Shown here: positions 1 to 64,000 of the stretch, one piece after another | Layout: every line of letters begins with the position of its first letter | Numbering within the stretch: position 1 is the first letter of the stretch | Source: Methyloceanibacter sp. | Lineage (GTDB): Bacteria > Pseudomonadota > Alphaproteobacteria > Rhizobiales > Methyloligellaceae | Length of the DNA: 64,000 nucleotides | NCBI RefSeq assembly: GCF_050728395.1 | Contig: NZ_JBOHJB010000001.1 | Coordinates: 56,601-120,600 of the forward strand | Direction: 5' to 3' | Position numbers and translations under genes: made by a program | The notes under the pieces: generated by a model | The model's database searches: none | What the model was told of the DNA's origin: nothing | Seen by the model: only the letters and a program-made list of their open reading frames with translations

Positions 1-24
1 GCTTCGGTGCTCCGAGGAGACCTA

Positions 25-1503
25 ATGACGGTCAGTGGCAAGGCGTTCGTCATTTCACTCGATTGCGTGAACGCGGAACTTCTGGACGAGTGGACCGCAA
101 CCGGGCGCCTTCCCAACCTCGCGCGACTTCGCAAGCAGGGCATCGTCGGGCGCCTGAACTGCAGGTCGGTTTCGATCGAGGCAGACTGGCATACCTTCTA
201 CACCGGGCAGCAGCCCTCGGTTCACGGTCATTGCTCCTACGACGAAATCATTCCTGGGACGTACCGCAGCAGGGTGACGACCGCGCCGCGCTCGGTGTGC
301 AAGCCTTTCTGGGAGACGCTGAGCCAAGACGGCGCGAAGGTGATCGCTCTCAATCCCGTGCATGCGGCGCCCTCCCCGATCGCCAGCGGCGTCGTGATCA
401 CGGACTGGCTGGTCCACGATGCCGGCCATTACACCAAGCTCGCGAGCTACCCGCCGGAACTCGCCGGTGAACTGATCGCTCGCTACCCCGACGACCCGGT
501 CAACCCAAACGACTGGGGCCATTCCATCAACGCCAATCCGGGACGCCTGCTCGCGGCAAAACGCGAGACGCTGCGGCGCAAGGTGGAAGTGTTGAGCGAG
601 CTGCTGCGTTCGCGTGCCTGGGACCTCTGCTACGCCGGGTTCGACGAGTGCCACGAGATGAGCCACCTGTTCTGGCACATGCACGATCCCTCCCACCCGC
701 GCCACAACGAAGCGCCAGCCGCGGAAGACCCATTGGCCACGATGCTGATGGAGTTGGATGAAGTGGTCGGCCGCCTTACGGCCGACATAGACAAAGCGTG
801 CGCAGTCATCGTGGTTTCGATCAGCGGTATCGGGCCGAACTACCACTGGTCGCATCTCGTCGACACGATCTTGCGGCGCATCGATAATCCGGTTGACAGC
901 TCGGGAGGCACCTACAAGTTTCTCCGCACCCTGTGGAATCGGATTCCGCATAGCGTGCAGAGGCCGCTTTACGGGCTTCGCCATAGCCTTCGCGAAACGA
1001 TGCTGAAGCGTGACCGCCGCAAGCAACGGGCCTTCGCATTGCCGTTGAATGAGCGCGCCGGTGCGGTGCGCATCAATCTCGTCGGGCGTGAGCCGAACGG
1101 CATCATCGCCGAGGCCGAGTATGACGCAGTCTGCGAGGATCTGTCGGAGGCGTTCAATTCGCTGGTCTGCGTTGAAACCGGCACCCGGCTCGTTCGCGCG
1201 GTGATGAAGACGCGCGACGTTCTCGATGGTCCGTTCCTCGACCGCCTTCCCGACTTGATGATCGAATGGAACGTCGATCGGTCGATCAGCGCCGTGACCT
1301 CGCCTCGAACCGGCGAGATCAGGCGCGACTATACCGATGCGAGGACCGGCCACCACCTGAACGACGGGTTTCTATTGATCTCGGGCGCCGGCGCCATAGG
1401 CGAGGCGTTCAAGGGCGATGTGGACCTCGCCCACATCGCCAAGGCGGTGATTGCCCATGTTCGCTCGGCACAAGCTCCGTTTGGCGCCCGCGTCTTTGCC
1501 TGA
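25..1503 (+). CDS. Alkaline phosphatase superfamily protein (type I phosphodiesterase/nucleotide pyrophosphatase family)
   Basis: AFVISLD..., W..F.TG.QP..HG, GFDECHEMSHLFWH and C-terminal GHH...GFLLISG motifs. ATG at 25 follows GAGGAG. No signal peptide. Confidence 0.8.
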   Translation: MTVSGKAFVISLDCVNAELLDEWTATGRLPNLARLRKQGIVGRLNCRSVSIEADWHTFYTGQQPSVHGHCSYDEIIPGTYRSRVTTAPRSVCKPFWETLSQDGAKVIALNPVHAAPSPIASGVVITDWLVHDAGHYTKLASYPPELAGELIARYPDDPVNPNDWGHSINANPGRLLAAKRETLRRKVEVLSELLRSRAWDLCYAGFDECHEMSHLFWHMHDPSHPRHNEAPAAEDPLATMLMELDEVVGRLTADIDKACAVIVVSISGIGPNYHWSHLVDTILRRIDNPVDSSGGTYKFLRTLWNRIPHSVQRPLYGLRHSLRETMLKRDRRKQRAFALPLNERAGAVRINLVGREPNGIIAEAEYDAVCEDLSEAFNSLVCVETGTRLVRAVMKTRDVLDGPFLDRLPDLMIEWNVDRSISAVTSPRTGEIRRDYTDARTGHHLNDGFLLISGAGAIGEAFKGDVDLAHIAKAVIAHVRSAQAPFGARVFA

Positions 1504-1520
1504 TCGGCGGAAATGACCCC

Positions 1521-2657
1521 ATGCGAGTCTGCATCGTCACCACCGAGTTTTTGGGCGTCGGGGCATGCGGGGGGGTCGGCGTCGCCGCGCGCACCCTCGG
1601 CCGGCACCTCGTCGCCCGCGGCGTCGAGGTCAGCGTGATCGCTCCCCGCGGCGATCACCATCCTCCACCGGTGATGGAGGGGATTTCGGTCCGAACCTAT
1701 GATCGACGCGACCTGCGGGCGCTCATGCGTGAAGCCCGGGCGGCGGACGCTGATGTGTATCACTACATTCAGGCGTCGCTCGGAGCCTATCTTGGGCAAT
1801 GGGCCATGCCAGATCGCGCGCATGTCGTCGAATGTGCCGACCCGCGCGATTGGGCCGATTGGCGGATCAGTTTCCGCTTTCCGACCCACAGCGCGTTGCG
1901 GCTTCTTCCATCCTTTGCCTATTTCGGAATGCGCCCGGCAGCTCTCTCGACTCGGGGGGCTGACGCCGTTCAGGTACCGGCCCGGTTTCTCCAGGCAAAG
2001 GTCCGACGCCTCTACGGACTGAACGCCGATCCCGATTATGCTCCGATGCCGTTCGACCCCCCTGCCGGCGTCAAGAAATCGGCGTCGCCGCTCGTTTTGT
2101 TCGTCGGGCGGCTGGTGCCGATCAAGCGGCCCGAGATCTTCCTCGATGTGGCGGGGCGATTTCCGAACGTGCGCTTCGTCGTGATCGGTGGAGGAAGCGA
2201 CGAGGATTATGCAGGCGAGATGCGGCGGCGCGCCGGTGGCCTGAAGAATGTAGAGTTTACCGATTTCATCGATCAGGCCGCAGACCCTCGTTTCTTTGCA
2301 CACTTTTCCGAGGCCTGGGTGCTGATCAACACCGCTGCCCGGGAGGGGCTGCCACTGACCTTCATCGAAGCCGCGGCTAACGGTTGCGCGATTCTCAGTG
2401 CATGCAATCCGGATGGTTATGCATCGAATTTCGGATATCACGTCACCGATGGCGATTTTGCCCGCGGCCTCGATGTGCTGCTGGCCGACGACGCGTGGCG
2501 GACTGCCGGCGGGCGGGCCCAGGCGCATGCGATCCGCGAGCATGTCTCGGGCCCCGCGATCGAGCGCCAGCTCTCGATCTATAAGGCGGCCCTCGCCAGA
2601 TCAACCGGACGCAGCGAGAGGCCACGCTTGAACACCGCGCCGGTGGTCGAGCAATGA
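1521..2657 (+). CDS. Glycosyltransferase family 4 (GT-B)
   Basis: MRVCIVTTEF...GGVGVAARTL N-terminus, LFVGRLVPIKRP, and EGLPLTFIEA (EX7E) motif. Start trimmed from 1266 to ATG 1521. Confidence 0.88.
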   Translation: MRVCIVTTEFLGVGACGGVGVAARTLGRHLVARGVEVSVIAPRGDHHPPPVMEGISVRTYDRRDLRALMREARAADADVYHYIQASLGAYLGQWAMPDRAHVVECADPRDWADWRISFRFPTHSALRLLPSFAYFGMRPAALSTRGADAVQVPARFLQAKVRRLYGLNADPDYAPMPFDPPAGVKKSASPLVLFVGRLVPIKRPEIFLDVAGRFPNVRFVVIGGGSDEDYAGEMRRRAGGLKNVEFTDFIDQAADPRFFAHFSEAWVLINTAAREGLPLTFIEAAANGCAILSACNPDGYASNFGYHVTDGDFARGLDVLLADDAWRTAGGRAQAHAIREHVSGPAIERQLSIYKAALARSTGRSERPRLNTAPVVEQ

Positions 2658-2676
2658 ATCCGATTGCGCTTTCCCC

Positions 2677-4023
2677 ATGACTCTCATCGCGCGGCTTGGC
2701 GAAAACTTTAGTTCGGCCTCGCGCAAGGGAGCGGTCTCAACGATCGCCAACGCGATTGCGTCGGCGCTTGACCTCGTCTCCTTCGCGCTTGTTGCTCGCA
2801 TCCTGTCACCTGAAAATCTCGGCATCTTTCTGATTGCGCTTTCCGTCGGCACGATGGTCGAGCGGTTAGGCTCGCCGAACTTCGCACAGACATTCATGAG
2901 GCACGCGGTGCGCGCGATCGAAATGCGACGGGCCGACGACCTGCGGCGCATTCTCGATATTGCAGTGTTATTCGAGCTGGGCCTTCTCACGTTCGGACTC
3001 GCGAGTGGACTTGTCACTGCAGTGCTCGTCGTGCCTTCCGGCGAGCACGCGATCTTTACCGCCGTGGTGCTGACCGTGATGCTGACCGCGCTGCGCCCGC
3101 CGCTTCTTGCCGTGGCCATCCCACGGGCCTTTGGCCACCATGAAGCGGTCGGCGGTTGGCTCATGCTCGGCGCCATGGTGAAGGTTGCGATTCTCGCCCT
3201 GGTAATGACGAAGGGCGGCGGCATGATCGCCATCGCCATTGCTTTTGTCATTTGGCGCCTGATCTCGGCGATCGGCGGCCTTGCCATTACTTTCCGGCAG
3301 GCGCGCCGCCAGGGTGCGCTCTCGGTAAAAAGATCGGACCCGATCTCGTTTGCCGAATGGCACGAGGATTTCTGGCCCCTCACCAGGGCCAGCGCCATCA
3401 CTGTGCTTCCGCAAGCGGTCTTCGAGTTCTCCACCCCGCTTATCGGTGCTCTCAGCGGCGTCACCAATGCCGGCCTTTTTCGGCTTTCGACCAAGGTCAG
3501 CGAAGCCGCGAGGATCTACACGAACCCGGTTGCCTTTGTCGTCTACTCCGAACAGTGCGCCGCGGTTGAACGCGGAGACCTTTGCCGCTTCCGCAGTCAG
3601 ACGGTGCGCTGGTCCCTGATCGTCGGGGCGGTGACTGGACTCGGTGCGATCCTGTTTGCGGTGGCGGGTGACTTCTTCGTCGATCGGATTTTCGGAGAAG
3701 GCTACCAAGCGGCGGTGCCCGCCATAACCTGGTGCGTGGTCGCTGCGGTGCCGTACAGCATGTCGACGCTCTTGCAGTTCGGTCTCTTCGCCTTGGCCGC
3801 CGCAAACCAGGTGTTCCGTGCGGAGAGCGTCGCCGCGATCCTGTTTCTCGCGATCATTCTTGCGCTCCGCACCCCAAGTCCCGAACAGGCGGCAATCGCC
3901 TTGGCGATCAGCCGGACCGTTGGGCTTGCCGCATACGCCGCGCTGTTCGTCAAGGCGCTGGGCAAGAGGATGGGAGCGGTCGAAGGTGAGCGATCTCAGA
4001 TTTCGGCGCTGGACGAACCATGA
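2677..4023 (+). CDS. Oligosaccharide flippase / Wzx-like (MOP superfamily) membrane protein
   Basis: About 12 hydrophobic segments, ARILSPENLGIF and AGLFRLSTKV patterns typical of PST exporters. Confidence 0.75.
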   Translation: MTLIARLGENFSSASRKGAVSTIANAIASALDLVSFALVARILSPENLGIFLIALSVGTMVERLGSPNFAQTFMRHAVRAIEMRRADDLRRILDIAVLFELGLLTFGLASGLVTAVLVVPSGEHAIFTAVVLTVMLTALRPPLLAVAIPRAFGHHEAVGGWLMLGAMVKVAILALVMTKGGGMIAIAIAFVIWRLISAIGGLAITFRQARRQGALSVKRSDPISFAEWHEDFWPLTRASAITVLPQAVFEFSTPLIGALSGVTNAGLFRLSTKVSEAARIYTNPVAFVVYSEQCAAVERGDLCRFRSQTVRWSLIVGAVTGLGAILFAVAGDFFVDRIFGEGYQAAVPAITWCVVAAVPYSMSTLLQFGLFALAAANQVFRAESVAAILFLAIILALRTPSPEQAAIALAISRTVGLAAYAALFVKALGKRMGAVEGERSQISALDEP

Positions 4024-5981
4024 GCACAGCGGGCGATCGGCGGAAGGCTCTCCAAAGCGGCATGACCGTAGTTCTTGCCGGCGGCATGCTCGCGTTCCTG
4101 GTCATGGTCGCCTGGACGTGGGCCTCGACCCCGGTCTCGTTCGACGGCGGCATTAATCTACAGGTCGCTCAAAATATGGCGGATGGCGCCGGCTACGCGC
4201 GAAACTACCAGGGCCTTCGCTACTTTCCGAGCGAGGTTGCGACCAACGTTCCGTACGTCCTGCCGGCCACCGCAATCTTCGCCCTGTTCGGCGTAAACCT
4301 TGTCACCGCGCAACTCACCAATATCGTTTACCTGGCCCTCTTTGCCGTGGCGCTCTTCGTGTTCCTCGGGCGATCGATGGGCATGGCTTGGGCCAGCTTC
4401 GCCGTGTTGGCCACCTTCGCCGCGCCCGGGATGATGATTTATGGCGGAAATGGTTACGGCGAGCTCGTGGCCCTGTTTTGGTGGCTGCTTGGGACCCTCA
4501 TCCTGTTTTCAGGATCCCCGCCCCCCAGCTCACGAGATCTGTTCCTTTGCGGCGTCTGCTTCGGGTTGAGCGTCGCGACAAAAACGGTGCTCGCGATCGG
4601 CGTGGGCAGCACCGGGCTGATCCTGTGCCTCTACTCGCTGCAGGCGGAGGGGCTCAGCCGCAATACACTGCAGAGGATTCTTTTTGTCGCCGCCGGCTTC
4701 GCCGTTCCGTTGGCGGCGATCGAAGCCTGGCGTTGGCTCGCGCTCGGCAACAGCGCCACTTACCTCGATTGGTGGCAATTCCAGTTCGTTGAAATCGGCG
4801 AGCAGGCCGGCGTCGTCGAGCACTTCCAGGACACGCCGGGAGTCTGGGCCAAGGGCGCAAAGCACTTCGTAGTCTTGTCGAACTATCTTCAGCTCAATCC
4901 CGCCCTCGCTGCTGTCTGGCTTTTGTTCCCTTGCCTGGTTTGCAGCCTCTACGCGTTCTCGCCGAGGAAGGAGCTGAAATGGCTGGTGCTCAGCATTTTG
5001 CTGTGCGCAGTCGCTTACATGACGTGGTGGCTGTTCGTCACACCTTCGATGAAGGCGTGGCCGCGGCGGATCTTCAACGGCGTCGTCCTCATCAATCTTC
5101 TTTGGGTGTTCGCCTGCTATGCCGGCAACGCCGTTCCCTTCCTTGCAAGAAGATCGGCGGCCGTGCTTTCAGCCCTGTCGATCCTCGCGGCTTGCGCATT
5201 CTTCGTGCATGGCGGATTGCAGGCATTCTCTTCGAAAAAGCCGGCACTCGAGCGCGAATTCGCGCGGGCGGTCGAAGCCCTCGAGAGCGCGCCCGGCAAC
5301 GCACCAATATTCGGCAAGGGCTGGTACTCGTCGCCGGTGCTCGCCTTGTATTCCGGTCGCACAGTCACCGATATCAACACCGTGCCCGCCGCCGAGCTGG
5401 AGAAGCAGACAGCGGCCTATCTTGCCATCGATCCGCCGGCAATCGCGGCCAAGGCGTTCGATATCTATCTCAGGCGCTTCCAGCATCGTGCCGTTTTGAT
5501 CGGGCAATGGTTTCAAGTCTATGAGGTGGATTTCAGTTCGAGGCTGGACTGGACGGAGCCCTTCCGGAATCCCGATGCAAGCCTCAAACACGACATCGAA
5601 TTCGCGGGCGAAACTTACGCCCCGGCGATCGGCCTCTTCGACGACCATTGGGCCTCGATGGATACGGAGCTTCTGCTGGCGCCGGTGAAGGCGTCGGAGG
5701 TCAGGCTCACCGTTTATCGACCAATGGTGCCTTACCTTTTTGATCGGCCACTCACCATCACGGCTTACTTGGAAGGGTGCGAGCTCGGCAGCAATGTCGT
5801 ACCCACGGACCGCGTGACGACTCTGACTTTCAAGGTTCCAGCGACCTGTGCGCTCGGCGAAGGTCAGCCACTCGTTTTGCGGCTGATATCCGACAACATC
5901 AGCCGCGGAGACAGCCGTTGGGGAATAGAAAGCCGCCAACTCAGCTATATTCTTACCCGGGTGGCCCTCGTGCCGGGCTGA
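4020..5981 (+). CDS. GT-C (ArnT/PMT-like) membrane glycosyltransferase with C-terminal soluble beta-rich domain
   Basis: First-loop SFDGGINLQVA...Y, multi-TM body, GLSVATK motif. ATGA overlap with the upstream gene. Confidence 0.65.
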   Translation: MSTAGDRRKALQSGMTVVLAGGMLAFLVMVAWTWASTPVSFDGGINLQVAQNMADGAGYARNYQGLRYFPSEVATNVPYVLPATAIFALFGVNLVTAQLTNIVYLALFAVALFVFLGRSMGMAWASFAVLATFAAPGMMIYGGNGYGELVALFWWLLGTLILFSGSPPPSSRDLFLCGVCFGLSVATKTVLAIGVGSTGLILCLYSLQAEGLSRNTLQRILFVAAGFAVPLAAIEAWRWLALGNSATYLDWWQFQFVEIGEQAGVVEHFQDTPGVWAKGAKHFVVLSNYLQLNPALAAVWLLFPCLVCSLYAFSPRKELKWLVLSILLCAVAYMTWWLFVTPSMKAWPRRIFNGVVLINLLWVFACYAGNAVPFLARRSAAVLSALSILAACAFFVHGGLQAFSSKKPALEREFARAVEALESAPGNAPIFGKGWYSSPVLALYSGRTVTDINTVPAAELEKQTAAYLAIDPPAIAAKAFDIYLRRFQHRAVLIGQWFQVYEVDFSSRLDWTEPFRNPDASLKHDIEFAGETYAPAIGLFDDHWASMDTELLLAPVKASEVRLTVYRPMVPYLFDRPLTITAYLEGCELGSNVVPTDRVTTLTFKVPATCALGEGQPLVLRLISDNISRGDSRWGIESRQLSYILTRVALVPG

Positions 5982-6102
5982 TTGCCCAATAAAAAGCTGC
6001 GATGTATCGCTGCAAGATTGCCTAGCCGCCAGAAGTTTTGGCATACTTCCGGCCAGAACATCATCGAGGTGTGCATTTCGCGCAGTTGTAGCGGGGAAAT
6101 TC

Positions 6103-7164
6103 ATGGACGCGCGCCACTATTCGCGAAGACGCGGTCAGCATGGCACCCCTCGCTTACCAAGGAAACTCATCATCCAGATCCCCTGCCTCAATGAGGCAGA
6201 GACTTTGCCGATCACGCTCGCGGATCTTCCCCGGCAGGTGCCGGGCTATGACATCGTAGAATGGCTCATCGTCGATGACGGGAGCAGCGACGACACCGTT
6301 GAGGTGGCTAAGGCCCACGGCGCGGACCACATCGTCAGTTTGGGCGGACGTTATGGTCTTGCGGTCGCCTTCATGGTTGGCGTCGAAACCTGTCTGAGGC
6401 TGGGGGCGGACACGATCGTCAACACGGATGCGGACAACCAGTACCGCGCCGAATACATTCCAGACTTGGTTCGCCCGATTCTGGAAGGCCGCGCGCAGAT
6501 CGTGATCGGTGCGCGTCCGATCCTCGAAACCGAGAACTTCTCGTGGTTCAAGCGTCGCCTGCAACGTCTGGGCAGCTGGGTGGTGCGGGCGGCGAGCAAG
6601 ACAGACATCCCGGATGCCCCCAGCGGTTTTCGTGCCATTCATCGCGAAGCGGCAATGCAGCTCAATGTCTTCAGTGCGTACACCTATACGCTCGAGACGA
6701 TCGTTCAGGCCGGACGCAAACGAATTCCCATCACCTGGGTGCCGATCAAGACGAACCCCCCCTTGAGGCCATCGCGTCTGATCTCGTCCGTGCCTCGCTA
6801 CGTCGCGCTTTCGGTTTTGACCATTCTCCGTATCTTCATCACCTATAAGCCGGCACGCTTTTTCGGAATTCTGAGCCTGATCGCCTTGGTGCCGGGACTG
6901 ATTTCGATTATTCGCTTTCTCGTTCTATTTTGGCTGGGAAGGGGCGGAGGACATGTCCAGTCCCTGGTGCTTGGGGCCAGTCTTGTCGGGTTGTCTGCTC
7001 TCCTCCTGCTCGGCGGCGTGATTGCCGATCTCATCGCCACGAACCGACGGCTTTTGGAGGATATCCGCGTGAGGATGTGCCGACAGGAAGCCCGCTTGTC
7101 GTACTCGACGCGCGGCGAAGTCTCGGTCGAACCCGATCGGCCCGATACCGCTCAAACGTCCTGA
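6103..7164 (+). CDS. GT2 polyprenol-phosphate glycosyltransferase (DPM1-like) with two C-terminal TM helices
   Basis: IIQIPCLNEAE, VDDGSSDDT, NTDADNQY and DAPSGFRA motifs. Confidence 0.88.
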   Translation: MDARHYSRRRGQHGTPRLPRKLIIQIPCLNEAETLPITLADLPRQVPGYDIVEWLIVDDGSSDDTVEVAKAHGADHIVSLGGRYGLAVAFMVGVETCLRLGADTIVNTDADNQYRAEYIPDLVRPILEGRAQIVIGARPILETENFSWFKRRLQRLGSWVVRAASKTDIPDAPSGFRAIHREAAMQLNVFSAYTYTLETIVQAGRKRIPITWVPIKTNPPLRPSRLISSVPRYVALSVLTILRIFITYKPARFFGILSLIALVPGLISIIRFLVLFWLGRGGGHVQSLVLGASLVGLSALLLLGGVIADLIATNRRLLEDIRVRMCRQEARLSYSTRGEVSVEPDRPDTAQTS

Positions 7165-7199
7165 TTGCCGCAGATAGTCGTGCGGAGGTTGGGTGCCTC

Positions 7200-8771
7200 T
7201 CACGGGCGATGCTTGGCGCAGAACTCAGATTCGCGGTTCCCGCATAAGATCTGGATCTGTCGTGGGGTAGGCTCAGAGAGCTTGATCAACACCACCCCGT
7301 CGAAGCGAGCGATCGAGCCGCGCTCCGGCCAGGACGGCATGGCGCTCGTGTCATCGAAAGCTTTTTCCATCTGCTTGTCGGTGGCGGGGTTGAACGTTGC
7401 GTTCGATAGGAAATTAAGGAACGCGGCGACACGGCCGCGACTACCACCGTCCCAGCGAAAGAACGAGGCTCCCAGAGTCGAGGACGGCACCTCGGGAATC
7501 AAGGTGTCACGCTTCGTCGGTCCTTGGCCCACAACCGCGATGGTGAAGGTGCTTTCGTTGGGGAACAGCTCCGCTATGCGCGACAGGATCTGTGTCCCCA
7601 GCACCTTGTCACGTTCCAGAGACCAATGCCCCGCGTAGTACTGCTTGTTATTGATGGCCGAGAATTGGATCATGACGATCGCCATGATCGGCAGGATGAT
7701 CCAGCGGCGAAGCCTCGGGCCAGCGGCTTCCGTGGCAAAAAGGGCGAGAACGGCGACCGCCGCCGGCAGGGCGATAAGAGTTCGGTACGGCATATCGCCG
7801 TTGTTGATTGGGTGCTGAACAAAGGGCGCCGCCACTATCGCCACGAGGAGTCCAGTCCAGAGCAAAGCCCCTCCCCTCGTTCTTCTCCATTCGATCGCGA
7901 CCGTCCAAACGAGGATCGCGAGACTGAGTGCAGCGAGCAACCGGTAGGCCAGATTGAACCGCAGGAAGGTTGAGGCAGCGCCGCTGTAAAATCTCCACGC
8001 CTGCTCGAACGTCCTCTGCAGGATGGCGCCCGGATAGGCCGCGAGAAGATCGGATCTTACATAACTTGGCAGATATTCGAGCTGCTGGCCGAAGCCTTTG
8101 AGAAGAGCAAACGCGATCAGTCCGTACAACAGTAGCCCGCACAAGATGATGCTCCCGTACCAGGCGAAGCGGCGCCAATGCGCATTCCAATCGAACTCCT
8201 TTGCCAGCCAGATTTGCCTCGCGAGGTCGGCAAGGAAGACGACAAGCAAGAAATAAAGGAGCGACTGATAGAGAGCGATGACGAAGGCGACCAGCACCGT
8301 CGCGAGAAAGAACCGCAGTACAGTTCTCACATTCGCAGCGCAGAGTGCGCCCACGGACACGAGCGCGCCCAACCCGACTATAGTCGCAAGATTGCTGAAG
8401 GCGAACGCGTAGAGAAGGACCGGAAATCCGAAAAACATGCCTGCCGCGACGATCACAGACTCCCAGTTTTTGACTTGGAGTCGTCGCATCAGCAGCACGA
8501 AGGCAGTGCCGTAAAGCACCAGTCCTGTCATCATGTGCGTGACGGGCAGCGGCGTTCTCAACCACGACACCACAAAAGCTCCCCACCGCGCCCTCCGGAT
8601 GTAGTTGAGCAGGTCAGGTTTGTTGAGCATCAGCTCCTCATCGATGCTCAGCGTGTATTGGAAAATCTCGTAGCCGTGGAAATACAGGGAGCAAAAAATT
8701 GCCATGACGATCGCCACGCCGATAACCGGCTCCACTGCAATCTGTTGGCGGGGCAGAGACTCATTGGTCAT
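7200..8771 (-). CDS. GtrII-family (Glucos_trans_II) GT-C glycosyltransferase
   Basis: SIDEE first-loop motif, R.RW, ALYQS, MPYRTL, multi-TM body followed by a periplasmic domain. Confidence 0.75.
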   Translation of the reverse strand: MTNESLPRQQIAVEPVIGVAIVMAIFCSLYFHGYEIFQYTLSIDEELMLNKPDLLNYIRRARWGAFVVSWLRTPLPVTHMMTGLVLYGTAFVLLMRRLQVKNWESVIVAAGMFFGFPVLLYAFAFSNLATIVGLGALVSVGALCAANVRTVLRFFLATVLVAFVIALYQSLLYFLLVVFLADLARQIWLAKEFDWNAHWRRFAWYGSIILCGLLLYGLIAFALLKGFGQQLEYLPSYVRSDLLAAYPGAILQRTFEQAWRFYSGAASTFLRFNLAYRLLAALSLAILVWTVAIEWRRTRGGALLWTGLLVAIVAAPFVQHPINNGDMPYRTLIALPAAVAVLALFATEAAGPRLRRWIILPIMAIVMIQFSAINNKQYYAGHWSLERDKVLGTQILSRIAELFPNESTFTIAVVGQGPTKRDTLIPEVPSSTLGASFFRWDGGSRGRVAAFLNFLSNATFNPATDKQMEKAFDDTSAMPSWPERGSIARFDGVVLIKLSEPTPRQIQILCGNRESEFCAKHRP

Positions 8772-8878
8772 GCAAGGTGCTCTTGGCGGCCGGTCGGTAG
8801 CGAAGACCTAGCATAGCCGCGGAGAAAATTCGGAGAAGTTCCCGTAGGAACCGCTGTTTTGAGCTAAGCTTCAGCGAC

Positions 8879-9613
8879 ATGGACGCCTCGCAGCACGAGA
8901 GTATCGTGGCCGGAAACGTGTCGGAAACGCCGTTAAGGATTGCTGTCTTCGGCGGCAAGGGTGGCGGCGGTCAGGCGACGCAAACGATTCTCAACCTCAT
9001 CCGTTCGGGACGCCGTTATTCATTTGCCGGATATCTCAACGATCGATCACCCGTCGGCACGGCACTCCTCGGCGGAAGTGTGCTTGGAAACTTCGATGCC
9101 TGGCCGAGTATCGGCAGCACTACCCTCTTCGTCGCGCCACTGCACAAAGTCGGCTACATGCAGCAGAACTGCACGCGAATTATTGACCTTGGCATCCCCA
9201 GCTCACGTTGGGCGACCTTGATCGATCCAATGGCGGCGGTCGCGGACAATGCCGTTATTGGCCCGGGCACCTACCTTGTTCCTTTCGCGAACGTCGCAAT
9301 GGAAAGCACTATCGGGGCGCACTGCACCGTTCGAGCCGGCGCCAACGTCGGAAATGATGTCACTGTCGAAGACTTCGTCTTTCTTGGTGCTAATTCGATT
9401 CTCTGCAGTGGCGCCAAGATCGAGTCGGGCACTCATATCGCTCCGGGAGCCAAGGTCGTGAATGGCGTGCGAGTGGGCCGGTTCGCCGTCGTCGGCCTCG
9501 GCGCCATCGTTACCAGGGATGTCCCGGACTACGCGGTCGTGGCCGGCAGTCCGGCCCGGGTTCTCCGAGAGATCGAGCCCATTGCGGTACCGCCGTGGTC
9601 TTTCCCCCGGTAA
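8879..9613 (+). CDS. Sugar O/N-acetyltransferase, NeuD/PglD hexapeptide-repeat family
   Basis: N-terminal Rossmann-like segment, ATLIDPMA, hexapeptide repeats, VVGLGAIVTRDVPDYAVVAGSPAR. Confidence 0.85.
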   Translation: MDASQHESIVAGNVSETPLRIAVFGGKGGGGQATQTILNLIRSGRRYSFAGYLNDRSPVGTALLGGSVLGNFDAWPSIGSTTLFVAPLHKVGYMQQNCTRIIDLGIPSSRWATLIDPMAAVADNAVIGPGTYLVPFANVAMESTIGAHCTVRAGANVGNDVTVEDFVFLGANSILCSGAKIESGTHIAPGAKVVNGVRVGRFAVVGLGAIVTRDVPDYAVVAGSPARVLREIEPIAVPPWSFPR

Positions 9614-9832
9614 GCAGGCTACCGGCAGAACCGCGCCTGCCCAAGCATTGCCTCGAGAGCCAAAGCGTTGGCCACTCATGGCCGCGTTGATCGCGCCGAT
9701 GTTGTTCGTCACCAAGATCGGGTTTGGCTTGGCGTGCGGCGTCGAATTGATCGACGGCACGCAACCGTTCCGCACAGCAACACGAATTGTTATGCAGATG
9801 AGACGCCCCAGCAGTTGAAAGACCTGAGACGA

Positions 9833-11059
9833 TCACACAGGGCCGGCATCGACCTGAATATCGAGAGCGTCGGCAATGCGCTGAGCCACGTCCGCATAAG
9901 TCGCCGGGGGTTCACAATCGAACACCGCATAGCCGATCAGGTTCCCATTATGCTCGAAGGGTCTGACCGGACTGCCTATGGGAACCGCAAAATTCAGCTC
10001 GATGAGTTCGGGCACCGACTGCCGCACCTGCGCAAAGCTGCCCGCTTTCGTGAGAGTCCCGCCGCTCTGGCTGCCGAAAATTAATGACCCGGCTCGCCGA
10101 CGATGCTGCCCTGCACCCCCGGTTTCGGGCGGGCGCCACGCCTCTCCCAGAGCGAGACGGATGGTGGCTTCCTCGACGTCGACGCCGGTCGCGCGCGTGA
10201 TGACCGCCGGGATGCCGTTTCCGCCGGTGCGGGGGCTCATCTCCAATACTACGACGCGGTCGGGCGCGACCTTGACGTCAAAATCCAAAGGTCCTCGATC
10301 GTAGCCGACAGCCTTGCAGCAATCCTCAACCGCGCTGCGAACACGCTGCTGATCATGGTCGCTCAGCGTCGAAGGGACGCTGTGACCAGTTACAGCGAAT
10401 GCGTTCAAATACTTGTCGGTAATTCTTGCAAACGACAATTCGCCATCAATCAAGATGCCGTCGCCGCTGCATTCCCGACCGCTAACGAACTCCTCGACGC
10501 ATACCATGCCCGCCGTCGAAAAGCTCTTGGCGACGGCGAAGGCCGCCGCAACGGCATCAACCGAAGCCCCCGCCAGCGTTCGCAAGCCGCGCGATCCGGA
10601 GGAATCCACGGGCTTAATGACGATCGGACAGCGGAGAACACGATCCACGCCAAGCAACCCCTCAAGCGACTGCGCCGCCACGAACTGCGGGTGGGCCATG
10701 CCCGCTAGGCGCTGCGCCTCGCGAAAGCGATGCTTCATGCACATGATCTGTGCGGCGTTGAAGGACACGCCGGGCAAGTCCAGCCGATCGCAAACATAAC
10801 CGACCGACGGGACTGCGATATCGGAACTGAACGTACAAATCCCATCAACCGCCAGCGCCCGCGCCTGGCGAGCGAGTTCTTCGCGATCAGCCGTGCTGCA
10901 ATTCAAAAATTGATGAGAGTATTTATGCCCGACACTTTCCGGTCGATCGTCAACACTGATGACGTAATAGCCGAGTTCAACTGCTTTGCGAATTCCCGGA
11001 ATCTGAAACACTCCCGCACCAAGCACCATCAGTTTCTTGGAACGCGTCTGGATCCGCAT
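9833..11059 (-). CDS. ATP-grasp domain protein (amide/peptide ligase-like)
   Basis: VLGAGVFQ, IVIKPVDSSGSRG, VEEFVSGRE and VLEMSPRTGGN motifs. Confidence 0.85.
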   Translation of the reverse strand: MRIQTRSKKLMVLGAGVFQIPGIRKAVELGYYVISVDDRPESVGHKYSHQFLNCSTADREELARQARALAVDGICTFSSDIAVPSVGYVCDRLDLPGVSFNAAQIMCMKHRFREAQRLAGMAHPQFVAAQSLEGLLGVDRVLRCPIVIKPVDSSGSRGLRTLAGASVDAVAAAFAVAKSFSTAGMVCVEEFVSGRECSGDGILIDGELSFARITDKYLNAFAVTGHSVPSTLSDHDQQRVRSAVEDCCKAVGYDRGPLDFDVKVAPDRVVVLEMSPRTGGNGIPAVITRATGVDVEEATIRLALGEAWRPPETGGAGQHRRRAGSLIFGSQSGGTLTKAGSFAQVRQSVPELIELNFAVPIGSPVRPFEHNGNLIGYAVFDCEPPATYADVAQRIADALDIQVDAGPV

Positions 11060-11190
11060 TGAAGGCGAACTTTCGATCGTCTAACCCCTTGCAAGAGAAG
11101 CCGCTATCGCATGGCGCAGGTACGTGAGCAATGGTGCAGGCCGCGCCAGGCAAGAAAAAAGACGCGGGTCGCCTTAGCTGCCGGCTGGTT

Positions 11191-12258
11191 TCAGGAAAAC
11201 TCGACCGAGCGTGGATCGCGCGCACTCTTGAATGGCTTCACCGGTTCGCGCTCGACAGAGCGAAACGTCTGCCTGACCACAAACGGCGGCCGCCTCTCGG
11301 CGGCCCAAACGATGCGAACGAGATACTCGCCGACGATGCCGAAGGCGCACATGGTGAGTCCCATGAAGAAGAGAAGCAGGATCACCAGCGTCGTGAATCC
11401 CATGACCCGAATATCGCCGATCAAATATTTCACCAGATAGAACATGGCCAAGATGATGGCGGTAGCCGAGGTCAGAAATCCGCCATAAGCAAGCAAGCGT
11501 AGCGGCAGCGCGGAATAGTTGACGACGTTGTCGATGGCTGCGGAGATCAGCTTGTGGAGCGGATAGCTCGTACGCTCATGCCGGCGCGCATGGTGCTCGA
11601 CGTCCACATTGGCAATGCGCCGCGTGACTTGGAAGATAATCAGCCCGACCCGCGGCTTCGGGCCGGCAAAGTCGACGACCGCGTCGGCGACCCTTCGCTT
11701 CATCAGCCGAAAGCTGTTCAATTTGAGGTGCTGCGGCACCCCCAGCGTGTGCCCGGACAGCCGCTTCATCGCCCAGCTCGCGACATTGCGAACGGGCGAG
11801 TGGCGCTTGGTAATGTATCGGCCAATGACGACATCGACCTCTGCCCCCTCCATGGCGGCAATGAGCTTCGGTATCTCCTCCGGAGGGTGCTGCAGGTCGT
11901 CGTCCAGCGTGATGACAAACTCCCCGGCCGACAGACCAAGGCCACAGACGACGGCATTATGCTGGCCAAAATTGCGCATCAGGTCGACGACCACCACTCT
12001 GGCATCGCGGTTCTGAATTCCGTGCAGCACGGAGAGCGAGTCATCGACGCTCGCGTCGTTGACGAACAGGACTTCGTAGGGCTCGTTCAAGCGGTCCATG
12101 ACGGACCGAAGCCGCGCATGCAGCTCTTCGAGATAACGAGCGGAATTGTAAACGGGAACGACAATCGAATATTTGGGCGTAATGGGCTGATCGTGCCCCA
12201 GCCCTACACCTTGCGTAGACCGCCTCGTCACCACAGAAAATCCGTCCCCCGATCTCAT
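11191..12258 (-). CDS. GT2 undecaprenyl-phosphate glycosyltransferase (ArnC/GtrB-like)
   Basis: SIVVPVYN, VNDASVDDS, RNFGQHNA, TLDDDLQHPPE, two C-terminal TM helices, GEYLVRI. Confidence 0.9.
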   Translation of the reverse strand: MRSGDGFSVVTRRSTQGVGLGHDQPITPKYSIVVPVYNSARYLEELHARLRSVMDRLNEPYEVLFVNDASVDDSLSVLHGIQNRDARVVVVDLMRNFGQHNAVVCGLGLSAGEFVITLDDDLQHPPEEIPKLIAAMEGAEVDVVIGRYITKRHSPVRNVASWAMKRLSGHTLGVPQHLKLNSFRLMKRRVADAVVDFAGPKPRVGLIIFQVTRRIANVDVEHHARRHERTSYPLHKLISAAIDNVVNYSALPLRLLAYGGFLTSATAIILAMFYLVKYLIGDIRVMGFTTLVILLLFFMGLTMCAFGIVGEYLVRIVWAAERRPPFVVRQTFRSVEREPVKPFKSARDPRSVEFS

Positions 12259-12390
12259 GAGCTTTTGGTTGAAACGAAAAATCGATAGTCAGGACAGGTA
12301 ATTGCTGGTGTTTGTATAGCACGATGGCTCATGCCTACAATCGGCAGCCCGCGATAGTGTCTTGACCGAACGGGCCGGCAAAGGGGTGCA

Positions 12391-13590
12391 ATGACAAGGA
12401 TCCCGTTCAACTCCCCGCCGCGCGCGAGCCGCGAGCTTGAGTATCTTGGCGAAGTCCTGCGCACCAGGCGCATTTCGGGAGGCGGCAAATTCACGCGCGC
12501 TTGCGAGGTGTGGCTGGAGGCCGCAATCGGCGCTCCTCGCGCGCTGCTGACCACCTCCTGCACCGCGGCTTTGGAAATGGCGGCGATGCTGTCGGGGGTC
12601 GGACCCGGCGACGAGATCATCATGCCGAGTTTTACCTTTCCAAGCACCGCCAACGCCTTCGTGCTGCGTGGCGCCACCCCTGTCTTCGTCGATATTCGCG
12701 AAGACACGCTGAGTATCGACGAAGCCGCGATCGAAGACGCCATCAACGGGCATACGCGGGCCATCGTACCAATGCACTACGGCGGCGTCGGCTGCAATAT
12801 GAGTCGCATTGCGGAAACCGCCAAGGCGCGCGGACTTGTCGTGATCGAAGACGCGGCGCAGGCGCTTTGCGCGCGCCGTGACGGCCGCCCGCTCGGTAGC
12901 TTCGGTGATTTTGCGGCGCTTAGTTTTCACGAGAGCAAGAATGTGGTGTGTGGAGAGGGCGGAGCGCTCCTCATCAACGATCCGACGCATGTCGACCGGG
13001 CCGTGATCATCCGCGACAAGGGGACCGACCGCCAAAAATTCATGAATCGTCAAGTGGACAAATATTCATGGGTCGATATCGGCTCGTCCTATGGACCGAG
13101 CGAGATGCTGAGCGCATTTCTGCTCGCGCAACTCGAGGAGGCCGAGGCGATCACCGCTCGCAGGCGGGCCGCCTGGGACCGCTATCATGAGATGCTGGAG
13201 GATATGGAGGAGGCCGGCGGCTTAAGGCGCCCCATCATACCGCACGCGGCAGAGCACAATGCACATATCTATTACGTGCTGATGCACGATGCGGAACAGC
13301 AGAGCCGCGCGCTCAGCCGCCTTGCCGAACTTGAGATCGGCGCCACTTTCCACTATTTCCCCCTCCATCAAGCCGCAGCCGGACGCCGCTTTGGCAAGGT
13401 GTCCGGCTCGCTCGCGAATACCGAAGAGCTCGCACCGCGGCTTATCAGGTTGCCGCTCTATGCGGACATCACCCTTGACGATCAGATGCGCGTCGTACGG
13501 GCTCTGGGACTTGTCTTGGGCCGGCGGAAAAGGCCTCACAATCCCCTTCGGGCACCCCGGCGGCGAGTCTTGGCACGACGGGGCTCATGA
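12391..13590 (+). CDS. wecE: dTDP-4-amino-4,6-dideoxygalactose transaminase (DegT/DnrJ family)
   Basis: LLTTSCTAALEM, PSFTFPSTANAF, SFHESKNVVCGEGG (PLP Lys), KGTDRQKF...VDKYSWVDIGSSY. Confidence 0.9.
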   Translation: MTRIPFNSPPRASRELEYLGEVLRTRRISGGGKFTRACEVWLEAAIGAPRALLTTSCTAALEMAAMLSGVGPGDEIIMPSFTFPSTANAFVLRGATPVFVDIREDTLSIDEAAIEDAINGHTRAIVPMHYGGVGCNMSRIAETAKARGLVVIEDAAQALCARRDGRPLGSFGDFAALSFHESKNVVCGEGGALLINDPTHVDRAVIIRDKGTDRQKFMNRQVDKYSWVDIGSSYGPSEMLSAFLLAQLEEAEAITARRRAAWDRYHEMLEDMEEAGGLRRPIIPHAAEHNAHIYYVLMHDAEQQSRALSRLAELEIGATFHYFPLHQAAAGRRFGKVSGSLANTEELAPRLIRLPLYADITLDDQMRVVRALGLVLGRRKRPHNPLRAPRRRVLARRGS

Positions 13591-15927
13591 TCGGCAGGCT
13601 GCTTCGACGATCGCCGCGAACTCAGCGAGGGACTCATCCGAGGCTAGATTCGCCTCCCCTCCTAGCGCTCGTCCGCCCCGCCCTTCGGAAATGGTAAACA
13701 CGCGATCGGCAACGGCCAAGCAGAATTGGCGTTCAACCTCCTGCCGACGCCGGATCTCCGCATCTTCAACCAGCGACGCTTCCTGCTCGCCATAATCGCA
13801 GAGGATGCATCGCGGCCAGTCCCCTATCCAGCGAACGACCGAAAAGAAGGGCGAGGTATGCACCACGATGCAGTCGATGTCGTTGGCAACCGCGTAAGCT
13901 GCCGCTTCGATAGGGTGACCGAGACGCACGAACTGATAGCCTTGGTGAGACACGCTGGGGCGCGCGCGCGAACTGCCAACGAACACCTCATGGCCAAGTC
14001 GAGCGAGGTGACCGGCTTGCAGTTCCAGCACCGCCGGCTCGTCTTCGAAGACCCTCTCGAGATTGCTTAGCATGAGGACGCGCAGATCGCCGCGCCGCCG
14101 GACGTATTTCCGCCATGGCTTGTCGCGCCGTGGCGGGAAAGCGATGTCGTAGGCGCGCTCGTAGCTCAGGTTAGGGCTGTAATACGGATCGTTCTGGAGG
14201 AGCCGTTTGTGCCGCGTCCGCAAGTAGCATCCCTCGGCAATGGCTCGTTCTATCTTTTCTCGTGTGTCGTCCCCTCCCCGAGATTTGGACTCACAATGGA
14301 TAAAGAGCGGCTGCGCCAGAAAAAGGTTGCGGTAGCCGCGCGCAAGCAGGTCACAACAGAACAGGACGTCGTTGCAGCCCACCGCCAACGACGTATCGAG
14401 GCCGCCGACCTCATCAAAAATCGTTCGGCGTATGGCGAGGCAGGCGCCGGTCACGGCTCCCACTTCGCGGGTAACGGCGGCGAGCCCGCAATATCCGCCG
14501 TCATTGGCCTGCAAGCCGACATGCGCATGCCCGGCGACCCCCTGGAGGCCGACGATCGTGCCCGCAAACTGAACGGTCTGGTCTGGATAAAGCAGCTTAG
14601 CCCCGACGGCGCCTGCGTCGTCCCGCATCGCCTGGGCGACCAACAACTCGAGCCAGCTCGGGTCGTTGACCACGGTATCGTTGTTGAGGAAAACCAAAAC
14701 CTCGCCGGTTGACTGCCGCGCCGCGAGATTGTTGAGACGCGAGTAGTTGAATGGCGCCTCGTCGCGCAGCAAATTAATTGCGCCGCGTTCCGCCGTCTCG
14801 CGCAAATAGCGAAGCGTGGCAGGATCAGTAGAGCCGTTGTCGATCACCACAATCTCGAGCTTGGCGCGCGGGTAACGGGTCCTCGCCTCGAGGCTGGCAA
14901 GACAGGGCTGCAGCAGCTCAAGCCTGTCCTTGGTGGGAATGATGACGCTGACGGATGGGAGCCTCTCCTCCGCCAAACAACGCTCGACGGGCTGGGCGCG
15001 CGGGGAGCGCGGGCTTCTGGCGTCATGGTAAAGGACGAATGGGACGTGTATGACCGCATCGCTTGCCGCCTCCTGCACGAGAGCCTCGGTCAAGCCGCTC
15101 ACAGTCCAGGCTTCACGCTCGCGTAGGATGCGGGCCGCATCAAACTCGATGTCGTGCAAGAACAGGCAAGGGCCGGTGTAGCCCGTACGCCGCAACAGCT
15201 CCGGAGAAAAACTCGGCTTGAAGCGGGGCCTGCGGCGTATACCGTGCGCGTCGAGGTGATCCTCGTCAGCATAGACGAGACATGGCGAGCGCTCTTTTGC
15301 GGCAACGAGAAACAGGTAAAGAGCATGCTCGCGAAGCAACACACCGCCTTCTGCCAGCAGCACACAGCGCCGCTCCGCGAGGCGATTATCGATTGGCAAG
15401 TCGGCGGCGGAGACCGTGAAGCGCGGATCATCCTTCACCGCCGCTCGTGCCGCGGCAACGGCATCCGCATTGCAGTGACGCGTGAAGAGCAATACGGCGT
15501 CGAAGCGTGAGAAGAGTTGCCGGCGGAGATGTTTCACGGTCGCAGCTGCGAATTTTGCTGTGCCTGCGTCAAACATGAACAACGCGAGCGGCACCGGCAT
15601 CTCCGCCTCGGCGATGTGCTCCACAATCGCTTTTTCATCGTCGCGGCTGAGGCTATCGAAGCGGCGTATCCACTCTTGATAAAGCGTCGTCTCGATCTGG
15701 TGGGACCGGCGCGCCTCGTCATCGTCGGTAAGGAGATGCTTCACATACCTGCGACGCAAAGAGGCCCAGATGACCTTGCGCGCCTCCTGCTCCGAGGGAC
15801 GCAGCGCTCGACAAAGCAGCGTAAGTCTCTCGCCCTGGCGCCTGAGCCAAAGGGACGCGGTAGCAGCCGTTACACGCCATCTCTTGGCAGGAGGTCTGAG
15901 CGGCGCCTCTTGCGTCGTGTTGAGCAT
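13585..15927 (-). CDS. Multi-domain GT2 glycosyltransferase (degenerate GT2 + active GT2 + partial GT-B tail)
   Basis: LVYADEDH...FKPSFSPELL, SVIIPTKDR, FNYSRLNN, FLNNDT, VTGACLAIRR...VGGLD, NDVLFC, HCESKSRG. Confidence 0.85.
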   Translation of the reverse strand: MLNTTQEAPLRPPAKRWRVTAATASLWLRRQGERLTLLCRALRPSEQEARKVIWASLRRRYVKHLLTDDDEARRSHQIETTLYQEWIRRFDSLSRDDEKAIVEHIAEAEMPVPLALFMFDAGTAKFAAATVKHLRRQLFSRFDAVLLFTRHCNADAVAAARAAVKDDPRFTVSAADLPIDNRLAERRCVLLAEGGVLLREHALYLFLVAAKERSPCLVYADEDHLDAHGIRRRPRFKPSFSPELLRRTGYTGPCLFLHDIEFDAARILREREAWTVSGLTEALVQEAASDAVIHVPFVLYHDARSPRSPRAQPVERCLAEERLPSVSVIIPTKDRLELLQPCLASLEARTRYPRAKLEIVVIDNGSTDPATLRYLRETAERGAINLLRDEAPFNYSRLNNLAARQSTGEVLVFLNNDTVVNDPSWLELLVAQAMRDDAGAVGAKLLYPDQTVQFAGTIVGLQGVAGHAHVGLQANDGGYCGLAAVTREVGAVTGACLAIRRTIFDEVGGLDTSLAVGCNDVLFCCDLLARGYRNLFLAQPLFIHCESKSRGGDDTREKIERAIAEGCYLRTRHKRLLQNDPYYSPNLSYERAYDIAFPPRRDKPWRKYVRRRGDLRVLMLSNLERVFEDEPAVLELQAGHLARLGHEVFVGSSRARPSVSHQGYQFVRLGHPIEAAAYAVANDIDCIVVHTSPFFSVVRWIGDWPRCILCDYGEQEASLVEDAEIRRRQEVERQFCLAVADRVFTISEGRGGRALGGEANLASDESLAEFAAIVEAACRS

Positions 15928-16253
15928 GTCCGAGTGTAGCTTGACCACCGGCGGCGAGGAATATCGATATCGCGGACGGTCGGTTGTGATGGTACACTGA
16001 CGATCATAGAGGGGTGAAATCTCTTTAATCGCGGGGAGTCTTGATGACTGGAGACCGCGGGTCCGATCCGCTGGGTAATCTGGTAGTGTCCATCCTTATA
16101 ATTGTGGCGGTTCTGATAGTCGTGCTGATCGGTGCCTGGTGGTTGTTCCGATAGAATTGAATCCTTTGGAGTGGCGTCGTCCGGAGCTTGGCGACAATCG
16201 CTCGCCGTCCGGCGCACGTAAACGAACCAAAAGGAGGCCACGATCGGGGCGGC

Positions 16254-17192
16254 ATGATTATCTTGCTCGGTGCCAACGGGTTCCTGGGAAGACACACCTG
16301 TGAACTCCTGGCGCGTCGTGGCGCGGAAGCTGTTGCAGTCTCCCAAAAACCGGATCCCCGGTTCTTCGCGCAGTTCGCGTCCTCGGTCCGCTATATGGAG
16401 GCGCACAGCTTCGCTTCGTCCGCAGGCGTCGAGGTCATCGCCAAAACCCGTGCCCTCGTCTATTTCAGGTGGAGTTCCGTGCCTGCAACTTTTGCCCAGG
16501 AGCCGTGGCGGGAGGTGCGGGAGAATGTCGAGCCGGCGTTTCTACTCTTTCTTCGCGTTGCCGAGCTCGCGCCGAAGGCAAAGATTGTCTTTCTTTCTTC
16601 CGGCGGCACGGTCTATGGACGCGAAGGGACAGGGCCCAAGACAGAGACATCGCCAACCAAGCCAATCTCATCTTATGGGGTCGGCAAGCTCATGGCGGAA
16701 GAGGCGCTCGCCTTTGTCGGGCGCACCAAAGGCTCTCCCTTCGCCATTCTGCGGGTTTCGAATGCTGTCGGCCGTTGGCAGACAAGCACGACGCAGGGAA
16801 TTATCGGGGCGGCATTGCGCGCCGCTCGCGATGGCGTCCCGGTCAAGCTGTTCGGCGGCGGAACGCAAGTCAGGGATTTCGTCGATGCCGGCGACGTCGC
16901 CGAGGCCATCTACGCCGCGAGTCTGGACACGACGCATCAAGCCGCGACTTGGAATGTCGGATCCGGTGTCGGCGTTACCGTGCGCGACTTGGTTGACAGC
17001 GTGGCACAAATGATCGGCAGGCAAATCGCCATCGAGCACGCCCCGCCGAGAGCCCTCGATGTGCCCCACGTCGTGCTCGACTGCAGCAAAGTGGCGAAGG
17101 ATCTTGGTTGGACGGCAAAAACCCCGCTTGACCTGTCCATTTCAAGTCTTTGGCAAAGCATTTGCGGGCCGTCCTGTGACGTGCCTCGTTGA
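16254..17192 (+). CDS. NAD-dependent epimerase/dehydratase
   Basis: GANGFLG, LSSGGTVYG, YGVGK (YxxxK), RDFVDAGD. Start trimmed to ATG 16254. Confidence 0.88.
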   Translation: MIILLGANGFLGRHTCELLARRGAEAVAVSQKPDPRFFAQFASSVRYMEAHSFASSAGVEVIAKTRALVYFRWSSVPATFAQEPWREVRENVEPAFLLFLRVAELAPKAKIVFLSSGGTVYGREGTGPKTETSPTKPISSYGVGKLMAEEALAFVGRTKGSPFAILRVSNAVGRWQTSTTQGIIGAALRAARDGVPVKLFGGGTQVRDFVDAGDVAEAIYAASLDTTHQAATWNVGSGVGVTVRDLVDSVAQMIGRQIAIEHAPPRALDVPHVVLDCSKVAKDLGWTAKTPLDLSISSLWQSICGPSCDVPR

Positions 17193-17342
17193 GCTTGCTC
17201 TTGCCGCATCGATGGCGCCTAAAGCATGATAGGCTGGTGCACAAAGGGCGACAAAGCTAACGAGCGCCTGCCATGCGGCAGGGGCTCTTTTCTTCGAACC
17301 TCTGAGCGTTTCGCGTCGCGATAAGAGTTCCAAACACAAGCC

Positions 17343-20300
17343 ATGTCTGCCCCCAGGATTGTGAAACGTCGCGGCTCGAGTGGATTGCGCGGAGCTGGAG
17401 GCAAGACTGGCAAGGACTCCCGCGCCAAAGGCAAGTCCAAGGCGGCAGAGCCGCCGCGGCATTCGGCGCAAAGACACTATCTGTCGAAAGATCAAATCAA
17501 GACGGATAAGGCGCCCGCCAAGGCCCCGAAAGAGACAAAGCCCCGAAAACGGACTCGCGTCCCAGATCCAGCTCTTGCTTCGGCTGTGCTTTCGAAATGC
17601 ATTCTCGTTGCAGGCATGCATCGGTCCGGCACCTCAGCGGTTACGCGGGTCATCAATCTGATGGGCGCCGATATTTCAAGCGACTTGATGCCTCCCGTGA
17701 TCGGAAACAATGAAAGAGGGTTTTGGGAATCGAGATCGATCGCGGCCATCCATGACCGACTTTTGGTGGCGCTGGACAGCGCTTGGGATGATGTCTTTCC
17801 ACTGTCGCCTCATTGGCTCGAAACCGACGCGGCAAGACAAGCTCAAGGAGAGATTAGTCGCGAACTCGAAGCGAATTTCGCCGACAGCCGCGTGTTCGTG
17901 ATCAAAGATCCGCGCCTTGCGCGACTCTTGCCCTTGTGGATCGAGCTTCTCGACAAGCGGCGGATTGAAGCCGTCATTGTCATGCCATTTCGCAACCCTC
18001 TCGAAGTCGCACTTTCGCTGAAGGAACGGGATGGGTTTTCGCTGGGCAAGTCGATGCTTCTTTACGCACAAAGCTGCTTGGAAGCCGAGCGAGCAAGCCG
18101 AAGGAGGCCCCGAACTTTTATCGCCTACGACGAGCTCTTGAGGGATTGGCGCACCCTTGCGAAGAGGCTCAAGACTGCGAATGTCGGCTTCGGCGCTCCG
18201 GACCAGAAGATCATCTTTGAGATCGAGCGATTCTTGAGTGCCGATCTTCGTCACGCGACGGCGACACGACGGGACCTCGCGGAGCATCGGGAGATCAGCG
18301 CCATTGTCGTCGAGATTTACGACCGGCTGACAGATGCGGCCAAGTCGGGCAGCGACGCGGCGTTGCGCCCAGCCTTTGACCGCATGCGCCGGACCCTCTC
18401 CGAGGCGATAAGGTTGTTTGGAGCTGCATCTCCGATCGAGCGAGCATCGGCCCAAGCCACATCGGCAGCGGTCCAGCAACGCGATGTCCCGGCGCCTGAG
18501 GCCCAGTCGGCCGCGAGCGACGCGTTACCCAAGGGGCACTCCGAAGCTTTGCGCGAAGCGGAATCAACCTCAGGCGAGATCGCTGCCCCCAACCAGGCCG
18601 ATCCGGCGATTGTCCATGCGCTCCAACTCATGGCGGAGACGCGGTCGGATTTGGCACGCCGGCTGGACGAGGTTAGCGCGCATGCCGGCAATTTGGAGGG
18701 GATCCGCCTTAGCCTTGCAAAGGAACTCGCCGCTGCCGCCGCCAACGCTGCGCATGCAACCAATCAAATCGCGCGGCTCGAGGCCGAGCGAGCGGAGCTG
18801 ATCCGCCAGCTTGCGGACGAACGGGCGCGCATAGCGGAGATGCTAAAGGAGAGGAGCGTATTCGAACATCAACTCGAGGACTTGCAAGCTCTGGTCCGAA
18901 ACCTGCAGTCGAAGGCCGAGACAGCGGACGCGCTCGCCCGACGGAGCGAATCGTCGCTCGACAGCTTGGCCACGCAGCTCGATGAGGCTCGAACGCTTGG
19001 AGCCGAGGCGCTTGCGAGCCGGGACGCCCTACAAACTCAGGTTGGAGAGGCGCGGTCGGAAGCCCATAAATTCGAGATGCAGGCGCAGCAGGCCGAAGCC
19101 CGCACGCAACAACACGCGTCGCAGTTGGAGCTGCTGACCAAGGAACTTGAGGCAGCGCGTGCCAGGGCAGACGAGGACCGGTCGGAGGCGGAGGCCTCTG
19201 AGCTACGGGCGCGGGAATCGGAAGCGCTGGCCCAAGAGCAGGCGGCGAGGATGACGACGGTGACTGTAGAACTCGACGCGGTCCGCGCCGGTGCGGCCGA
19301 GTTGCTCGTCGCGCGGGATGCCCACCAGGGCCAGGCCGAGACGGCGCGGAGTGAGTTGAAGCAACTCACGCAAAGGGCGAATGAGAGTGAGGCGCTCAGC
19401 CAACAGCAGGCGCTGCAGCTAAAGACGTTGACCAAGGATCTCCGTGAGGCTCGTGCCGGCGCGGCCGAGTTGGTTGCGGCGCGTGACGGACTGCGACGGC
19501 AGCTGGACGAGGCTCGGGCTGAATTGCGTAAGTTGGAGCTGAGGGTTCAGGAAGCCGAGTTGCGAAGTCAAGTTCAGGCGCTCAAGATCGAGGTGATCGC
19601 CGGGAACCTCATCGAAAAGCGCGACCGCGTTCAAGCGGCCGATCATTTAGGCCCAATCCCACAGGCGGAGACCTCATCGGCTGTAGAGCGAACTGCCGGC
19701 GTCATACGAAACAGCGGACTGTTCGACCCAGATTACTACCGACAACGCGCCGCGTGCGCCGCCCTCGACCCAGTAGTGCATTACGTCACGGCGGGAGAGA
19801 AGCTAGGCATCCCCCCCTCAACGCGCTTTGATCCGACCTACTATGCAGAGCGTTATCCCGATGTCGGCGCCGCCGGCACATGCCTTCTCGAACATTACGT
19901 GCTGCACGGACAGAATGAGGGTCGGAGGGCCACGCCCGTCGCGAACGATTTTGTCGAAGATCCGGCCCGGTTCGCGCCTGACAAAGAAACCATTCTCCTC
20001 GTGAGCCATGAGGCTAGTCGCACCGGCGCTCCCATTCTTGCCCTCGCGATCGGACAACTTTTAAGCGCGCGCTACAATGTGATCAGTCTGCTCCTGCGCC
20101 CTGGCGACCTCATCGAGAATTTCGAGGAAATCAGCTCACGCACAATCTATCTTGAGGAACGGTATCGATCTCCAATCGAGTTCAAATACGCCATCGCCTC
20201 GCTGCTGCGCGGGCAGCCGATTCGCTACGCGCTCATCTGCAGTATCGAATCGAGGGACATCATACCCGCCCTGGCTCGGGCCTTTATCCCGACCATCAAC

Positions 20301-22202
20301 CTGATCCACGAATTCTCGACCTATACGAGACCGCTTCGGACCGTCCGGGAAGCACTTGGCTGGACCACCGAACTCGTGTTTTCAGCGAGCATAACCGCCG
20401 AGTCATTCCGCAAGGAGCACCAGGCCCTTGAGCACCGCAAGATACATATCATTCCCCAGGGGCGATGCTCTCTCCCCGCTGCGACGTCGAAGGCGACATT
20501 GGAGGCGGAGTTCCAGACGATCAAATCGGCGATGCGCCCTACGGGAGCCGAAAATGCGCTTGTGGTGCTTGGCGTCGGGACGGTTCACCTTCGTAAGGGC
20601 ATCGACCTTTTCATCAGCACTGCAACAGCGGCAGTCCGCATGGCCGCTCGGGGTCGCCCAATTCGCTTCGTCTGGATCGGACACGGCTATGATCCGCAAG
20701 CCGACATGAACTACTCGGTGTATCTAGCGGAACAGATCGTCCGTTCGGGTTCGCAGGGCCATGTGGTGATCCTCGATCCGGTAGGCGACCTTGAGCCAGC
20801 TTACGCCATGGCCGATGTCTTTTATCTTCCCTCTCGCCTCGACCCGCTGCCCAATGTCACGATCGATGCGGCATTTCGAGCCCTCCCGGTGATATGCTTC
20901 GAGGGCGCCACGGGGATGGCCGAGGTTCTCAAGCAAGACCCGACGGCGGGCGCGACGGTGATGCCTTATCTGGACGCGGAAGCCGCTGCGCGGCAAATCG
21001 TGGAGCTGGCGAATGACGAAGCGCTGCGCACGCGCGTTGGTGAATCGACACGCTCGCTTGCGCTTCGAACTTTCGAAATGGAACGATACGCTGGTCAGAT
21101 CGACGAGATTGGCGGCTTGGCCGTCGAGCGGATGCGCCAGCGCCGCGCCGATTTTGAGACGATCCTTAAGGATCCCTTGTTCGATCCGGAGATCTTCACG
21201 CCGCCAAACGCTTCTCCCACCACGCGTGAAGATGAGATCTCGAGGTTTCTCGCCTACTGGTCCGCAGCCCGGACCGCGCCGCACCAGCTCGATCATCTTG
21301 ACCTTCGGCGACCTTGCGCCGGATTCAATCCGCAGATCTATGCGCATCACCACCCAGAGATCCTCGAGGCCGACATCAATCCCTTGGCCGATTTTATTCG
21401 CAAAGGCTGCCCCCAAGGACCGTGGGTTCACGAAACGATCGGGCCCGATCTCGACAAGATGAAGCAAGGGCCGCAAAACGCGCTGAGGGTCGCGATACAG
21501 GCCCACTTTCATTACCCCGAGCTGATCGAGGATTTTCTCGACAGAATCGCGCTGAACAAGGCGTCCTGCGATCTTCTCTTGAGCACGAATGACGTGGCCA
21601 AAGCCGCGCTGTTGGGCGCGCGAACCACTTCGTTCGACCGGGGCCTTGTGAAGATTCGCATCGTGCCGAATAGGGGGCGCGACATCGCACCGTTGCTCAC
21701 CGTCTTCGGCAGGGAGATGGTCCGGGATTACGACGTGATCGGACACCTGCATGGCAAGCGGAGCAGCGGCGTGGACGCGGCCATGGGAGAGACCTGGCGT
21801 GAGTTCCTTTGGCAGCATCTTCTTGGGCCGCGCTATCCGATGATGGATATCGCCTTGGCGCATTTCGCCGAGAATGAGCAGCTTGGTCTTCTGTTTCCGG
21901 AAGAGCCGCATCTGTGCGACTGGGGCGCCAATCTTGCGATCGCGGACGACCTCGCCCGCGGCGCCGGTCTCGAGCGGCCGCTTCCCCCGTTTTTCGAGTT
22001 TCCCGTCGGCTCCATGTTCTGGGCGCGGACTCGGGCCCTTGCTCCCCTCATCGAGCTTGCGCTCACTTGGGATCATTATCCGGAAGAGCCTGTTGCCAAC
22101 GACGGCACGATGCTGCACGCACTCGAGCGTCTCTTCCCGTTCGCCGCGCGTAAGCAGGGATACAGCTACGCGACCGTTCACATTCCGGGGATCAGCCGCT
22201 AG
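17343..22202 (+). CDS. Giant glycan-synthesis protein: sulfotransferase-like domain + long coiled coil + FDPxYY repeats + GT4 + rhamnan synthesis F (RgpF) domain
   Basis: AGMHRSGTS, IKDPRL, FRNPLEVALSL; E/A/R/Q-rich heptads; SHEASRTGAP...SRLDPLPNVTIDA; AHFHYPEL...NRGRDIAP...HLHGKRS...FPVGSMFWAR...HALERL. Confidence 0.85.
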   Translation: MSAPRIVKRRGSSGLRGAGGKTGKDSRAKGKSKAAEPPRHSAQRHYLSKDQIKTDKAPAKAPKETKPRKRTRVPDPALASAVLSKCILVAGMHRSGTSAVTRVINLMGADISSDLMPPVIGNNERGFWESRSIAAIHDRLLVALDSAWDDVFPLSPHWLETDAARQAQGEISRELEANFADSRVFVIKDPRLARLLPLWIELLDKRRIEAVIVMPFRNPLEVALSLKERDGFSLGKSMLLYAQSCLEAERASRRRPRTFIAYDELLRDWRTLAKRLKTANVGFGAPDQKIIFEIERFLSADLRHATATRRDLAEHREISAIVVEIYDRLTDAAKSGSDAALRPAFDRMRRTLSEAIRLFGAASPIERASAQATSAAVQQRDVPAPEAQSAASDALPKGHSEALREAESTSGEIAAPNQADPAIVHALQLMAETRSDLARRLDEVSAHAGNLEGIRLSLAKELAAAAANAAHATNQIARLEAERAELIRQLADERARIAEMLKERSVFEHQLEDLQALVRNLQSKAETADALARRSESSLDSLATQLDEARTLGAEALASRDALQTQVGEARSEAHKFEMQAQQAEARTQQHASQLELLTKELEAARARADEDRSEAEASELRARESEALAQEQAARMTTVTVELDAVRAGAAELLVARDAHQGQAETARSELKQLTQRANESEALSQQQALQLKTLTKDLREARAGAAELVAARDGLRRQLDEARAELRKLELRVQEAELRSQVQALKIEVIAGNLIEKRDRVQAADHLGPIPQAETSSAVERTAGVIRNSGLFDPDYYRQRAACAALDPVVHYVTAGEKLGIPPSTRFDPTYYAERYPDVGAAGTCLLEHYVLHGQNEGRRATPVANDFVEDPARFAPDKETILLVSHEASRTGAPILALAIGQLLSARYNVISLLLRPGDLIENFEEISSRTIYLEERYRSPIEFKYAIASLLRGQPIRYALICSIESRDIIPALARAFIPTINLIHEFSTYTRPLRTVREALGWTTELVFSASITAESFRKEHQALEHRKIHIIPQGRCSLPAATSKATLEAEFQTIKSAMRPTGAENALVVLGVGTVHLRKGIDLFISTATAAVRMAARGRPIRFVWIGHGYDPQADMNYSVYLAEQIVRSGSQGHVVILDPVGDLEPAYAMADVFYLPSRLDPLPNVTIDAAFRALPVICFEGATGMAEVLKQDPTAGATVMPYLDAEAAARQIVELANDEALRTRVGESTRSLALRTFEMERYAGQIDEIGGLAVERMRQRRADFETILKDPLFDPEIFTPPNASPTTREDEISRFLAYWSAARTAPHQLDHLDLRRPCAGFNPQIYAHHHPEILEADINPLADFIRKGCPQGPWVHETIGPDLDKMKQGPQNALRVAIQAHFHYPELIEDFLDRIALNKASCDLLLSTNDVAKAALLGARTTSFDRGLVKIRIVPNRGRDIAPLLTVFGREMVRDYDVIGHLHGKRSSGVDAAMGETWREFLWQHLLGPRYPMMDIALAHFAENEQLGLLFPEEPHLCDWGANLAIADDLARGAGLERPLPPFFEFPVGSMFWARTRALAPLIELALTWDHYPEEPVANDGTMLHALERLFPFAARKQGYSYATVHIPGISR
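18975..19605 (+). repeat. Imperfect coding tandem repeats of 56/42/56/56 aa (168/126/168/168 bp) in the coiled coil
   Basis: Units start at 18975 (QLDEAR), 19143 (ELEAAR), 19269 (ELDAVR) and 19437 (DLREAR). The shared core RAGAAEL..ARD is at 19287 and 19455, 168 bp apart. Confidence 0.75.
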
Positions 22203-22203
22203 G

Positions 22204-25119
22204 TCAAGTTGGGGCTGCGCCAGCCCTGTTCAAGTGAACTCCCCGGCGAATGACGAACGGGAGGAGCAAGAGCAATAGCGCACCCAGCGAAATCAGGGCT
22301 CCAGCTCGGAAGGAGACCGGCTCGTAGGCGAACTCGACAGTACTTTTCCCCGCCGGCACGATGACGCCTCTGAACAGATAGTCCGCTTTCAGCAGCGGAG
22401 CCGGTTTTCCGTCAACGTAGGCCAGCCAGCCGGGGTAGTTGCTGTCGTTCAACATCAGCACGGCGGGCGACGGGGTATCCACCTCGACCGCCACATGCTG
22501 GGACTCATAGCGGGAAATCTTGGCGGTTCCGCCTGCCGCATCGGGCTTGATTGACTGAAGTATCGTCAAGTCACGGTCGGAAAGACCCTCGCGGGAAAGA
22601 GCGACAGCGTGAAAGGGATCGAAGCTCGGTTGCTTCAGGCGTTGCAGGACGTCACCGTCGGGCAGGATCTCGGCATTGTGAAAGAGCGAGGCCCGCGGCA
22701 AGACCTTGGAGACTTCGTAAATGCGAACCTCCTTGTCGTAGACCTCGCGAAAGGGCCCGCTCTTCTCAACCCCGCTCGCAGGCGCGAAGCGAAGCCCTGC
22801 CCATCCAGCCCAGTCCCAACCATTGCTGCCGCTCGGTCCTGGGTCGGTGGAGAACAGCAACTTGACGGGCTTCCCCGCGAAGCGACTGAGGTCCAAGCTA
22901 AATGGATGCCCCGCGCGAGCGGCACTGACCTCCTTTGGATTCAGGAAGGTCGAGAATAAAGGTTCGATCCTATCATCGCTCTCAACCTCGATGAGGAATC
23001 CGACGCCGTCACTCTTGTCGATGGCATCTTCCCGTATGACCGCAGTTCCCTCCAGCACCGGGCGGTCCGCCCGGATCGTCGTCGTATAGGAGAGTCGCTT
23101 GGAGGGGGGGTGATGAAACAAGCCTTGGACTGCCCGCCCATTCACGTCAAACGTGCCCGGTCCCAATCCCCATAGGTGTTCGCTTCTATGCTGCGCGAAA
23201 ATCTCGCCGGCAACGTTGGCGGTCGAGCCATACTCGCTCACGCTGATCAAATACTTCACCGAAGACAGTGCAAGAAATCGTCTCTCCGTTTCAGTGTCGA
23301 AGGCATAGGAGAATTTTGGATCGGCCCCCGTGAAGCGATTGGCCAAGTCACCCTGGAGGCGTGCGTCCCCAGGCGTGCCGAGAAAGCTGCGAATGAAATC
23401 CATGTAGCGGCGGTAGTACATGGCATCGAGACCCCGTACGTCAGCGAGCTCGAAGGCTCCAGCCCAGTTGGGAAAGAGCACGTTCTGGCGAGCGAAGATC
23501 CGGTAATGGTCTCGGTTTTGGGCGCGGAGGAAATCGATATAGGGAGCGCCGGCGTAAGGGGTTTCGCTCGCACGCGGAAGAGAGTTGAAAGCATAGAAGC
23601 TGGGGACGATGAAGTTGAAGGACAGCTCGGCGACGAGCAGCGACACCACACCCAAGGCCGCGTATGGAAAGCGCTTGCTTGGCAGCGACAGCAAAATGAT
23701 CGCGCCGAGAGACACGATGACCCCGGATAGGGCTGACACGTAGTACCAGGGCGCAACGTCCTTAACCGCGCGAAGCTCGGGCATATGCAGCGCCGCCAAG
23801 GCCAACACGATCCCAAGCACGATGCCGGCGGCAGCCAGCAGATGACGATATGCGTGCCGTTCGGTGACGTGAGAAAATCCGATGGCGGCGAGCATGGCGA
23901 CGCAAAATGCCATGAGCGGTTCCTGGTACTTTACGTAGATGACCAAATTTGAAATCGGCAGCGCTCCGATCCAATTGATGATCGGATGGCCGAAGTGCTT
24001 CAGGATCAACAGCACCAAGGACAGTGAGAAGAAAAAGGTCAGGGACGGCAGCGGAGCTGGAGATTTTGTCCGCCGGGGAAACAGCCAGACGATCATCGCG
24101 GTTGCCGCAAAGATGCTGGCGAGAAGTCCCCAATAGCCCCGAACGCCCAGTCGTCCCGAGAACACCGGTCCAGCGATCAGCGGAAGGAAGTAGGTAATCG
24201 CTGCCCCTAGGTCGGGGTAAGCCAGCAGTCCGGCAATCCTGCCGCCCACATTTGATGGACGGTGGGCGTCATGGCCCGCGGCCATGAACTCGAGGAATGG
24301 AAGCAGCAGAAATGCCGAAAGCGCAAAACCCAAGCTTATGGCAGCGGCGAACTTCCATAGCCGGGAAGTCAGGGTCGTACGGAACTCCGGTACCGAGGCG
24401 AGCCTGAACAAGACGAAGAGGCAGGCGAACGATACCGCCAAGAAAAGCGATTCAGGCATTCCGCCCAGGGTGGCGACGAGAATCATCCCGGCGGCGCCCG
24501 CGACCGCTCCCCAAGAATTCTTTCTCAGGAGGACTTCAAACACCAAAAAGAGACCTGGGAGCAGGACCTCCACGCTCAGATGAGGCATGGAAAGAAAGAG
24601 GGCCAAATATCCCGTTAGCATGAAGGCGATGGCCGCGAACAGCGCGGGAAGAAACTCGAGGAAAAGCCGCGCGAACAGGAACGTCAACAAACCCGCAAGG
24701 AGGAGGCGGCCAATGAGGAAAAGGTTGTACGCCCACGGCGTGGGATTGAGCGAGAGCAACACAGACAAGGGATAGAATGGCTGTGGCTGCATCGCCGCGG
24801 CGAGTGGCGCCCCGTAGGCGGTGTAGGGATTCCACAGCGGAAGCTCGTGCTCCGTCCAATACTGTTGTGAGAGGAGTTTGCTGTAAGGTTCTGCCAGCCA
24901 TGCAGGCGCGCCGGCATCCGGGGTCCGGCCAAAGGGCCGAGGTGTCGCCCTATCGGCTGGATTCCGGGCGTAGGCGCCCGAAGGCATGATGCTCGGTGCA
25001 TCCCGGACGCTCAGCAACAGCGTCTGGTCCATCCACAACACGGGGAAAAAGAGCAGATTGAGGATGACTGCCAAAGACAGAGTTGCGTAGACCCACTCTT
25101 TCATGCGGACCTCGCGCAT
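22204..25119 (-). CDS. YfhO-family GT-C membrane glycosyltransferase with inserted beta-sandwich domain
   Basis: LPLWNPYTAYGAPL, FYPL, LLLPFLEF, DVRGLDAM, and C-terminal YPGWLAYVDGKPAPLLKADYLFRGVIVPAGKSTVEFAYEP. Confidence 0.88.
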   Translation of the reverse strand: MREVRMKEWVYATLSLAVILNLLFFPVLWMDQTLLLSVRDAPSIMPSGAYARNPADRATPRPFGRTPDAGAPAWLAEPYSKLLSQQYWTEHELPLWNPYTAYGAPLAAAMQPQPFYPLSVLLSLNPTPWAYNLFLIGRLLLAGLLTFLFARLFLEFLPALFAAIAFMLTGYLALFLSMPHLSVEVLLPGLFLVFEVLLRKNSWGAVAGAAGMILVATLGGMPESLFLAVSFACLFVLFRLASVPEFRTTLTSRLWKFAAAISLGFALSAFLLLPFLEFMAAGHDAHRPSNVGGRIAGLLAYPDLGAAITYFLPLIAGPVFSGRLGVRGYWGLLASIFAATAMIVWLFPRRTKSPAPLPSLTFFFSLSLVLLILKHFGHPIINWIGALPISNLVIYVKYQEPLMAFCVAMLAAIGFSHVTERHAYRHLLAAAGIVLGIVLALAALHMPELRAVKDVAPWYYVSALSGVIVSLGAIILLSLPSKRFPYAALGVVSLLVAELSFNFIVPSFYAFNSLPRASETPYAGAPYIDFLRAQNRDHYRIFARQNVLFPNWAGAFELADVRGLDAMYYRRYMDFIRSFLGTPGDARLQGDLANRFTGADPKFSYAFDTETERRFLALSSVKYLISVSEYGSTANVAGEIFAQHRSEHLWGLGPGTFDVNGRAVQGLFHHPPSKRLSYTTTIRADRPVLEGTAVIREDAIDKSDGVGFLIEVESDDRIEPLFSTFLNPKEVSAARAGHPFSLDLSRFAGKPVKLLFSTDPGPSGSNGWDWAGWAGLRFAPASGVEKSGPFREVYDKEVRIYEVSKVLPRASLFHNAEILPDGDVLQRLKQPSFDPFHAVALSREGLSDRDLTILQSIKPDAAGGTAKISRYESQHVAVEVDTPSPAVLMLNDSNYPGWLAYVDGKPAPLLKADYLFRGVIVPAGKSTVEFAYEPVSFRAGALISLGALLLLLLPFVIRRGVHLNRAGAAPT

Positions 25120-25173
25120 CCTCTATCGTGGGCAAGCGTGCACGGGACTTTGGCTCGATCCTCTTTCCTTGCG

Positions 25174-26148
25174 TTACGGCTTGGTTGCATAGACGTCGAT
25201 GCCGCTTGCGGTGATTTTCAGTTTCGTTTGAAGCAAGACGCTAGGGGCCAAAGATCGTCCCATACGAAGTACTGGGCTGAGCACGGCCACCGGAAACTTA
25301 TCGAAATGACCGATAATGTAGGCAGGGGTCAGCACCTTCTTGCCGCCGCCAAGCGTCACATCGGCGAAGCCCGTCTCCGTCAGCAGCCTCTCGATCGTGG
25401 CCATGCCAAAATAGAAGAGGTGCTCGCGCTTGAACTCCATCCAGTGTCGTCCGAGCAGCCTAGCCGACCAGCTGTCGACGCTCGGCGTGGCAATGAAGAT
25501 CGTCGAGTGATGATCCAACATGCGCCACACATCATGCAAAAAGGCACGGGGGTCGCGAATGTGCTCAATGACATCGGCGAGAATGCACACGTCAAATGAC
25601 CGATCGGGAAAGCCAGCCAGGGATGTCGAGCCGACTCGAACGGCTTCGATGCCAAGCTTCTGGTTGGCGATGGCCGCCGCGTCAGCCGAAAATTCGATGC
25701 CATTGACCTCGTAGCCGCTTGCCCGCGCTTCTATGAGCATGTTTCCGTGGCCGCATCCGATCTCCAACAAGCGTAAACCGCGAGCGGCGCGCCCACGCTT
25801 GCCAAGATATGCGTCGAGTTCCTCCAATTGGAGGCGGGCGGTCGCACGTTTGACGATCTCAAATTGCGCCGCCAGCTCGGCGTCCTCGTCGGACCCGATG
25901 AAATAATGCGGCCCGTAGATCTCAGCGAGATCGGAATCGCTTGGCTGGGGGTTCTGCAAGAGAAGGCCGCAGCTCTCGCAGCTCTCAATTGGAATGCCGC
26001 GCGTGGTAAAATGCGGCGCAAAATTCGTAGCCAGGCAAACTGGGCATGTCCGCGCGCGCAAATCGTCTGCGGTCTGTACTTCGGATTTCTGGACAGGATC
26101 GCTAGGCACAGCTTCGACTCGTCTTCTTGGCAGCGTGTCAGCCTTCAT
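25174..26148 (-). CDS. Class I SAM-dependent methyltransferase with N-terminal CxxC...CxxC zinc ribbon
   Basis: CPVC...CESCGL, LLEIGCGHG, DVIEHIRDP, EHLFYF. Confidence 0.88.
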   Translation of the reverse strand: MKADTLPRRRVEAVPSDPVQKSEVQTADDLRARTCPVCLATNFAPHFTTRGIPIESCESCGLLLQNPQPSDSDLAEIYGPHYFIGSDEDAELAAQFEIVKRATARLQLEELDAYLGKRGRAARGLRLLEIGCGHGNMLIEARASGYEVNGIEFSADAAAIANQKLGIEAVRVGSTSLAGFPDRSFDVCILADVIEHIRDPRAFLHDVWRMLDHHSTIFIATPSVDSWSARLLGRHWMEFKREHLFYFGMATIERLLTETGFADVTLGGGKKVLTPAYIIGHFDKFPVAVLSPVLRMGRSLAPSVLLQTKLKITASGIDVYATKP

Positions 26149-26297
26149 ATTCTACCTCTGGACAAAAGAGGGTTGCCGACTGCCTCTTGGTGTCATTCTA
26201 TCCGTCTTGGACCGGGCTGCCGGAGAATTCGTGACAACCATCCGTGAACCAACTATCCTGAATTTCAATCGTCTGACCTCTTGCTCCCGGGGCACGG

Positions 26298-27875
26298 ATG
26301 AGCAAACCACTTCGCCTTGTCAGGCAGCCCGCGCGGTCCGCTGAGTTTGCTTGTCCTCTGTGCGGAAGTGAGCACGCGGCCTATATTTTCTCGACAAACC
26401 AGCATCGAATCCACCGCTGCGCGGGCTGTGCGCTAACCTTCAGCGAAACGCGCCCCGAGAGGCCGGGGTCCGCGCCCTCTGCGGATTCCGCATCGATTGC
26501 GAAAGCCGAACGAGACGAAACCCATCATGCTCGCCTGCTCGCGGCGCTTGCCTCTGCGAAAGTCGAGGGACCGGTATTGGCGCTTGCCGAACCCAATGAC
26601 GGGCTCGTGTCGTTGCTTGGGCGCACCGGAATTCGTCTCGGTGACGTCGCCGGTCCGGAAAACTTCGCATCCGCCGATTGGGGAAGTGCGCACCAGGCCG
26701 CCGTCGTGTCCGATGCCCTGATGCGTGTCGCAAACCCTCGGGCGGCACTTTCGAAGATCCGGAAGCATCTTGCGCCCGGCGCATGCCTGTTCCTTAGCAT
26801 GCCCCTGGTTGACGGCTACCAAGCAAGGCTGATGGGCCGCAATTGGCACGAATGGCGGTCGCCGAACCTTTGGTACTTCAGCCGCGAAACTTTGAATCTA
26901 CTTCTGCTGGCCACGGGCTTCGAGCACGTCTGGTTTGAACCAGAGCGGCGCAGATACTCCCTCGATACGTTGCTTCAGCGCGTGGGCGCGCCTGCGGAGG
27001 CTGGGGGCTTGGGTCGCGGACTTGATCTGTTGCGGCGGGTCTCTCCTGGAAACCTTTGCCGCCGAGCCGTTCCCCCGCCGAGTGGAACGGACGTCGTCAC
27101 GGCCAGAACGGCGGCAATGGCGCCAAGCGACACCGTATCGATCATTGTTCCTGCTTTCAACGAAGGGGCCACGTTTAGAGCCTTGATGGATGCCTTGCTC
27201 GCGAAGCAACTCGCCGGCATGCGCAAAGAGATCATCATCGTCGAAAGCAACTCTACCGACGTCACCAGGGATCTCGCCAAGAGCTACGCCACGCATCCCG
27301 AAGTCAAACTGCTGCTGCAATCCGCCCCGCGCGGAAAGGGCAATGCCGTGCGCGAGGGCTTGACGGTCGCCACCGGCGACATCGTGATGATTCAGGATGC
27401 CGATCTCGAATACGATCTCGACGATTACGACGGACTTCTCGCGCCGCTAACAGCCTGGCAATCGATGTTCATCCTCGGCTCGCGCCACCAGGGCGGCTGG
27501 AAGATGAGAACGTTTCACGATGCGCCGCGACTGGCAGTGATGTTCAATTTCGCGCATTGGTTCTTTAGGTCGATGATCAATGGCGTGCTCAATACGCGGA
27601 TGACGGATCCTTTCACCATGTTCAAGGTCTTCCGCCGCGACGCTCTCTATGGACTGGACTTCACCTGCAACCGGTTCGATTTCGACATCGAGCTCGTGAT
27701 CAAGCTCGTGCGCAAGGGTTATGTGCCGGTGGAGATTCCGGTGAACTATGAGGCGCGGTCGTTCAGCGAGGGCAAGAAGGTCAGCGTCACTCGAGATGGC
27801 CTCACTTGGGTATGGACCATCCTCAAGGCCCGATTTGCTCCGATTCCGAGCAGGCTTTCGGAGCCCAATCGATAG
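26298..27875 (+). CDS. Fusion of zinc-ribbon/degenerate methyltransferase-like domain and DPM1-like GT2
   Basis: CPLC...CAGCAL, no GxG SAM motif, PNLWYFSRETL; then SIIVPAFNE, GKGNAVREG, IQDADLEYD, TDPFTMFKVFR, FDFDIEL. Confidence 0.82.
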   Translation: MSKPLRLVRQPARSAEFACPLCGSEHAAYIFSTNQHRIHRCAGCALTFSETRPERPGSAPSADSASIAKAERDETHHARLLAALASAKVEGPVLALAEPNDGLVSLLGRTGIRLGDVAGPENFASADWGSAHQAAVVSDALMRVANPRAALSKIRKHLAPGACLFLSMPLVDGYQARLMGRNWHEWRSPNLWYFSRETLNLLLLATGFEHVWFEPERRRYSLDTLLQRVGAPAEAGGLGRGLDLLRRVSPGNLCRRAVPPPSGTDVVTARTAAMAPSDTVSIIVPAFNEGATFRALMDALLAKQLAGMRKEIIIVESNSTDVTRDLAKSYATHPEVKLLLQSAPRGKGNAVREGLTVATGDIVMIQDADLEYDLDDYDGLLAPLTAWQSMFILGSRHQGGWKMRTFHDAPRLAVMFNFAHWFFRSMINGVLNTRMTDPFTMFKVFRRDALYGLDFTCNRFDFDIELVIKLVRKGYVPVEIPVNYEARSFSEGKKVSVTRDGLTWVWTILKARFAPIPSRLSEPNR

Positions 27876-27946
27876 ATGCTCCGCTGGGCCTCCAAGGATG
27901 CGCGTCCTTGCCGTTTTTTGAATCTGGCCCGTTTGCCGACCAGCCG

Positions 27947-28921
27947 ATGCCAAAGTCGATTCCTTCCAATTGGATTGCCCTTGCCAGCCGCCTGCTCCTT
28001 CTCGCTGCGATCCTGGTCATCGTTTCGCGCGAGCATAGTTTCGATACGCTGCTCGCCTTGTGGCAGCGTATCGAACCGGCCTCCCTCGCCCTCGTCACCG
28101 TCGTCATGATAGCTCTTCAGGCAACCGGCGCTTGGCGGCTCATGGCCATCACGTTTGCCGACGGGCTTCGTCAGGTCGGCTTCCGGCCGCTGTTTCGTAT
28201 CCAGCTCGTCTCGCAATTCGCAGCTGACGCCGCGCCGATCTCCGCGCTCGCTGACGTAGCGAAGGCCGCCATGGTCAAGCTTCGGTTCGCCCTCGGCACA
28301 GGGCAATCGATCCGCCCCGTCTTGTACGAGCGGATTTGTGGAGCCATGGCGGCGATCGTCATCGGAGTGCTATGCCTGTCCGCCCAATTGGTCGTGCCCA
28401 CCCCTGCGGATTTGGTGAAGGCCCAGGCGATTCTGTGGGGCGTGGGCTGCGCCGGCATCGCTGCTCTCATTGCCCTCGGCGGATTTCACCTCAACACCAA
28501 ATTCGAGTTCCTGAATCGGCTGGTGCGCGCGGTAATCGCGCTCGGTCACATGCTGCGTAGCCCTCTCCTCACCGCCCAGCTCCTATTGGCCACGGCGCTT
28601 CTTCTCGCAGGCTACTCGGTTATCTTCATCGTCCTTGCGCACGCCATGCAGATCCAAGTCTCCGTGCCCCACGTGTTTCTGTTCACCCCGCTGATTTTCT
28701 TCGTGTCGTCCCTTCCCGTATTCTATCAAGGCTGGGGCGGGCGCGAAGCCGCGGCGATCGCGACCATCGGCAACACGGGGCAAGTGACGAGCGCGGAAGC
28801 AATCGCCCTATCCGTCGCGTTCGGAATCGTGGTGTTTCTCGGCTCGCTTCCAGGAGCGGTATTCTGGCTGATGCGGCCATCCATGCGAAAAGCGGTCCGC
28901 CAGGAGGTCGAGCAGGCTTGA
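27947..28921 (+). CDS. Lysylphosphatidylglycerol synthase TM / UPF0104 flippase-like membrane protein
   Basis: WRL, ERICG and SSLPVFYQGWGGREAA motifs, about 8 TM helices. Start trimmed from 27806. Confidence 0.8.
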   Translation: MPKSIPSNWIALASRLLLLAAILVIVSREHSFDTLLALWQRIEPASLALVTVVMIALQATGAWRLMAITFADGLRQVGFRPLFRIQLVSQFAADAAPISALADVAKAAMVKLRFALGTGQSIRPVLYERICGAMAAIVIGVLCLSAQLVVPTPADLVKAQAILWGVGCAGIAALIALGGFHLNTKFEFLNRLVRAVIALGHMLRSPLLTAQLLLATALLLAGYSVIFIVLAHAMQIQVSVPHVFLFTPLIFFVSSLPVFYQGWGGREAAAIATIGNTGQVTSAEAIALSVAFGIVVFLGSLPGAVFWLMRPSMRKAVRQEVEQA

Positions 28922-28951
28922 TTCACTCTCCTTACCGCGCGCGTTCGTAGC

Positions 28952-29908
28952 ATGCATGCCTTCGTCACCGGCGCTGCCGGCTTCATCGGCAGCAATCTCG
29001 TCGATCGCTTGCTCGAGCAGGGCCATCCGGTCGTCGGCTACGACAATTTTTCCACCGGCTTCAGGCCCTTTCTGCAAAGCGCATCGACGCACGCGAATTT
29101 TCGACTGTGCGAGGGCGACGTCTTGGACCTGGAGGGGATGACACGCGTCATGCGGGGGACCGACATCGTGTTTCACCTGGCGGCCAACGCCGACGTTCGC
29201 TTCGGTCTTCAGCACCCACGTAAGGATCTCGAGCAGAATACCATCGCGACGTTCAATGTGCTCGAAGCGATGCGCGCCAATGCGGTCGGCCGGATCGTGT
29301 TCTCATCGACCGGCTCGATCTACGGCGAAGCCGATATCGTTCCTACCCCGGAGAACGCGCCCTTCCCCGTACAGACGTCTCTCTACGGAGCCTCCAAGCT
29401 CGCCGGCGAGGGGCTGATCGAAGCCTATTGTGAGGGGTTTGGCATGCGCGGCTGGATCTTCCGCTTCGTCTCCATCCTTGGGCCGCGCTACACCCACGGT
29501 CACGTGTTCGACTTCTACGCGCAGCTTCTCGATCACCCGTCACGGCTGGACGTGCTTGGCAACGGGCGCCAGCGGAAGTCTTATTTGCACGTTCAGGACT
29601 GCATCGACGCCATGGGTTGCGCCTTGCGCATGGCTGAGAACAAGGTCAATGTCTTCAATCTTGGTACTGACGAATATTGTGAAGTGAACGACTCGATCGG
29701 GTGGATGACGGGTCATCTCGGCGTCAAACCCGCCCTCGCCTATAGCGGCGGCGATCGTGGCTGGGTTGGCGACAATCCCTTTATCTTCCTCGATGCGAGC
29801 CGCATACGGGCGCTCGGCTGGAAGCCGAAATACTCCATCCGCGAGAGCGTCATCGAGACCTTGGATTGGCTCAGCAAGAACCAATGGGTTCTGGTCAGCC
29901 GGCGATAA
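28952..29908 (+). CDS. NAD-dependent epimerase/dehydratase (NDP-sugar epimerase)
   Basis: TGAAGFIGS, HLAANADV, SSTGSIYG, YGASK, KSYLHVQD. Confidence 0.9.
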   Translation: MHAFVTGAAGFIGSNLVDRLLEQGHPVVGYDNFSTGFRPFLQSASTHANFRLCEGDVLDLEGMTRVMRGTDIVFHLAANADVRFGLQHPRKDLEQNTIATFNVLEAMRANAVGRIVFSSTGSIYGEADIVPTPENAPFPVQTSLYGASKLAGEGLIEAYCEGFGMRGWIFRFVSILGPRYTHGHVFDFYAQLLDHPSRLDVLGNGRQRKSYLHVQDCIDAMGCALRMAENKVNVFNLGTDEYCEVNDSIGWMTGHLGVKPALAYSGGDRGWVGDNPFIFLDASRIRALGWKPKYSIRESVIETLDWLSKNQWVLVSRR

Positions 29909-29986
29909 ATGCTGACGCTTGCCGATTTCGTGTGGATCGAAAGGCCTGTGAAGAGTGGTTCGAGTAACGCCTCATAGTCTGCAGCG

Positions 29987-31276
29987 ATGAAGATTTGCGT
30001 CTTTGGAACATGGCATCTGGGCTGCGTCACCGCTGCCTGCCTCGCCCATGCCGGCTACCTAACGACCGGCCTCGACTACGACCGGGCGGTTATTGCGGGT
30101 CTCCGGGCGGGCAAGGCTCCCTTGTTCGAGCCAGGACTGGACGAGCTGATCGCCGAAGGGATTGCCGCGTTCCGGCTGGACTTCGCGACAGACCCCAAGG
30201 CTGTGGCGGAGTGCGACATCGTCTGGGTGGCCTTCGATACTCCAGTCGACGACAATGACGTCGCCGACGTGCAATGCGTGATCGATGCCGCACGCGGCCT
30301 GTTGCCTCATCTCCGCGACGGCGCGGTCGTGCTGATCTCATCGCAGCTCCCTGTTGGCAGCACGCGCGCGTTGTCGGAGGATTTTCGCCGGGAAGAGCCC
30401 TCCAAGACATGCCACTTTGCCTATTCGCCGGAGAATTTGCGTCTTGGGAAGGCCATCGAGATCTTCAGGAACGCCGAACGTATCGTCGTGGGATGCGAGG
30501 ATGAGAGGGTCATCCAGGTCCTTCGCCCCGTGCTTGAGAATTTCACGCAAACCATCCTCTGGATGTGCCTCGAATCGGCGGAAATGGTGAAGCACGCCAT
30601 GAATGTTTTTCTCGCGACGAGCGTGACCTTCGCCAACGAGATGGCTTCGATTTGCGAGCGCGTGGGGGCGGACGCCGGCCAAGTGGAGCAAGCGCTTCGG
30701 CTTGAGCCTCGGATTGGTCCCAGAGCCTATATCAAACCAGGCACATCCTTTGCCGGCGGGACGTTGGCGCGCGATGTGATGTTCTTGCGGAGTATCGCGC
30801 GGCGCGAGGGCCTACACGTGCCGCTGATCGACGGCATTTTGCCGAGCAACAAGGCCCATCAGCGTTGGCCGGTTCGGCGTTTGACGGAGCGCTACGGGTC
30901 GTTGAAGGGTCGCAACGTGGCGGTGCTTGGACTCACCTACAAACCCGGGACGGACACGCTCCGCCGCTCATCCTCGATTGAGGTGTGCCGGGGGCTTGCC
31001 GAACTTGGCGCCAAGGTCACCGCCTTCGATCCGGCGATCCGCACCCTACCTCAGGAGCTCGAAAAGGTTATCCGTCTCACCGATAGCATCGAAGGGGCTC
31101 TGTCCGGCGCCGATGCCGCCATCGTGGCGACCGAGTGGCCCGAGTTCAAGTCGCTGTCGCCGAGCGTCTGCATCGATACCATGCGCAGCCCGTTGATCTG
31201 CGATCCTAATCGCTTCCTCGGGGCGGCTTTCGAGAACGCTCCGCAAATCACGTACATCACCGTGGGGAAAGCTTAA
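29987..31276 (+). CDS. UDP-glucose/GDP-mannose dehydrogenase family protein with non-canonical active site
   Basis: FEPGLDEL, FDTPVD, YSPENLRLGKA, SAEMVKHAMN and LGLTYKPGTDTLR. The catalytic GGxCxxKD motif reads GGTLARD. Confidence 0.85.
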   Translation: MKICVFGTWHLGCVTAACLAHAGYLTTGLDYDRAVIAGLRAGKAPLFEPGLDELIAEGIAAFRLDFATDPKAVAECDIVWVAFDTPVDDNDVADVQCVIDAARGLLPHLRDGAVVLISSQLPVGSTRALSEDFRREEPSKTCHFAYSPENLRLGKAIEIFRNAERIVVGCEDERVIQVLRPVLENFTQTILWMCLESAEMVKHAMNVFLATSVTFANEMASICERVGADAGQVEQALRLEPRIGPRAYIKPGTSFAGGTLARDVMFLRSIARREGLHVPLIDGILPSNKAHQRWPVRRLTERYGSLKGRNVAVLGLTYKPGTDTLRRSSSIEVCRGLAELGAKVTAFDPAIRTLPQELEKVIRLTDSIEGALSGADAAIVATEWPEFKSLSPSVCIDTMRSPLICDPNRFLGAAFENAPQITYITVGKA

Positions 31277-31277
31277 G

Positions 31278-32144
31278 ATGCGGCTCACCGGCAAATGCGC
31301 CATCGTCACGGGTGCGAGCCAGGGACTCGGCGCGGCAATAGCCGAACGCTTCGTGGAGGAAGGCGCCTCCTTGCTGATCTGCGCCCGCAGCGCCGACGCC
31401 ATCAACAGCGTTGCGGAGAAACTCTCTGCCAAGGCGAGCAGCGGTCAACAGATTGCCGCTTGCACCACGGACGTGGCCGATGCATCGCAGGTCGATAGCC
31501 TGGTGAAGCGCGCGCTGGACCTCTTCGGACGCATCGATATCCTCGTGAACAATGCAGGCATTTACGGTCCAATGGGCCTGACTCACGAGGTCGATTGGAA
31601 CGAATGGGTCGATGCCATCTCCATAAACCTGTTGGGGGTCGTCTATGCCTGCCGCGCCGTCACCCCGATCATGATCGCCCAAGACTCGGGCAGGATCGTC
31701 AACATCTCGGGCGGCGGAGCGACGAACCCCCTGCCCCGGCTGACCAGCTACGCAGCATCAAAGGCTGCCGTCGTGCGCTTCAGCGAGTCGCTTGCGCTCG
31801 AGCTCAAGGAGCACGGCATTACCGTGAACACGGTCGCTCCGGGCGCGCTGGCCACGCGAATGATGCGGCAAGTGCTCGAAGCCGGCCCCGAGAAGGTCGG
31901 TGCCGCGTTCCACGAGCGCATGGGCAAGCTCCACAGAGAAGGTGGGACGCCTCTCTCGGCCGGGGCCGATCTGACCGTCTATCTCGCCTCCGACGAGAGC
32001 GCCGGCATCACCGGAAGATTGATCAGCGCTGTGTGGGATCCTTGGCCGACCCTGCACATTCATGCCGCTGAACTCGAGTCCGCCGACATTTACACGCTTC
32101 GTCGTATCGTGCCCGCCGATCGCGGCCGCAGCTTCGATGACTAA
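31278..32144 (+). CDS. Short-chain dehydrogenase/reductase
   Basis: TGASQGLG, LVNNAG, YAASK. Confidence 0.9.
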   Translation: MRLTGKCAIVTGASQGLGAAIAERFVEEGASLLICARSADAINSVAEKLSAKASSGQQIAACTTDVADASQVDSLVKRALDLFGRIDILVNNAGIYGPMGLTHEVDWNEWVDAISINLLGVVYACRAVTPIMIAQDSGRIVNISGGGATNPLPRLTSYAASKAAVVRFSESLALELKEHGITVNTVAPGALATRMMRQVLEAGPEKVGAAFHERMGKLHREGGTPLSAGADLTVYLASDESAGITGRLISAVWDPWPTLHIHAAELESADIYTLRRIVPADRGRSFDD

Positions 32145-32147
32145 GCC

Positions 32148-33119
32148 ATGAAACTCGGGATCGTCGGTTGTGGATTGATCGGACAGAAGCGCGCCGCGAC
32201 AGCAGCAAGCGGCCAGGTCGCCATCGTCTGCGACACCGACATCGAGCGGGCGAGATCGCTTGCGTCACGCACCGGCGCCGATGCGGTCGAGGACTGGCGC
32301 AAAGTGATCGCGGCAAACATCGATGCGGTCATCGTCGCCACGACGCACGACAGCCTCGCCGAGATTTCCACGGCGGCTGCGGAAGCCGGAAAGCACGTGC
32401 TCGTCGAAAAGCCTGCCGGGCGGAACTTCGCCGAGGCGGCGCGGGTCCGCGATGCGGGGCAGCGGAGCGGGATCGTGGTAAAGGTCGGCTTCAATCACCG
32501 TTTCCACCCAGGCCTGAGCGCAGCGAAGGACATCGTCAGTTCCGGCGCGCTGGGGCCGCTATACTATGTTCGCGGCCGTTACGGACATGGCGGGCGCGTG
32601 GGCTACGAGCAAGAATGGCGCTGTCAGCGCGAGATTTCCGGCGGCGGTGAACTGATCGACCAGGGAAGCCACCTGATCGATCTGTCGCGCTGGTTCTTGG
32701 GCGATCTCGCTCTCGACTATGCCGTAACGCCGACGTTCTTTTGGGATGTCGCCGTCGACGACAATTGCTTTCTTGCCCTGCGCGGCACCAAAAGCGAAGT
32801 CGCCTGGCTGCACGCCACCTGGACCGAGTGGAAGAACATGTTCTCGTTTGAGATCGTGGGACGCGACGGTAAACTCACCAGCGAAGGCCTCGGCGAGAGT
32901 TACGGCGTCGAGCGGCTCACCTTCCACAAGATGCTTCCTCAAATGGGACCGCCCGAGACCGTCACCTGGGAGTATCCGTTTCCGGATACGTCGTGGCAGT
33001 GCGAGTTTGAAAGCTTCACCGCCGCCGTCGAGGGCAGACCTTCGCGGATTGCCGACATCAGCGACGCATGTGCAGTTCTTGCGATTGTCGAACAAGCATA
33101 TGCAGGAGCCAGCAGATGA
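32148..33119 (+). CDS. Gfo/Idh/MocA family oxidoreductase
   Basis: GCGLIG, HVLVEKP, GGGELIDQGSHLID. Confidence 0.9.
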   Translation: MKLGIVGCGLIGQKRAATAASGQVAIVCDTDIERARSLASRTGADAVEDWRKVIAANIDAVIVATTHDSLAEISTAAAEAGKHVLVEKPAGRNFAEAARVRDAGQRSGIVVKVGFNHRFHPGLSAAKDIVSSGALGPLYYVRGRYGHGGRVGYEQEWRCQREISGGGELIDQGSHLIDLSRWFLGDLALDYAVTPTFFWDVAVDDNCFLALRGTKSEVAWLHATWTEWKNMFSFEIVGRDGKLTSEGLGESYGVERLTFHKMLPQMGPPETVTWEYPFPDTSWQCEFESFTAAVEGRPSRIADISDACAVLAIVEQAYAGASR

Positions 33120-34096
33120 TCATCGCCCGTAGCCCCTTGCGCATCACGCTTGGCGGCGGAGGGACCGACCTTCCGTCCTACTACCGGGATCATGGAGGAT
33201 TCCTGATCGCGGCAGCCATCGACCGCTACGTCTACATCACCATCCATATGACGTTCGTCGACTATCTCATCGTCAAATATTCCAAGCTCGAGCAGGTCAC
33301 CTCCATCGACGAGCTGCAGCACCCGATCATCCGCGAAGCCATGAAGTTGCTTGGCGTCAGTTGCAAGCGGCTCGAGATCACGAGCATGGCGGACATTCCC
33401 GCAGGCACGGGGCTCGGCTCCTCCGGCAGCTTCACCACGGCGTTGCTGCGGGCGCTCCATGCCTATCAGAAGAACCTCGTCAGCCCCCAAACGCTGGCCG
33501 AGCAGGCTTGCCATATCGAAATCGACCTTCTCGGCGAGCCGACCGGCAAGCAGGACCAATTTATCGCTTCATTCGGCGGTGTGACCTGCTTCCATTTCAA
33601 CAAAGACGACACCGTCTCCGCCGCACCTGCACAGATTTCGCCCGAAACGCTGGACAATCTCGAAGACGGATTGGTGATGTTCTTTACCGGCGTTACCCGT
33701 TCTGCCGGAACCATCCTCAAGGAGCAGGACGACAAATCGAAAGCCAAGGACAGCTCGGTGATCGATAATCTGCACTATGTGAAGGATCTCGGCTTGCGCA
33801 GCCTCAACGCGCTTGAAAGCGGCGACCTCTACATGTTCGGCGTGCTTATGGATGAGCACTGGAAGCACAAGAAGAAGCGCTCCAACCACATGACAAATCC
33901 GGAGATTGACCACTGGTACGACCTCGCCATGCGCAATGGCGCGCGGGGCGGCAAGCTGATCGGCGCCGGTGGCGGAGGATTCCTGTTGTTCTACACCGAG
34001 GACAAGAAGCGTGTGCGGCATGTCATGCGCGAGACGGGGCTCGAGGAGGTGCGCATCCGTTTCGATTTCGAAGGCACCAAGATCATCGTGCAATGA
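33116..34096 (+). CDS. hddA: GHMP sugar kinase (HddA/LmbP-like heptose/octose-phosphate 1-kinase)
   Basis: ARSPLRITLGGGGTD, GTGLGSSG, GKQDQ, GKLIGAGGGGF. ATGA coupling at 33116. Confidence 0.85.
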   Translation: MIIARSPLRITLGGGGTDLPSYYRDHGGFLIAAAIDRYVYITIHMTFVDYLIVKYSKLEQVTSIDELQHPIIREAMKLLGVSCKRLEITSMADIPAGTGLGSSGSFTTALLRALHAYQKNLVSPQTLAEQACHIEIDLLGEPTGKQDQFIASFGGVTCFHFNKDDTVSAAPAQISPETLDNLEDGLVMFFTGVTRSAGTILKEQDDKSKAKDSSVIDNLHYVKDLGLRSLNALESGDLYMFGVLMDEHWKHKKKRSNHMTNPEIDHWYDLAMRNGARGGKLIGAGGGGFLLFYTEDKKRVRHVMRETGLEEVRIRFDFEGTKIIVQ

Positions 34097-34815
34097 CCGA
34101 GATGCCGCCATTGGCGCTGCTGGCGGGCGGCTTGGCCACGCGACTGCGGCCACTGACACAGCAGATGCCGAAGGCGATGATCGAGGTCGCCGGCGAGCCG
34201 TTCATCGCTCATCAGCTCCGCCTTTTGCAGCGCGAGCGCGTTTCGCGCGTGGTGCTTTGCGTCGGGTATCTTTGGGAGCAGATCGCGGAGTTCGTCGGCG
34301 ACGGCGGCAGGTTCGGCGTCAACGTCAGTTACCAGGTCGACGGTCCGGAGTTGCTCGGCACCGGTGGAGCGCTCCGCGCCGCGCTTCCCGAGCTCGGAAG
34401 CGAGTTCCTCGTGATGTACGGCGACAGCTGGCTCGACACGGCCTATGCGCCGATCGTCGATGCATTCCGGGCGAGCGGCAAGCCTGCATTGATGACCGTG
34501 TTCCGCAACGATGGGAAATGGGACACGAGCAATGTCTGGTTCGATGAAGGGCGCATCAGGTGCTACGACAAGGCGGAGCGCCTGCCGCAGATGCGCCATA
34601 TCGACTGGGGGCTCGGAATACTCCGCTCCGAGGTGCCGTCAGCGCGGTCCCCGGGCGTTTCGTTCGATCTCGCCAGCGTCTATGCCGAGCTTGCGCAATC
34701 CGGCAACCTCGCGGGCTATGAGGTGAAGACCCGCTTCTACGAGATCGGGTCGCCGGACGGCTTGCGCAAAACCGACGCGCTGCTCCGCGGCAGGGTCGCG
34801 CCGACGTCCCTTTGA
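34093..34815 (+). CDS. hddC: Sugar-1-phosphate nucleotidyltransferase (HddC/LmbO-like)
   Basis: LAGGLATRLRPLT..MPK.MI.VAGEPF, LGTGGAL, MYGDS, FYEIGSP. Confidence 0.78.
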   Translation: MTEMPPLALLAGGLATRLRPLTQQMPKAMIEVAGEPFIAHQLRLLQRERVSRVVLCVGYLWEQIAEFVGDGGRFGVNVSYQVDGPELLGTGGALRAALPELGSEFLVMYGDSWLDTAYAPIVDAFRASGKPALMTVFRNDGKWDTSNVWFDEGRIRCYDKAERLPQMRHIDWGLGILRSEVPSARSPGVSFDLASVYAELAQSGNLAGYEVKTRFYEIGSPDGLRKTDALLRGRVAPTSL

Positions 34816-34825
34816 CCCGACCGCC

Positions 34826-35575
34826 CTACGAGGCGGCGCGTTTGCCCGGACTCTCGATCTGATAGCCCGCCGATGCCGCGTCGTTGTAGAACATCTTCAC
34901 CGTGTCCAGCGAGTAATCCTTGAGATCCTTGCCGACCAGAGCGAGCTTCTTCAAATGGTCGTTGGTGACGGTGATGATGTGGCAGCCGATTGCATCTGCC
35001 TGGAAGATGTTCAGCACCTCCCGAGGGCTCGCCCAGAGCAGCTCGGCCTTCGGACGTCCCTTCAACAGGCGAAGCGCCTCGGCCATATGCGGCACCGGAT
35101 CGCGTCCGGTATCGGCGATGCGGCCGGCAAAGACCGACACCACCGCCGGCACGCTCTCCGCCAACGCCTCGCCGACACGCGAGACCTGCTCCAGCGTCGT
35201 CATGGCGGTGACATTGAGTTTCACCCCTGCCCGCGACAGCATTGCGATCAATGGGCCGGAGAAATCGCCCTTGGTATTGGTCACCGGGATCTTCACATAG
35301 ACATTGTCACCCCATGAAGAGATCTCACGCGCCTGCGCCTCCATCGAAAGGAAGTCGTCGGCGAACACTTCGAAGGAGATTGGGCGATCGGGGATGATGG
35401 TCAGCACATCATGGGCAAAAGACTTGTAGTCGTTCACACCGGCCGCGCGCATCAGCGTGGGGTTGGTGGTGAAACCCTTGATGAGTGGGTTGCCGGCTGC
35501 CTGGCGCATGGCGTTGAGGTCGGCGCCATCGGCGAAAATCTTGATTCTGAGTTGGTCGACGCTCGGTGTGCTCAT
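34826..35575 (-). CDS. tal: Transaldolase (short Tal/FSA family)
   Basis: IFADGA, GFTTNPTL, ISFEV, VYVKIP (Schiff-base Lys), SVFAGRIAD, LWASPRE. Confidence 0.88.
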   Translation of the reverse strand: MSTPSVDQLRIKIFADGADLNAMRQAAGNPLIKGFTTNPTLMRAAGVNDYKSFAHDVLTIIPDRPISFEVFADDFLSMEAQAREISSWGDNVYVKIPVTNTKGDFSGPLIAMLSRAGVKLNVTAMTTLEQVSRVGEALAESVPAVVSVFAGRIADTGRDPVPHMAEALRLLKGRPKAELLWASPREVLNIFQADAIGCHIITVTNDHLKKLALVGKDLKDYSLDTVKMFYNDAASAGYQIESPGKRAAS

Positions 35576-36120
35576 GTGCGATCTCCCGTTTGCGTCCCCT
35601 CAAGTATAGCCGCGGCAGCTTCGATCAGCGAACTGATTATTTTATCGGGCTGCATTGACCCTTCTTGCTCGTAACCGTGATCCACGAATAGCGTCTTGCA
35701 CCCGGCGGCACGCCCAGCTTCCATGTCGCGCCAGCGATCGCCGACGAGATAGCTCGACGAGAGATCGATCCCCCACTCCGCTGCGGCGTCGAGCAGCATG
35801 CCTGGCTTGGGCTTGCGGCAATGGCAATTGTCGGTGTTGAGGTGAGCGCACATCTTGATGCCGTCGATCTGGAGCTCCGCCCGGATCTTGTCGTGCATGG
35901 CATCGACGGTCGCCTGTGAGGTCCGACCGGTCGCAAGGTCCGGCTGATTGGTGATGACGATGATCGTGAAGCCGGCCTTCTTGAGGGCGCCGATGGCTTC
36001 CCCTACTCCCGGCAGGAACCGGAAATCTTCGAGCCGGGTGGGAGCCACGGCCTTTCCATCGCGCTCCACGTTGGCATTGATGACGCCGTCCCGGTCGAGG
36101 AAGACGGCCCTAGTCACCAT
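35572..36120 (-). CDS. gmhB: HAD-family sugar bisphosphate phosphatase (GmhB/LmbK-like)
   Basis: AVFLDRDGVIN, ITNQPD, CHCRKPKPGM, VGDRWRDMEAG. True start ATG 36120 lies inside the longer ORF. Confidence 0.88.
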   Translation of the reverse strand: MVTRAVFLDRDGVINANVERDGKAVAPTRLEDFRFLPGVGEAIGALKKAGFTIIVITNQPDLATGRTSQATVDAMHDKIRAELQIDGIKMCAHLNTDNCHCRKPKPGMLLDAAAEWGIDLSSSYLVGDRWRDMEAGRAAGCKTLFVDHGYEQEGSMQPDKIISSLIEAAAAILEGTQTGDRT

Positions 36121-36698
36121 TTGGTCGCGTGCTTCTGCAGCTTCGGATTCGATACGAGGCAGTGCCAAACGACGGCCTGGAAGGCCTCGGATAAAGGCGT
36201 CACCCTCGACTCCTCGACGGTCGGAATCACCACGACAACGTCGCCAGCCTTCTTGGTATAGCCGCCGTCGCGGCCGACGATGCCGAACACTTTCAGGCCG
36301 CGCTGCTTGGCCTCCTGGATCGCTGCCACGATATTCGGGCTCACGTTCTTTTCGAGATTGCCGCCGCCGACGGAGAAGATCAGGATCGCATCCTTGGCAT
36401 TGGCGCGGCTCACTTTGAGCCACTCGGCGAACACCGTTTGCCAGCCTTCGTCGTTGGTGCGTGCCGTGAGCTCCGAGACATTGTCGGTCGGAGCGTAGGC
36501 CTCGATGCCGCACAGCTTGCGAAAGTCATTGACGGCATGGCTGCTGTTGCCGGCACTGCCGCCCACGCCGAGAATGAACAGACGTCCGTCGCGCTCGCGC
36601 AGGGCGACGAGCTCGTCGCAAAGGGACTCGACCGTCTCCGGGGACAGAAGCGTCGCGGTTTGGCAGACTTCACCAAGGAAGGTGGCAGCGTGGGTCAT
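36114..36698 (-). CDS. gmhA: SIS-domain phosphosugar isomerase (GmhA-like, atypical)
   Basis: LFILGVGGSAGNSSHAVND, LTARTNDEGW..VF, SEAFQAVVWH. Start trimmed to ATG 36698. Confidence 0.8.
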   Translation of the reverse strand: MTHAATFLGEVCQTATLLSPETVESLCDELVALRERDGRLFILGVGGSAGNSSHAVNDFRKLCGIEAYAPTDNVSELTARTNDEGWQTVFAEWLKVSRANAKDAILIFSVGGGNLEKNVSPNIVAAIQEAKQRGLKVFGIVGRDGGYTKKAGDVVVVIPTVEESRVTPLSEAFQAVVWHCLVSNPKLQKHATKW

Positions 36699-36848
36699 TG
36701 ACGGTTTGCCTCCACCACACTCAAACGCAACCATATGGCGGGAATTATCCGGAGGATACACAGAGTGTTGCTGTGGGGGTATGCTGGTTTATCCTTTGGG
36801 GACTGGCAATAGCCCTATCTTATCCTGCCACGCGAACTTTGAACAAAA

Positions 36849-37820
36849 ATGCACGACACCGAAAAAGTGAGCAAACACTGGGGCAAGCGGCGGACCGGCG
36901 TGCATTCGAGGAACCATTGGCTGAACCACCCGCTTACGCGAGCCCATCTCTGCACGAGAATATCAGGCGATCCTAAGAAGGGGTCTCTCGACCATTGGAT
37001 TCACGATTACATCCCAAAGCCAATCGAATCAGCTTTGTCTGTTGGATGCGGCTTTGGAGCGTTTGAGCGTTCGTTGATCAAGAACAATGTCACTCAGCAC
37101 GTTCTTGGCATTGACTTGAGCAGGGACGCGATTGCCGCGGCTGAAGCCGCCGCCGAGGCCGAGGGGCTATCGGACCGCATCACTTATAGAAGCTTGGACC
37201 TGAATTCTTATGAGCTCCCTGAAGCGGGCTACGATGCCATTTTCGGAATTTCCTCTTTCCATCACATTTTTGCTCTGGAGTCTGTTTTCTGCAATTGCCG
37301 TCAGGCTCTCAAACCCAACGGGTTGATGTTTTTGGACGAGTACATCGGCCCCTCCCGCTGGCAGCTTTCGGAGACGGCTTTCGAAACAATGAACGCAATT
37401 CTCGCGATCCTGCCGGAGCGCTACCGGCAGCGACTCGAAACCGATCCGATACTTACAAAGCAGCAAATCGACCCGCCGCCCATTTCATGGTTTGAGGAGA
37501 ATGATCCCTCGGAGTCGATCCGTTCAAGTGAGATCATGAACGTACTCAAGCTATATTTTGATGTTCTCGATTTTCGAGGGTACGGGGGCGGCCTTACTCA
37601 TCTCCTCTTGTCTGGCATCGCTGCAAATTTCGACGAGAATAACCAGGACCATGCTTGCATTCTGCGTCTGATTCTACTGTTAGAGGATACCTTGGAGAGG
37701 CACGGCATCATCACAGGTGACTTTGCGGCGATTGTCGCGAGGCCTAAGACCTCCGCGTCACGACGCGAAAATTCGTCAATAAGAAAAATCGAATCGTCCA
37801 CGAATGGCCGATATGCCTGA
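36849..37820 (+). CDS. Class I SAM-dependent methyltransferase
   Basis: LSVGCGFG, GIDLS, SSFHHI, LFLDEYIGP-like motif (MFLDEYIGP). Confidence 0.85.
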   Translation: MHDTEKVSKHWGKRRTGVHSRNHWLNHPLTRAHLCTRISGDPKKGSLDHWIHDYIPKPIESALSVGCGFGAFERSLIKNNVTQHVLGIDLSRDAIAAAEAAAEAEGLSDRITYRSLDLNSYELPEAGYDAIFGISSFHHIFALESVFCNCRQALKPNGLMFLDEYIGPSRWQLSETAFETMNAILAILPERYRQRLETDPILTKQQIDPPPISWFEENDPSESIRSSEIMNVLKLYFDVLDFRGYGGGLTHLLLSGIAANFDENNQDHACILRLILLLEDTLERHGIITGDFAAIVARPKTSASRRENSSIRKIESSTNGRYA

Positions 37821-37951
37821 GCGCGGTTGAAGGCGATGCCGTGTCCAAGGTGGCGTGCCAGTCTGGAGAGTAGGAACCATGGCAATAACGACATCCCCTC
37901 ATTTTTATGGTTTTCTCCTCCGTGGACTGTGAACCCTCAAAGGAAAATGAG

Positions 37952-38185
37952 ATGCGATCCATTTTGTTCACTGCTGCGGGTTGTCTTGCCCTAGCGGCTT
38001 GTGACCAGCAAGCCGCACAACAGGAGAAGCAACCGGTACCCCCCATCCAAAATGCTAGCGTTTGTGCTGATGATATTACAAAGCTCTGTCCTGGGGTTGA
38101 GGGCGGAGGCGGGCGCATTGGCGCGTGTCTCGCAGCTCACAAAGACCAAGTGAGCGAGGCGTGTAGAAAATTCAATAATCTCTAA
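37952..38185 (+). CDS. Small lipoprotein with one cysteine-rich (GLG1-like) repeat
   Basis: Lipobox LAAC; C-x7-C-x12-C-x11-C pattern (CADDITKLC...IGACL...SEAC); AGGA upstream. Confidence 0.7.
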   Translation: MRSILFTAAGCLALAACDQQAAQQEKQPVPPIQNASVCADDITKLCPGVEGGGGRIGACLAAHKDQVSEACRKFNNL

Positions 38186-38357
38186 TTCCGCAACTTTTAT
38201 CGAGAGCCTGGAAAAGGGTAGGCCTCATAAGTGCCGCTGTCACGAGGTGCAGAGTCTCGGTCCCTCTGCAAAGGCTCACGCATAGTAGCGACAGCGACAC
38301 GGGGTAAGCTTCGTTCCGTTCAGAAGCAGAAGACCCGCTCCATCGGAGGCGATAGCT

Positions 38358-39416
38358 GTGACTAGAATTTACCTTCACGCGGGGATGCCGAAGACAGCCA
38401 CCACGACTGTTCAGAATTGGCTAATTGCAAATGCGAAGGCTCTCCGGGAGATCGGTATCTTTACTTTCGGCGGCACGCGATTCGCTCATCGGATCGCTGT
38501 CGAAGCGGTGACCGATCCACAAAAGCGTCAGAGAAAAGACATCTCCCAAATGCTGGCGGGAACTCCGCTCGAATGGGCAACCAGTGACCTCGAAACGGCA
38601 CTGAACGATCCAACCACCAAATCTGCGATCATATCCTCCGAATATTTTTCGATATCGGACCCGGTCTTGGTCCGCGCCTATTTCGAAAATTGCGGTTTCA
38701 CTAAGCAATGTCTTCTCGTGGTCCTTCGGAGGCAAGACAGATACCTAGAGGCAAACTATAGCCAGACTGCTATCCATATGGAGCGAGTGGACCCCTTGGC
38801 CAAGCAGCATGTCTATGATCCCGGATACGATTGGCATGCGTGGCTTTCGCGCTGGAACAACGTATACGGAAAGCCTTCGATGCGCACATTTTTGTTTGAA
38901 GACTTGGTTCAGACTGGTGATTTTATCGCTTCATTGTTTAATTGCGTTGGGCAGGAGATCCAACATTTGGGCCAAACAAACCCAGTTTCAGAACGAAGCA
39001 ATCCGAGCTTGCCAGCGGCCCTGATCGAATTCAAACGCCTCGCTAATCGACTTGGTACTTTCGACGTTCTTCCGCTTCTGGAGAGGGCAAACCGAAGTGG
39101 CGTTGGCGGGCCGCCGTTCAGGCTGAAACGTGAGCTGGCGAAGCAGATCCTCGACATCTACCGAGAGTCGAATCGGAAGGTCGCTCGGGAATTTTTCAAC
39201 CGCGAGGGGGAACTCTTCGACGAAAGCGATATCGAGGGCGAGCCCACTGGCGCCGACTACACCGGCAACCTGCCGGTGGAGATGCTCGCTATGTTATTTG
39301 CCCTTCACCTGCAAGACCACGCCGAGCATACAAAACAACTGAAAGACTCGATCGAACAGCTTGCGGCGAAGATCGACGCTGCCCTCAGCAAGGGCGATAA
39401 GCCTCAGCAAGGTTAA
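38358..39416 (+). CDS. Sulfotransferase-like / P-loop-like protein with short C-terminal coiled coil
   Basis: YLHAGMPKTATTTVQ, IISSEYFS, LRRQDRYLEANYSQ, N.SL. GTG start. Confidence 0.6.
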   Translation: MTRIYLHAGMPKTATTTVQNWLIANAKALREIGIFTFGGTRFAHRIAVEAVTDPQKRQRKDISQMLAGTPLEWATSDLETALNDPTTKSAIISSEYFSISDPVLVRAYFENCGFTKQCLLVVLRRQDRYLEANYSQTAIHMERVDPLAKQHVYDPGYDWHAWLSRWNNVYGKPSMRTFLFEDLVQTGDFIASLFNCVGQEIQHLGQTNPVSERSNPSLPAALIEFKRLANRLGTFDVLPLLERANRSGVGGPPFRLKRELAKQILDIYRESNRKVAREFFNREGELFDESDIEGEPTGADYTGNLPVEMLAMLFALHLQDHAEHTKQLKDSIEQLAAKIDAALSKGDKPQQG

Positions 39417-39572
39417 GCTCCTGTCTCCAGGTCTGCCTTGGGCGCCGCGGCAACTCCAGGCACTGGCGTTCTGCCGCTTGCCAACCCAAAATCAGCTAAC
39501 TATCGTTAGTCCCTCAGTTAACGGACCAAAGCTCGATATCGCCTCGGAGCCAACGGGGGGCCAGTTGCCGCG

Positions 39573-41126
39573 ATGTACGGGGTTTCAAAGATTGAGCACA
39601 GCCGGCGCCCCGAAAGCTTGGCCGAGACGTTTGCCGATACCGCAAAATGCTTGTCGCCGGCATCGTTCTGGATGCCGCGTTGGATCGCGCCCTCCGAGTG
39701 GTTGCCACACGCGCCCTTCGCCTTTTGGCTGATCGATAAGGCTCGGCCGCGGACGATCGTCGAATTGGGGACCTATCGTGGCGTCTCGTACTTGACCTTC
39801 TGCCAAGCCGTGCAGGAGCTCGGCCTCAGTGCGACATGCCGCGCGATCGACACCTGGACGGGAGATGAGCATACCGGCTTCTACGGCGAGGAAATCTTTT
39901 CCCAGCTCAAGGAGTATCACGACAACCATTACTCGGGATTTTCGAAGCTCATTCGTTCGACTTTTGCCGACGGCCTCGACTCCTTTTCGGAGCAGTCGAT
40001 TGACGTCCTGCATATCGATGGGCTCCGCTTCTATGACGATGTCTTGGAGGATTTCGACTCCTGGCTGCCCAAACTGTCCAAGTCGGCTGTTGTGCTCCTG
40101 CACAACACCAACGAGGACAAGAGCGACTTTGGGGTTGCAAGATTGTGGCATGAGCTGGGGGCTCGCTATCCCTCATTCGAGTTCAGGCACGGCCACGGAC
40201 TTGGCGTGCTCGCCGTGGGGAATGAAATACCGTTGTCGCTGGGGCCTTTGTTCTTTGCGACGGAGGCAAGCCGCGATGCGCTCAGACAAGTTTATGGGCG
40301 GCTGGGCTTGAGCGTCAGCGAGCGATTGGAGCTGAACACTCTGCGGCAGAACGTGGCTCGAGAGGATGAGAAGCTAGCCCAACTCGAAAGCGCGCTGCAG
40401 GCGCGCGGCGAGGCCTTTCGCGGCTTGCAAACCGAAATCGAAGAGTTGCGAGGCGCGATGATGGCGCGCCCTGCGGACGAGATTGCCGCCTTGCGAGCAA
40501 CGGTTGACCGGAGAGATCGTGAGCTCGCGGCCGACAAGGAGCATATCGCCTCGGTGGAAGGGAAGTTGGCCGAGAAGGCAGGTGAGGCCTCGGCTTTACG
40601 GACCGAGGTAGAGGCCCATCAAGCCACCAGGGCGAAATTTGACACTCTGAATGCACGCTTGATCGAAGAGAACGAGCAGTTTTATCGCGATGTCGAAAGC
40701 TACGCTTTGACCCAGCGGAACCGGGACAAACAAGTTTCGGCGTTGCGCCAAGAGATAATGGCCTATCAAGTGGCCAGCGAGGCGCTACGGACTGAAATCG
40801 AGGAGGCGCGTGAAGGGCTGGCAAGCTCGCTCGACCGGTCAAGGCTCCTGGAGGAGCGTCTAAGCGCGAGGGAGTCGAGCCTCGAGGAGACGAGCTTGGA
40901 GCTGGCAAAATCGCTCGATCGGTCAAGGCTCCTGGAGGAGCGCCTAAGCGCGAGGGAGTCGACCCTTGGGGAGGCGAGGCAAGAACTGGCAAGGTCGCTG
41001 AACCGATCAAGCACCCTGGAGGAGCGCGTGACCGCGATGGAGTCGAGCACCTCTTGGAAGCTGACCAAACCTCTCCGCAGCCTGTCTCACAGCACGCGGC
41101 AACTTGCAAAACGCGCGCCCCGATAG
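39573..41126 (+). CDS. Methyltransferase (Methyltransf_24) + coiled coil + SWKLTKPLR tail; WbdD-like chain terminator candidate
   Basis: WLPHAPFAFWL, VELGTYRGVSY, IDTWTGDEH, IDVLHIDG, FEF.HGHGLGV; heptad region; STSWKLTKPLR. Confidence 0.82.
   Translation: MYGVSKIEHSRRPESLAETFADTAKCLSPASFWMPRWIAPSEWLPHAPFAFWLIDKARPRTIVELGTYRGVSYLTFCQAVQELGLSATCRAIDTWTGDEHTGFYGEEIFSQLKEYHDNHYSGFSKLIRSTFADGLDSFSEQSIDVLHIDGLRFYDDVLEDFDSWLPKLSKSAVVLLHNTNEDKSDFGVARLWHELGARYPSFEFRHGHGLGVLAVGNEIPLSLGPLFFATEASRDALRQVYGRLGLSVSERLELNTLRQNVAREDEKLAQLESALQARGEAFRGLQTEIEELRGAMMARPADEIAALRATVDRRDRELAADKEHIASVEGKLAEKAGEASALRTEVEAHQATRAKFDTLNARLIEENEQFYRDVESYALTQRNRDKQVSALRQEIMAYQVASEALRTEIEEAREGLASSLDRSRLLEERLSARESSLEETSLELAKSLDRSRLLEERLSARESTLGEARQELARSLNRSSTLEERVTAMESSTSWKLTKPLRSLSHSTRQLAKRAPR
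40818..41049 (+). repeat. 84-bp (28-aa) coding tandem repeat, about 2.8 copies
   Basis: CTGGCAA..TCGCT...CG.TCAAG...CCTGGAGGAGCG units start at 40818, 40902 and 40986. Confidence 0.92.
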
Positions 41127-41169
41127 GCGACTTTTGGATCGCCACCCGCCTTCGTCATCGGGGAGCATC

Positions 41170-42093
41170 GTGCGCATAGCCGTTCTCATACCGTGCTTCA
41201 ACGAGGAGACGACGATCGCAAAGGTGACGGACGACTTCCGAAACGCCCTGCCCCAAGCCGTCATCTACGTCTACGACAACAATTCGACCGACCGGACGGC
41301 GGAATGCGCAAGCGCCGCCGGCGCCATCGTTCGCCACCATCCGGTCCAGGGCAAGGGTCACGTCGTCAGGCGCATGTTTGCCGACATCGAAGCGGACGTG
41401 TACGTGCTGGTCGACGGGGACGATACCTATGACGCGGTTGCGGCACCCGAGCTCGTGACGCTGATGCTCGACGACAAACTCGACTTCGTCAACGCGGCGC
41501 GGCTGTCAAACGACGAGCTCGCTTACCGCCGAGGTCACCGGTTCGGCAACGCGGCGTTCACGAGCTTGGTCCGTCTCATCTTTGGCCAGGCCTTCTCGGA
41601 CATTCTTTCCGGGTACAAGGTGTTGTCGCGCCGCTTCGTGAAGACCTTTCCGGCGATGTCCGGTGGCTTCGAAATCGAGACCGAGCTTGCCGTCCACGCG
41701 CTCGAGCTTGATGTGCCGCGCGCAGAGCGGCCGGTTCCCTATAAAGAGCGGCCGGCAGGCTCGGTCAGCAAGCTGCGCACCTTTCGAGACGGCTTTCATA
41801 TCCTCATGCTGATCTCGCGCCTGGTGAAAGACGAGCGGCCGCTTCAATTCTTTGGTCTGATCGGCCTTTTCAGCGCTATTATCGGGGTGGCGTTGGGCGT
41901 CCCGATCATAAAAACCTATCTCGATACGGGATTGGTGCCGCGTTTTCCGACTGCGTTCCTCGCCGTCGGCCTGGTGATCATCGCCGTGGTCAGCATCTTC
42001 ACCGGCATCATTCTCGATGTGGTCACCAAGACGCGCCGCGAGGTGAAGCGGCTTGCCTATTTGTCGCTTCCCAGTGCCGAAGGTCATCAATGA
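41170..42093 (+). CDS. GT2 polyprenol-phosphate glycosyltransferase (GtrB/DPM1-like)
   Basis: VLIPCFNEE, YDNNSTD, QGKGHVV, LVDGDDTY, FEIETEL. GTG start at 41170 after GGGAG. Confidence 0.9.
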   Translation: MRIAVLIPCFNEETTIAKVTDDFRNALPQAVIYVYDNNSTDRTAECASAAGAIVRHHPVQGKGHVVRRMFADIEADVYVLVDGDDTYDAVAAPELVTLMLDDKLDFVNAARLSNDELAYRRGHRFGNAAFTSLVRLIFGQAFSDILSGYKVLSRRFVKTFPAMSGGFEIETELAVHALELDVPRAERPVPYKERPAGSVSKLRTFRDGFHILMLISRLVKDERPLQFFGLIGLFSAIIGVALGVPIIKTYLDTGLVPRFPTAFLAVGLVIIAVVSIFTGIILDVVTKTRREVKRLAYLSLPSAEGHQ

Positions 42094-42536
42094 AAGAGGA
42101 CAAGGATGCAACGAGCAGCCTTGCCCGCGCCGAGCTGACCCGCTTTCTACGCTATTGCGTGGTTGGCGCCGCGGGCTTCATCACCGATGCCACGGTGCTC
42201 CTTGCACTGGTGCATGGCTTCGCCATGAACCCGCTTCTTGCCCGGGTATTTTCCTTTAGCCTGGCGGTGATGCTGACATTTGCCCTCAATCAGCACTGGA
42301 CATTTGGGGGCGGACGCAAGCAAGGGCTGATCGCATCCTTTGCCGCATATCTCGGGGTCCAGGGCTTGGGTCTCGTCTGCAACGCGGCGATCTTCGCGAT
42401 CGGAATTTTGGTGCTCCCCGCGCCTCTCAATGCGCCGCTCTTTTCGTTGGCAATCGCTTCGGCCATCGCGCTCGCGGTCAACTACGGGGGTGCCAAGCAC
42501 TTCGTCTTCAACGTCGATGCACGCGGCGAGAGGTAA
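42090..42536 (+). CDS. gtrA: GtrA-family lipid-linked sugar flippase
   Basis: RFLRYCVVGAAGFITD, FALNQHWTF, four TM helices, K.FVF end. Confidence 0.85.
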   Translation: MKEDKDATSSLARAELTRFLRYCVVGAAGFITDATVLLALVHGFAMNPLLARVFSFSLAVMLTFALNQHWTFGGGRKQGLIASFAAYLGVQGLGLVCNAAIFAIGILVLPAPLNAPLFSLAIASAIALAVNYGGAKHFVFNVDARGER

Positions 42537-42548
42537 GCCACGGAAGCG

Positions 42549-44150
42549 ATGCAACACACGCGGCCAAGTCTTCCTCGATATGGGGTGGTTTTGGCTCTCT
42601 TATTTGCGTTCGCGCTCGCCGCAGGTCTCTACAGCGTACATCTGGGCATTCCCCAAATGTGGGACATCAAGAACTATCATATCTACAACCCATTCGCCGC
42701 CCTCAACCATCGCTATCTCTTCGATGTCGCGCCGGCTCAGGCACAAAGTTACTACAACCCGGCGCTCGATTTTCCCTTCTATTTGCTGATCGAGTGGTTC
42801 AACGACCGCCCCCGGCTGATTGCCTTTGTGCTCGGGGCCGGGCACGGGCTCAATCTTCTCTGCGTCGCTCTTCTTGCCTGGTATCTCTTGGAGGGCGTGC
42901 CACCGGCCCTCCGTACGGTTCTCGCAGGACTCGCCGTGCTGATCGGCGCGACCGGGGCCGGCTCGATGCCGTTGATCGGCGCGGTGACGGGCGACCTGCA
43001 GGCGGCCACGCCGATCCTCGCGGCACTTGTTGTCGCCATCTATGGGATCGAAAGCGCGCAAACGAACCCGACACTGGCACTCCGGGCGCTTGCGATTTCC
43101 GGCATGCTCGCCGGTTTGGCGGTCGGCTTGAAACTGACGATGGGCGCTTTCGGACTCGGTCTCGCCGCCTCGCTTCTGGTGCTGCCCCGCGCCATGCTGT
43201 TGGGAGGCCTGCTGCGCTTTGCCGGCGGCGGGATCGTCGGTTTTCTCGTGGCGGGAGGCCCGCATTATTTCACGATCTGGCGGCTCTTCGGCAATCCCTT
43301 CCTGCCGATGTTCAACACCCTGTTCCAATCGCCCTACTGGCAAAAGGTGGCACCGTGGGACCGGCGCTTTCTCCCGAAATCATGGTTCGACTGGCTGTTT
43401 TACCCCTTCGAATGGGCACACGATTCACGCCCGAGCCTCGTGGCCGAGTTCGGCTTTCGCGACATAAGGTTGGCGCTCGCGATCGCCCTCGGCGTTATCG
43501 TGGCCTTGACCTGGCTCAACTCACGTCTGACCGGCCATCCGATGAGGCGACCACTTTCTCGTGGCCTTTGCGCCCTCATCATCTTTGCGCTCGTCGGCTA
43601 TTTGCTTTGGCTGCCGCTGTTCTCGATCTACCGGTACCTCCTTCCCCTCGAGCTGCTCTCCGGCATCTTCATCGTGCTTGCGCTTGGCGCGCTTCTCACA
43701 CGTGAAGCGTGGCCGGTGGTGGCCACCGCAGTCGCAGGACTTTGCATCGCGACCACGATCCCGCTCGAGTGGGGTCACGCTCCGATCAGGAACCGATACG
43801 TTGAGATCTCGGCCCCGACGCTTCAGCCCAACACGCTCGTCGTCATCATGGGCACCTATCCCATCTCATACCTTGTCCCGTTTTTCGATCGGAGCGTCAG
43901 GTGGGTTGGCGGCATGAATGGGCTCGTCAATCCTGATCAGGACAACCTCATGGCGCGCCGCGCACGCGATCTTATTCGCGGTCACCAAGGTCCGTTGATG
44001 ATGCTGGAGGCGGGAGCCAAGGAAGCCAATATCGCCAAGGCAATGGCTCGCCTCTCGCTCGCCCGGAGCGCGGGGGAGTGTGCGCCTGTGTCGTCGAATC
44101 TCGGGGGTGAGAGTTACCGGCTCTGCCCCGTAGAAGTGCAGTTGCCTTGA
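42549..44150 (+). CDS. GT-C-type membrane glycosyltransferase (Gtr-type transferase partner)
   Basis: WDIKNYH.YN, AVGLKLT, FGNPFLP, FSIYRYLLPLE. Lies directly after gtrB-gtrA-like genes. Confidence 0.7.
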   Translation: MQHTRPSLPRYGVVLALLFAFALAAGLYSVHLGIPQMWDIKNYHIYNPFAALNHRYLFDVAPAQAQSYYNPALDFPFYLLIEWFNDRPRLIAFVLGAGHGLNLLCVALLAWYLLEGVPPALRTVLAGLAVLIGATGAGSMPLIGAVTGDLQAATPILAALVVAIYGIESAQTNPTLALRALAISGMLAGLAVGLKLTMGAFGLGLAASLLVLPRAMLLGGLLRFAGGGIVGFLVAGGPHYFTIWRLFGNPFLPMFNTLFQSPYWQKVAPWDRRFLPKSWFDWLFYPFEWAHDSRPSLVAEFGFRDIRLALAIALGVIVALTWLNSRLTGHPMRRPLSRGLCALIIFALVGYLLWLPLFSIYRYLLPLELLSGIFIVLALGALLTREAWPVVATAVAGLCIATTIPLEWGHAPIRNRYVEISAPTLQPNTLVVIMGTYPISYLVPFFDRSVRWVGGMNGLVNPDQDNLMARRARDLIRGHQGPLMMLEAGAKEANIAKAMARLSLARSAGECAPVSSNLGGESYRLCPVEVQLP

Positions 44151-44180
44151 GGGTCCCTCATCGGAACCGGCCGACCGCTT

Positions 44181-45404
44181 TCACTGGACCTCCACGACAA
44201 CCGGGTTCGACCGCAATATCCGCCCGTAACGGATCATCTCGACATAGAGTTGGAGGGGTCCAGGAGTGCTGTAGAGTTCCGGACGCACCTCGGCAGTCAG
44301 GGAATTGTCCTTCACGAGCGTCGGCAGACGTTCGCCAGCGAGCACGAGCACGAATTCTTGACGTGCGGGCCGATCGAGCTTGACCCAGATCGCCGATCCG
44401 CCGCTCGGCTGCTTATTGAAGGGCCGGCCGTGGACCACACGGAGGGGGCCAAAGCCAACGATTTTGGCGTCCAGCGGCTTTGGCGGAGCGTCAGCCGACG
44501 GAACTGGCGCCAGCGTGAAACCGAGGGCTGCGACCGCGATAACCAAGACAGGAAGCGCAATACCGCTCCAATTCCGTCGAAGTCCGGACCAGAACACCTC
44601 GTTCGGCTCCTTATTTTGTGCGTTAAAGTCGGCGCTCACCTTTTCGGGAAACACGAGCAACACAAGCGCGATGACGATTGCCGCCAGCAGGGTCATGGAG
44701 GACGAATAGAGTATCCCCAAGACTCCGAAGATCAGCACCACGCAATACATTTTGGCTTCGAGCGGCAAAGTCCATAGCGACCCATTAATTGCTTCCTGCG
44801 GTCTCCCTTCGAACACCCCAGGGATGCCCCACTGCATTTTGAGAACAGAGTTGTTGAGGATGTAGGTGTAGGTCGCGGGGTCTCGCAATAAGTCGGCGCG
44901 AATTCCCGGGGACACGGCGATGACAAGAGCAACAGAGACGATGAGGCAGACGACCAAGCCTGGCCAAATGCGCGCGAACCTCTTGACGGCGAAACTTGCC
45001 GCATTTCGCTCGTAGAAGAGACTTTGGCTTACGAAGATGCCGCTGATGAGAAAAAAGACGTCGACTGCAATATCGCCGCAATAGGTGAAGGGCAGCACCT
45101 TCGTGGTCGGTTCTACTAGGTCGACACCGTTCAATGACAGCGCGAAAGAGTGGCCAAAGGCAACGGCGGTCGCTGCGAGAAGCCTAAGCAAATTGAAGTT
45201 ATTGAGTTCCGGACTTCTTAAGTAGTGATCGAGGGAAGGTTGCAAATTCTCTGCCGCGTCTCCCGGAACGACGCTGGGCGCTAATCCCGGTCTCCTCGGC
45301 GGCGAGAACAGATTCACGGCGACGAGCCGGCTGAAATCATCGGCTCGACGACCCTGATCGGACAATTGGCAGGCTTCACTTGCATTTCTCGGAGCCGACG
45401 ACAA
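44181..45404 (-). pseudogene. Acyltransferase_3 (OafA-like) lacking its C-terminal half, fused in frame to a soluble beta domain; possibly deleted or chimeric
   Basis: NNFNLLRLLAA...HS, VDVFFLISG, RFARIWP and NGSLWTLPLE are present. The SYGxY motif and later TM helices are absent. The ORF is open throughout. Confidence 0.5.
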
Positions 45405-45774
45405 ACTTTGCGAGTTGTTGCTTTTCGTTCTCGTCCTTCAAGATGAACACCTCCTTGGCCTTTGCCCAAGCCCCGGTCTTCTCGGTGCCTTGGGCTCCCA
45501 AAAAAGCAAAGAGATTTTGATTGCCGTCCTCACCAACAACGAAGATCTTCACTGCCGACGCGCCGGCGGCAGATGCATCCCAGGTCAGCGTTACCACCGC
45601 TGGCGGATCGCACTCGCGCAAAGTCTCGGGGTCAACCTTAAAGGTCACGCCTTCCGACACTTCCGATACGGGTGCGGACGTGGAAGCATCGGTGGAGGAT
45701 GATCTCGTCGAGGAGGAATCACAGCCGAGCAGCAGCAGTGTCGCGATTACCCCCAAAATCACGTACCCCTTCAT
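45376..45774 (-). CDS. Lipoprotein of unknown function
   Basis: Signal peptide with lipobox LLGC, Ser-rich linker, beta-rich domain. Confidence 0.7.
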   Translation of the reverse strand: MKGYVILGVIATLLLLGCDSSSTRSSSTDASTSAPVSEVSEGVTFKVDPETLRECDPPAVVTLTWDASAAGASAVKIFVVGEDGNQNLFAFLGAQGTEKTGAWAKAKEVFILKDENEKQQLAKFVVGSEKCK

Positions 45775-45926
45775 TACTTTTCCTATCCTCGATTTGCTTA
45801 CGCTCTACACTCAACCCGGCTTTCGACATTTCGTGCACAACTCATGGACCAAACGCGAAGGTTGTAGTACGAGGATAGCGTCGTCAAGCAACAATGTCAG
45901 GCCAAGACAAGGGAACCTGCAAGCCG

Positions 45927-47558
45927 ATGCAAGTTAGCGCGCTTGCGAGGTTCGGCCGTTACCTCCTTGGGGTTCTCCCGGCAATCCTGATCCTAGCCTT
46001 TGGCGTGGTCACTGAAATCGATTTGCCGGGCATCTACTTGGACGGAGCGAACCCCGATTTCTACGTGGTGCCCATTCTCAATCCCGATGTTCAGAAACTC
46101 ACCGGCTGGACGCTCCCGGGAAACTTGATTGCAGACAGGTTCCCAGTTCTCAGCCAAGTCTATCACGGGACCTTACCAGTTTATGTTGGCCTGCCCTTCT
46201 ACGCCCTGTTCGGGACCGGTGCCGTCGGCATTCACGCAACGCATGGCGTCTTCGCCGGCATCGCGCTGATCTCGTTCTATGTGCTGCTGATAAGCTTTCG
46301 GCTCGAGACTTGGCTGGCCGGCCTCATCGCCGCGGCGCTGGCGCTGGATTCGGCGTTCGTGTTCAGCTTTCGAAATCAGTTCTACGTCACGGTTTTTCCC
46401 ATCGCGTTCGTCTTCCTCTCCGCCGCCGCGGTGAATTGGGCCGCGCGTACGACCGAGACTTCTCGGGCAGCGCGGCGGCTCATCCTTTCCGGTGCGCTGA
46501 CCGGCATCGCCTGCTTCGGCTATTTCGTCCATCTCTTTCTTGGTGCCGTGATCTTCATTTTCTTGATCGCGCCGTCGGCCTTCCCACTCAGCCGCAGCCG
46601 CCGCGCCGCCTTCTGGCTGATCGGTCTCGTCGTCGGTCTTCTTCCCTTCATTATCGGCTTCGGCCTCGCGGCCTGGGAACTTGGGTCCGTCATCGCCGCA
46701 GCGAAATTCTTTCTCCACCGGATCGCTTCGTTACAGATCGGCAGACCCTCCGAAGGCCTAGCCGACAGACTCAGGTGGGCAGTCGATCTCCTCAATTGGG
46801 CCATATCGAACGTCGGCAATGAATCGATGATGTTCGGTCGGTTTCTGCCGAGGCAGGGAGAAAATTGGCGATTGCTTATTCTGCTGGGGCTTCCTCTGGT
46901 GACGTTGCTGATAACCGAGATACTTGGTCGCGGAGACCGCCTTCTCAGGCTCGCAGCGGGGTTCGTTCTTGCAAACTTCATCATGTGCCTATGCTTCGGC
47001 ACGCGTGTTTGGGTGCAGCATACTGCGCCAATGGTCCCGGTTTTTTACCTCGGACTGGCAGGGGCCCTTGCCGTCATCGTGGGCGCAGGTTCCGTTGTCC
47101 TCCCCCGGGCATTCGCCATCGCATCGATCGGCGTACTTCTCTATCTGAACGCGGCAGGACAATCGGCGGTCTTCGCCGAGCTCCGCAGGACAGGTGGCGT
47201 AGGATTTATGTCCGATGCAATCAATCGATTTGCCGAGGACGCCATCCCGCGGGCCAGCGAAAGCGTCTACATGCTTCCCGAAATTGGACTGCAGCAACAA
47301 ACGCTGATGATCACGCGCGGAAGGGCGACGCTGATCTCACATGAGGATGTGGGGCTTCTCCATCGCCGTTTTTGCGAGGGCAAGGATGTCGCTATTGCTT
47401 ATCTTCCAAAGGCCGACGACGACCGCGCACGGCGTTGGATCAAGGACTTCAACGAAGGCGAACCGGAGCAGACAGTTTACTCTGAACGCACCGGTCGCGA
47501 GGTGATCGGGGTCTTGCGCTGGCTGCGAAGTGCACACCGAGCGCTGAACTGCCCTTGA
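45927..47558 (+). CDS. GT-C-type membrane glycosyltransferase
   Basis: PGIYLDGANPD first loop, YHGTLPVY, multi-TM body, periplasmic tail. Confidence 0.6.
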   Translation: MQVSALARFGRYLLGVLPAILILAFGVVTEIDLPGIYLDGANPDFYVVPILNPDVQKLTGWTLPGNLIADRFPVLSQVYHGTLPVYVGLPFYALFGTGAVGIHATHGVFAGIALISFYVLLISFRLETWLAGLIAAALALDSAFVFSFRNQFYVTVFPIAFVFLSAAAVNWAARTTETSRAARRLILSGALTGIACFGYFVHLFLGAVIFIFLIAPSAFPLSRSRRAAFWLIGLVVGLLPFIIGFGLAAWELGSVIAAAKFFLHRIASLQIGRPSEGLADRLRWAVDLLNWAISNVGNESMMFGRFLPRQGENWRLLILLGLPLVTLLITEILGRGDRLLRLAAGFVLANFIMCLCFGTRVWVQHTAPMVPVFYLGLAGALAVIVGAGSVVLPRAFAIASIGVLLYLNAAGQSAVFAELRRTGGVGFMSDAINRFAEDAIPRASESVYMLPEIGLQQQTLMITRGRATLISHEDVGLLHRRFCEGKDVAIAYLPKADDDRARRWIKDFNEGEPEQTVYSERTGREVIGVLRWLRSAHRALNCP

Positions 47559-47635
47559 GAGTTGCTATTCGAGAGCAGGCCATCGGCAAGCTGCTCTCGC
47601 TCTTGAGTGACCGGACAGACCTAGTCGACCGACAC

Positions 47636-48655
47636 CTATTTCGGCGGCAGGGGCTCCTCCCGGGTGGTCGACACGGCTTCCGCTCTGTCGAAACCGATCT
47701 TCTCTCGAATGAGGTAAAGCGGTCTCATCTTCGACTCTTCGTGAATCCGGCCGATGTACTCGCCGATAATGCCCATGGTGACCATCTGCAACGCACCGAA
47801 AAAAAGGATCAACAAGATGATCCAATAGAAGCCTGGAATGATGACCCGCCCTGTAAGGTACAGAGTGAGGAAGAAAACCGTCAGGAGCGACGAAAGAGCA
47901 AAAACAGAAAGCCCCACATAGGTCCACAGCCTGAGCGGCAAGGTTGTGAAACTGGTCAATCCGTCGAGCGCGAAGTTCCAGAGTCTCCAGTAGCTCCAGG
48001 CCGACTTGCCGGCGACCCGGGCGTCGCGGTCGTATGGCACCGTCACCTGCTTGAAGCCGACCCAGCTGAAAATTCCCTTCATAAACCGGCGCCGTTCGGG
48101 CAACGAATTGATCGCATTGACGACATTGCGCGACAGAAGGCGATAGTCACCGCCGTCGACAGGCAACTTTATGTCGCTGAGTAGGTTGAACGCCCGATAG
48201 AAGCCCCGGGCCGTTATGCGCTTGCCGCCGGTATCGAAGCGGCGGAGCGTTCGCACCCCGCACACGGCATCGTACCCCTGGCGCCAAAGCTCGAAGAAGC
48301 GCTCGATCAGTTCGGGCGGATCCTGGAGGTCTGCGTCGATCAGGACGGTCGCGTCGCCTCTGGCTTCCGCGAGACCGGCGGAGAGCGCGGCCTCCTTGCC
48401 AAAGTTGCGGCTAAAATCGATCACTCTCAGATGGGGATTCCCGCCAGCCATCTCCCTCAGTATTTCGAGGCTTCGATCTTCACTGCCGTCATTGACGCAA
48501 ATGATCTCATATGACGGGGTCAGCTTGCGCAGTACCGGAATCAGGCGCTCGAGAAATGGGCGCAGCACCTCCTCCTCGTCATAGATTGCCACCACCACGG
48601 ACAGCTCGACATCGCCAATTTTGCTCGAGGCACGAGACGTCATTTTTTTTGCCAA
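47636..48655 (-). CDS. gtrB: GT2 bactoprenol glycosyltransferase (GtrB-like)
   Basis: VNDGSEDRS, FSRNFGKEAALSAG, IDADLQDPPE, GDYRLL, GEYIGRI.EE.K.RP.Y. Confidence 0.85.
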   Translation of the reverse strand: MAKKMTSRASSKIGDVELSVVVAIYDEEEVLRPFLERLIPVLRKLTPSYEIICVNDGSEDRSLEILREMAGGNPHLRVIDFSRNFGKEAALSAGLAEARGDATVLIDADLQDPPELIERFFELWRQGYDAVCGVRTLRRFDTGGKRITARGFYRAFNLLSDIKLPVDGGDYRLLSRNVVNAINSLPERRRFMKGIFSWVGFKQVTVPYDRDARVAGKSAWSYWRLWNFALDGLTSFTTLPLRLWTYVGLSVFALSSLLTVFFLTLYLTGRVIIPGFYWIILLILFFGALQMVTMGIIGEYIGRIHEESKMRPLYLIREKIGFDRAEAVSTTREEPLPPK

Positions 48656-49527
48656 ATTGCCAGTATCGATTTACCCACACGATGGCCCAAGAATGGATCC
48701 ACCACTCGGGATATCCTAATCATGAACTGGTCCCAAAGCTTGTATTGTGCGGCGGTAGGGACCTCCGCTTTAAGGGCAAAGCGATTGGCCAGGCTCGCCA
48801 AGACGCCCAAGCTGTCGAGATAGATGCATTTGTCGACGATTAGCTCCGGGGGGGTAAGCGCCAAGAGACTTGCCCGATTGTAACGCCGATAATGACCAAG
48901 CGCGGTGTCGAGTGCTGAGAAAAGTGCTTGATGCGCTGGCGCAAGCACAACGAGAAATCCGCCCGCATTCAAATGCCGGGCAGCCAGAGCGACTTCAGCC
49001 GTGTCGTCTTGGATATGCTCGAGAACGTCGACATAAAGGATAGTGTCGAAAGTCTCAGCGGCTTCGAGGTCGGATAGCGTGCCCACGCGAGAATGGCACA
49101 CGCCGGGAAGCTCCCCTCTGGTCTTGCAGGCATCGATCCTTTCCGCCTGCTTCTCGTCAGGCTCCAGTGCCAACCAGTAGCGCTGTTTATCGCCACACAA
49201 ATGGGCGATGTTCGCGCCCAATCCAGCTCCCACTTCAAGCACTCTTGGACCCAAATAAGGCTTGGCTTTGGACCCCCAATACCGCTTCCAGTTTACAGCT
49301 TCGGCAGCTAGGTCGAGTTCTCGCCCGACATAAGCGTAGTTCTGATTCGTCGCTTTTCGGACCTCGGAGGCGCGGTCACTTGGCTCGGTATCATCTGGCG
49401 TTCTTGAACCGCTCAAAGCGAAGTGCCGGATGTCATTGGCGCCGCAGCACAGCCATTCCCCAATCGACGTCGGGAACGGCGGGCACCAGCAGCGTTGGGC
49501 GAAATCCTGAGCTCGCGAGACGCTCAC
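48640..49527 (-). CDS. Class I SAM-dependent methyltransferase
   Basis: VLEVGAGLG, YVDVLEHI, LDTALGHYRRY. The start is uncertain; TTG at 49416 would avoid overlap with the upstream gene. Confidence 0.82.
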   Translation of the reverse strand: MSVSRAQDFAQRCWCPPFPTSIGEWLCCGANDIRHFALSGSRTPDDTEPSDRASEVRKATNQNYAYVGRELDLAAEAVNWKRYWGSKAKPYLGPRVLEVGAGLGANIAHLCGDKQRYWLALEPDEKQAERIDACKTRGELPGVCHSRVGTLSDLEAAETFDTILYVDVLEHIQDDTAEVALAARHLNAGGFLVVLAPAHQALFSALDTALGHYRRYNRASLLALTPPELIVDKCIYLDSLGVLASLANRFALKAEVPTAAQYKLWDQFMIRISRVVDPFLGHRVGKSILAIWQKK

Positions 49528-51040
49528 TCATGCATTCTGCGATTTTTTTCTGCGCCTCGGGGCCGCCGAAATTGACCACGCCCGACAATTCGAGCCGCCC
49601 GTCCGGGAGCTTTTTGTAGGGCACCACCACATATTCCGCTTCGCCGATACCGAGCGGATAGACTGAGATATGCCGGAAGGCCTTGTCATCATAAAGAGCG
49701 GGCATCATGGGATCCACCCCGGAGACCGTGGCGCCGGGTGGCACGGCCGCCGCTGCCGAGAGCAACATTGCCTCACGCGCCTTAAGATCTCGACGGTCCT
49801 TGGTATCCGCTATCAGGCGCACCACTTTGACCGGCGCGTAGTCCCTCAGATTGGAAAACGAAAAGGCAAGCAATGGTATTGGTTCGCGCGAGTTGATGAG
49901 CAGTAGCAGCACGCCGCAAAAGATCATTCCGACGCTCGCCAAAATCGTGCGCAGCCGATCGGGAAAAAGCTGATGAAGTCGGACCATGCCAAAGAGGGCG
50001 GCAGCGACCAGGAACGTGAAGTACAGACTGTGATAGTGGCTATACCAGCCACTTTTCTCTACGCCCCCCAGGGAACCAAGAATATTTGGCAGCATGGCGC
50101 CTGCAGCCAAAAGCGCTAGGCGCCACTGGAATAAGCTAAGCAGCCCAAGCCCCAACGCATTGACTAGCAGGAATTTTGTACTCGCCTCGTCGAGACCGTG
50201 GCGGAGGATTTCAACGATGCGTGGCAGGAAGAAGTAGGAAAATCCGGCGTAAAAATAGTTGTCCTGGAAGAAGCGCATATAAACGAGGACATACGCTGCC
50301 GTGGCCACCGCGATCGCGAGCGGAAAGAGATCCAACCGCCGGTAATGGAGTCCTCGAAACAGCAAAAGGCAGCCGAACGTATAAGCGCTGATCATCATCC
50401 CGGCCCGCTCCGTGCAAGAAGTCGCGAGCACGGCGCTCACTACGAGCAGTGCCAGCCAAGCGGGTGATCGCCGGTCCTCTTCGAAATAGGACACGAGGGC
50501 AATCGCGTATAAGAGGCCGAATACCATAAAGAATCGGTCAGGATAGATTTGCCAAAACATGCCATGCGACCAGACGGGATGTGCGGTCACCAGAAAGGCG
50601 AAACTGAACGCCGCAAGGACCGGGACGCTTCTACGTCGTGCCGCGACATAGACAATGACAATCATGAGGACGAAAGTGAGCGCAGTGAGCGTGGCGACAA
50701 TGACCGTTCCATCGAAGAATAACTTCAATGGGGCTATTAAGTAGAGTATGGGAAGAGAGTGCCAGCTGAAGACGTTCATCATTGGACCGTGATCGACCGG
50801 CAGAGGCATCTGGCAGACAGTCGCTACGTCTTTGTCAATGATCGTCTTAAAATATTCGGTGATTGACTTAAGCATGCGAGACCGTGGCACTCCATAACGG
50901 AACGTCGTATCAAACGACTCGACAAAGTAAGCCTGATCGAGAGTTAGAGTGTAGTGCAGGAGCCGCATGGCGCGTGCGATTGCCCAGACTGCGAGGCCCG
51001 AAACGGCCGTGACGACCAATCCTCGGTAGGAAACCTTCAA
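49433..51040 (-). CDS. GT-C-type membrane protein (DUF2079-like)
   Basis: TLDQAYF..S, HSLPILYLIAP, ERAG, HYHS. TTG start at 51040 after GGGGAG is inferred. Confidence 0.62.
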   Translation of the reverse strand: MKVSYRGLVVTAVSGLAVWAIARAMRLLHYTLTLDQAYFVESFDTTFRYGVPRSRMLKSITEYFKTIIDKDVATVCQMPLPVDHGPMMNVFSWHSLPILYLIAPLKLFFDGTVIVATLTALTFVLMIVIVYVAARRRSVPVLAAFSFAFLVTAHPVWSHGMFWQIYPDRFFMVFGLLYAIALVSYFEEDRRSPAWLALLVVSAVLATSCTERAGMMISAYTFGCLLLFRGLHYRRLDLFPLAIAVATAAYVLVYMRFFQDNYFYAGFSYFFLPRIVEILRHGLDEASTKFLLVNALGLGLLSLFQWRLALLAAGAMLPNILGSLGGVEKSGWYSHYHSLYFTFLVAAALFGMVRLHQLFPDRLRTILASVGMIFCGVLLLLINSREPIPLLAFSFSNLRDYAPVKVVRLIADTKDRRDLKAREAMLLSAAAAVPPGATVSGVDPMMPALYDDKAFRHISVYPLGIGEAEYVVVPYKKLPDGRLELSGVVNFGGPEAQKKIAECMSERLASSGFRPTLLVPAVPDVDWGMAVLRRQ

Positions 51041-51053
51041 GGGATCTCCCCCG

Positions 51054-52445
51054 TCAGTCCGTGTCAGGAGTTCCAGCGAAGCAGCCGATGAGTCGCGTCC
51101 GCAGGTCGCGTTCCCAGGCGGCAAGGTCGCCGGTGGCAAATGCGCCCCAGGAGATCTCGTCGCTCGGCACTTGATTCCTCAGTTGCTCGTAGACCTCGAC
51201 GCAATGTTTGACGACTGGATCCTCGATCCAATTGCTGTAGGACGCCTCCTCCACCTCCCCCTGCGGGGCCGTCGCGTTGATGATGGTCATGAATGTCCGT
51301 GCGCTCGCGTCGAAGTTCGGCTCATTGAGAAACCGAAAGCAAGCGCGCATCAGAGCAATCGGGTTCTCGAGAAACTTCTCGTAGAAAAGCAACAACACCC
51401 GGCCGTCACCGAACTCAGCCAGCGCCTTCATCCCAGCTTCAGTCGCGCGCAGCCACCAGATCGCGGTGTCTCGAACGGAATAGTCAGGCCCTCCTTTGGC
51501 GGTGAATCGCTGGAATGACGCGATCACCTGCAGCGGATCGCGCACCGTAAGGATGAATTGCGATTCGGGAAACGCGCGTGCAATGATGCGTGTCGCCATC
51601 GTGTTTACCGGCGCTCCATCGACCCAGCGGCGTTTGGGGCACCAGTTCGATCGCGCAGCCTGAAACTCCTGCTCATAAACGACAGTCGGATTGGCCAAGC
51701 GCGTGAGCATGACCCTGGTCGCGTGTCCGCGTAAGACGTGGCGATGAAGTCGATCGACGGCTTGGCCAATATACTGGAGGAGCAGGTCCTCGCTGATGTC
51801 GAGCCTTCGCGCCGCGCTCATCGAAGCCCGGCTGGCCATTTGAAACCCACTCGCTGCCCCGTAAAGCATCAGCGGCAGCCAGTTGGTCTCGTCGATATAT
51901 GCGATGTTTGGATGTTGGCCAATCGCCCAGGTCAGCACGCTGCTCCCTGACCTGCCCGGCCCGATGACAAACACTGGGGCGCTGGAATCAGGCCGATCCA
52001 ATGCCAGCTTCGCGTTTTTTCGCTGCCAGCTTTCTGTCCCTTGCGCGGAAGCCGGTCTCTCTCGCACCATGACCGACTTGATCAACAAAGCCAGATCCCG
52101 CTGGTCAGTGCCAATCCCGGCTTGCACCGGAACGCAAGAGAGCTCCGATTCAAAATCGATGACGACGACGCGGTACCCGACCGGCCGGATCCGCTCAAGC
52201 GTTACCTCGACATCGTCAAACGCCTGCCTGATCTCGCCGACCTCGGCCTGGGGCGCATCGGCAGAGATCTGGAAAATGAAAGGAAAATACCGATAGAGGC
52301 TCGCGTCGCCGGACGACAGCTTCAACGTTACATCGACTTGTTTCAGAGGTGACGGAAGCTCGATGGCGAGCTGCGCTCGCCGGCCGATCCACTCATCGAT
52401 CTCATGCCACTCTCCAGTATTTCCGCTGAATGAAAGCTCCTGCAT
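51054..52445 (-). CDS. Sulfotransferase family protein with N-terminal beta-sandwich domain
   Basis: VFVIGPGRSGSS (5'-PSB-like), RWVDGAP, FILTVRDPLQVIASF (3'-PB-like). Start trimmed to ATG 52445. Confidence 0.78.
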   Translation of the reverse strand: MQELSFSGNTGEWHEIDEWIGRRAQLAIELPSPLKQVDVTLKLSSGDASLYRYFPFIFQISADAPQAEVGEIRQAFDDVEVTLERIRPVGYRVVVIDFESELSCVPVQAGIGTDQRDLALLIKSVMVRERPASAQGTESWQRKNAKLALDRPDSSAPVFVIGPGRSGSSVLTWAIGQHPNIAYIDETNWLPLMLYGAASGFQMASRASMSAARRLDISEDLLLQYIGQAVDRLHRHVLRGHATRVMLTRLANPTVVYEQEFQAARSNWCPKRRWVDGAPVNTMATRIIARAFPESQFILTVRDPLQVIASFQRFTAKGGPDYSVRDTAIWWLRATEAGMKALAEFGDGRVLLLFYEKFLENPIALMRACFRFLNEPNFDASARTFMTIINATAPQGEVEEASYSNWIEDPVVKHCVEVYEQLRNQVPSDEISWGAFATGDLAAWERDLRTRLIGCFAGTPDTD

Positions 52446-52576
52446 GAAACTCGCTCCCGAATTTTTCTTGGTGTGACGGAGACGACGTAGCCTGCGGCCT
52501 GTAACAGCGCCACCGCGGTGGATCGTTGCCACCCACTGCCCCCACTCCGAGTGGCCGCACAGAGTTCGGTGACGGC

Positions 52577-55471
52577 CTAGTCTTTCGAATCCCGATCTGA
52601 GGTACCCTTCAAGATCTCAGCAAGTCGTTTTTGACGCGCCGCAGCCCTGCGCGAGATCCAGGTTTCCTCGGCCACTTGAAGAATGCGTTCGCAGGTCTCA
52701 AGGCCGACCTTCCAGGAATAGTTCTCTTCTACAAAATCGTAGCCTGCCGCCTGAACGGAGCGCCATTTCTGACGATTCTGATAAAGCGTCAGAATGGCCT
52801 TGGCAAACGTCTGAGGCTCGTCGGCGACCAGCACGTGTCGGCCGTGCTGTAACGGCATGCCTTCCACGGCCAGCGACGAAGCAACTGAAGGAAGGCCGTA
52901 GGCAAGGCTTCGAACGAGCTTGCCCTTGATCCCGGCGCCATAACGAAGCGGGACGACCGACAGGCGGCAGTCGTCCATGAGTTCGCCAAGCTCTGCGACG
53001 TGCCCGGTGATGACGATGTCTTCCGCCGCGAGGCGCAGCAAACTCTCAGGCGCGCCCGGCCCCACGATCAGAAACTTCGCTTCCTCCGGCAATTCCGATC
53101 TTACGAGGGGCCAAATCTCGCGCACAAAGTAGAGGACGGCGTCGACGTTAGGGTCGTGGACATAGCCGCCGATGAAGCACAGATGCCGCCGCTGCTGGAA
53201 GGGCCGCTGCGACCGGCGGACTTCAATGGTGTACGGATAGACGACAATATTCTCCACCGGGAGCTGCTCCTGGACCATCGTCTTCTCGGCTTCGGTGACG
53301 ACCACGGAGCAATCGCATTTGGCAAAAAGCTCCAGCTCCCGATCCTTGATCATTTCGGCTTCCAATCGCAACGACAGGTCCCCCAGCATTTCCGCTCGGC
53401 GTTTTAGCCGCAAATGGTGAAGATCGACGTCGTGGAAGATCAGGCGCGCCTTGGGGTAACCCACGCGCAACTTGTCGTAACAATCATCGAGCGACTCAAG
53501 GCGAAAGGCGATCACGGCATCGTAGAGCTGCGGCCTGTTGTGGAAGACATCGCCCAAGTGAGCGATGCAGGGCGCGATCATCGGCTCGACGCCAGTGCGC
53601 TGCAATGCCCTGGTGTAGTCGCCGGCAAAGGCGTAGTTCCTCGGTGCGAACGCGACGTGCCATCCCATATGAAGGAATATGCGCATCAACTCGACCGTGT
53701 TCACCGAGCCGGAGTCGCGATCGGGCGTCGGCGTCGTCGCGTCCATGACAAGCACGCGTTGGCGCCTGGTTCGGTCAGCTTCGGAATGCGGAAATGGATG
53801 GGGGAGCCCATGCTCTACCAACGCATCGCGCCAACGCTGGTAAAAGGTCTTGAGGTTTCTGACTTGGTAGGCCTTGATGCCAATCGTCTCATCGCGCCCA
53901 TGAGACCGCCCCTCGTAGTGAAGAACGAGGGAGAGCGGTTGAAACCAGACCTCGTAACCCGCCCGCCGCAGCTTGAAGGCCAAATCGAGGTCTTCGCAGT
54001 AAGCCGGCGCGTAGAAGAAGTCGAAGCCGCCGACTTGTTCCCACGCCGACGCCAAGACCGCAATCGAGGCGCCCGAGCAATAGTCCACCCGCCGCGCATA
54101 GCAAAATTCCGGACGCTCGGGAGATTCCCCGCGGCCGTAGTTCCAGACCGTGCCGTCCCGCCACACGATTCCCCCCGCATCCTGCAAGGACCCATCGGCG
54201 TTGATCAGCTTCGAGCCGACGAGCCCCGCTTTCGGGAACAGTTCGAACGATCCGATGAGCTCGTCGAGCCAACCTGGCAGGACACGCGTGTCGTTGTTGA
54301 GAAACAGGAGATATTTCCCGCGGGCCTTGGAGGCGGCAAAATTGCAGCTGCCGACAAATCCCTTGTTCTTGTCGCGCCTCAGATAGCGGAGCCAGGGAAT
54401 CGAGGAGACTGCCTCGACGCCGGTCTCCTCGGGCGAAGCGTCATCCATGACGATGATCTCGGCGGTGTACCGACTCGTTTGGGCGCAAAGGGAATCAAGG
54501 CAGTTCAATAAGACCTGCGGTTGACCATAGACCGGGATAATGATCGAAACGTCGGGAGACTCTCGGGCGAGCGGCAGCTCAGGAATGCGCGAAGTGAGAT
54601 CGGCGACCGCCTGTTCGGCAAATTCGAGGCTCGACGACTTCTCCAACGTGAATCCGAACCTGCCGAGATACGCTTCACCGCGCAAGCGCTCGAGCTCGAT
54701 CTGCTCGGGGAGATCTGGACCGATCGGGAAAGGCAGCGTGAGGTTGCGTTTCTCTTCGCGCTCGGCAAGTGAGATCGGGCGCCCGGCAGGGCGTCCGTAT
54801 TCGATCCAATGCAGCATGGGGTTGAGACCCGTTTGCCGGGCATCGGGATTGGCCATGTAATAGTCGGCGCTGCTGAATTGGGGAGACGGGTCCAGACACC
54901 TGCGGTATCCCCAGATCCAGTAATGGGCGAGAGGATCGATCCCGTCTGCCGCCGGCACCGCGCTTCGATAGTATTCAGGATCGAAGAGGCCGCTCTCCTT
55001 CGCCCGCTCGTACCATCGCCAAAAATCGGGATTCCTTTCCGATTCCAGCAATGCCCGACCGAGAGCCGGCTCTCCCAGAACTTCTTCGAGACGCTGCGGC
55101 GGAATGCCTACCCGAGCAGCGAAGGTTCTTATGCGCTCGCGCGAGCGGCGATCCTGGCGTCGATACTGGAAAAGCGCAGACGTATCGACGCGTTCTGACG
55201 GTTTCCGCCCCTCATTTTTGCCCCACCGCAAGTAGTGTGTGAGAGGGTCGACTCCGGCCGCTCTAATGTCAGCGTTGTTGGCAAGGTAAAATTCGGGATC
55301 GAACAAGTTTAGCGAGAGTAAGATTCGGGTCTCACGGTCCGCGATCCAGGTTCGAAAAAAAAAGAGACGGTTCCGAAGCAATCTCAACGCGGCGTTCAAT
55401 CGCGCCACCTGACTAGGGGAATTAGACTTAGGTCCCATTCGGAACGCGACTTCCAAACGCCCTACGACCAT
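52577..55471 (-). CDS. Bifunctional GT2 + GT4 glycosyltransferase with N-terminal FDPxYY repeats
   Basis: SIIIPVYGQ, GFVGSCN, FLNNDT, YCSGAS, YCEDLDL; TPTPDRDSGS, PLRYGAGIKGK. Confidence 0.88.
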   Translation of the reverse strand: MVVGRLEVAFRMGPKSNSPSQVARLNAALRLLRNRLFFFRTWIADRETRILLSLNLFDPEFYLANNADIRAAGVDPLTHYLRWGKNEGRKPSERVDTSALFQYRRQDRRSRERIRTFAARVGIPPQRLEEVLGEPALGRALLESERNPDFWRWYERAKESGLFDPEYYRSAVPAADGIDPLAHYWIWGYRRCLDPSPQFSSADYYMANPDARQTGLNPMLHWIEYGRPAGRPISLAEREEKRNLTLPFPIGPDLPEQIELERLRGEAYLGRFGFTLEKSSSLEFAEQAVADLTSRIPELPLARESPDVSIIIPVYGQPQVLLNCLDSLCAQTSRYTAEIIVMDDASPEETGVEAVSSIPWLRYLRRDKNKGFVGSCNFAASKARGKYLLFLNNDTRVLPGWLDELIGSFELFPKAGLVGSKLINADGSLQDAGGIVWRDGTVWNYGRGESPERPEFCYARRVDYCSGASIAVLASAWEQVGGFDFFYAPAYCEDLDLAFKLRRAGYEVWFQPLSLVLHYEGRSHGRDETIGIKAYQVRNLKTFYQRWRDALVEHGLPHPFPHSEADRTRRQRVLVMDATTPTPDRDSGSVNTVELMRIFLHMGWHVAFAPRNYAFAGDYTRALQRTGVEPMIAPCIAHLGDVFHNRPQLYDAVIAFRLESLDDCYDKLRVGYPKARLIFHDVDLHHLRLKRRAEMLGDLSLRLEAEMIKDRELELFAKCDCSVVVTEAEKTMVQEQLPVENIVVYPYTIEVRRSQRPFQQRRHLCFIGGYVHDPNVDAVLYFVREIWPLVRSELPEEAKFLIVGPGAPESLLRLAAEDIVITGHVAELGELMDDCRLSVVPLRYGAGIKGKLVRSLAYGLPSVASSLAVEGMPLQHGRHVLVADEPQTFAKAILTLYQNRQKWRSVQAAGYDFVEENYSWKVGLETCERILQVAEETWISRRAAARQKRLAEILKGTSDRDSKD

Positions 55472-55638
55472 TGTGGTCCGGCATCATTCGATGCCAATGC
55501 CTCATGCCAAATCCCAGTCTTTACCGAGTTTCGATCCCACGTCTATCTTAGAGGCGGTTTGGTTAGCGTGCACCTGGGCTGGCGTCAGCCATGGCCCCCA
55601 GATGCGCCAATCGAGGGCAGATAAAGTTGGACTTGTCA

Positions 55639-57102
55639 ATGTATCGCCGCCCCAGTCTCGGCTCGGCATCTAGTCGGCTCGCGCCCCACCACGATATCCT
55701 GTTTTGGACCTCACTCGTTGCACTTATCTTTGCCATCAAAGCTGCATTCGTACTCTTCGACCGGCTGCCAATATTCTATCTTGGGGATTCGGCAGTTTAT
55801 CTCTCTTCGGCAATCTCAGATTCAATGCCGGACGACAGATCATTCACCTATGGATTATTTTTCATCCGTCCAATTCTGGCGTTATTCGGCAGTTTGGGAG
55901 CCGTTGTCGTAGCTCAGTCTTTGGTCTCAGGCGCCTCTTGCATCCTCGCCGGCATGTGCCTGCGAGTGGGTTTCGACGCGCCGCCGTGGGTCGTCGCTGT
56001 TACCGCGATCACCTACGCCTTCGAGCCTTTGGCTCTTACTCAGGAACGGCTCATCCTGACAGAGACCGTGGCCCTATTTTTTCTCGCCCTCTTTGTCCTT
56101 GTGGGCCTTGTCTATATTCGGCAGCCGCGATGGTACCTCGTCGTACTCCTTGCCCTGATCGGCGCGGTCGCACTCAGTCTGCGCACGAGCTTCATTCCGA
56201 TGATTGTGATAGCAACCGCCGCAGTGGTGCTACTGGGCGCCCCTCGCTTATGGCAGGAGCTGCGTGCCGGGAAGAAATTTCTCCCCGTGTTCCTCTTGCA
56301 CGCAGTCCTGGCCGTCGGCGCGACCGCTGGGTTTCATGCGGCCTACAAGCAGTACTTCTCGTACATGACCGGGTCTCCTCCCTCGTACAACGCGGGCGGC
56401 GGCTTCTTTCTCGTTGCGGCCTGGGCACCAATTATTTCCCAAGTCGATTTTCCGAATGAGAGAGTCGCGAACCTTATTTTGCCGAATGTGAAATATGAGC
56501 TCAGTCGGAGATCTAATCGGTCTGTGAACAGATTTTGGCCAGATGGATTAGTCGGAGTCATAATAAAAGCCGAGAATGGGAATTATTTGTTTGCCCAGAA
56601 ATTGGCCGGGAAAATTGCACGGAATGCCGCGCTTCGCGACCCCTTGGGGGTCGCAAACCTTGCTTGGGAAACTTACACAGATTTTTGGGACAGGGAGATC
56701 ATGAATAAGCGCCTTGTTAAGGAGCAAGGCGACCGGGAACTCTCCGACTATTTGCTCAAGTACTTTAATGAGCACTACGACGAGGACTTGTCGGGACACC
56801 ACTTGCAATCGAGTTTGGTGAAACAGTGGCATGTTTCGGCCTTCTACTGGTATCGCTTCCTACTCCTGTCCCCCCTGTTGTCGCTGCTCACAATAGTCAC
56901 TGCCGGCTCGTATCGAAGCTCAAGCATTTTCATTGGGGTCGTGGTTTGCGCGCTGATGGTCGTGAACTGCGCGCTGGGTACTGAAGCGGTCATCCGGTAT
57001 TTGCAACCTGTGGCGTGGTTGACATGTCTCCAGCTGGGACAAGTCTTATGCGCCGTGCCTACTCTTTGGCGACGCCCAGCTTTGGTCAGCGCGGCCAGTT
57101 GA
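55639..57102 (+). CDS. GT-C-type membrane glycosyltransferase
   Basis: YLGDSAVY first loop, R..FTYGLF, ERLILTETV and RYLQP motifs, multi-TM body. Confidence 0.6.
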   Translation: MYRRPSLGSASSRLAPHHDILFWTSLVALIFAIKAAFVLFDRLPIFYLGDSAVYLSSAISDSMPDDRSFTYGLFFIRPILALFGSLGAVVVAQSLVSGASCILAGMCLRVGFDAPPWVVAVTAITYAFEPLALTQERLILTETVALFFLALFVLVGLVYIRQPRWYLVVLLALIGAVALSLRTSFIPMIVIATAAVVLLGAPRLWQELRAGKKFLPVFLLHAVLAVGATAGFHAAYKQYFSYMTGSPPSYNAGGGFFLVAAWAPIISQVDFPNERVANLILPNVKYELSRRSNRSVNRFWPDGLVGVIIKAENGNYLFAQKLAGKIARNAALRDPLGVANLAWETYTDFWDREIMNKRLVKEQGDRELSDYLLKYFNEHYDEDLSGHHLQSSLVKQWHVSAFYWYRFLLLSPLLSLLTIVTAGSYRSSSIFIGVVVCALMVVNCALGTEAVIRYLQPVAWLTCLQLGQVLCAVPTLWRRPALVSAAS

Positions 57103-57117
57103 GACGGAAGCGGCCAA

Positions 57118-58101
57118 TCATCGAGTAGACTGCAGATGGCGCTCCCAAAGAAGCGCGTGAGCCACGATCGTGTCGAGATCGTCGAGCTCCGGTCGCCAGC
57201 CCAAAATGGTGCGCACGCGGTCGGCCGTCGCCACCAACGTGGCTGGATCGCCCCGGCGCCTCGCCGCCCGACGAACCGGGACGTCCCATTTGGCGGCGCG
57301 CCTGACTGACGAGATCACTTCCAACACGGAGAAGCCCCGGCCATAGCCGCAGTTGAGCACCGTGCTTTCGCCGCCGGCGCGCAGATAGCGCAGAGCGGCG
57401 AGATGGGCACGGGCGAGGTCCGTAACATGGATGTAGTCGCGCACGCCGGTCCCATCAGGCGTCGGGTAGTCATCGCCGAACACCTCCACCCAAGGCCTTT
57501 CGCCGAGCGCCGCCTGCGCAGCAACCTTGATGAGATGGGTGGCGGCTCGTGTCGATTGACCGGCACGCCCGCGAGGATCGGCACCGGCGACGTTGAAATA
57601 GCGCAAGGCCAAATAGGTGAAGTCGTGGGCCTTCGCTGCATCGCGAAGCATGGTCTCGGTCATGAGCTTGGAGCTCCCATAGGGAGAGATCGGATCGATG
57701 GGCGCATCCTCGTCGATGGGATCGTCGCCACCGATGCCGTAAACCGCCGCGGTGGACGAGAAAATGAAATGCTTGAGGCCGGCTTCGACGGCGCAAGCGA
57801 TGAGATTGCGGGATTTGCAGGTGTTGTTCAGATAATAGCCGAGCGGATCGCTGACCGACTCGGGCACTATGATGGACCCGGCGAAATGCAATATCGCGTC
57901 GACTCCAGCCTCGGAGAGGATTTGTCGGACCAGACCCTGATCACCGACATCTCCCACCACTAGCTGCGCCGCAGCGGGAACCGCGCTGCGAAATCCTGTC
58001 GACAAATTATCGAGGACGATCACCTCTTCACCGGCGTCGAGCAGCTCGAGCACCGCGTGGCTGCCGATATAGCCGGCTCCGCCGGTGACGAGAACGCTCA
58101 C
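57118..58101 (-). CDS. galE: UDP-glucose 4-epimerase
   Basis: TGGAGYIGSH, HFAGSIIVPESV, SPYGSSK, RYFNVAGAD, DYPTPDGTGVRDYIHV. Confidence 0.95.
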   Translation of the reverse strand: MSVLVTGGAGYIGSHAVLELLDAGEEVIVLDNLSTGFRSAVPAAAQLVVGDVGDQGLVRQILSEAGVDAILHFAGSIIVPESVSDPLGYYLNNTCKSRNLIACAVEAGLKHFIFSSTAAVYGIGGDDPIDEDAPIDPISPYGSSKLMTETMLRDAAKAHDFTYLALRYFNVAGADPRGRAGQSTRAATHLIKVAAQAALGERPWVEVFGDDYPTPDGTGVRDYIHVTDLARAHLAALRYLRAGGESTVLNCGYGRGFSVLEVISSVRRAAKWDVPVRRAARRRGDPATLVATADRVRTILGWRPELDDLDTIVAHALLWERHLQSTR

Positions 58102-58198
58102 GCGCGTTCTTCCCGATCGAAGTCTTCCGAGGCTAGACGGTGATCTGTCGGGTTCATGAAACCCTTGGCTTCGCCACCACGTTCCGTGGCTCGCTTCC

Positions 58199-59317
58199 TT
58201 AGACGCGGGCGCTCTTCGGCGCCATGAGTTGACCCCTATCGATCAATACGCTCTGAACCCCCACCTTGGCGGTACCGAGGCGTTTCAGCGCGTCGCCCCG
58301 CTTTACGAGGGGGCCCCACCATGCCTCGTTGCCGAGATACCATTCGACCGTCTGGCGCAATCCGGAGTCAAGATCGTAAGCCGGCTTCCAGCCGAGCCGT
58401 GTGGTGAGCTTGTCCGCATCGATGGCGTAACGCTTGTCGTGACCGAGCCGGTCGGCAACGAAGGTGATGAGCCCTCGCCGCGGACCTGAGGCTAAAGGCC
58501 CAGCAATCTCGTCGACAAGATCGCAGATGGCCTCGACCATGTCGAGATTGCGCCGCTCGGCAGAGCAGCCGACGTTGTAGGTCGTGCCTGGCTCGGCGTT
58601 CTTGAGCACGGTCAAAAGCGCGGCGGCGTGGTCCTCCACGTGCAGCCAGTCGCGAACGTTGTCGCCGGCGCCATAGACGGGGAGCGTCTCGCCCTTGAGC
58701 GCGCGCAGGATCATCAGCGGCACGAGCTTCTCGGGGAATTGATACGGCCCGTAATTGTTGGAGCAATTGGTAAGCAGCACCGGCAGTCCGTAGGTCCGGC
58801 CCCAGGCGCGAACCAGGTGGTCGGAAGCAGCCTTGCTCGCGGAGTAAGGCGAGGATGGATCGTAGGGAGTGCTCTCTACGAACTTGCCGGCGGGTCCGAG
58901 CTCGCCGAAGACCTCATCGGTGGAGATGTGGTGGAAGCGGAATGCCTTGCGCCGGTTTGGGGTAAGACGGTCGAAAAAGCGGCGCGCTTCTTCCAAAAGC
59001 ACAAAGGTGCCGACGATATTGGTGTGGATGAAGTCACCGGCCGAGTCGATCGAGCGGTCGACATGGGATTCCGCTGCGAGGTTCAGAACCGCATCCGGCC
59101 GCACTTGCTCGAACAGAGCACGTACGGTCTCGCGATCGGCGATGTCTGCTTGTACAAATCGGTAGCGCGGGCTTGCGGCGATGCTCGCGAGCGAGGCGAG
59201 ATTGGCGGCGTAAGTGAGCTTGTCGAGGTTGATGACCGACCAGTCCGTGGAACGTATCAGGTGCCGACAGACGGCCGAGCCAATGAAGCCGGCCCCTCCG
59301 GTCACGATCACCTTCAT
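58199..59317 (-). CDS. rfbB: dTDP-glucose 4,6-dehydratase
   Basis: [49 protein letters not shown]. Confidence 0.96.
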
Positions 59318-59514
59318 GCCCCCGTGCCCTCCTGTAACCAACGCCCAGTTGCGGAAGCATGCGCAACTCGTCAAAGCATGTCAACCGTACCTGCCAGCCG
59401 AAAAATCGCGGTGTCATCGTCACTTACGGCATTCCAGCCCGCGGCACCGGCACCCGTAGCGCGTGGCAAGAAACTATGAGAAGAAGAGTCAGGGGAAAAG
59501 CCGTCAGCCCAGCC

Positions 59515-60069
59515 ATGGATATCACTCTTACTCCGCTCGCCGGCGTTCTGGTGCTGAAGCCAAAGCGCTTTCGCGATAATCGCGGTTTCTTCAGCGAGAC
59601 CTACAGCAAGCGCCGCTTGGCCGATGCCGGCATCAACGTCGATTTCGTCCAGGACAACCTCTCGGTGTCGAAGTCGCCAGGGATACTTCGCGGACTCCAT
59701 TTTCAGAAAGAGCCGTTTGCCCAGGTCAAGCTCGTGAGCGTGGTGCAAGGTGCCGCGCGCGACGTGGTTGTCGACATCAGGCACAGCTCACCCAGTTTTG
59801 GCCGGCATTTTTCCATTGTGCTCAATGCCGAAGAAGGCAATCAAGTCTTCGTTCCGATAGGCTTCGCGCACGGCTTTCTGGCCCTCGAGCCTGATACGGT
59901 GCTGAGCTACAAAGTCTCCAACTACTACGCGCCGGAGCACGATTCTGGAATTCGCTTCGACGACCCTCGCCTTGGCATCGACTGGGGCTTCGATCAGGCC
60001 TCCATCATTACTTCCGACAAGGATCGGCTGCTGCCGCCCTTCGACCCGCAAACAGGCTATTTCCCGTAA
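59515..60069 (+). CDS. rfbC: dTDP-4-dehydrorhamnose 3,5-epimerase
   Basis: DNRGFFSE, FVQDN.S.S, LRGLHFQ, GFAHGF, YKVSNYY. Confidence 0.95.
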   Translation: MDITLTPLAGVLVLKPKRFRDNRGFFSETYSKRRLADAGINVDFVQDNLSVSKSPGILRGLHFQKEPFAQVKLVSVVQGAARDVVVDIRHSSPSFGRHFSIVLNAEEGNQVFVPIGFAHGFLALEPDTVLSYKVSNYYAPEHDSGIRFDDPRLGIDWGFDQASIITSDKDRLLPPFDPQTGYFP

Positions 60070-60202
60070 GTCCTGTTTGCTCACCCATCGCCAGGACAAT
60101 GGCCAATTTTTGGGGGCAGTCTTCGCGCTGACGCGGCCTTGCGCCTACCCCCTACGCGCCACCGAGCATGCTTTTTAGATGCCGCTAATAAGTTGAATCT
60201 CT

Positions 60203-61669
60203 ATGCTAAGCACGCCTGGAGAGCAGACCGTAGGCTTGGAGTATCAGTTGCGCAAAGTTTCGCCCTTCATCCTGTGTGGCGGCTCGGGCACCAGGCTTTG
60301 GCCGCTTTCTCGGGAGGCGTTGCCCAAGCAATTTCACAAAATTGCTTGGCAAGAGACGCTGTTTCAGCAGACCTGCAGGCGGCTTACCGGCGATCTCTTC
60401 GCCGCTCCAATCATCTTGTCGAACCAACATCATCGCTTCCTCGTTGCCGAGCAGCTTGAGGAAGCGGACATCAAGCCGGCTGGGATCGTTCTAGAGCCAG
60501 TCGGAAGGAACACGGCTCCGGCGGCCTGTGTTGCCGCCTTGCTGGCCTCGCGGTCAGATCCAGACGCCTTGGTGCTAATCGTCCCCTCCGACCACATGAT
60601 TCCCGATGCGGCTGCATTTGCCCGTGCGATCGCCGTCGGTGCGAGCGCCGCGGAGGAAGGCGCCTTCGTCATCTTCGGTATTGAGCCTGACTGCCCGCAC
60701 ACCGGTTACGGCTATATCGAGACCGAGAAAAGCAATTCTCAGGTTCTGAGGGTGCGGCGCTTTGTGGAAAAGCCATCGCGGGAGGCTGCGGAAGAGTTCA
60801 TCGACGCCGGCAACTTCTTCTGGAACGCAGGCATATTCCTGTTCAAAGCCGCTACGCTGATCGATCTCCTGGAAGGTCTCGCACCCGAGGTTCTGAAAGC
60901 TTGCCGCGACGCGCTCGAGGAGGCGACGGACGATTTGGGCTTCTTGCGCCTCAACGGCAGCTACGCGAAGGCGCCCGCCATCTCGCTCGACTATGCCGTG
61001 GCCGAGAAGGCGGGCAACATGCAGTGCGTGCCTCTCAATACGCCGTGGAGCGATATGGGCTCATGGTCCTCGCTGTGGGGCTTACTTGAGAAAGACAGCA
61101 CCGGCAACGTCGCCCTCGGAGAAGGCGAGATCGTTCTCGAGCAAACGAGCAACAGTCTTGCCTATAGCGACCATGCTTGTGTCGCTCTGGTCGGTGTCAG
61201 CGACACGATCGTGGTGGCGACGGAGGACGCCGTCCTCGTTGTCTCGAAGGAATACGCCGAGTCGGTAAAGACGATCGTCGAGCACCTGAAGGGCAACGGT
61301 CGCTCGCACACGCTGCATCACAGCCGCGTATACCGGCCATGGGGATGGTATCAGAGCATCAACAAAGGCAGCCGATACCAGGTCAAGTGCATCATGGTGA
61401 AACCGGGAGCGAAGCTGTCGCTGCAGAGCCACTTCCACCGCTCGGAGCACTGGGTCATCGTGACCGGGACGCTCGAAGTCACCAAGGGCGATGAAGTGGA
61501 ACTGTTAAGCGAGAACCAATCCACCTTCATTCCAATCGGGAAAAAGCATCGGCTTGCCAATCCAGGCAAGATCCCGGCGTTTATCATCGAGGTCCAGTCG
61601 GGGCCATATCTCGACGAGGACGACATCGTCAGATTCGAGGACGTCTACCACCGGCATTCGAACGAATAG
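60203..61669 (+). CDS. manC: Mannose-1-phosphate guanylyltransferase / mannose-6-phosphate isomerase
   Basis: ILCGGSGTRLWPLSR...PKQF, LEPVGRNTAPA, WNAGIF, ISLDYAV, RPWGWY, LSLQSHFHRSEHW. Confidence 0.95.
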   Translation: MLSTPGEQTVGLEYQLRKVSPFILCGGSGTRLWPLSREALPKQFHKIAWQETLFQQTCRRLTGDLFAAPIILSNQHHRFLVAEQLEEADIKPAGIVLEPVGRNTAPAACVAALLASRSDPDALVLIVPSDHMIPDAAAFARAIAVGASAAEEGAFVIFGIEPDCPHTGYGYIETEKSNSQVLRVRRFVEKPSREAAEEFIDAGNFFWNAGIFLFKAATLIDLLEGLAPEVLKACRDALEEATDDLGFLRLNGSYAKAPAISLDYAVAEKAGNMQCVPLNTPWSDMGSWSSLWGLLEKDSTGNVALGEGEIVLEQTSNSLAYSDHACVALVGVSDTIVVATEDAVLVVSKEYAESVKTIVEHLKGNGRSHTLHHSRVYRPWGWYQSINKGSRYQVKCIMVKPGAKLSLQSHFHRSEHWVIVTGTLEVTKGDEVELLSENQSTFIPIGKKHRLANPGKIPAFIIEVQSGPYLDEDDIVRFEDVYHRHSNE

Positions 61670-61717
61670 TGGCAACGGGGCCTTCCTGGCGCTGGAGGCA
61701 GACGCGCGACGGAAAGG

Positions 61718-61942
61718 TCAGGAGCCACGCCGCTTTGGCGGCCTGTTCTCGTTGGCCGGCTCGCTGCGCGTGCTTTGCTTGAGGGCCTCCTTCAACGTCC
61801 GCGGCCGGTGGTGCTTGGCCAACAAATCGGCGAACGCCTCATCGGCAAGTTCCTGCAGATCCTTGCCTCTGTCGCGGGACAAGAGCTCGAGCGCCTGCCA
61901 GGTCTCAGGGTCGAAGCCGATCAGCTTGCGCCTGGGCGCCAT
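61718..61942 (-). CDS. Small ribbon-helix-helix-like DNA-binding protein
   Basis: beta-alpha-alpha pattern RKLIGFDPETWQALELL...LQELADEAFADLLAK. Confidence 0.6.
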   Translation of the reverse strand: MAPRRKLIGFDPETWQALELLSRDRGKDLQELADEAFADLLAKHHRPRTLKEALKQSTRSEPANENRPPKRRGS

Positions 61943-61989
61943 GGCCAGTCTCCTTTGGGCCCGCGCTTTCCCCTCACCCTAGAGCCAAT

Positions 61990-63015
61990 TCAAGCCTTGA
62001 GGCGCGACAGGATGCCTTCAAGGATGCGGATCGCATCCCCCTTGTCGCGCTTTTGCAGATTGAGGTGGAATTTGAACCCCTCCAGTTCCTCGCGGATCAC
62101 GGTTCCCTCCTCGGCGAGGTGGTCGTAAAGGCCGAGCACCTTGTAGCAGCGGATCGGCTCAGCGAAGCCCTTCACCTTGATCGGCGTCTGCTCTTCCGCG
62201 GCCACTTCATCCTTCACCAGCGAATAGGTCTCGTGACCCAGAAGAACGCCGTCGATCTCGGCATGGGATTGCAGCCGCGCGGTCAGGTTCACGGCATTGC
62301 CGATAATGGTATAGTCCATGCGGTCGTTGCTGCCGAAATTGCCGACGGTGCAATAGCCCGTGTTGATGCCGATGCGCACTCGAAATGGCTTCTCGGCTCC
62401 CAATTCCTGCCATTCCGAGCGCAGCTCGCGCATTCGCCCCAGCATGGCAATAGCCATGCGCACGCAGGCGCGGGCATCCTCCTTCAACCCTCTCGATTCG
62501 GGGTCGCCGAAGAACACCATGATCGCGTCGCCAATATATTTGTCGATGGTGGCGCCATGTTTGAGCGCGATATCCGACATCTCGGTAAGGTACCTGTTGA
62601 GCAGATTGGTGAGATCCTCGGACTCAAGCTTGTCGGTGGTCTCGGTGAAATTGACCACGTCGGAGAAGAAGATGGTCAGCTTCTTGCGGCTGGAAGCTAT
62701 CTCGACGCCTTGCGCGCCGGTGAAGATCGAGTTGTAGATCTGCGGCGAGAGATATTTCGACAGCTTGGTAGAGAGCGACTCAAGCTCCTTGTTCTTTTGG
62801 GCGATGACTTCGGCCGCGGCGTTCAATTGCCGCTCGTTGTGATCGCCAAGGCGCATCAGCCTGCGCGCGGTACGGAACAGCTTCTGGTAGCTCTTGAGCA
62901 GCTGCTCGAAGTTTTTCTGCTCGTCCGGGCTGTCGAAGACTCCATCGGCAAGCAAGCGCTCAGCCGCCGCGATCACTCCCTCTTCAGCGACAAAGAGATC
63001 ATCGCTTGACATCAC
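61990..63015 (-). CDS. Class III adenylate cyclase with SiaD-like N-terminal helical/coiled-coil region
   Basis: FFSDVVNFT, DKYIGDAIM, RIGINTG, MDYTIIGNAVNLTARL; N-terminal LLKSYQKLFRTARRLMRLGDHNERQL. Confidence 0.88.
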   Translation of the reverse strand: MMSSDDLFVAEEGVIAAAERLLADGVFDSPDEQKNFEQLLKSYQKLFRTARRLMRLGDHNERQLNAAAEVIAQKNKELESLSTKLSKYLSPQIYNSIFTGAQGVEIASSRKKLTIFFSDVVNFTETTDKLESEDLTNLLNRYLTEMSDIALKHGATIDKYIGDAIMVFFGDPESRGLKEDARACVRMAIAMLGRMRELRSEWQELGAEKPFRVRIGINTGYCTVGNFGSNDRMDYTIIGNAVNLTARLQSHAEIDGVLLGHETYSLVKDEVAAEEQTPIKVKGFAEPIRCYKVLGLYDHLAEEGTVIREELEGFKFHLNLQKRDKGDAIRILEGILSRLKA

Positions 63016-63401
63016 TCAGCCATCTTCTCGAGATGAAATTTAGCGTTGACCAGATCCTCGCCGAATTCCTCGCCGAGCTCCTGCATGGTGTCGTCTTCCC
63101 GGTCGTAATACCAGAAAACCTCGATCAAGGCCCCATTTGCCGCCGCGGCATCGAGCTTATCCATCAACATCATGACGGCCTTGGCGCTGCTCGAATTGAG
63201 GTAGATGAGCTCAATGTCGAAGCGGCAACTGCCCTTGCCGAGCTTTCCCAGATAGGTATCGAGGGCCTCGAAGATTGGTTTGTAAAACTCGGTCACGTCC
63301 TCTGGGTAAGACTCTCCCGTGAGCTTCAAGTGATTTTCGGCGAAGTCGAATGTCACCGCTGGAGTGCGGGCGGTGGCGGGGATTTCGAATTTCCACATCA
63401 T
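63012..63401 (-). CDS. siaC: SiaC family (DUF1987) protein
   Basis: IPATARTP, GESYPED, YLNSSSAK, WYYD, ELGEEF. Confidence 0.88.
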   Translation of the reverse strand: MMWKFEIPATARTPAVTFDFAENHLKLTGESYPEDVTEFYKPIFEALDTYLGKLGKGSCRFDIELIYLNSSSAKAVMMLMDKLDAAAANGALIEVFWYYDREDDTMQELGEEFGEDLVNAKFHLEKMAE

Positions 63402-63411
63402 TCCACAGTCC

Positions 63412-63972
63412 TCATACCCTGGCCTTGAGGGTGAAGAATGCGTGGCCGTCGTCGACATCGGTAAAGTCGAACTCGATCGGTTTCGATGCGCGGCGCGCGA
63501 TTTCCATGATGCCGAGGCCGGCGCCCTTGCTGCCCTCCTCCGGCGCGGCTCGCAGCTGCTCCTTATGCACGGCGCGAAGCTCCTCCTTATTCATATCCCT
63601 GATCTTGATCAAGCGCGTGCGTAGCCGCTCAACATCCTTCTGCGCCACGAGATTACCCGCCTGGACGACGTACTCGCCGCCCTCCTGACCGATGGTCACA
63701 ATCCCGTACCGGATCTCCAGCAGCGGGCTGTCGCCTGCCGACGACTGGGCGGCCAGTTCGGCGGAATAGCGGATGATGTTCTGCATCTGCTCGACGAACA
63801 CCGCGAACACGCTGCGCAGCGTCTTGGTGTCGGCGTCGTCGATGGTCAGCTTCTGCTTGATGGCCTCGCCGACGCCGCTCAGCACCGTTTCCGTCATGTA
63901 GCCGCTAAATGCAAAGATAATGCCTTGCCTTTTCAGCGTAGCGCGGAGGTCGAAGAGGTCGCGTCCGTCCAT
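63412..63972 (-). CDS. siaB: SiaB family protein kinase
   Basis: FAFSG, VFVEQMQNIIRYS, AGNL, SKGAGLGIMEIARRAS.PIEF.F (GHKL-like). Confidence 0.85.
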   Translation of the reverse strand: MDGRDLFDLRATLKRQGIIFAFSGYMTETVLSGVGEAIKQKLTIDDADTKTLRSVFAVFVEQMQNIIRYSAELAAQSSAGDSPLLEIRYGIVTIGQEGGEYVVQAGNLVAQKDVERLRTRLIKIRDMNKEELRAVHKEQLRAAPEEGSKGAGLGIMEIARRASKPIEFDFTDVDDGHAFFTLKARV

Positions 63973-64000
63973 GTCGTTGCGTCCCCTAACGTCCGAGCGG

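What the first reader, a model, noticed from the sequence alone, without database searches (positions are those of the whole stretch)
28952..36698. Candidate NDP-octose (higher-carbon sugar) pathway, lincosamide-type gene set, inside a surface-glycan locus
Seen: nine tightly coupled genes in two convergent operons. On + are epimerase, UDP-GlcDH-like, SDR, Gfo/Idh/MocA, GHMP kinase and nucleotidyltransferase; on - are SIS isomerase, HAD phosphatase and transaldolase. Established: the canonical GDP-heptose route needs only GmhA, HddA, GmhB and HddC. The lincomycin/celesticetin GDP-octose route uses transaldolase LmbR, SIS isomerase LmbN, kinase LmbP, phosphatase LmbK and guanylyltransferase LmbO. 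It continues with epimerase LmbM, the LmbL (UDP-GlcDH family) + LmbZ/CcbZ (Gfo/Idh/MocA) dehydratase pair and aminotransferase LmbS. Eight of those families are here, and an SDR stands where the aminotransferase would be. Inference: the block makes a reduced deoxy-octose, or another unusual C7-C8 sugar, for cell-surface glycan rather than for an antibiotic.
Basis: partly seen in the sequence, partly recalled or inferred. Interest (0 to 1): 0.88.

Follow-up and report, generated by a model that had tools for sequence, protein, structure and literature searches.

The report
Transaldolase-primed higher-sugar (octose-type) nucleotide cassette
Nine tightly linked genes, conserved as one unit in hundreds of bacterial species and some archaea, most likely build a nucleotide-activated eight-carbon sugar for the cell surface using the enzyme logic so far known only from the antibiotic lincomycin, but the sugar's chain length is not proven.

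Summary
The nine genes are real, intact and at the stated coordinates. They form a conserved cassette. The cysteine-less UGDH-like gene has relatives of 49-66% identity in at least 584 species of many phyla and one archaeal genus. In 28 of 40 well-covered loci all nine genes lie within 10 kb.

The five "heptose-like" enzymes all fall below NCBIfam's curated cut-offs for GmhA, HddA, GmhB and HddC. The isomerase belongs to a separate subfamily with its own signature. Near-canonical GmhA or HddA genes coexist with the module in two genomes.

The transaldolase is an integral part. It is translationally coupled to the phosphatase, fused to it in close relatives, and replaced by another transaldolase subfamily in one locus.

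The UGDH-like protein has Thr for the catalytic Cys and always pairs with a Gfo/Idh/MocA enzyme. This fits an LmbL/LmbZ-type side-chain dehydratase.

So the lincosamide-type octose reading is the best explanation (about 0.55). It remains indirect. No Lmb/Ccb sequence could be compared, and the transaldolase is not of the LmbR subfamily. A heptose route with a private precursor supply is not excluded.

Earlier notes of this scan report the same cassette in at least 42 other genomes.

The parts
28952..29908 (+). GalE-like extended SDR (NDP-sugar epimerase/dehydratase family), LmbM-like in family; 318 aa
   Evidence: PF01370 3e-50 and TIGR01179 148 bits, below cut-off. GAAGFIG and YGASK motifs are present. 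Orthologues of 63-71% identity sit at the head of the cassette in most loci.
29987..31276 (+). UDP-Glc/GDP-Man dehydrogenase-family protein without the catalytic Cys (Thr259) and with GTWHLG in place of GxGxxG; 429 aa. Proposed partner of the Gfo enzyme in side-chain dehydration.
   Evidence: All three family domains are present. The alignment to UGDH 4a7p shows GGSCFPKD replaced by AGGTLARD. The motif is invariant in 120 homologues. It is found in 133 of the top 150 cluster representatives.
31278..32144 (+). Classical short-chain dehydrogenase/reductase, 288 aa. Proposed ketoreductase, occupying the role that the aminotransferase LmbS has in lincosamide synthesis.
   Evidence: PF00106 1e-60. 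TGASQGLG, NNAG and YAASK motifs are present. It was found next to the dehydrogenase homologue in 40 of 40 well-covered loci.
32148..33119 (+). Gfo/Idh/MocA NAD-dependent sugar oxidoreductase, 323 aa; LmbZ/CcbZ-like in family
   Evidence: PF01408 and PF22725. GCGLIG and EKP motifs are present. The best solved relatives are sugar C3/secondary-alcohol dehydrogenases, namely levoglucosan dehydrogenase and DgpA. It is present in 37 of 40 loci.
33116..34096 (+). GHMP anomeric sugar-phosphate kinase, 326 aa from the ATG at 33116; HddA/LmbP-like
   Evidence: PF00288 and PF08544. NF049969 HddA scores 164 bits against a cut-off of 600. The best PDB hits are heptose-7-P kinases: WcbL 4usm at 166 bits, and 3k85. 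It has an ATGA overlap with the Gfo stop.
34093..34815 (+). Sugar-1-phosphate nucleotidyltransferase, 240 aa; HddC/LmbO-like; nucleotide specificity unknown
   Evidence: PF00483 8e-18. Best NCBIfam hits are MurU at 100 bits, mannose-1-P guanylyltransferase at 83 and HddC at 75 against a cut-off of 300. It has an ATGA overlap with the kinase stop.
34826..35575 (-). True transaldolase, 249 aa, TIGR02134 type. Proposed first committed step, making the ketose phosphate.
   Evidence: TIGR02134 scores 358.5 bits against a cut-off of 282. TTNP, the Schiff-base Lys in VKIP, Glu in FEVF and Phe in SVFAGR indicate Tal-like rather than FSA-like chemistry. It is the only PF00923 gene in the genome. In-frame HAD::Tal fusions occur in close relatives.
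35572..36120 (-). GmhB-type HAD-IIIA sugar bisphosphate phosphatase, 182 aa; LmbK-like
   Evidence: NF006506 scores 140 bits against a cut-off of 178, and TIGR01656 scores 128 bits. DRDG and the C-x-H...C-x-C zinc loop are present. Its start overlaps the SIS stop and its stop overlaps the Tal start.
36114..36698 (-). SIS-domain ketose/aldose phosphate isomerase, 194 aa, of a subfamily distinct from GmhA; LmbN-like in family
   Evidence: TIGR00441 scores 54 bits against a cut-off of 209. It is the only GmhA-like gene in the genome. Its signature against GmhA is Glu to Asp in HAVNDF, a 6-aa insertion in the phosphate loop, a 5-aa deletion and a C-terminal KW. All 57 cassette isomerases examined share this signature.
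26298..27875 (+). Accessory: GT2 with an N-terminal methyltransferase-like domain; candidate polyprenyl-phosphate sugar transferase
   Evidence: PF00535 7e-25 and PF13489. Homologues lie directly upstream of the cassette in Skermanella (L006) and in L045, L046, L051, L058 and L078.
27806..28921 (+). Accessory: LPG_synthase_TM (UPF0104) membrane protein; candidate flippase-type partner of the GT2
   Evidence: PF03706 2e-16. The same family lies inside the Lawsonia cassette and next to the Skermanella one.
22204..25119 (-). Accessory: YfhO-like GT-C membrane glycosyltransferase, 971 aa
   Evidence: PF09586 3e-14. Homologues of 51-53% identity flank the cassette in L058 and L078.

Best explanation
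The block is one copy of a widespread, experimentally uncharacterised nine-gene cassette that makes a nucleotide-activated, side-chain-modified higher-carbon sugar for a surface glycan.

Proposed route (every chemical step is inferred, none is shown):
1. The transaldolase moves a C3 unit from fructose-6-P or sedoheptulose-7-P onto ribose-5-P, giving octulose-8-P.
2. The SIS enzyme isomerises this to octose-8-P.
3. The GHMP kinase phosphorylates C1.
4. The GmhB-type phosphatase removes the terminal phosphate.
5. The nucleotidyltransferase makes the NDP-octose, probably GDP-octose.
6. The GalE-like SDR epimerises it.
7. The Gfo/Idh/MocA enzyme and the Cys-less UGDH-like protein act together as an oxidation/elimination (6,8-dehydratase-type) pair.
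8. The classical SDR reduces the resulting keto group, where lincosamide synthesis transaminates. The product would be an NDP-deoxy-octose.

In this alphaproteobacterium the neighbouring GT2, UPF0104 membrane protein and YfhO-type GT-C probably load the sugar on a polyprenyl phosphate and add it to a glycan outside the cytoplasm. Nearby methyltransferases may methylate it.
For: 1. The cassette is a unit.
- Relatives of the UGDH-like gene occur in at least 584 species.
- All nine genes lie within 10 kb in 28 of 40 well-covered loci, and 18 of these have the order Epim-DH-SDR-Gfo-GHMP-NTase-SIS-HAD-Tal.
- A Lawsonia intracellularis plasmid carries the full set.
- In a sample of 401 alphaproteobacterial genomes, all 4 with the UGDH-like gene also have this transaldolase within 15 kb. 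The background frequency of the transaldolase is 36 of 401.

2. The transaldolase is integral.
- Its start overlaps the phosphatase stop.
- In-frame HAD::Tal fusions exist in relatives.
- An FSA/TalC-type transaldolase sits in the same slot in L111.
- Skermanella has a second Tal-family gene elsewhere.

3. The enzymes are not canonical heptose enzymes.
- GmhA scores 54 against a cut-off of 209, HddA 164 against 600, GmhB 140 against 178 and HddC 75 against 300.
- The isomerase subfamily has its own signature.
- Pseudolabrys has a 183-bit GmhA elsewhere as well as this isomerase.
- L119 has a 380-bit HddA and a 183-bit GmhA next to a complete cassette.
- This genome has no GT9 heptosyltransferase and no HldE.

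4. The Cys-less UGDH-like protein is tied to a Gfo partner and to the SIS-HAD-Tal triplet.
- The Thr type always sits with a Gfo partner in this cassette.
- An Asn type sits with a Gfo partner in a second cluster type.

5. Family-for-family match to LmbR/N/P/K/O and LmbM/L/Z, whose functions are published.
Against: - No Lmb/Ccb sequence was compared, so the correspondence is at family level only.
- The transaldolase belongs to a different subfamily from CcbR/LmbR.
- The best characterised relatives of the kinase, phosphatase and isomerase are heptose enzymes. This is also what the literature reports for the Lmb/Ccb proteins, so it does not discriminate.
- In this genome the cluster transaldolase is the only one, so it could also serve central metabolism.
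- The same SIS-HAD-Tal triplet sits beside an HldE-like gene and a GT9 heptosyltransferase in Pseudolabrys, a heptose-looking context.
- No aldo-octose is known to me from a bacterial surface glycan (own knowledge). Library searches found no paper on one.
- The changed Rossmann motif (GTWHLG) leaves the cofactor use of the UGDH-like protein unclear.
Confidence: 0.55

Rival explanations
1. The cassette is a GDP- (or other NDP-) heptose pathway with a private sedoheptulose-7-P supply. The transaldolase makes S7P from F6P and E4P. The SIS, kinase, HAD and NTase enzymes act as divergent GmhA, HddA, GmhB and HddC. The four redox enzymes then tailor the heptose, for example by epimerisation, oxidation or deoxygenation.
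For: - The closest characterised relatives of four of the enzymes are heptose enzymes.
- The SIS-HAD-Tal triplet lies next to an HldE-like gene and a GT9 heptosyltransferase in Pseudolabrys.
- This genome has no other transaldolase or GmhA.
Against: - All four enzymes score far below the curated equivalog cut-offs.
- Near-canonical GmhA or HddA genes coexist with the module in Pseudolabrys and in L119. That would make the module redundant.
- S7P is a central metabolite, and the studied heptose clusters need no transaldolase (established knowledge: Kneidinger et al. pathways).
- A 6,8-type side-chain dehydration has no counterpart on a C7 sugar, so the obligatory UGDH-like/Gfo pair would be left unexplained.
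- The genome has no GT9 or HldE.
Confidence: 0.27
2. The cassette makes a higher sugar of another length or type, because the transaldolase uses a different aldose phosphate acceptor. A hexose-6-P acceptor would give a C9 sugar and a heptose-7-P acceptor a C10 sugar. Alternatively the redox enzymes build a branched or carbocyclic sugar.
For: - Transaldolases accept several aldose phosphates (established knowledge).
- A second cluster type built on the same triplet carries extra SDRs and a radical-SAM gene.
- An earlier scan note links such clusters to the C10 sugar bradyrhizose. A Bradyrhizobium 11-gene sugar operon is required for that O-antigen (PMC4743980).
Against: - There is no direct evidence.
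- Peptides encoded by the published gdh primers were not found in the type-B loci I held.
- The only studied transaldolase-primed sugar-nucleotide route is the C8 route.
Confidence: 0.12
3. Chance juxtaposition of two unrelated functions: a housekeeping transaldolase with a heptose module, and a WbpA/WbpB-like pair (UDP-GlcNAc dehydrogenase plus Gfo oxidoreductase) for an aminouronic acid.
For: - A UGDH-family gene next to a Gfo/Idh/MocA gene is also the WbpA/WbpB arrangement (established knowledge).
- The transaldolase is the only one in this genome.
Against: - The catalytic Cys is absent, so no uronic acid can be formed by the family's mechanism.
- The cassette has no WbpE/WbpD-type aminotransferase or acetyltransferase.
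- All nine genes travel together across phyla.
- HAD::Tal fusions exist.
Confidence: 0.04

Closest known systems
Lincosamide GDP-octose / GDP-lincosamide sub-pathway of Streptomyces lincolnensis and S. caelestis (LmbR, N, P, K, O, then LmbM, LmbL, LmbZ/CcbZ, LmbS/CcbS)
   Same: The enzyme families match one for one: transaldolase, SIS isomerase, GHMP kinase, HAD phosphatase, nucleotidyltransferase, GalE-like epimerase, UGDH-family protein and Gfo/Idh/MocA oxidoreductase. It is the only studied sugar-nucleotide route that begins with a dedicated transaldolase.
   Different: - There is no aminotransferase; a classical SDR stands in its place.
- The transaldolase is TIGR02134 type (249 aa), not the 222-aa short type of CcbR.
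- There are no carrier-protein fusions and no NRPS-like or mycothiol genes.
- The cassette sits in glycan loci of many phyla, not in an antibiotic cluster.
- Sequence-level kinship to Lmb/Ccb was not tested.
GDP-D-glycero-alpha-D-manno-heptose pathway (GmhA, HddA, GmhB, HddC; Aneurinibacillus S-layer, Burkholderia and Campylobacter capsules)
   Same: It uses the same four families for isomerisation, C1 phosphorylation, terminal dephosphorylation and nucleotidyl transfer. The kinase's best solved relatives are WcbL and HddA.
   Different: - All four window proteins fail the curated equivalog cut-offs.
- The isomerase is a separate subfamily.
- The studied heptose pathways have no transaldolase and no UGDH-like/Gfo pair.
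UDP-glucose 6-dehydrogenase (Ugd/TuaD; PDB 4a7p, 3gg2)
   Same: It has the same three-domain architecture and about 35% identity. Residues I align with the family's Lys/Asn/Asp catalytic set (K202, N206, D263) are invariant.
   Different: Cys is replaced by Thr, the Lys of FPKD by Arg, and GxGxxG by G(L/T)WHLG. All three changes are invariant across the subfamily. The four-electron oxidation to a uronic acid is therefore not expected.
Second, uncharacterised cluster type in Alphaproteobacteria (e.g. Pseudolabrys taiwanensis)
   Same: It has the same SIS-HAD-Tal triplet. The window's isomerase is 86% identical and its transaldolase 78% identical to the Pseudolabrys proteins. It also has a Cys-less UGDH-like protein next to a Gfo enzyme.
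   Different: - Activation is by an HldE-like fusion with inverted domain order, instead of a GHMP kinase plus NTase.
- The Cys position holds Asn (GGNLERD).
- It has extra SDRs and a radical-SAM gene.
- It sits next to GT9 and the O-antigen ligase.

Membership tests
Lincosamide-type NDP-octose pathway | Dedicated transaldolase orthologous to LmbR/CcbR | tested here: not met
   A dedicated transaldolase is present, but it is of TIGR02134 type (358 bits, 249 aa). CcbR is 222 aa and its nearest relative was a short Cellulomonas transaldolase. The function may be the same. In L111 a short-type Tal fills the slot.
Lincosamide-type NDP-octose pathway | SIS isomerase, GHMP kinase, HAD phosphatase and NTase co-encoded with the transaldolase | tested here: met
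   All four families are present and translationally coupled. They are conserved together across phyla. This is family level only.
Lincosamide-type NDP-octose pathway | UGDH-family (LmbL) plus Gfo/Idh/MocA (LmbZ) pair with a GalE-like epimerase (LmbM) | tested here: met
   The families are present in one operon, and the pairing is conserved. An earlier scan note says LmbL is also Cys-less. I could not check this.
Lincosamide-type NDP-octose pathway | PLP aminotransferase (LmbS/CcbS) that makes the 6-amino sugar | tested here: not met
   There is no aminotransferase among the nine genes; a classical SDR is present instead. The DegT gene at 12391-13590 belongs to another module.
Lincosamide-type NDP-octose pathway | Sequence kinship of each protein to Lmb/Ccb rather than to Gmh/Hdd enzymes | not tested
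   No Lmb/Ccb sequence was reachable.
Lincosamide-type NDP-octose pathway | Product is a C8 sugar nucleotide | not testable with these tools
   This needs enzymology or glycan analysis.
Canonical GDP-D-glycero-D-manno-heptose pathway | GmhA, HddA, GmhB and HddC equivalogs | tested here: not met
   Scores against curated cut-offs are 54 vs 209 (TIGR00441), 164 vs 600 (NF049969), 140 vs 178 (NF006506) and 75 vs 300 (NF049965). Better-scoring GmhA or HddA genes coexist with the module in other genomes.
UDP-glucose/GDP-mannose 6-dehydrogenase (four-electron) | Catalytic Cys in GGxCxxKD and a GxGxxG NAD motif | tested here: not met
   Thr259 stands in AGGTLARD, and the NAD motif reads GTWHLG. Both are invariant in the subfamily.
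Transaldolase, TIGR02134 type | Score above the curated cut-off; Schiff-base Lys; Glu and Phe of true transaldolases | tested here: met
   358.5 bits against a cut-off of 282. K95 in VKIP, E in FEVF and F in SVFAGR are present.

The most novel reading that the evidence does not exclude
The cassette makes a nucleotide-activated deoxy-octose, a sugar class not known from any cell-surface glycan. It would do so by a lincosamide-like route in which the Cys-less UGDH-like protein and the Gfo enzyme form a two-protein side-chain dehydratase. If so, this sugar is widespread on the surfaces of bacteria of many phyla and of some archaea, and the lincomycin sugar genes would be a specialised offshoot of this primary glycan pathway.
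Probability: 0.45. Interest if true: 0.85.

Novelty: new variant of a known kind. Interest (0 to 1): 0.72.

Why it matters
If the product is an octose, a whole class of surface sugar has been overlooked. One cause would be that databases label its genes as heptose enzymes, UDP-glucose dehydrogenase and galactokinase. The cassette occurs in hundreds of species, including soil Acidobacteriota, Chloroflexota, Legionella relatives, a Mycolicibacterium, the pig pathogen Lawsonia and Methanoperedens archaea. It would give a defined function to a large Cys-less branch of the UGDH family and to a separate branch of SIS isomerases. It would also suggest where the lincomycin sugar pathway came from. The question can be tested directly with five purified enzymes and LC-MS.

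Tried and rejected
1. Getting Lmb/Ccb sequences for trees failed.
- The key papers PMC7547251 and PMC3486926 are not held.
- The supplements of PMC4351081 give only lengths and identities.
- The PDB has no Lmb/Ccb sugar enzymes.
- A Streptomyces plasmid transaldolase (L013) is in an unrelated context.
- I tried to reach Streptomyces genomes through a handle.
- Ten high-GC representatives of the Thr-type family were all unnamed metagenome proteins.

2. Promoter and terminator scans gave no more sites than shuffled sequence.

3. The bradyrhizose lead led nowhere. Peptides encoded by the published gdh primers were not found in my loci, and the paper does not list the 11 genes.

4. The WbpA/WbpB reading of the dehydrogenase/Gfo pair was rejected, because the Cys is missing and the cassette has no aminotransferase or acetyltransferase.

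5. A decayed pseudo-enzyme reading of the UGDH homologue was rejected, because its changed motifs are invariant across more than 130 clusters at 50% identity.

6. Literature searches for a described octose or transaldolase glycan pathway found nothing.

Full report
**Observation.** The nine ORFs exist as described. Pfam and NCBIfam assign them as follows.

| Coordinates | Strand | Assignment |
|---|---|---|
| 28952-29908 | + | GalE-like extended SDR |
| 29987-31276 | + | UDP-Glc/GDP-Man dehydrogenase family (UGDH-like) |
| 31278-32144 | + | classical SDR |
| 32148-33119 | + | Gfo/Idh/MocA oxidoreductase |
| 33116-34096 | + | GHMP kinase |
| 34093-34815 | + | nucleotidyltransferase |
| 36698-36114 | - | SIS isomerase |
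| 36120-35572 | - | GmhB-type HAD phosphatase |
| 35575-34826 | - | transaldolase |

The genes are packed with 1-3 nt gaps or ATGA-type overlaps. The two operons converge with 10 nt between their stop codons. Cofactor and catalytic motifs are intact in the epimerase, SDR, Gfo enzyme, phosphatase, kinase and transaldolase.

**The UGDH homologue.** Aligned to solved UDP-glucose dehydrogenases, it reads AGGTLARD where the family has GGSCFPKD. Thr259 stands at the nucleophilic Cys. It reads GTWHLG where the family has GxGxxG.
- These changes are not decay. They are invariant in 120 homologues of 54-100% identity.
- In a library of 1.84 billion cluster representatives, 133 of the best 150 hits carry the Thr motif. 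These hits have 30-60% identity and score 285-464 bits. Ordinary UGDHs of the PDB score about 232 bits.
- K202, N206, D263 and E149 are invariant and D30 nearly so. By my reading of the family (own knowledge) these are the Lys/Asn/Asp/Glu catalytic set and the adenosine-ribose ligand.
- The protein is therefore probably still an enzyme, or a substrate-binding partner, but not a uronic-acid-forming dehydrogenase.

**The nine genes are a conserved cassette.**
- A pattern scan of one genome per species found at least 584 species encoding a 49-66% identical UGDH-like protein. They include Alphaproteobacteria, Acidobacteriota, Chloroflexota, Nitrospirota, Legionella relatives, Myxococcota, Planctomycetota, Verrucomicrobiota, a cyanobacterium, Mycolicibacterium sp. 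P1-18 and Candidatus Methanoperedens.
- Of the 40 retrieved loci with at least 8 kb on both sides, 28 hold all nine genes. Eighteen have the single-operon order Epim-DH-SDR-Gfo-GHMP-NTase-SIS-HAD-Tal, and 5 have the window's convergent order.
- A Lawsonia intracellularis plasmid carries SIS-HAD-Tal-UPF0104-DH-SDR-Gfo-kinase-NTase in one direction, with the epimerase and a GT2 upstream.
- In Skermanella stibiiresistens the plus-strand operon is syntenic, including the upstream GT2 and UPF0104 genes. The SIS-HAD-Tal triplet lies about 16 kb away.
- In an even sample of 401 alphaproteobacterial genomes, the transaldolase type occurs in 36 and the Thr-type UGDH-like gene in 4. All 4 are among the 36, with the two genes within 15 kb.

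**The transaldolase belongs to the pathway.**
- Its start overlaps the phosphatase stop.
- Close relatives encode true in-frame HAD::Tal fusions of about 431 aa.
- In a Gemmatales locus (L111) the slot after SIS-HAD holds a short FSA/TalC-type transaldolase only 32% identical. This is a non-orthologous replacement and argues that the activity itself is needed.
- Sequence features mark a true transaldolase rather than an F6P aldolase: Lys in VKIP, Glu in FEVF and Phe in SVFAGR.
- Caveat: in this 99.99%-complete genome it is the only PF00923 gene, so it may also serve central metabolism. Skermanella has a second Tal-family gene.

**Heptose or something else?**
- All four "heptose" enzymes fall well short of NCBIfam's curated cut-offs: GmhA 54 against 209, HddA 164 against 600, GmhB 140 against 178 and HddC 75 against 300.
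- The isomerase belongs to a sharply defined subfamily. Compared with GmhA, the catalytic Glu is Asp (HAVNDF), the phosphate-binding loop has a six-residue insertion (SVGGGNxEKNxS), a five-residue loop is missing, and the C-terminus ends in KW. All 57 cassette isomerases examined share this signature.
- Pseudolabrys taiwanensis carries this isomerase and, elsewhere, a 183-bit GmhA.
- A Vicinamibacterales locus (L119) has a 380-bit HddA and a 183-bit GmhA directly beside a complete cassette.
- The window's genome has no GT9 heptosyltransferase and no HldE.
- These facts argue that the module does not simply duplicate the S7P-to-heptose route. They do not show which sugar it handles.

**A second cluster type.**
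- Most alphaproteobacterial genomes with this transaldolase lack the Thr-type gene. They carry SIS-HAD-Tal, two extended SDRs, an HldE-like fusion with inverted domain order, a Gfo enzyme, a UGDH-like protein, a third SDR and a radical-SAM gene. In Pseudolabrys this lies beside GT9 and the O-antigen ligase.
- Its UGDH-like protein also lacks the Cys, reading GGNLERD.
- So two different activation systems share two components: the transaldolase triplet and a Cys-less UGDH-like/Gfo pair. This coupling is what a pathway needing a longer side chain and a side-chain dehydration would predict. It is hard to explain if the transaldolase only supplies S7P.

**Comparison with the lincosamide route.**
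- The literature confirms the reference functions. LmbR is the transaldolase, LmbN the isomerase, LmbP the kinase, LmbK the phosphatase and LmbO the guanylyltransferase. LmbM, LmbL, CcbZ and CcbS convert GDP-octose to GDP-lincosamide.
- The family match is complete except for the aminotransferase, where the cassette has a classical SDR.
- It is not an orthologous copy. CcbR is a 222-aa short transaldolase. In 2015 the closest outside relatives of the Ccb sugar proteins were only 33-49% identical, several of them from Acidobacteria and Sorangium, which are among the groups found.
- I could not obtain any Lmb/Ccb sequence. The proposed trees, and the residue at the Cys position of LmbL, therefore remain untested.

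**Destination of the sugar.**
- The window is a large glycan locus.
- A GT2 with an N-terminal methyltransferase-like domain and a UPF0104/LPG_synthase_TM protein lie directly upstream. A methyltransferase and a YfhO-type GT-C diverge from them.
- Homologues of the GT2, and in some loci of the UPF0104 protein and the GT-C, accompany the cassette in other alphaproteobacterial loci, Skermanella and Lawsonia.
- A lipid-carrier route to an extracytoplasmic glycan is a reasonable inference. It is not shown.

**Verdict.** The best explanation is a transaldolase-primed NDP-higher-sugar cassette, most likely octose-type (about 0.55). An NDP-heptose route with a private precursor supply is the main rival (about 0.27). 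No paper in the searchable library describes the cassette. Earlier notes of this scan report the same cassette and the same reading in at least 42 other genomes. They are leads, not evidence.

Noticed in passing
L022/L023 (Pseudolabrys taiwanensis, G001) and L025-L042: A second, commoner cluster type in Alphaproteobacteria. It holds SIS-HAD-Tal, two extended SDRs, an HldE-like protein with the adenylyltransferase domain before the kinase domain, a Gfo enzyme, a UGDH-like protein with Asn at the Cys position (GGNLERD), a third SDR and a radical-SAM gene. In Pseudolabrys it lies beside GT9 and the O-antigen ligase.
   Followed up: partly
P0124, P0126, P0190, P0233, P0236 (relatives of window 34826-36120): In-frame fusions of the GmhB-type phosphatase and the transaldolase (about 431 aa) occur in close relatives. 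In the window the two genes only overlap by ATGA.
   Followed up: yes
L111:16135-16713 (Gemmatales MAG): The transaldolase slot of an otherwise normal cassette holds a short FSA/TalC-type transaldolase that is 32% identical to the window's. This is the subfamily to which CcbR appears to belong by length.
   Followed up: partly
L119:1416-3148 (Vicinamibacterales MAG): A near-canonical HddA (380 bits) and GmhA (183 bits), followed by two SDR dehydratase/epimerase genes, lie immediately upstream of a complete nine-gene cassette.
   Followed up: yes
L012 (Lawsonia intracellularis plasmid) and L072 (Candidatus Methanoperedens MAG): The complete cassette is present on a plasmid of an obligate intracellular pig pathogen and in an archaeal MAG. 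This indicates wide horizontal spread.
   Followed up: partly
window 7200-13590: A separate module holds a GtrII-type GT-C, a hexapeptide acyltransferase, an ATP-grasp ligase, a GT2 and a DegT aminotransferase.
   Followed up: no
window 17343-22202: A 1619-aa protein carries GT4 and RgpF (rhamnan synthesis) domains at its C-terminus. No Pfam match was found for its first ~1000 residues.
   Followed up: no
window 38358-39416 and 42549-44150: Two ORFs of 352 and 533 aa inside the glycan locus have no Pfam match.
   Followed up: no
L013 / L125 (Streptomyces plasmid p3211-1 and Streptomyces sp. NPDC088748): In actinomycetes a TIGR02134-type transaldolase sits with an MFS transporter, a D-arabinono-1,4-lactone oxidase-like FAD enzyme and an HxpB-like phosphatase. 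This is a different small module, unrelated to the cassette.
   Followed up: no

What the first reader, a model, noticed from the sequence alone, without database searches (positions are those of the whole stretch)
29987..31276. UDP-glucose-dehydrogenase homolog missing the catalytic cysteine and with an altered Rossmann motif
Seen: the family motif FGGSCFPKD reads FAGGTLARD, with Thr (codon 30761-30763) at the nucleophilic Cys position. The N-terminal GxGxxG reads GTWHLG. The ORF is otherwise intact and sits in the same operon as the SDR and Gfo/Idh/MocA genes. Established: the Cys is required for the four-electron oxidation to a uronic acid. Inference: this protein does different chemistry, for example as half of an LmbL/LmbZ-type dehydratase.
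Basis: partly seen in the sequence, partly recalled or inferred. Interest (0 to 1): 0.68.

Follow-up and report, generated by a model that had tools for sequence, protein, structure and literature searches.

The report
Cysteine-less UGDH-like enzyme in octose cassette
This intact gene belongs to a very large, unstudied branch of the UDP-glucose dehydrogenase family that carries threonine in place of the catalytic cysteine and has a rebuilt cofactor pocket; it sits in a widely shared gene cassette that most likely builds an unusual eight-carbon sugar for the cell surface, not a sugar acid.

Summary
ORF 29987-31276 is a full three-domain UDP-glucose/GDP-mannose-dehydrogenase homologue. FAGGTLARD aligns with GGSCFPKD of solved UGDHs, so Thr259 (ACG, 30761-30763) replaces the Cys. 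GTWHLG replaces GxGYVG.

This is not decay. 120 of 120 close homologues, and 148 of the 150 best 50%-identity cluster representatives, share the signature GxWHLG / DTP / SSQ / PENLRLG / KHxxN / GGTLxRD. The UGDH residues Glu149, Lys202, Asn206 and Asp263 stay at 99-100%. The genome also has a canonical UGDH elsewhere.

The gene lies in a conserved block: GalE-like epimerase, this protein, classical SDR, Gfo/Idh/MocA. Beside it are a GHMP kinase, a nucleotidyltransferase, a transaldolase, a GmhB-like phosphatase and a SIS isomerase. That is the lincomycin GDP-octose gene set, with a ketoreductase where LmbS would be. The block recurs in 15 or more phyla.

The tightest partner is the SDR, through adjacency and fusions in both orders, not the Gfo protein.

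Best reading: an LmbL-like, non-uronate-forming enzyme that processes the C6-C8 side chain of an NDP-octose. Whether it still uses NAD is open. LmbL itself could not be fetched for alignment.

The scan has found this same family several times before on other DNA.

The parts
29987..31276 (+). Thr-type Cys-less UDP-glucose-dehydrogenase-like protein (429 aa), the finding
   Evidence: Intact ORF. Three UDPG_MGDP_dh domains. TIGR03026 at 321 bits. AF2 model pLDDT 93.2, TM 0.9 to Swiss-Prot UGDH models.
30005..30022 (+). GTWHLG (aa 7-12) in place of the GxGYVG dinucleotide-binding loop; W9 = TGG 30011-30013, H10 = CAT 30014-30016
   Evidence: In 148 family representatives: G7 99%, W9 86%, H10 99%, G12 99%.
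30749..30775 (+). FAGGTLARD (aa 255-263) in place of the GGSCFPKD active-site motif; Thr259 = ACG 30761-30763
   Evidence: Family frequencies: T259 97%, L260 99%, R262 100%, D263 99%.
28952..29908 (+). GalE-like extended-SDR epimerase (the position LmbM holds in the lmb pathway)
   Evidence: PF01370 3e-50. Best solved relative is 3ehe GalE-1, 1.8e-82, with GxxGxxG and S..YxxxK intact. Found next to the homologue in 88 of 120 loci.
31278..32144 (+). Classical SDR ketoreductase, translationally coupled (1-nt spacer) to the UGDH-like gene
   Evidence: adh_short 1e-60. TGxxxGxG, NNAG and YxxxK intact. Adjacent in 94 of 120 loci. Fused to Thr-type UGDH-like domains in P0128, P0138, P0160, P0234 and P0248, and in a 67-member Atlas cluster.
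32148..33119 (+). Gfo/Idh/MocA NAD(P) oxidoreductase (the position LmbZ/CcbZ holds)
   Evidence: PF01408, PF22725 and PF02894. GCGLIG, EKP and D..H motifs present; nearest solved relatives are 6a3f and DgpA 7xr9. The NCBIfam top hit is levoglucosan dehydrogenase, below its cut-off. Present in 80 of 120 loci.
33116..34096 (+). GHMP sugar-phosphate kinase, HddA-like (LmbP position). Start probably 33116 (ATGA overlap), not 33068
   Evidence: Homologues are 325-326 aa.
34093..34815 (+). Sugar-1-phosphate nucleotidyltransferase, HddC/MurU-like (LmbO position)
34826..35575 (-). Transaldolase of the TIGR02134 type (LmbR position)
   Evidence: 358 bits against a cut-off of 282. This type is rare: 3 of 41 relatives and 0 of 14 control genomes. 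It lies beside Thr-type genes elsewhere.
35572..36123 (-). GmhB-like HAD-IIIA sugar-bisphosphate phosphatase (LmbK position). The listed 313-aa ORF is over-extended
36114..36761 (-). SIS-domain sugar-phosphate isomerase (the position of LmbN's isomerase domain)
   Evidence: PF13580.
26298..28921 (+). GT2 (with an N-terminal methyltransferase-like domain) and an LPG_synthase_TM/UPF0104 membrane protein: the likely lipid-carrier loading and flipping step for the finished sugar
   Evidence: The same two genes precede the cassette in L001-L005.
22204..25119 (-). YfhO-family GT-C, probable extracytoplasmic transferase (context)
   Evidence: PF09586.

Best explanation
The gene encodes a member of a large, ancient, Cys-less ('Thr-type') clade of the UDP-glucose/GDP-mannose-dehydrogenase superfamily. 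It is not a uronic-acid-forming dehydrogenase.

It is the UGDH-fold component of a conserved tailoring block: GalE-like epimerase, this protein, a classical SDR, and Gfo/Idh/MocA. That block acts on an NDP-octose made by the flanking transaldolase, SIS isomerase, GHMP kinase, HAD phosphatase and nucleotidyltransferase genes. In the lincomycin pathway the same role is assigned to LmbL working with LmbZ.

Proposed mechanism (inferred, not shown):
1. The protein binds the nucleotide sugar as UGDH does, with the exocyclic chain in the old active site.
2. A 6-keto group, installed by the Gfo/Idh/MocA partner, is polarised by the retained Lys202/Asn206 oxyanion pocket.
3. Retained Glu149 and Asp263, plus the clade-specific His10, Asp84, Gln120, His203 and Thr259, catalyse enolisation at C7 and loss of the C8 hydroxyl. 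The clade-specific residues line what used to be the nicotinamide/pyrophosphate cleft.
4. The coupled SDR then reduces the keto product with NAD(P)H, where lincomycin uses the aminotransferase LmbS.
5. This gives an 8-deoxy-octose type sugar, which the GT2 / UPF0104 / YfhO genes upstream hand on to a surface glycan.

Layered confidence: not a uronate-forming UGDH, about 0.95. Part of an NDP-higher-sugar (probably octose) tailoring block in an LmbL-like role, about 0.7. NAD-independent eliminase rather than an NAD-dependent C6 dehydrogenase, about 0.45.
For: SHOWN
- Thr replaces the Cys nucleophile, and Trp replaces the second Gly of GxGxxG.
- The substitutions are fixed. 120/120 close homologues carry them, as do 148/150 of the best 50%-identity representatives, down to 36% identity.
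- Frequencies in those 148: W9 86%, H10 99%, D84 97% (canonical G of GTP), Q120 99% (canonical T of KST), N150 97% and L153 95% (canonical PEFLREG), H203 97%, T259 97%, R262 100%.
- The UGDH acid/base and oxyanion residues persist: E149 99%, K202 100%, N206 100%, D263 99%. So do the C-terminal nucleotide-sugar motif residues Y318, K319, R326 and S328.
- No alternative conserved Cys exists.
- The DSSP of the AF2 model (pLDDT 93.2) places W9/H10 after strand 2-6, D84 after strand 78-81 and Q120 after strand 114-117. In a Rossmann sheet (order 3-2-1-4-5-6) these are neighbouring loops that form the dinucleotide cleft. The spatial proximity is an inference from that topology.
- The own genome has a canonical UGDH (GAGYVG, PEFLREG, GGSCFPKD) on another contig.
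- Context: tight operon with an LmbM-, LmbZ-, LmbP-, LmbO-, LmbR-, LmbK- and LmbN-like gene set.
- The same block is found in Skermanella and in metagenomic contigs.
- In 120 loci from 15 or more phyla, within 8 kb or less: SDR 94, epimerase 88, Gfo 80, GHMP 59, nucleotidyltransferase 45, transaldolase 35, SIS 31, HAD 30.
- In 10 diverse carriers whose 8-kb locus lacked the transaldolase, 7 have a TIGR02134-type one about 1-6 kb outside that window. That type is above cut-off in 0 of 14 control genomes and 3 of 41 relatives.
- The SDR is fused to the Thr-type domain at either end (a 67-member cluster).
- The Gfo partner has intact NAD and catalytic motifs.

FROM THE LITERATURE
- LmbM, LmbL, CcbZ and CcbS convert GDP-octose to GDP-lincosamide (PMC12945683, citing Wang et al. 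2020).
- LmbL is listed as the 'C8 dehydrogenase' and LmbZ as the 'C8 oxidoreductase' (PMC4351081).

FROM MY OWN KNOWLEDGE
- The Gfo partner's nearest solved relatives, 6a3f and DgpA 7xr9, are sugar 3-dehydrogenases of oxidise-then-eliminate pathways.
Against: - LmbL/CcbL were never aligned, so the link to the only characterised analogue rests on gene context.
- Some NAD-site features persist: G7, G12, an acidic residue at the end of strand 2 (D30 86% plus E 5%) and T85-P86. About 5% of members have Gly at position 9, which restores GxGxxG. NAD(H) binding is therefore not excluded.
- No fusion to Gfo/Idh/MocA was seen.
- Some loci have the four tailoring genes without kinase, nucleotidyltransferase or transaldolase nearby (L006). 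3 of the 10 sampled genomes lack a TIGR02134-type transaldolase, though these are incomplete MAGs. The substrate need not always be an octose.
- No model coordinates were available, so the claimed clustering of His10, Asp84 and Gln120 is topological inference only.
Confidence: 0.55

Rival explanations
1. NAD(P)-dependent two-electron dehydrogenase. The protein still binds a dinucleotide and oxidises the secondary C6 hydroxyl of a heptose or octose nucleotide to a ketone. A ketone cannot be oxidised further, so the Cys became dispensable. Elimination and reduction are then done by the Gfo and SDR partners.
For: - Family ancestry.
- Retained G7, G12, D/E30 and T85-P86.
- Retained Lys202, Asn206 and Asp263, which also serve alcohol oxidation in UGDH.
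- About 5% of members have a canonical GxGHLG.
- PMC4351081 lists LmbL as a predicted 'C8 dehydrogenase'.
Against: - Trp (86%) sits at the Gly that contacts the pyrophosphate in Rossmann folds.
- There are coordinated replacements in the three other cleft loops: GTP to DTP, KST to SSQ, REG to RLG.
- The cassette already encodes three intact NAD(P) enzymes.
Confidence: 0.3
2. The substrate is not an octose. The block tailors a GDP-heptose (GmhA/HddA/GmhB/HddC-type supply) or a common NDP-hexose, and the transaldolase only boosts precursor supply.
For: - The kinase, phosphatase and nucleotidyltransferase score best against heptose-pathway models, all below their cut-offs.
- L006 and L001-L003 lack an adjacent transaldolase, SIS or HAD gene.
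Against: - A TIGR02134-type transaldolase is otherwise rare, yet it lies in or beside the cassette in 35 of 120 loci and in 7 of 10 further genomes.
- The complete LmbR/N/P/K/O-equivalent set is present here.
- A C6 ketone activates loss of a C8, not a C7, hydroxyl (chemical reasoning).
Confidence: 0.15
3. Catalytically inert pseudo-enzyme that only scaffolds or regulates the SDR and/or Gfo enzyme.
For: - Loss of the nucleophile and an altered cofactor loop.
- Frequent fusion to the SDR.
Against: Near-absolute conservation of active-site-type polar residues, both old (E149, K202, N206, D263) and new (H10, D84, Q120, H203, T259, R262), across sequences only 36-54% identical to the query. This is not what is expected of a dead site.
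Confidence: 0.07
4. Ordinary UDP-glucose 6-dehydrogenase that makes a uronic acid, using Thr259 or another residue as nucleophile.
For: - Automatic annotations call it UDP-glucose 6-dehydrogenase.
- Overall fold and 32% identity to UGDHs.
Against: - No conserved substitute Cys.
- Scores are far below the equivalog cut-offs: TuaD 290 against 700, AglM 250 against 670.
- A canonical UGDH is present elsewhere in the genome.
- The cassette has no uronate-using enzymes.
Confidence: 0.02

Closest known systems
LmbL / CcbL with LmbZ / CcbZ (plus LmbM and LmbS / CcbS) of lincomycin and celesticetin biosynthesis, Streptomyces lincolnensis and S. caelestis
   Same: A UGDH-family protein encoded together with a Gfo/Idh/MocA oxidoreductase, a GalE-like epimerase, and the transaldolase / isomerase / kinase / phosphatase / nucleotidyltransferase set that builds GDP-octose. 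These enzymes are reported to convert GDP-octose to GDP-lincosamide (PMC12945683; PMC4351081). From my own memory of Wang et al. 2020, which I could not read here, the steps include a 6,8-dehydration by LmbL plus CcbZ.
   Different: - Sequence relationship not tested; LmbL could not be fetched.
- No LmbS-type aminotransferase. A classical SDR is instead coupled, and elsewhere fused, to the UGDH-like gene.
- The cassette sits in a surface-glycan locus with GT2, UPF0104 and YfhO genes, not in an antibiotic cluster.
- It occurs in 15 or more phyla.
Canonical bacterial UDP-glucose 6-dehydrogenase (e.g. PDB 4a7p, 3gg2, 3vtf; B. subtilis TuaD/YwqF)
   Same: Same three-domain fold (TM about 0.9; 32% identity in the fold alignment; E 8e-68 to 4a7p). 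Same Glu, Lys, Asn and Asp active-site residues and the same nucleotide-sugar-binding motifs.
   Different: - Cys to Thr.
- GxGYVG to GxWHLG.
- GTP to DTP.
- KST to SSQ.
- PEFLREG to PENLRLG.
- KY to KH.
- PKD to ARD.
All of these are fixed in the clade. The clade is a separate split from canonical sequences in a quick tree (100% SH-aLRT).
Asn-type Cys-less UGDH-like proteins (GGNLERD), seen here in a same-order genome (L157)
   Same: Also lacks the Cys. Shares H10, D84, Q120, E149, K202, N206, L260, R262 and D263. Lies about 5 kb from a TIGR02134-type transaldolase.
   Different: Only 32% identical. Has Asn at 259, GMTHLG, VETLIFG and KISIN. Only one example was examined here.
Oxidise-then-eliminate sugar pathways led by Gfo/Idh/MocA 3-dehydrogenases (levoglucosan dehydrogenase 6a3f; C-glycoside DgpA 7xr9), and single-enzyme NDP-hexose 4,6-dehydratases (RmlB/Gmd)
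   Same: The logic is the same: a transient or separate keto group activates a beta-elimination, followed by reduction. The cassette's Gfo protein is most similar to these dehydrogenases.
   Different: Here the eliminating partner would have a UGDH fold, which is not known for a lyase. In RmlB-type enzymes all steps occur in one SDR active site.

Membership tests
UDP-glucose/GDP-mannose dehydrogenase superfamily (Pfam PF03721 + PF00984 + PF03720; TIGR03026) | Three-domain architecture and fold | tested here: met
   All three Pfam domains score above their cut-offs. TIGR03026 scores 321 bits against a cut-off of 190. The AF2 model has TM about 0.9 to UGDH models.
UDP-glucose 6-dehydrogenase as a functional class (EC 1.1.1.22 and other four-electron NDP-sugar 6-dehydrogenases) | Catalytic Cys nucleophile in GGxCxxKD | tested here: not met
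   Thr259 aligns with the Cys of 4a7p, 3gg2 and 3vtf. Thr is at 97% in the clade, and no substitute Cys is conserved.
UDP-glucose 6-dehydrogenase as a functional class | N-terminal GxGxxG dinucleotide loop and the PEFLREG / KST / GTP cleft motifs | tested here: not met
   The motifs read GTWHLG, PENLRLG, SSQ and DTP. Actual NAD binding could not be measured.
UDP-glucose 6-dehydrogenase as a functional class | Glu, Lys, Asn and Asp catalytic set and nucleotide-sugar binding residues | tested here: met
   E149, K202, N206 and D263 are at 99-100%. R242, Y318, K319, R326 and S328 are conserved.
UDP-glucose 6-dehydrogenase as a functional class | Score above the NCBIfam equivalog cut-offs | tested here: not met
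   TuaD 290 against 700; AglM 250 against 670; PRK15057 73 against 757.
LmbL/CcbL-type component of GDP-octose tailoring | Encoded with a Gfo/Idh/MocA (LmbZ-like) and a GalE-like (LmbM-like) enzyme | tested here: met
   The arrangement is conserved in 80 and 88 of 120 loci respectively.
LmbL/CcbL-type component of GDP-octose tailoring | Encoded with the octose-8-phosphate / NDP-octose supply set (equivalents of LmbR, LmbN, LmbP, LmbK and LmbO) | tested here: met
   Transaldolase, SIS isomerase, GHMP kinase, HAD phosphatase and nucleotidyltransferase are all within 5.5 kb. Family identity with the Lmb proteins themselves was not tested.
LmbL/CcbL-type component of GDP-octose tailoring | Sequence orthology to LmbL/CcbL, sharing the same active-site signature | not testable with these tools
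   LmbL was not retrievable. The genome-contig scan returned no Streptomyces lincolnensis locus. No LmbL appeared among the Swiss-Prot fold hits. The PNAS 2020 paper is not held.
LmbL/CcbL-type component of GDP-octose tailoring | Followed by a C6 aminotransferase (LmbS/CcbS) | tested here: not met
   No aminotransferase lies in 26298-36761. A classical SDR occupies the coupled position. SDR-less loci carry a second extended SDR instead.
LmbL/CcbL-type component of GDP-octose tailoring | Catalyses 6,8-dehydration together with the Gfo/Idh/MocA partner | not testable with these tools
   This needs an enzyme assay.
WbpA/WbpB-type pair (UDP-GlcNAc 6-dehydrogenase + Gfo/Idh/MocA 3-dehydrogenase) | A Cys-containing 6-dehydrogenase makes the uronate that the Gfo enzyme then oxidises | tested here: not met
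   The Cys is absent. No aminotransferase, acetyltransferase or 2-epimerase set is present in the cassette.

The most novel reading that the evidence does not exclude
A UGDH-fold protein has given up both NAD and the thiol and has become a cofactor-independent enolase/dehydratase. A new His10-Asp84-Gln120 cluster fills the former dinucleotide cleft. The enzyme works on the C6-C8 side chain of an NDP-octose, in a physical unit with a dedicated SDR. It is the signature enzyme of a multi-phylum pathway to 8-deoxy-octose-type surface sugars that I found no report of in bacterial glycans.
Probability: 0.3. Interest if true: 0.78.

Novelty: new variant of a known kind. Interest (0 to 1): 0.55.

Why it matters
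**Annotation.** Thousands of genes in at least 15 phyla, including one archaeal contig, are auto-annotated 'UDP-glucose 6-dehydrogenase'. They cannot perform that reaction, so glycan-pathway predictions that rest on the label are wrong.

**Biology.** The cassette suggests that eight-carbon sugars of the lincomycin type are not an oddity of two Streptomyces antibiotic clusters. They may be a widespread ingredient of bacterial surface glycans, with the antibiotic pathway a derived offshoot.

**Enzymology.** The clade offers a clean natural experiment. A four-electron dehydrogenase scaffold kept its substrate site and acid/base residues while the cofactor cleft was rebuilt. Its constant pairing or fusion with an SDR points to a split, multi-protein version of the deoxysugar 'oxidise, eliminate, reduce' logic.

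**Testability.** All proteins are soluble-type enzymes, and a cultured carrier (Skermanella stibiiresistens SB22) exists.

Tried and rejected
**1. Fetching LmbL/CcbL for direct alignment.**
- The PNAS 2020 paper is not held, and literature searches gave no motif information.
- The one record labelled 'Streptomyces griseus' is a 3.2-Mb MAG. Its GTDB genus holds only itself, and its family holds 182 genomes of about 2-5 Mb, so it gave no route to S. lincolnensis.
- Ten high-GC representatives carried no informative names.
- The Swiss-Prot fold search listed only UGDHs.

**2. Complex prediction of the UGDH-like protein with the SDR.** No answer (score 0.00). This is neither support nor evidence against.

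**3. Maximum-likelihood tree.** Only the quick tree finished. The canonical clade splits off with 100% SH-aLRT. Thr-type monophyly and the place of the long-branch Asn-type and TviB-like rows are unresolved.

**4. Sequencing runs.** None was listed for 28952-33119, and no RNA holder was listed.

**5. Relatives' matches.** I first considered that the roughly 350-bit matches in the relatives were Thr-type orthologues. The 19 fetched regions that gave a readable UGDH frame all carry GxGYVG and PEFLREG, and 18 showed GGSCFPKD to my motif search; one of the 20 regions gave no readable frame.

**6. G026.** I considered that its UGDH-family gene beside the transaldolase was Cys-less. It has GGHCIGVD, i.e. 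it is canonical TviB-like.

**7. Model coordinates.** None are exposed, so no pocket geometry or NAD-clash measurement could be made.
Full report
**1. The observation**

ORF 29987-31276(+) translates without interruption into 429 residues. It matches all three Pfam domains of the UDP-glucose/GDP-mannose dehydrogenase family and the NCBIfam subfamily model TIGR03026 (321 bits, cut-off 190). It falls far below every UGDH equivalog cut-off, for example TuaD at 290 against 700.

In phmmer alignments to solved UGDHs (4a7p, 3gg2, 3vtf; E 8e-68 to 5e-61), the query's GGTLARD lies exactly on GGSCFPKD and GTWHLG lies on GTGYVG. The DNA reads GGC GGG ACG TTG GCG CGC GAT, with ACG at 30761-30763. ACG differs from a Cys codon at all three positions. 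GGA ACA TGG CAT CTG GGC occupies 30005-30022.

**2. Not decay but a fixed redesign**

All 120 closest database homologues (54-85% identity) carry G-x-W-H-L-G and [FY]-x-G-G-T-L-A-R-D. An exhaustive HMMER search of 1.84 billion cluster representatives returned 150 best hits, down to 36% identity. 148 of them carry the same signature, and only two are canonical, with GGxCLPKD.

In those 148 unselected representatives the frequencies are:

| Group | Residues |
|---|---|
| Clade-specific | G7 99%, W9 86%, H10 99%, D84 97%, Q120 99%, N150 97%, L153 95%, H203 97%, T259 97%, L260 99%, R262 100% |
| Retained UGDH catalytic set | E149 99%, K202 100%, N206 100%, D263 99% |

No Cys column exceeds 82%. 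The best, C223, sits in the central-domain helix, and the solved UGDH sequences aligned carry the same Cys.

The canonical counterparts of the new residues are GxG-Y-VG, G-TP, KS-T, PE-F-LR-E-G, K-Y and C-F-P-K-D. In the AF2 model (pLDDT 93.2, pTM 0.86), W9/H10, D84 and Q120 follow strands 2-6, 78-81 and 114-117. In a Rossmann sheet these are neighbouring strands whose C-terminal loops form the dinucleotide cleft. This spatial inference could not be measured, because no coordinates are exposed.

The overall fold is that of UGDH (TM about 0.9, 25-32% identity).

**3. The genome has an ordinary UGDH as well**

A whole-genome search finds three family members. The one on contig 17 reads GAGYVG, PEFLREG and GGSCFPKD.

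Among 40 related genomes (24 of the same genus, 16 of the same order), none had a Thr-type match. I fetched 20 of their best matches. The 19 that gave a readable UGDH frame all carry GxGYVG and PEFLREG, and 18 showed GGSCFPKD to my motif search; one region gave no readable frame. In this lineage the cassette is therefore an accessory, variable-glycan trait. GC content gives no sign of recent transfer.

**4. Context**

The gene is the second of a tightly packed plus-strand run. A convergent minus-strand operon follows.

| Coordinates | Strand | Gene |
|---|---|---|
| 28952-29908 | + | GalE-like epimerase |
| 29987-31276 | + | this gene |
| 31278-32144 | + | classical SDR (1-nt spacer) |
| 32148-33119 | + | Gfo/Idh/MocA |
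| probably 33116-34096 | + | HddA-like GHMP kinase |
| 34093-34815 | + | nucleotidyltransferase |
| 34826-35575 | - | transaldolase, TIGR02134 (358 bits, cut-off 282) |
| 35572 to about 36123 | - | GmhB-like phosphatase |
| 36114-36761 | - | SIS isomerase |

Upstream lie a GT2, an LPG_synthase_TM/UPF0104 protein and a divergent YfhO-type GT-C.

Function for function, this is the lincomycin GDP-octose set: LmbR, N, P, K, O, then M, L, Z (PMC4351081, PMC12945683). The exception is that a ketoreductase stands where the aminotransferase LmbS would be.

The partner enzymes look active:
- Gfo has GCGLIG, EKP and D..H. It is nearest to 6a3f and to DgpA 7xr9 among solved structures, and levoglucosan dehydrogenase is its NCBIfam top hit, below cut-off. 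From my own knowledge, these relatives are sugar 3-dehydrogenases.
- The SDR has TGxxxGxG, NNAG and YxxxK.
- The epimerase is 1.8e-82 to GalE-1 3ehe.

**5. Conservation of the context**

The block GT2 - UPF0104 - epimerase - UGDH-like - SDR - Gfo - kinase - nucleotidyltransferase recurs in Skermanella stibiiresistens and in several metagenomic contigs. Two of those contigs also have the transaldolase - HAD - SIS operon. Two more distant members keep epimerase - UGDH-like - SDR, and in L006 Gfo as well.

The loci come from Actinomycetota (Solirubrobacterales), Myxococcota, Acidobacteriota, Planctomycetota, Chloroflexota, Verrucomicrobiota, Gemmatimonadota, Pseudomonadota, Elusimicrobiota, Lentisphaerota and others, plus one Micrarchaeota contig.

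tblastn with the window's proteins gave these counts inside those loci of 8 kb or less. They are lower bounds.

| Gene | Loci of 120 |
|---|---|
| SDR | 94 |
| Epimerase | 88 |
| Gfo/Idh/MocA | 80 |
| GHMP kinase | 59 |
| Nucleotidyltransferase | 45 |
| Transaldolase | 35 |
| SIS isomerase | 31 |
| HAD phosphatase | 30 |

Gene order varies, but UGDH-like followed directly by SDR is the most constant pair. Loci without the classical SDR run epimerase - UGDH-like - Gfo - second extended SDR, so a reductase is still present.

In ten diverse carriers whose window lacked the transaldolase, seven have a TIGR02134-type gene above cut-off, lying about 1-6 kb outside the window on the same contig. That transaldolase type is above cut-off in 0 of 14 control genomes and in 3 of 41 relatives of this genome. 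This linkage is the main argument that the substrate is a C8 sugar and not a heptose.

**6. Fusions**

Thr-type domains occur fused to the classical SDR at the N-terminus (P0128, P0138) and at the C-terminus (P0160, P0234, P0248). One is fused to the epimerase (P0021). The nearest structural cluster in the ESM Atlas is a 741-residue SDR-UGDH-like fusion with 67 members. No fusion to Gfo/Idh/MocA was seen.

**7. A second Cys-less type**

One same-order genome that owns a TIGR02134 transaldolase has, about 5 kb away, a UGDH-like gene with GMTHLG and GGNLERD (Asn at 259; 32% identity). It shares H10, D84, Q120, E149, K202, N206, L260, R262 and D263. The residues common to both types are the best candidates for the new chemistry.

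**8. Mechanism**

Shown:
- The nucleophile is absent.
- Four cofactor-cleft motifs are replaced.
- The substrate-side catalytic residues are kept.
- The gene is coupled to three intact NAD(P) enzymes and to an octose-type supply route.

Inferred:
1. The protein binds the NDP-sugar as UGDH does.
2. Lys202/Asn206 polarise a C6 carbonyl made by the Gfo enzyme.
3. Glu149 and Asp263, with His10, Asp84, Gln120, His203 and Thr259, catalyse enolisation at C7 and loss of the C8 hydroxyl.
4. The coupled SDR reduces the product.

This is the LmbL/LmbZ-type 6,8-dehydration ending in a ketoreduction instead of a transamination. That LmbL and CcbZ perform a 6,8-dehydration is my recollection of Wang et al. 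2020, which I could not read here.

The main rival is that the protein is still an NAD-dependent, two-electron C6 dehydrogenase, for which a Cys is unnecessary because a ketone cannot be oxidised further. In its favour are the retained G7, G12, D/E30 and T85-P86, and the roughly 5% of members with Gly at position 9. I put the eliminase reading at about 0.45, the dehydrogenase reading at about 0.3, and 'ordinary UGDH' at about 0.02.

**9. Comparison with the known, and novelty**

By homology this is a member of the UGDH superfamily. It fails the defining features of the functional class: the Cys, the dinucleotide loop and the equivalog scores. The only characterised analogue is LmbL, and membership of an LmbL clade could not be tested because the sequence could not be retrieved.

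I found no paper describing this cassette in surface glycans. I therefore class it as a new variant of a known kind.

The scan has already flagged and followed up the same Thr-type family, the Asn-type family and the SDR fusions on other genomes, with similar conclusions. This instance adds little that is unique. What it adds:
- a complete cassette attached to a GT2 / UPF0104 / YfhO delivery module;
- the residue statistics;
- the transaldolase linkage test.

**10. Things that gave nothing**

- Complex prediction of the UGDH-like protein with the SDR returned no answer.
- No sequencing run was listed.
- The tree was only a quick one.

Noticed in passing
L157:1477-2757 (-), genome G028, same order as the window's genome: A second kind of Cys-less UGDH-like gene. 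It has Asn at the Cys position (GGNLERD) and GMTHLG at the N-terminus. It lies about 5 kb from that genome's TIGR02134-type transaldolase and is 32% identical to the window's protein.
   Followed up: partly
window 33068-33119 and 35572-36513: Two mechanical ORF starts look over-extended. The GHMP kinase probably starts at 33116 (ATGA overlap with the Gfo stop, giving 326 aa like its homologues). The HAD phosphatase probably starts near 36123 (about 184 aa), overlapping the end of the SIS gene.
   Followed up: partly
P0128, P0138, P0160, P0234, P0248, P0021 (database proteins): Natural fusions of the Thr-type UGDH-like domain with a classical SDR, at either end, and one with the GalE-like epimerase. 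The ESM Atlas holds a 67-member cluster of the SDR fusion, mostly Verrucomicrobiota.
   Followed up: partly
L006:1-21205 (metagenomic contig): Here the core GT2 - epimerase - UGDH-like - SDR - Gfo block has no kinase, nucleotidyltransferase or transaldolase beside it. It is surrounded by two adenylation-PCP-thioesterase proteins, B12-radical SAM enzymes, a carbamoyltransferase and dioxygenase-like genes, which looks more like a natural-product cluster than a glycan locus.
   Followed up: no
L102 (contig labelled Candidatus Micrarchaeota): An archaeal-labelled contig carries a Thr-type gene matching the two-motif pattern. Neither the binning nor possible transfer was checked.
   Followed up: no
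L061 / G001: A record titled 'MAG: Streptomyces griseus' is a 3.2-Mb genome. Its GTDB genus holds only itself, and its family holds 182 genomes of about 2-5 Mb, so the label is almost certainly wrong. It carries both a canonical UGDH and a Thr-type variant that reads GDWHLA.
   Followed up: partly
G000 contig 40 (L131): A third UDPG_MGDP_dh-family gene in the window's own genome (central domain 92.7 bits). It is very divergent, with a long branch in the tree. Its active-site motifs were not read.
   Followed up: no
window 26298-27875 and 22204-25119: The cassette is preceded by a GT2 carrying an N-terminal methyltransferase-like domain and by a UPF0104/LPG_synthase_TM protein. A 971-aa YfhO-type GT-C lies divergently upstream. 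The same GT2 and UPF0104 pair precedes the cassette in Skermanella and other contigs, which suggests delivery through a lipid carrier to an extracytoplasmic glycan.
   Followed up: partly
G000 compared with 40 relatives: None of the 24 same-genus genomes searched has the Thr-type gene or a TIGR02134-type transaldolase. Within this lineage the whole cassette appears specific to this genome.
   Followed up: partly

What the first reader, a model, noticed from the sequence alone, without database searches (positions are those of the whole stretch)
61990..63972. SiaB-SiaC partner-switch wired to an adenylate cyclase instead of diguanylate cyclase SiaD
Seen: siaB, siaC and a cyclase are contiguous (siaC and the cyclase overlap by 4 bp). 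The cyclase has a SiaD-like N-terminal helix but a class III cyclase domain with the ATP-specifying Lys (DKYIGD) and Asp (MDYT) and catalytic N...R. The SiaC phosphosite motif is YLNSSS; Pseudomonas has YLNTSS. Established: P. aeruginosa SiaABCD controls c-di-GMP and aggregation. Inference: the same switch outputs cAMP here, next to a large surface-glycan locus.
Basis: partly seen in the sequence, partly recalled or inferred. Interest (0 to 1): 0.66.

Follow-up and report, generated by a model that had tools for sequence, protein, structure and literature searches.

The report
SiaABC phospho-switch wired to adenylate cyclase
A four-gene operon joins the SiaA/SiaB/SiaC protein phospho-switch, known only for controlling a c-di-GMP enzyme in Pseudomonas, to a cAMP-making enzyme that carries the same SiaC docking helix, so this switch most likely turns cAMP synthesis on and off in many marine and soil bacteria.

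Summary
On the minus strand lie siaB (63412-63972), siaC (63012-63401) and a 340-aa class III cyclase (61990-63012). A SiaA-type phosphatase (four PAS domains plus PP2C, 837 aa) starts just beyond the window end.

The cyclase catalytic domain is 56% identical to P. aeruginosa CyaB and keeps all six catalytic residues.

- **Docking module.** Residues 14-79 match a profile built only from the N-termini of SiaC-adjacent diguanylate cyclases, HD-GYP proteins and histidine kinases (E 1e-13). It is the only hit among 29,852 ORFs of this genome.
- **Complex model.** It puts SiaC Ser70 (the Pseudomonas Thr68 position) between the two stalk helices: score 0.82, best control 0.00. This may be memory of PDB 7E6G.
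- **Conservation.** The four-gene cassette is kept in 12 of 12 genus relatives while its flanks change. 73 of the 80 nearest SiaC genes have a cyclase downstream.
- **Glycan locus.** The link is not conserved.

About 11% of SiaC modules in a Pseudomonadota sample use this output. No paper in the held library describes it. This scan noted the same wiring before on other DNA (e1-2455548). It is a new variant of a known kind, and no experiment has tested it.

The parts
63986..64000 (-). 3' end of siaA. The full gene continues beyond the window to extended coordinate 66499 (L003:2587-5100, minus strand). It encodes 837 aa: three tandem PAS_3 domains, one PAS_7 and a PP2C/SpoIIE phosphatase. No transmembrane segment was noticed by eye in the translation (no prediction run).
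   Evidence: Pfam PAS_3 6.7e-64, PAS_7 2.5e-23, SpoIIE 9.8e-22. NF038263 SiaA C-terminal part 4.4e-73. PDB 6k4e (P. aeruginosa SiaA PP2C) E 4.5e-62. Translation. The stop lies 13 nt before the siaB start.
63412..63972 (-). siaB, a SiaB-family protein kinase of 186 aa.
   Evidence: NF038262 at 2.2e-58, 196.7 bits (cut-off 85). PF19788 at 1.3e-43. PDB 6kko_A E 5.2e-27.
63012..63401 (-). siaC, a DUF1987/SiaC phosphoprotein of 129 aa counted from ATG 63401.
   Evidence: PF09345 at 4e-39. PDB 6k4f/6kko SiaC at 6e-21. The start is supported by orthologue alignment A2 and by the junction sequence.
63192..63194 (-). Codon of SiaC Ser70, the position of the phosphorylated Thr68 of P. aeruginosa SiaC (motif N-S-S-S).
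   Evidence: Alignment to the PDB SiaC chains. Codon checked. In the complex model it touches stalk residues 53-60 of both cyclase copies.
61990..63015 (-). SiaC-docked class IIIb adenylate cyclase. It is 341 aa from GTG 63015, more likely 340 aa from ATG 63012.
   Evidence: PF00211 at 3.5e-28. PDB 3r5g CyaB E 3.8e-70. Foldseek against 3r5g gives 56% identity, TM 0.93, rmsd 1.2. AF2 model mean pLDDT 79.
62779..62976 (-). N-terminal SiaC-docking module (residues 14-79 in 341-aa numbering). It consists of a short helix bearing the DDLF..EE motif plus a long stalk helix.
   Evidence: A profile from 21 non-cyclase docking segments hits only this ORF among 29,852 ORFs of the genome, E 1e-13. AF2 helices at 3-23 and 29-85.
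62842..62865 (-). Core docking motif RRLMRLGD. It aligns with K77-V78-A79-R80-I81-S82-D83 of the P. aeruginosa SiaD stalk. Gly replaces Ser82 here; most relatives have RRLMRLSD.
   Evidence: Interface residues 52-62 in the complex model. SiaD contact residues are taken from PMC8457831.
62716..62763 (-). Cyclase-transducer element (LSKYLSPQIYNSIFTG) between the stalk and the catalytic domain.
   Evidence: Nearly invariant in alignments A1 and A3. AF2 helix at 90-98. The name and role of the element come from established knowledge of class III cyclases.
62137..62691 (-). Catalytic domain. In 340-aa numbering it carries the metal Asp residues D118 and D162, substrate residues K158 and T235, and transition-state residues N242 and R246.
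   Evidence: All six are invariant in 27 SiaC-linked cyclases and were checked in the sequence. They align with CyaB and CyaC.
61993..62127 (-). C-terminal extension of about 45 aa after the catalytic domain (a beta-hairpin plus a helix). It is conserved in the SiaC-linked cyclases. Its function is unknown.
   Evidence: AF2 elements E305-318 and H324-339. Alignment A3.

Best explanation
This is a self-contained four-gene signalling cassette: siaA-siaB-siaC-cyclase.

**Proposed mechanism (inferred).** The cytoplasmic PAS-PP2C phosphatase SiaA and the kinase SiaB set the phosphorylation state of SiaC at Ser70. Unphosphorylated SiaC docks on the N-terminal module of the cyclase, which is a short DDLF helix plus the RRLMRLGD stalk motif. 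One SiaC binds per chain, with Ser70 wedged between the two parallel stalk helices. This stabilises the coiled-coil dimer. Through the cyclase-transducer element, that aligns the two class IIIb catalytic domains so that they make cAMP. Phosphorylation of Ser70 by SiaB expels SiaC and switches the cyclase off.

**Shown by computation.**
- The identity of all four proteins.
- Intact adenylate-cyclase catalytic residues.
- Homology of the N-terminus to the SiaC-binding stalk of SiaD-type proteins.
- Conservation of the cassette as a unit.

**Inferred only.**
- Physical binding.
- Its dependence on phosphorylation.
- The sign of regulation (activation).
- The 2:2 stoichiometry.
- The product, cAMP.
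For: 1. **Component identity.** SiaB, SiaC and the SiaA PP2C domain match the solved P. aeruginosa proteins at E 5e-27, 6e-21 and 4.5e-62. They also match the NCBIfam/Pfam models.
2. **Operon structure.** The gaps are 13 nt and 10 nt, followed by a start/stop overlap.
3. **Cyclase.** The catalytic domain is 56% identical to CyaB of P. aeruginosa, TM 0.93. D118, K158, D162, T235, N242 and R246 are invariant in 27 homologues. Replacement of the substrate Asp by Thr defines class IIIb adenylate cyclases (PMC2613629).
4. **Docking module, own genome.** A profile made only from SiaC-adjacent GGDEF, GAF-HD-GYP and histidine-kinase proteins hits one ORF of 29,852 in this genome: this cyclase, residues 14-79, E 1e-13.
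5. **Docking module, other loci.** The same profile hits the following, at independent E < 1e-3 scaled to a genome-size database:
   - 8 of 8 SiaC-linked cyclases;
   - 16 of 16 HD-GYP proteins;
   - 3 of 3 histidine kinases;
   - 18 of 21 GGDEF proteins;
   - 0 of 27 other neighbours.

   The GGDEF hits include three orthologues of P. aeruginosa SiaD, matched over the published SiaC-binding stalk.
6. **Internal control.** A paralogous CyaB-like cyclase in the same genome (L002) lacks the module.
7. **Complex model** (2 stalks + 2 SiaC).
   - ipSAE 0.82 (runs 0.82, 0.83, 0.82); best of 3 controls 0.00.
   - In the tool's calibration this mark was reached by 58 of 80 solved complexes and 2 of 110 mismatched pairs.
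   - Partner pLDDT is 91 and at least 82% of contacts are shared between runs.
   - The interface covers cyclase residues 6-8, 10, 45, 48-49, 52-62 and 65, and SiaC residues 67-71, 73-78, 81, 105-116.
   - Ser70 touches residues 53-60 of both stalks. This is the geometry described for Thr68 in PDB 7E6G (PMC8457831).
8. **Conservation.** The cassette is kept in 12 of 12 genus relatives while all flanks differ. Of the 80 nearest SiaC genes, 73 have a cyclase directly downstream, 79 have SiaB upstream and 78 have a PP2C nearby.
9. **Linker length.** Differences between the docking motif and the transducer element are multiples of 7 residues (-7, 0, +7). This fits a continuous coiled coil that must keep its register.
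Against: - There are no experimental data of any kind for this locus or for any SiaC-linked cyclase.
- The complex model may score high from memory of the solved SiaC-SiaD complex, 7E6G. It shows likeness, not binding.
- A pairwise search of the whole cyclase against the PDB did not retrieve SiaD. The link needs a profile, and the profile's seeds were picked with a motif pattern written after seeing this cyclase.
- In this genome the residue aligned with SiaD Ser82, which hydrogen-bonds Thr68 in Pseudomonas, is Gly.
- The cyclase has one docking motif where SiaD has two.
- SiaB, SiaC and SiaA all score below the NCBIfam equivalog cut-offs. On the SiaC tree this SiaC lies far from the Pseudomonas clade.
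- The sign of regulation cannot be read from sequence.
- Class IIIb enzymes can also respond to CO2/bicarbonate, so SiaC need not be the only or the main input.
Confidence: 0.72

Rival explanations
1. SiaC does dock on the cyclase, but the sign is inverted. Either binding of unphosphorylated SiaC holds the cyclase inactive, or it is phospho-SiaC that binds. SiaB activity would then raise cAMP.
For: The docking evidence is the same as for the best explanation. Sequence does not fix the sign. The same docking module sits on enzymes with opposite effects on c-di-GMP: GGDEF makers and HD-GYP breakers.
Against: In the one studied system, unphosphorylated SiaC activates and phosphorylation abolishes binding (PMC8457831). 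In the model, Ser70 is buried between the stalks next to Asp57/58, where a phosphate would clash.
Confidence: 0.12
2. The cyclase only neighbours the switch. SiaC acts on another target, and the cyclase is governed by something else, for example CO2/bicarbonate as in other class IIIb enzymes.
For: Class IIIb cyclases examined so far respond to inorganic carbon (PMC2613629). The genome holds 10 class III cyclase domains, so cyclase genes are common.
Against: This is the only ORF in the genome with the docking module. It is the only SiaC gene in the genome. The adjacency holds in 73 of 80 related loci and across changing flanks. The paralogous cyclase without a SiaC neighbour lacks the module.
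Confidence: 0.05
3. The cassette is a dedicated regulator of the adjacent surface-glycan and sulfotransferase locus. In this reading, cAMP made here controls those genes.
For: In this genome the cassette lies between glycan-synthesis genes on both sides.
- Upstream: a GT4 glycosyltransferase and three sulfotransferases.
- Downstream: ManC, RmlC-like, RmlB-like and GalE-like genes.
- The nearest relative (L108) keeps the GT4 and one sulfotransferase.
- In Pseudomonas the Sia system controls aggregation (PMC8457831).
Against: In 11 of 12 genus relatives none of the glycan genes is near the cassette, and the flanks differ from genome to genome. No cNMP-binding regulator is encoded on this contig near the locus.
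Confidence: 0.1
4. The cyclase domain makes a nucleotide other than cAMP (for example cGMP), or it is catalytically dead.
For: Pfam PF00211 covers both adenylate and guanylate cyclases. A cyanobacterial guanylate cyclase (2w01) is among the structural matches at 34% identity.
Against: The Lys/Thr pair and all metal and transition-state residues are intact and invariant. The closest solved relative, at 56% identity, is the adenylate cyclase CyaB.
Confidence: 0.03

Closest known systems
SiaABCD partner-switch system of Pseudomonas aeruginosa (PA0172-PA0169; PDB 6K4E, 6KKO, 6K4F, 7E6G; PMC8457831)
   Same: - A PP2C phosphatase, a SiaB kinase and a DUF1987 phosphoprotein in one operon, followed by the regulated enzyme.
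- The regulated enzyme has an N-terminal helical stalk with an R-(I/L)-(S/G)-D docking motif.
- The phosphosite residue is modelled between the two stalk helices.
   Different: - The output is a class IIIb adenylate cyclase, not a GGDEF diguanylate cyclase.
- There is one docking motif per chain instead of two, so the predicted stoichiometry is 2:2 rather than 2:4.
- The phosphosite is Ser, not Thr.
- SiaA is cytoplasmic with four PAS domains, whereas P. aeruginosa SiaA has a membrane/HAMP sensor (from my own knowledge, not tested here).
- All three Sia proteins fall below the NCBIfam equivalog cut-offs, and SiaC sits in a different branch of the family tree.
CyaB adenylate cyclase of Pseudomonas aeruginosa (PDB 3R5G), class IIIb
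   Same: The catalytic domain is 56% identical (TM 0.93) and has the same Lys/Thr substrate pair and the same metal and transition-state residues.
   Different: P. aeruginosa CyaB has an N-terminal MASE2 membrane domain (from my own knowledge). Here that part is replaced by the soluble SiaC-docking helix pair, and the gene lies in a Sia operon.
Other partner-switch systems that control diguanylate cyclases: HsbR-HsbA-HsbD (P. aeruginosa) and BgrSTUWV-BgrR (Sinorhizobium meliloti), as cited in PMC8457831
   Same: A Ser/Thr phospho-switch protein that binds and modulates a second-messenger cyclase.
   Different: Those systems use STAS-domain switch proteins and GGDEF outputs. None is reported to control an adenylate cyclase.
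Coiled-coil and transducer-element-regulated class III cyclases (for example the phytochrome-linked cyclase 6FHT and the photoactivated cyclases)
   Same: A parallel coiled coil followed by the cyclase-transducer element passes a signal to a dimeric catalytic domain. 6fht aligns from residue 84 on.
   Different: In those enzymes the sensor is fused in the same chain. Here the input would be a separate protein that clamps the coiled coil.

Membership tests
SiaABCD-type partner switch | PP2C phosphatase (SiaA) encoded with the module | tested here: met
   An 837-aa 4xPAS-PP2C protein lies directly upstream. PDB 6k4e E 4.5e-62. NF038263 scores 246.9 bits, below the equivalog cut-off of 700 because the sensor part differs.
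SiaABCD-type partner switch | SiaB-family kinase | tested here: met
   NF038262 subfamily model 196.7 bits (cut-off 85). The equivalog NF038264 scores 130.3, below its cut-off of 225. PDB 6kko_A E 5e-27.
SiaABCD-type partner switch | DUF1987/SiaC protein with a hydroxyl residue at the Thr68 position | tested here: met
   PF09345 scores 133.4 bits. The site reads N-S-S-S, with Ser70 aligned to Thr68. Ser is the commonest state in the family. The equivalog NF038265 scores 99.9, below its cut-off of 150.
SiaABCD-type partner switch | Output enzyme is a GGDEF diguanylate cyclase (SiaD) | tested here: not met
   The downstream gene has PF00211 and no GGDEF domain.
SiaABCD-type partner switch | Output enzyme carries the SiaC-binding stalk motif | tested here: met
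   The docking profile scores E 1e-13 and is the unique hit in the genome. The same profile matches SiaD orthologues over the published stalk. The complex model scores 0.82 against controls at 0.00.
SiaABCD-type partner switch | SiaC binds and activates the output only when unphosphorylated | not testable with these tools
   This needs biochemistry. The model only places Ser70 in the interface.
Class III adenylate cyclase, subclass IIIb | Class III catalytic domain with two metal-binding Asp, a transition-state Asn and a transition-state Arg | tested here: met
   PF00211. D118, D162, N242 and R246 are present and invariant.
Class III adenylate cyclase, subclass IIIb | Substrate pair Lys + Thr (Thr in place of the class IIIa Asp) | tested here: met
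   K158 and T235 are present and align with CyaB and CyaC. The definition of the subclass is from PMC2613629. The equivalence of the column to mammalian D1018 rests on the spacing of 7 residues before the Asn, which I take from my own knowledge.
Class III adenylate cyclase, subclass IIIb | Makes cAMP; responds to CO2/bicarbonate | not testable with these tools
   An enzyme assay is needed.
CyaB of P. aeruginosa (orthologue) | N-terminal MASE2 membrane sensor | tested here: not met
   No Pfam domain is found before residue 109. The model shows two soluble helices there.

The most novel reading that the evidence does not exclude
SiaB/SiaC is a general plug-in phospho-switch. A portable N-terminal docking module of about 70 residues, which no Pfam or NCBIfam model matched in the proteins scanned here, recruits SiaC to at least five output classes: diguanylate cyclases, HD-GYP phosphodiesterases, histidine kinases, PP2C phosphatases and class III adenylate cyclases. 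In this clade that would give the first partner-switch-controlled adenylate cyclase. Because the enzyme is class IIIb, it could act as an AND gate between a PAS-sensed signal and inorganic carbon.
Probability: 0.55. Interest if true: 0.72.

Novelty: new variant of a known kind. Interest (0 to 1): 0.6.

Why it matters
- **A new kind of control over cAMP.** Bacterial cAMP synthesis is known to be controlled by fused sensor domains, small molecules and PTS proteins. Control by a Ser/Thr partner switch through a separate docking protein has not been described in the papers searched.
- **A wider role for the Sia system.** If confirmed, SiaABC would stop being a Pseudomonas biofilm curiosity. It would be a modular controller that links one phospho-switch to cAMP, c-di-GMP synthesis, c-di-GMP breakdown or two-component signalling, depending on which enzyme carries the docking helix.
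- **A portable handle.** The docking module is short and transferable. It could serve as a handle for predicting regulation and for engineering.
- **Testable in culture.** The cassette occurs in cultured bacteria: Methyloceanibacter marginalis and M. superfactus, Ruegeria atlantica, R. arenilitoris and R. profundi, Tritonibacter multivorans, Hongsoonwoonella zoysiae and Granulosicoccus. Direct tests are therefore feasible.

Tried and rejected
- **Pairwise search for SiaD.** A phmmer search of the whole cyclase against the PDB found only cyclases, not SiaD. The N-terminal likeness needed a profile.
- **Motif pattern.** My first regular expression for the docking motif was too strict. It missed Pseudomonas SiaD and several cyclases, so I replaced it with an HMM.
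- **Single-linkage clustering.** Clustering the downstream proteins merged cyclases, GGDEF proteins and kinases. This looked like an artefact but turned out to reflect the shared N-terminus.
- **Glycan-locus link.** I tested it by synteny and rejected it as a conserved association.
- **Promoter/terminator scan.** The count was not clearly above shuffled expectation and was uninformative.
- **Failed call.** One Pfam call failed because a reference contained stop codons and was repeated without it.
- **Asp of MDYT as the specificity residue.** I considered and rejected this. By spacing to the catalytic Asn and by alignment to CyaB/CyaC, the Thr occupies that column.
- **Single origin of the cyclase output.** I considered this on the SiaC tree. 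The tree needs at least 7 changes of that label, so a single origin is not supported. The tree has few columns, and related sequences are not independent.
Full report
**What is in the sequence**

Three co-directional ORFs lie on the minus strand at the window's end.
- 63412-63972 is a SiaB-family kinase. NF038262 scores 196.7 bits against a cut-off of 85, and it matches DUF6272. It aligns over its whole length with P. aeruginosa SiaB, PDB 6kko_A, at E 5e-27.
- The next ORF is a SiaC/DUF1987 protein. PF09345 scores 133 bits, and it matches PDB 6k4f/6kko SiaC at E 6e-21. Its likely start is ATG 63401, 10 nt after the siaB stop and 7 nt after a GAGGA. That gives 129 aa, as in its orthologues.
- 61990-63015 is a class III cyclase (PF00211, 98.9 bits).

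The orthologues, however, begin one codon later, at the ATG that overlaps the siaC stop by one base (TGATG). That start gives 340 aa.

**Beyond the window**

The window is G000:C1:56601-120600. I fetched the continuation of the contig (L003).
- An 837-aa gene ends 13 nt upstream of siaB. It encodes three tandem PAS_3 domains, a PAS_7 domain and a PP2C/SpoIIE domain.
- The PP2C part matches P. aeruginosa SiaA, PDB 6k4e, at E 4.5e-62. It also matches the C-terminal part of NF038263.
- I noticed no membrane segment in the translation.

**The cyclase**
- The catalytic domain (residues 107-294) matches P. aeruginosa CyaB, PDB 3r5g, at E 3.8e-70 without gaps.
- An AlphaFold2 model (mean pLDDT 79) superposes on 3r5g with TM 0.93, rmsd 1.2 A and 56% identity.
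- In 340-aa numbering, D118 and D162 (metal), K158 and T235 (substrate), and N242 and R246 (transition state) are all present. They are invariant in 27 homologues.
- The substrate position is the Thr of MDYT, 7 residues before the Asn.
- Replacement of the substrate Asp by Thr defines class IIIb adenylate cyclases, which so far all respond to inorganic carbon (PMC2613629).

The enzyme is thus a CyaB-type adenylate cyclase whose N-terminal 100 residues are something else.

**The N-terminus is the SiaC-docking module**

I surveyed SiaC genes to see what lies downstream of them.
- I searched PF09345 in 401 genomes of the phylum. It was found in 57 genomes, as 75 genes. I fetched every locus.
- The gene downstream of SiaC falls into these classes:

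| Downstream gene | Loci (of 75) |
|---|---|
| GGDEF protein | 21 |
| N-terminal helix + GAF + HD-GYP protein | 16 |
| Class III cyclase | 8 |
| Histidine kinase | 3 |
| Other gene orders or unrelated genes | the rest |

- Unexpectedly, BLAST joined the cyclases, GGDEF proteins and kinases through their first 80-100 residues, with E down to 1e-11.

I then built an HMM of a 70-residue segment from 21 of the non-cyclase proteins.
- It hits one ORF out of 29,852 in this genome: the window's cyclase, residues 14-79, at E 1e-13.
- Scaled to the same database size, it hits 8/8 cyclases, 16/16 HD-GYP proteins, 3/3 kinases, 18/21 GGDEF proteins and 0/27 other neighbours.
- The GGDEF hits include three orthologues of P. 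aeruginosa SiaD (L064 against 7e6g_A, E 3e-128). They are matched over residues 41-99. That stretch holds K77, V78, R80, I81, S82, D83, R84, Y85 and Q86, the residues published as contacting SiaC (PMC8457831).
- The window's core motif RRLMRLGD aligns with KVARISD of SiaD. Most relatives read RRLMRLSD.
- A paralogous CyaB-like cyclase elsewhere in the genome (L002) sits next to a Ras-like GTPase and lacks the module. It serves as an internal control.
- Caveat: the seeds were chosen with a motif pattern written after I had seen this cyclase. Only 8 of the 70 profile positions are affected by that choice.

**Predicted complex**

I folded two copies of the cyclase N-terminus (1-112) with two copies of SiaC, each supplied as an alignment of 13 orthologues.
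- The score was ipSAE 0.82 (three runs: 0.82, 0.83, 0.82), and the best of three controls was 0.00.
- In the tool's calibration, that mark was reached by 58 of 80 solved complexes and 2 of 110 mismatched pairs.
- Partner pLDDT was 91, and the runs shared at least 82% of their contacts.
- The interface comprises cyclase residues 6-8, 10, 45, 48-49, 52-62 and 65 (341-aa numbering). On SiaC it comprises 32-41, 67-71, 73-78, 81 and 105-116.
- Ser70, the equivalent of Thr68, touches residues 53-60 of both stalk copies. This is the arrangement described for Thr68 in 7E6G.

A like complex has been solved, so this pass may be from memory. It shows likeness, not binding.

The monomer model has helices at 3-23 and 29-85, a transducer helix at 90-98, the catalytic domain, and a small C-terminal hairpin plus helix.

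The linker between the docking motif and the transducer element varies only in steps of 7 residues. This fits a continuous coiled coil that must keep its register.

**Conservation and spread**
- Within the genus, SiaC is present in 18 of 36 genomes searched. It was not found in 24 genomes of the family's other genera.
- Every complete genus copy I checked has SiaB upstream and the cyclase downstream.
- In 12 of 12 genus loci with long flanks, the four genes are conserved at 67-86% identity. The flanks are unrelated except among near-identical genomes. The cassette therefore moves as a unit.
- Only the nearest relative (L108) keeps the GT4 and sulfotransferase genes.
- Of the 80 nearest SiaC genes in one-genome-per-species contigs, 73 have a class III cyclase directly downstream, nearly all with a docking-profile hit.
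- 79 of the 80 have SiaB upstream. 78 have a PP2C nearby: 63 co-directional and the rest divergent.
- Carriers include the cultured species below, plus many MAGs:
  - Methyloceanibacter marginalis and M. superfactus;
  - Hongsoonwoonella zoysiae;
  - Ruegeria atlantica, R. arenilitoris and R. profundi;
  - Tritonibacter multivorans;
  - Granulosicoccus.
- On a SiaC tree the outputs are clustered: 25 label changes against 42 in shuffles. The cyclase label still needs at least 7 changes. This SiaC groups with HD-GYP-linked SiaCs, far from the Pseudomonas clade. The tree has few columns, and related sequences are not independent.

**Global view of the module**
- A profile of 24 docking segments found 741 representatives at E <= 0.001 among 1.84 billion cluster representatives, and 125 at E <= 1e-10. 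In nearly all, the match lies at the N-terminus.
- Of the 82 best hits that are at least 230 aa long:

| Domain found | Members (of 82) |
|---|---|
| HATPase_c (25 also have HisKA) | 30 |
| GGDEF | 29 |
| Class III cyclase domain | 10 |
| SpoIIE/PP2C domain | 6 |
| GAF / HD-GYP | a few |

- No Pfam family was reported for the docking segment itself.
- Cyclases thus make up about one in nine docking-module proteins, both here and in the phylum sample.

**Phosphosite**

N-S-[ST]-[ST], with Ser at the Thr68 position, is the commonest form across the sampled SiaC family. L-N-T-S-S occurs only in some GGDEF-linked SiaC genes, including the Pseudomonas-type clade. The Ser here is ordinary.

**Downstream of cAMP**

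The genome encodes 10 class III cyclase domains and 15 cNMP-binding domains over the cut-off. None of the latter lies near this locus. cAMP receptors exist, but the target of this particular cyclase is unknown.

**Literature and earlier notes**
- Full-text searches found no paper that links SiaC/DUF1987 to an adenylate cyclase.
- The structural paper only suggests that DUF1987 proteins modulate adjacent proteins.
- This scan noted the same wiring earlier on other DNA (e1-2455548). It also noted the docking site on kinases (e1-1357894) and on HD-GYP proteins (e1-2453237). I reached the same reading from my own survey before seeing those notes, and I tested it independently here.

**Verdict**

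The locus is a new variant of a known kind of system.

Noticed in passing
L003:3756-4888 (minus-strand gene siaA; extended window coordinates about 65155-66287, beyond the window end): The three PAS_3 domains of SiaA form a tandem DNA array of 2.9 copies with a 387-nt period (129 aa) and 78% matches. This suggests fairly recent internal duplication of the sensor domain.
   Followed up: partly
L002:1086-2420 (-) and L002:2424-2927 (-), contig C9 of the same genome: A paralogous CyaB-like cyclase (444 aa) has a catalytic region 69% identical in DNA to this one. It lies directly downstream of a Ras/Roc-family small GTPase and lacks the SiaC docking module. This may be a GTPase-coupled cyclase.
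   Followed up: partly
window 61718-61942 (-): A 74-aa ribbon-helix-helix, antitoxin-like gene (PF20605) lies 47 nt downstream of the cyclase on the same strand. Homologues at 55-65% identity lie near the cassette in about 20 relatives. Where I compared orientations (L134, L102) they run convergent to the cyclase, and they are absent from the four closest relatives' flanks.
   Followed up: partly
L085:737-2470 (-): A SiaC-adjacent class III cyclase of 577 aa also carries a C-terminal PilZ domain. One protein could therefore combine SiaC docking, cAMP synthesis and c-di-GMP sensing.
   Followed up: no
L080:402-2507 (-), L059:3095-5233 (+) and 14 similar loci: The second most common gene after SiaC in the Pseudomonadota sample (16 of 75) is a protein of about 690 aa with the docking helix, a GAF domain and an HD-GYP (HD_5) domain. 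That is a likely c-di-GMP phosphodiesterase under the same switch.
   Followed up: partly
P0123-P0272, tally: The docking module also heads 6 SpoIIE/PP2C phosphatases and many hybrid histidine kinases with receiver and Hpt domains. Four members carry an HATPase_c_2 (anti-sigma-like kinase) domain.
   Followed up: no
L061 / L172 (Stappia sediminis NZ_WUMV01000003.1, about 494.5 kb): Here the ORF after siaC is only 84 aa, yet it matches the docking N-terminus of the cyclase at E 4e-30. It may be a truncated or frameshifted cyclase, or a stand-alone docking peptide.
   Followed up: no
L050 (G162:C52) and L097 (G325:C30): In these loci the SiaC domain lies inside much longer open frames (ORFs of 629 and 426 aa). 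These are possible fusions of the switch domain to other domains.
   Followed up: no
whole genome G000: For a 3.26-Mb genome the cAMP toolkit is large: 10 class III cyclase domains and 15 cNMP-binding domains over the Pfam cut-offs.
   Followed up: partly
window 61993-62127 (-): A 45-residue extension after the catalytic domain is modelled as a beta-hairpin plus a helix. It is shared by the SiaC-linked cyclases, and in similar form by the paralogue on C9. No function has been assigned.
   Followed up: no
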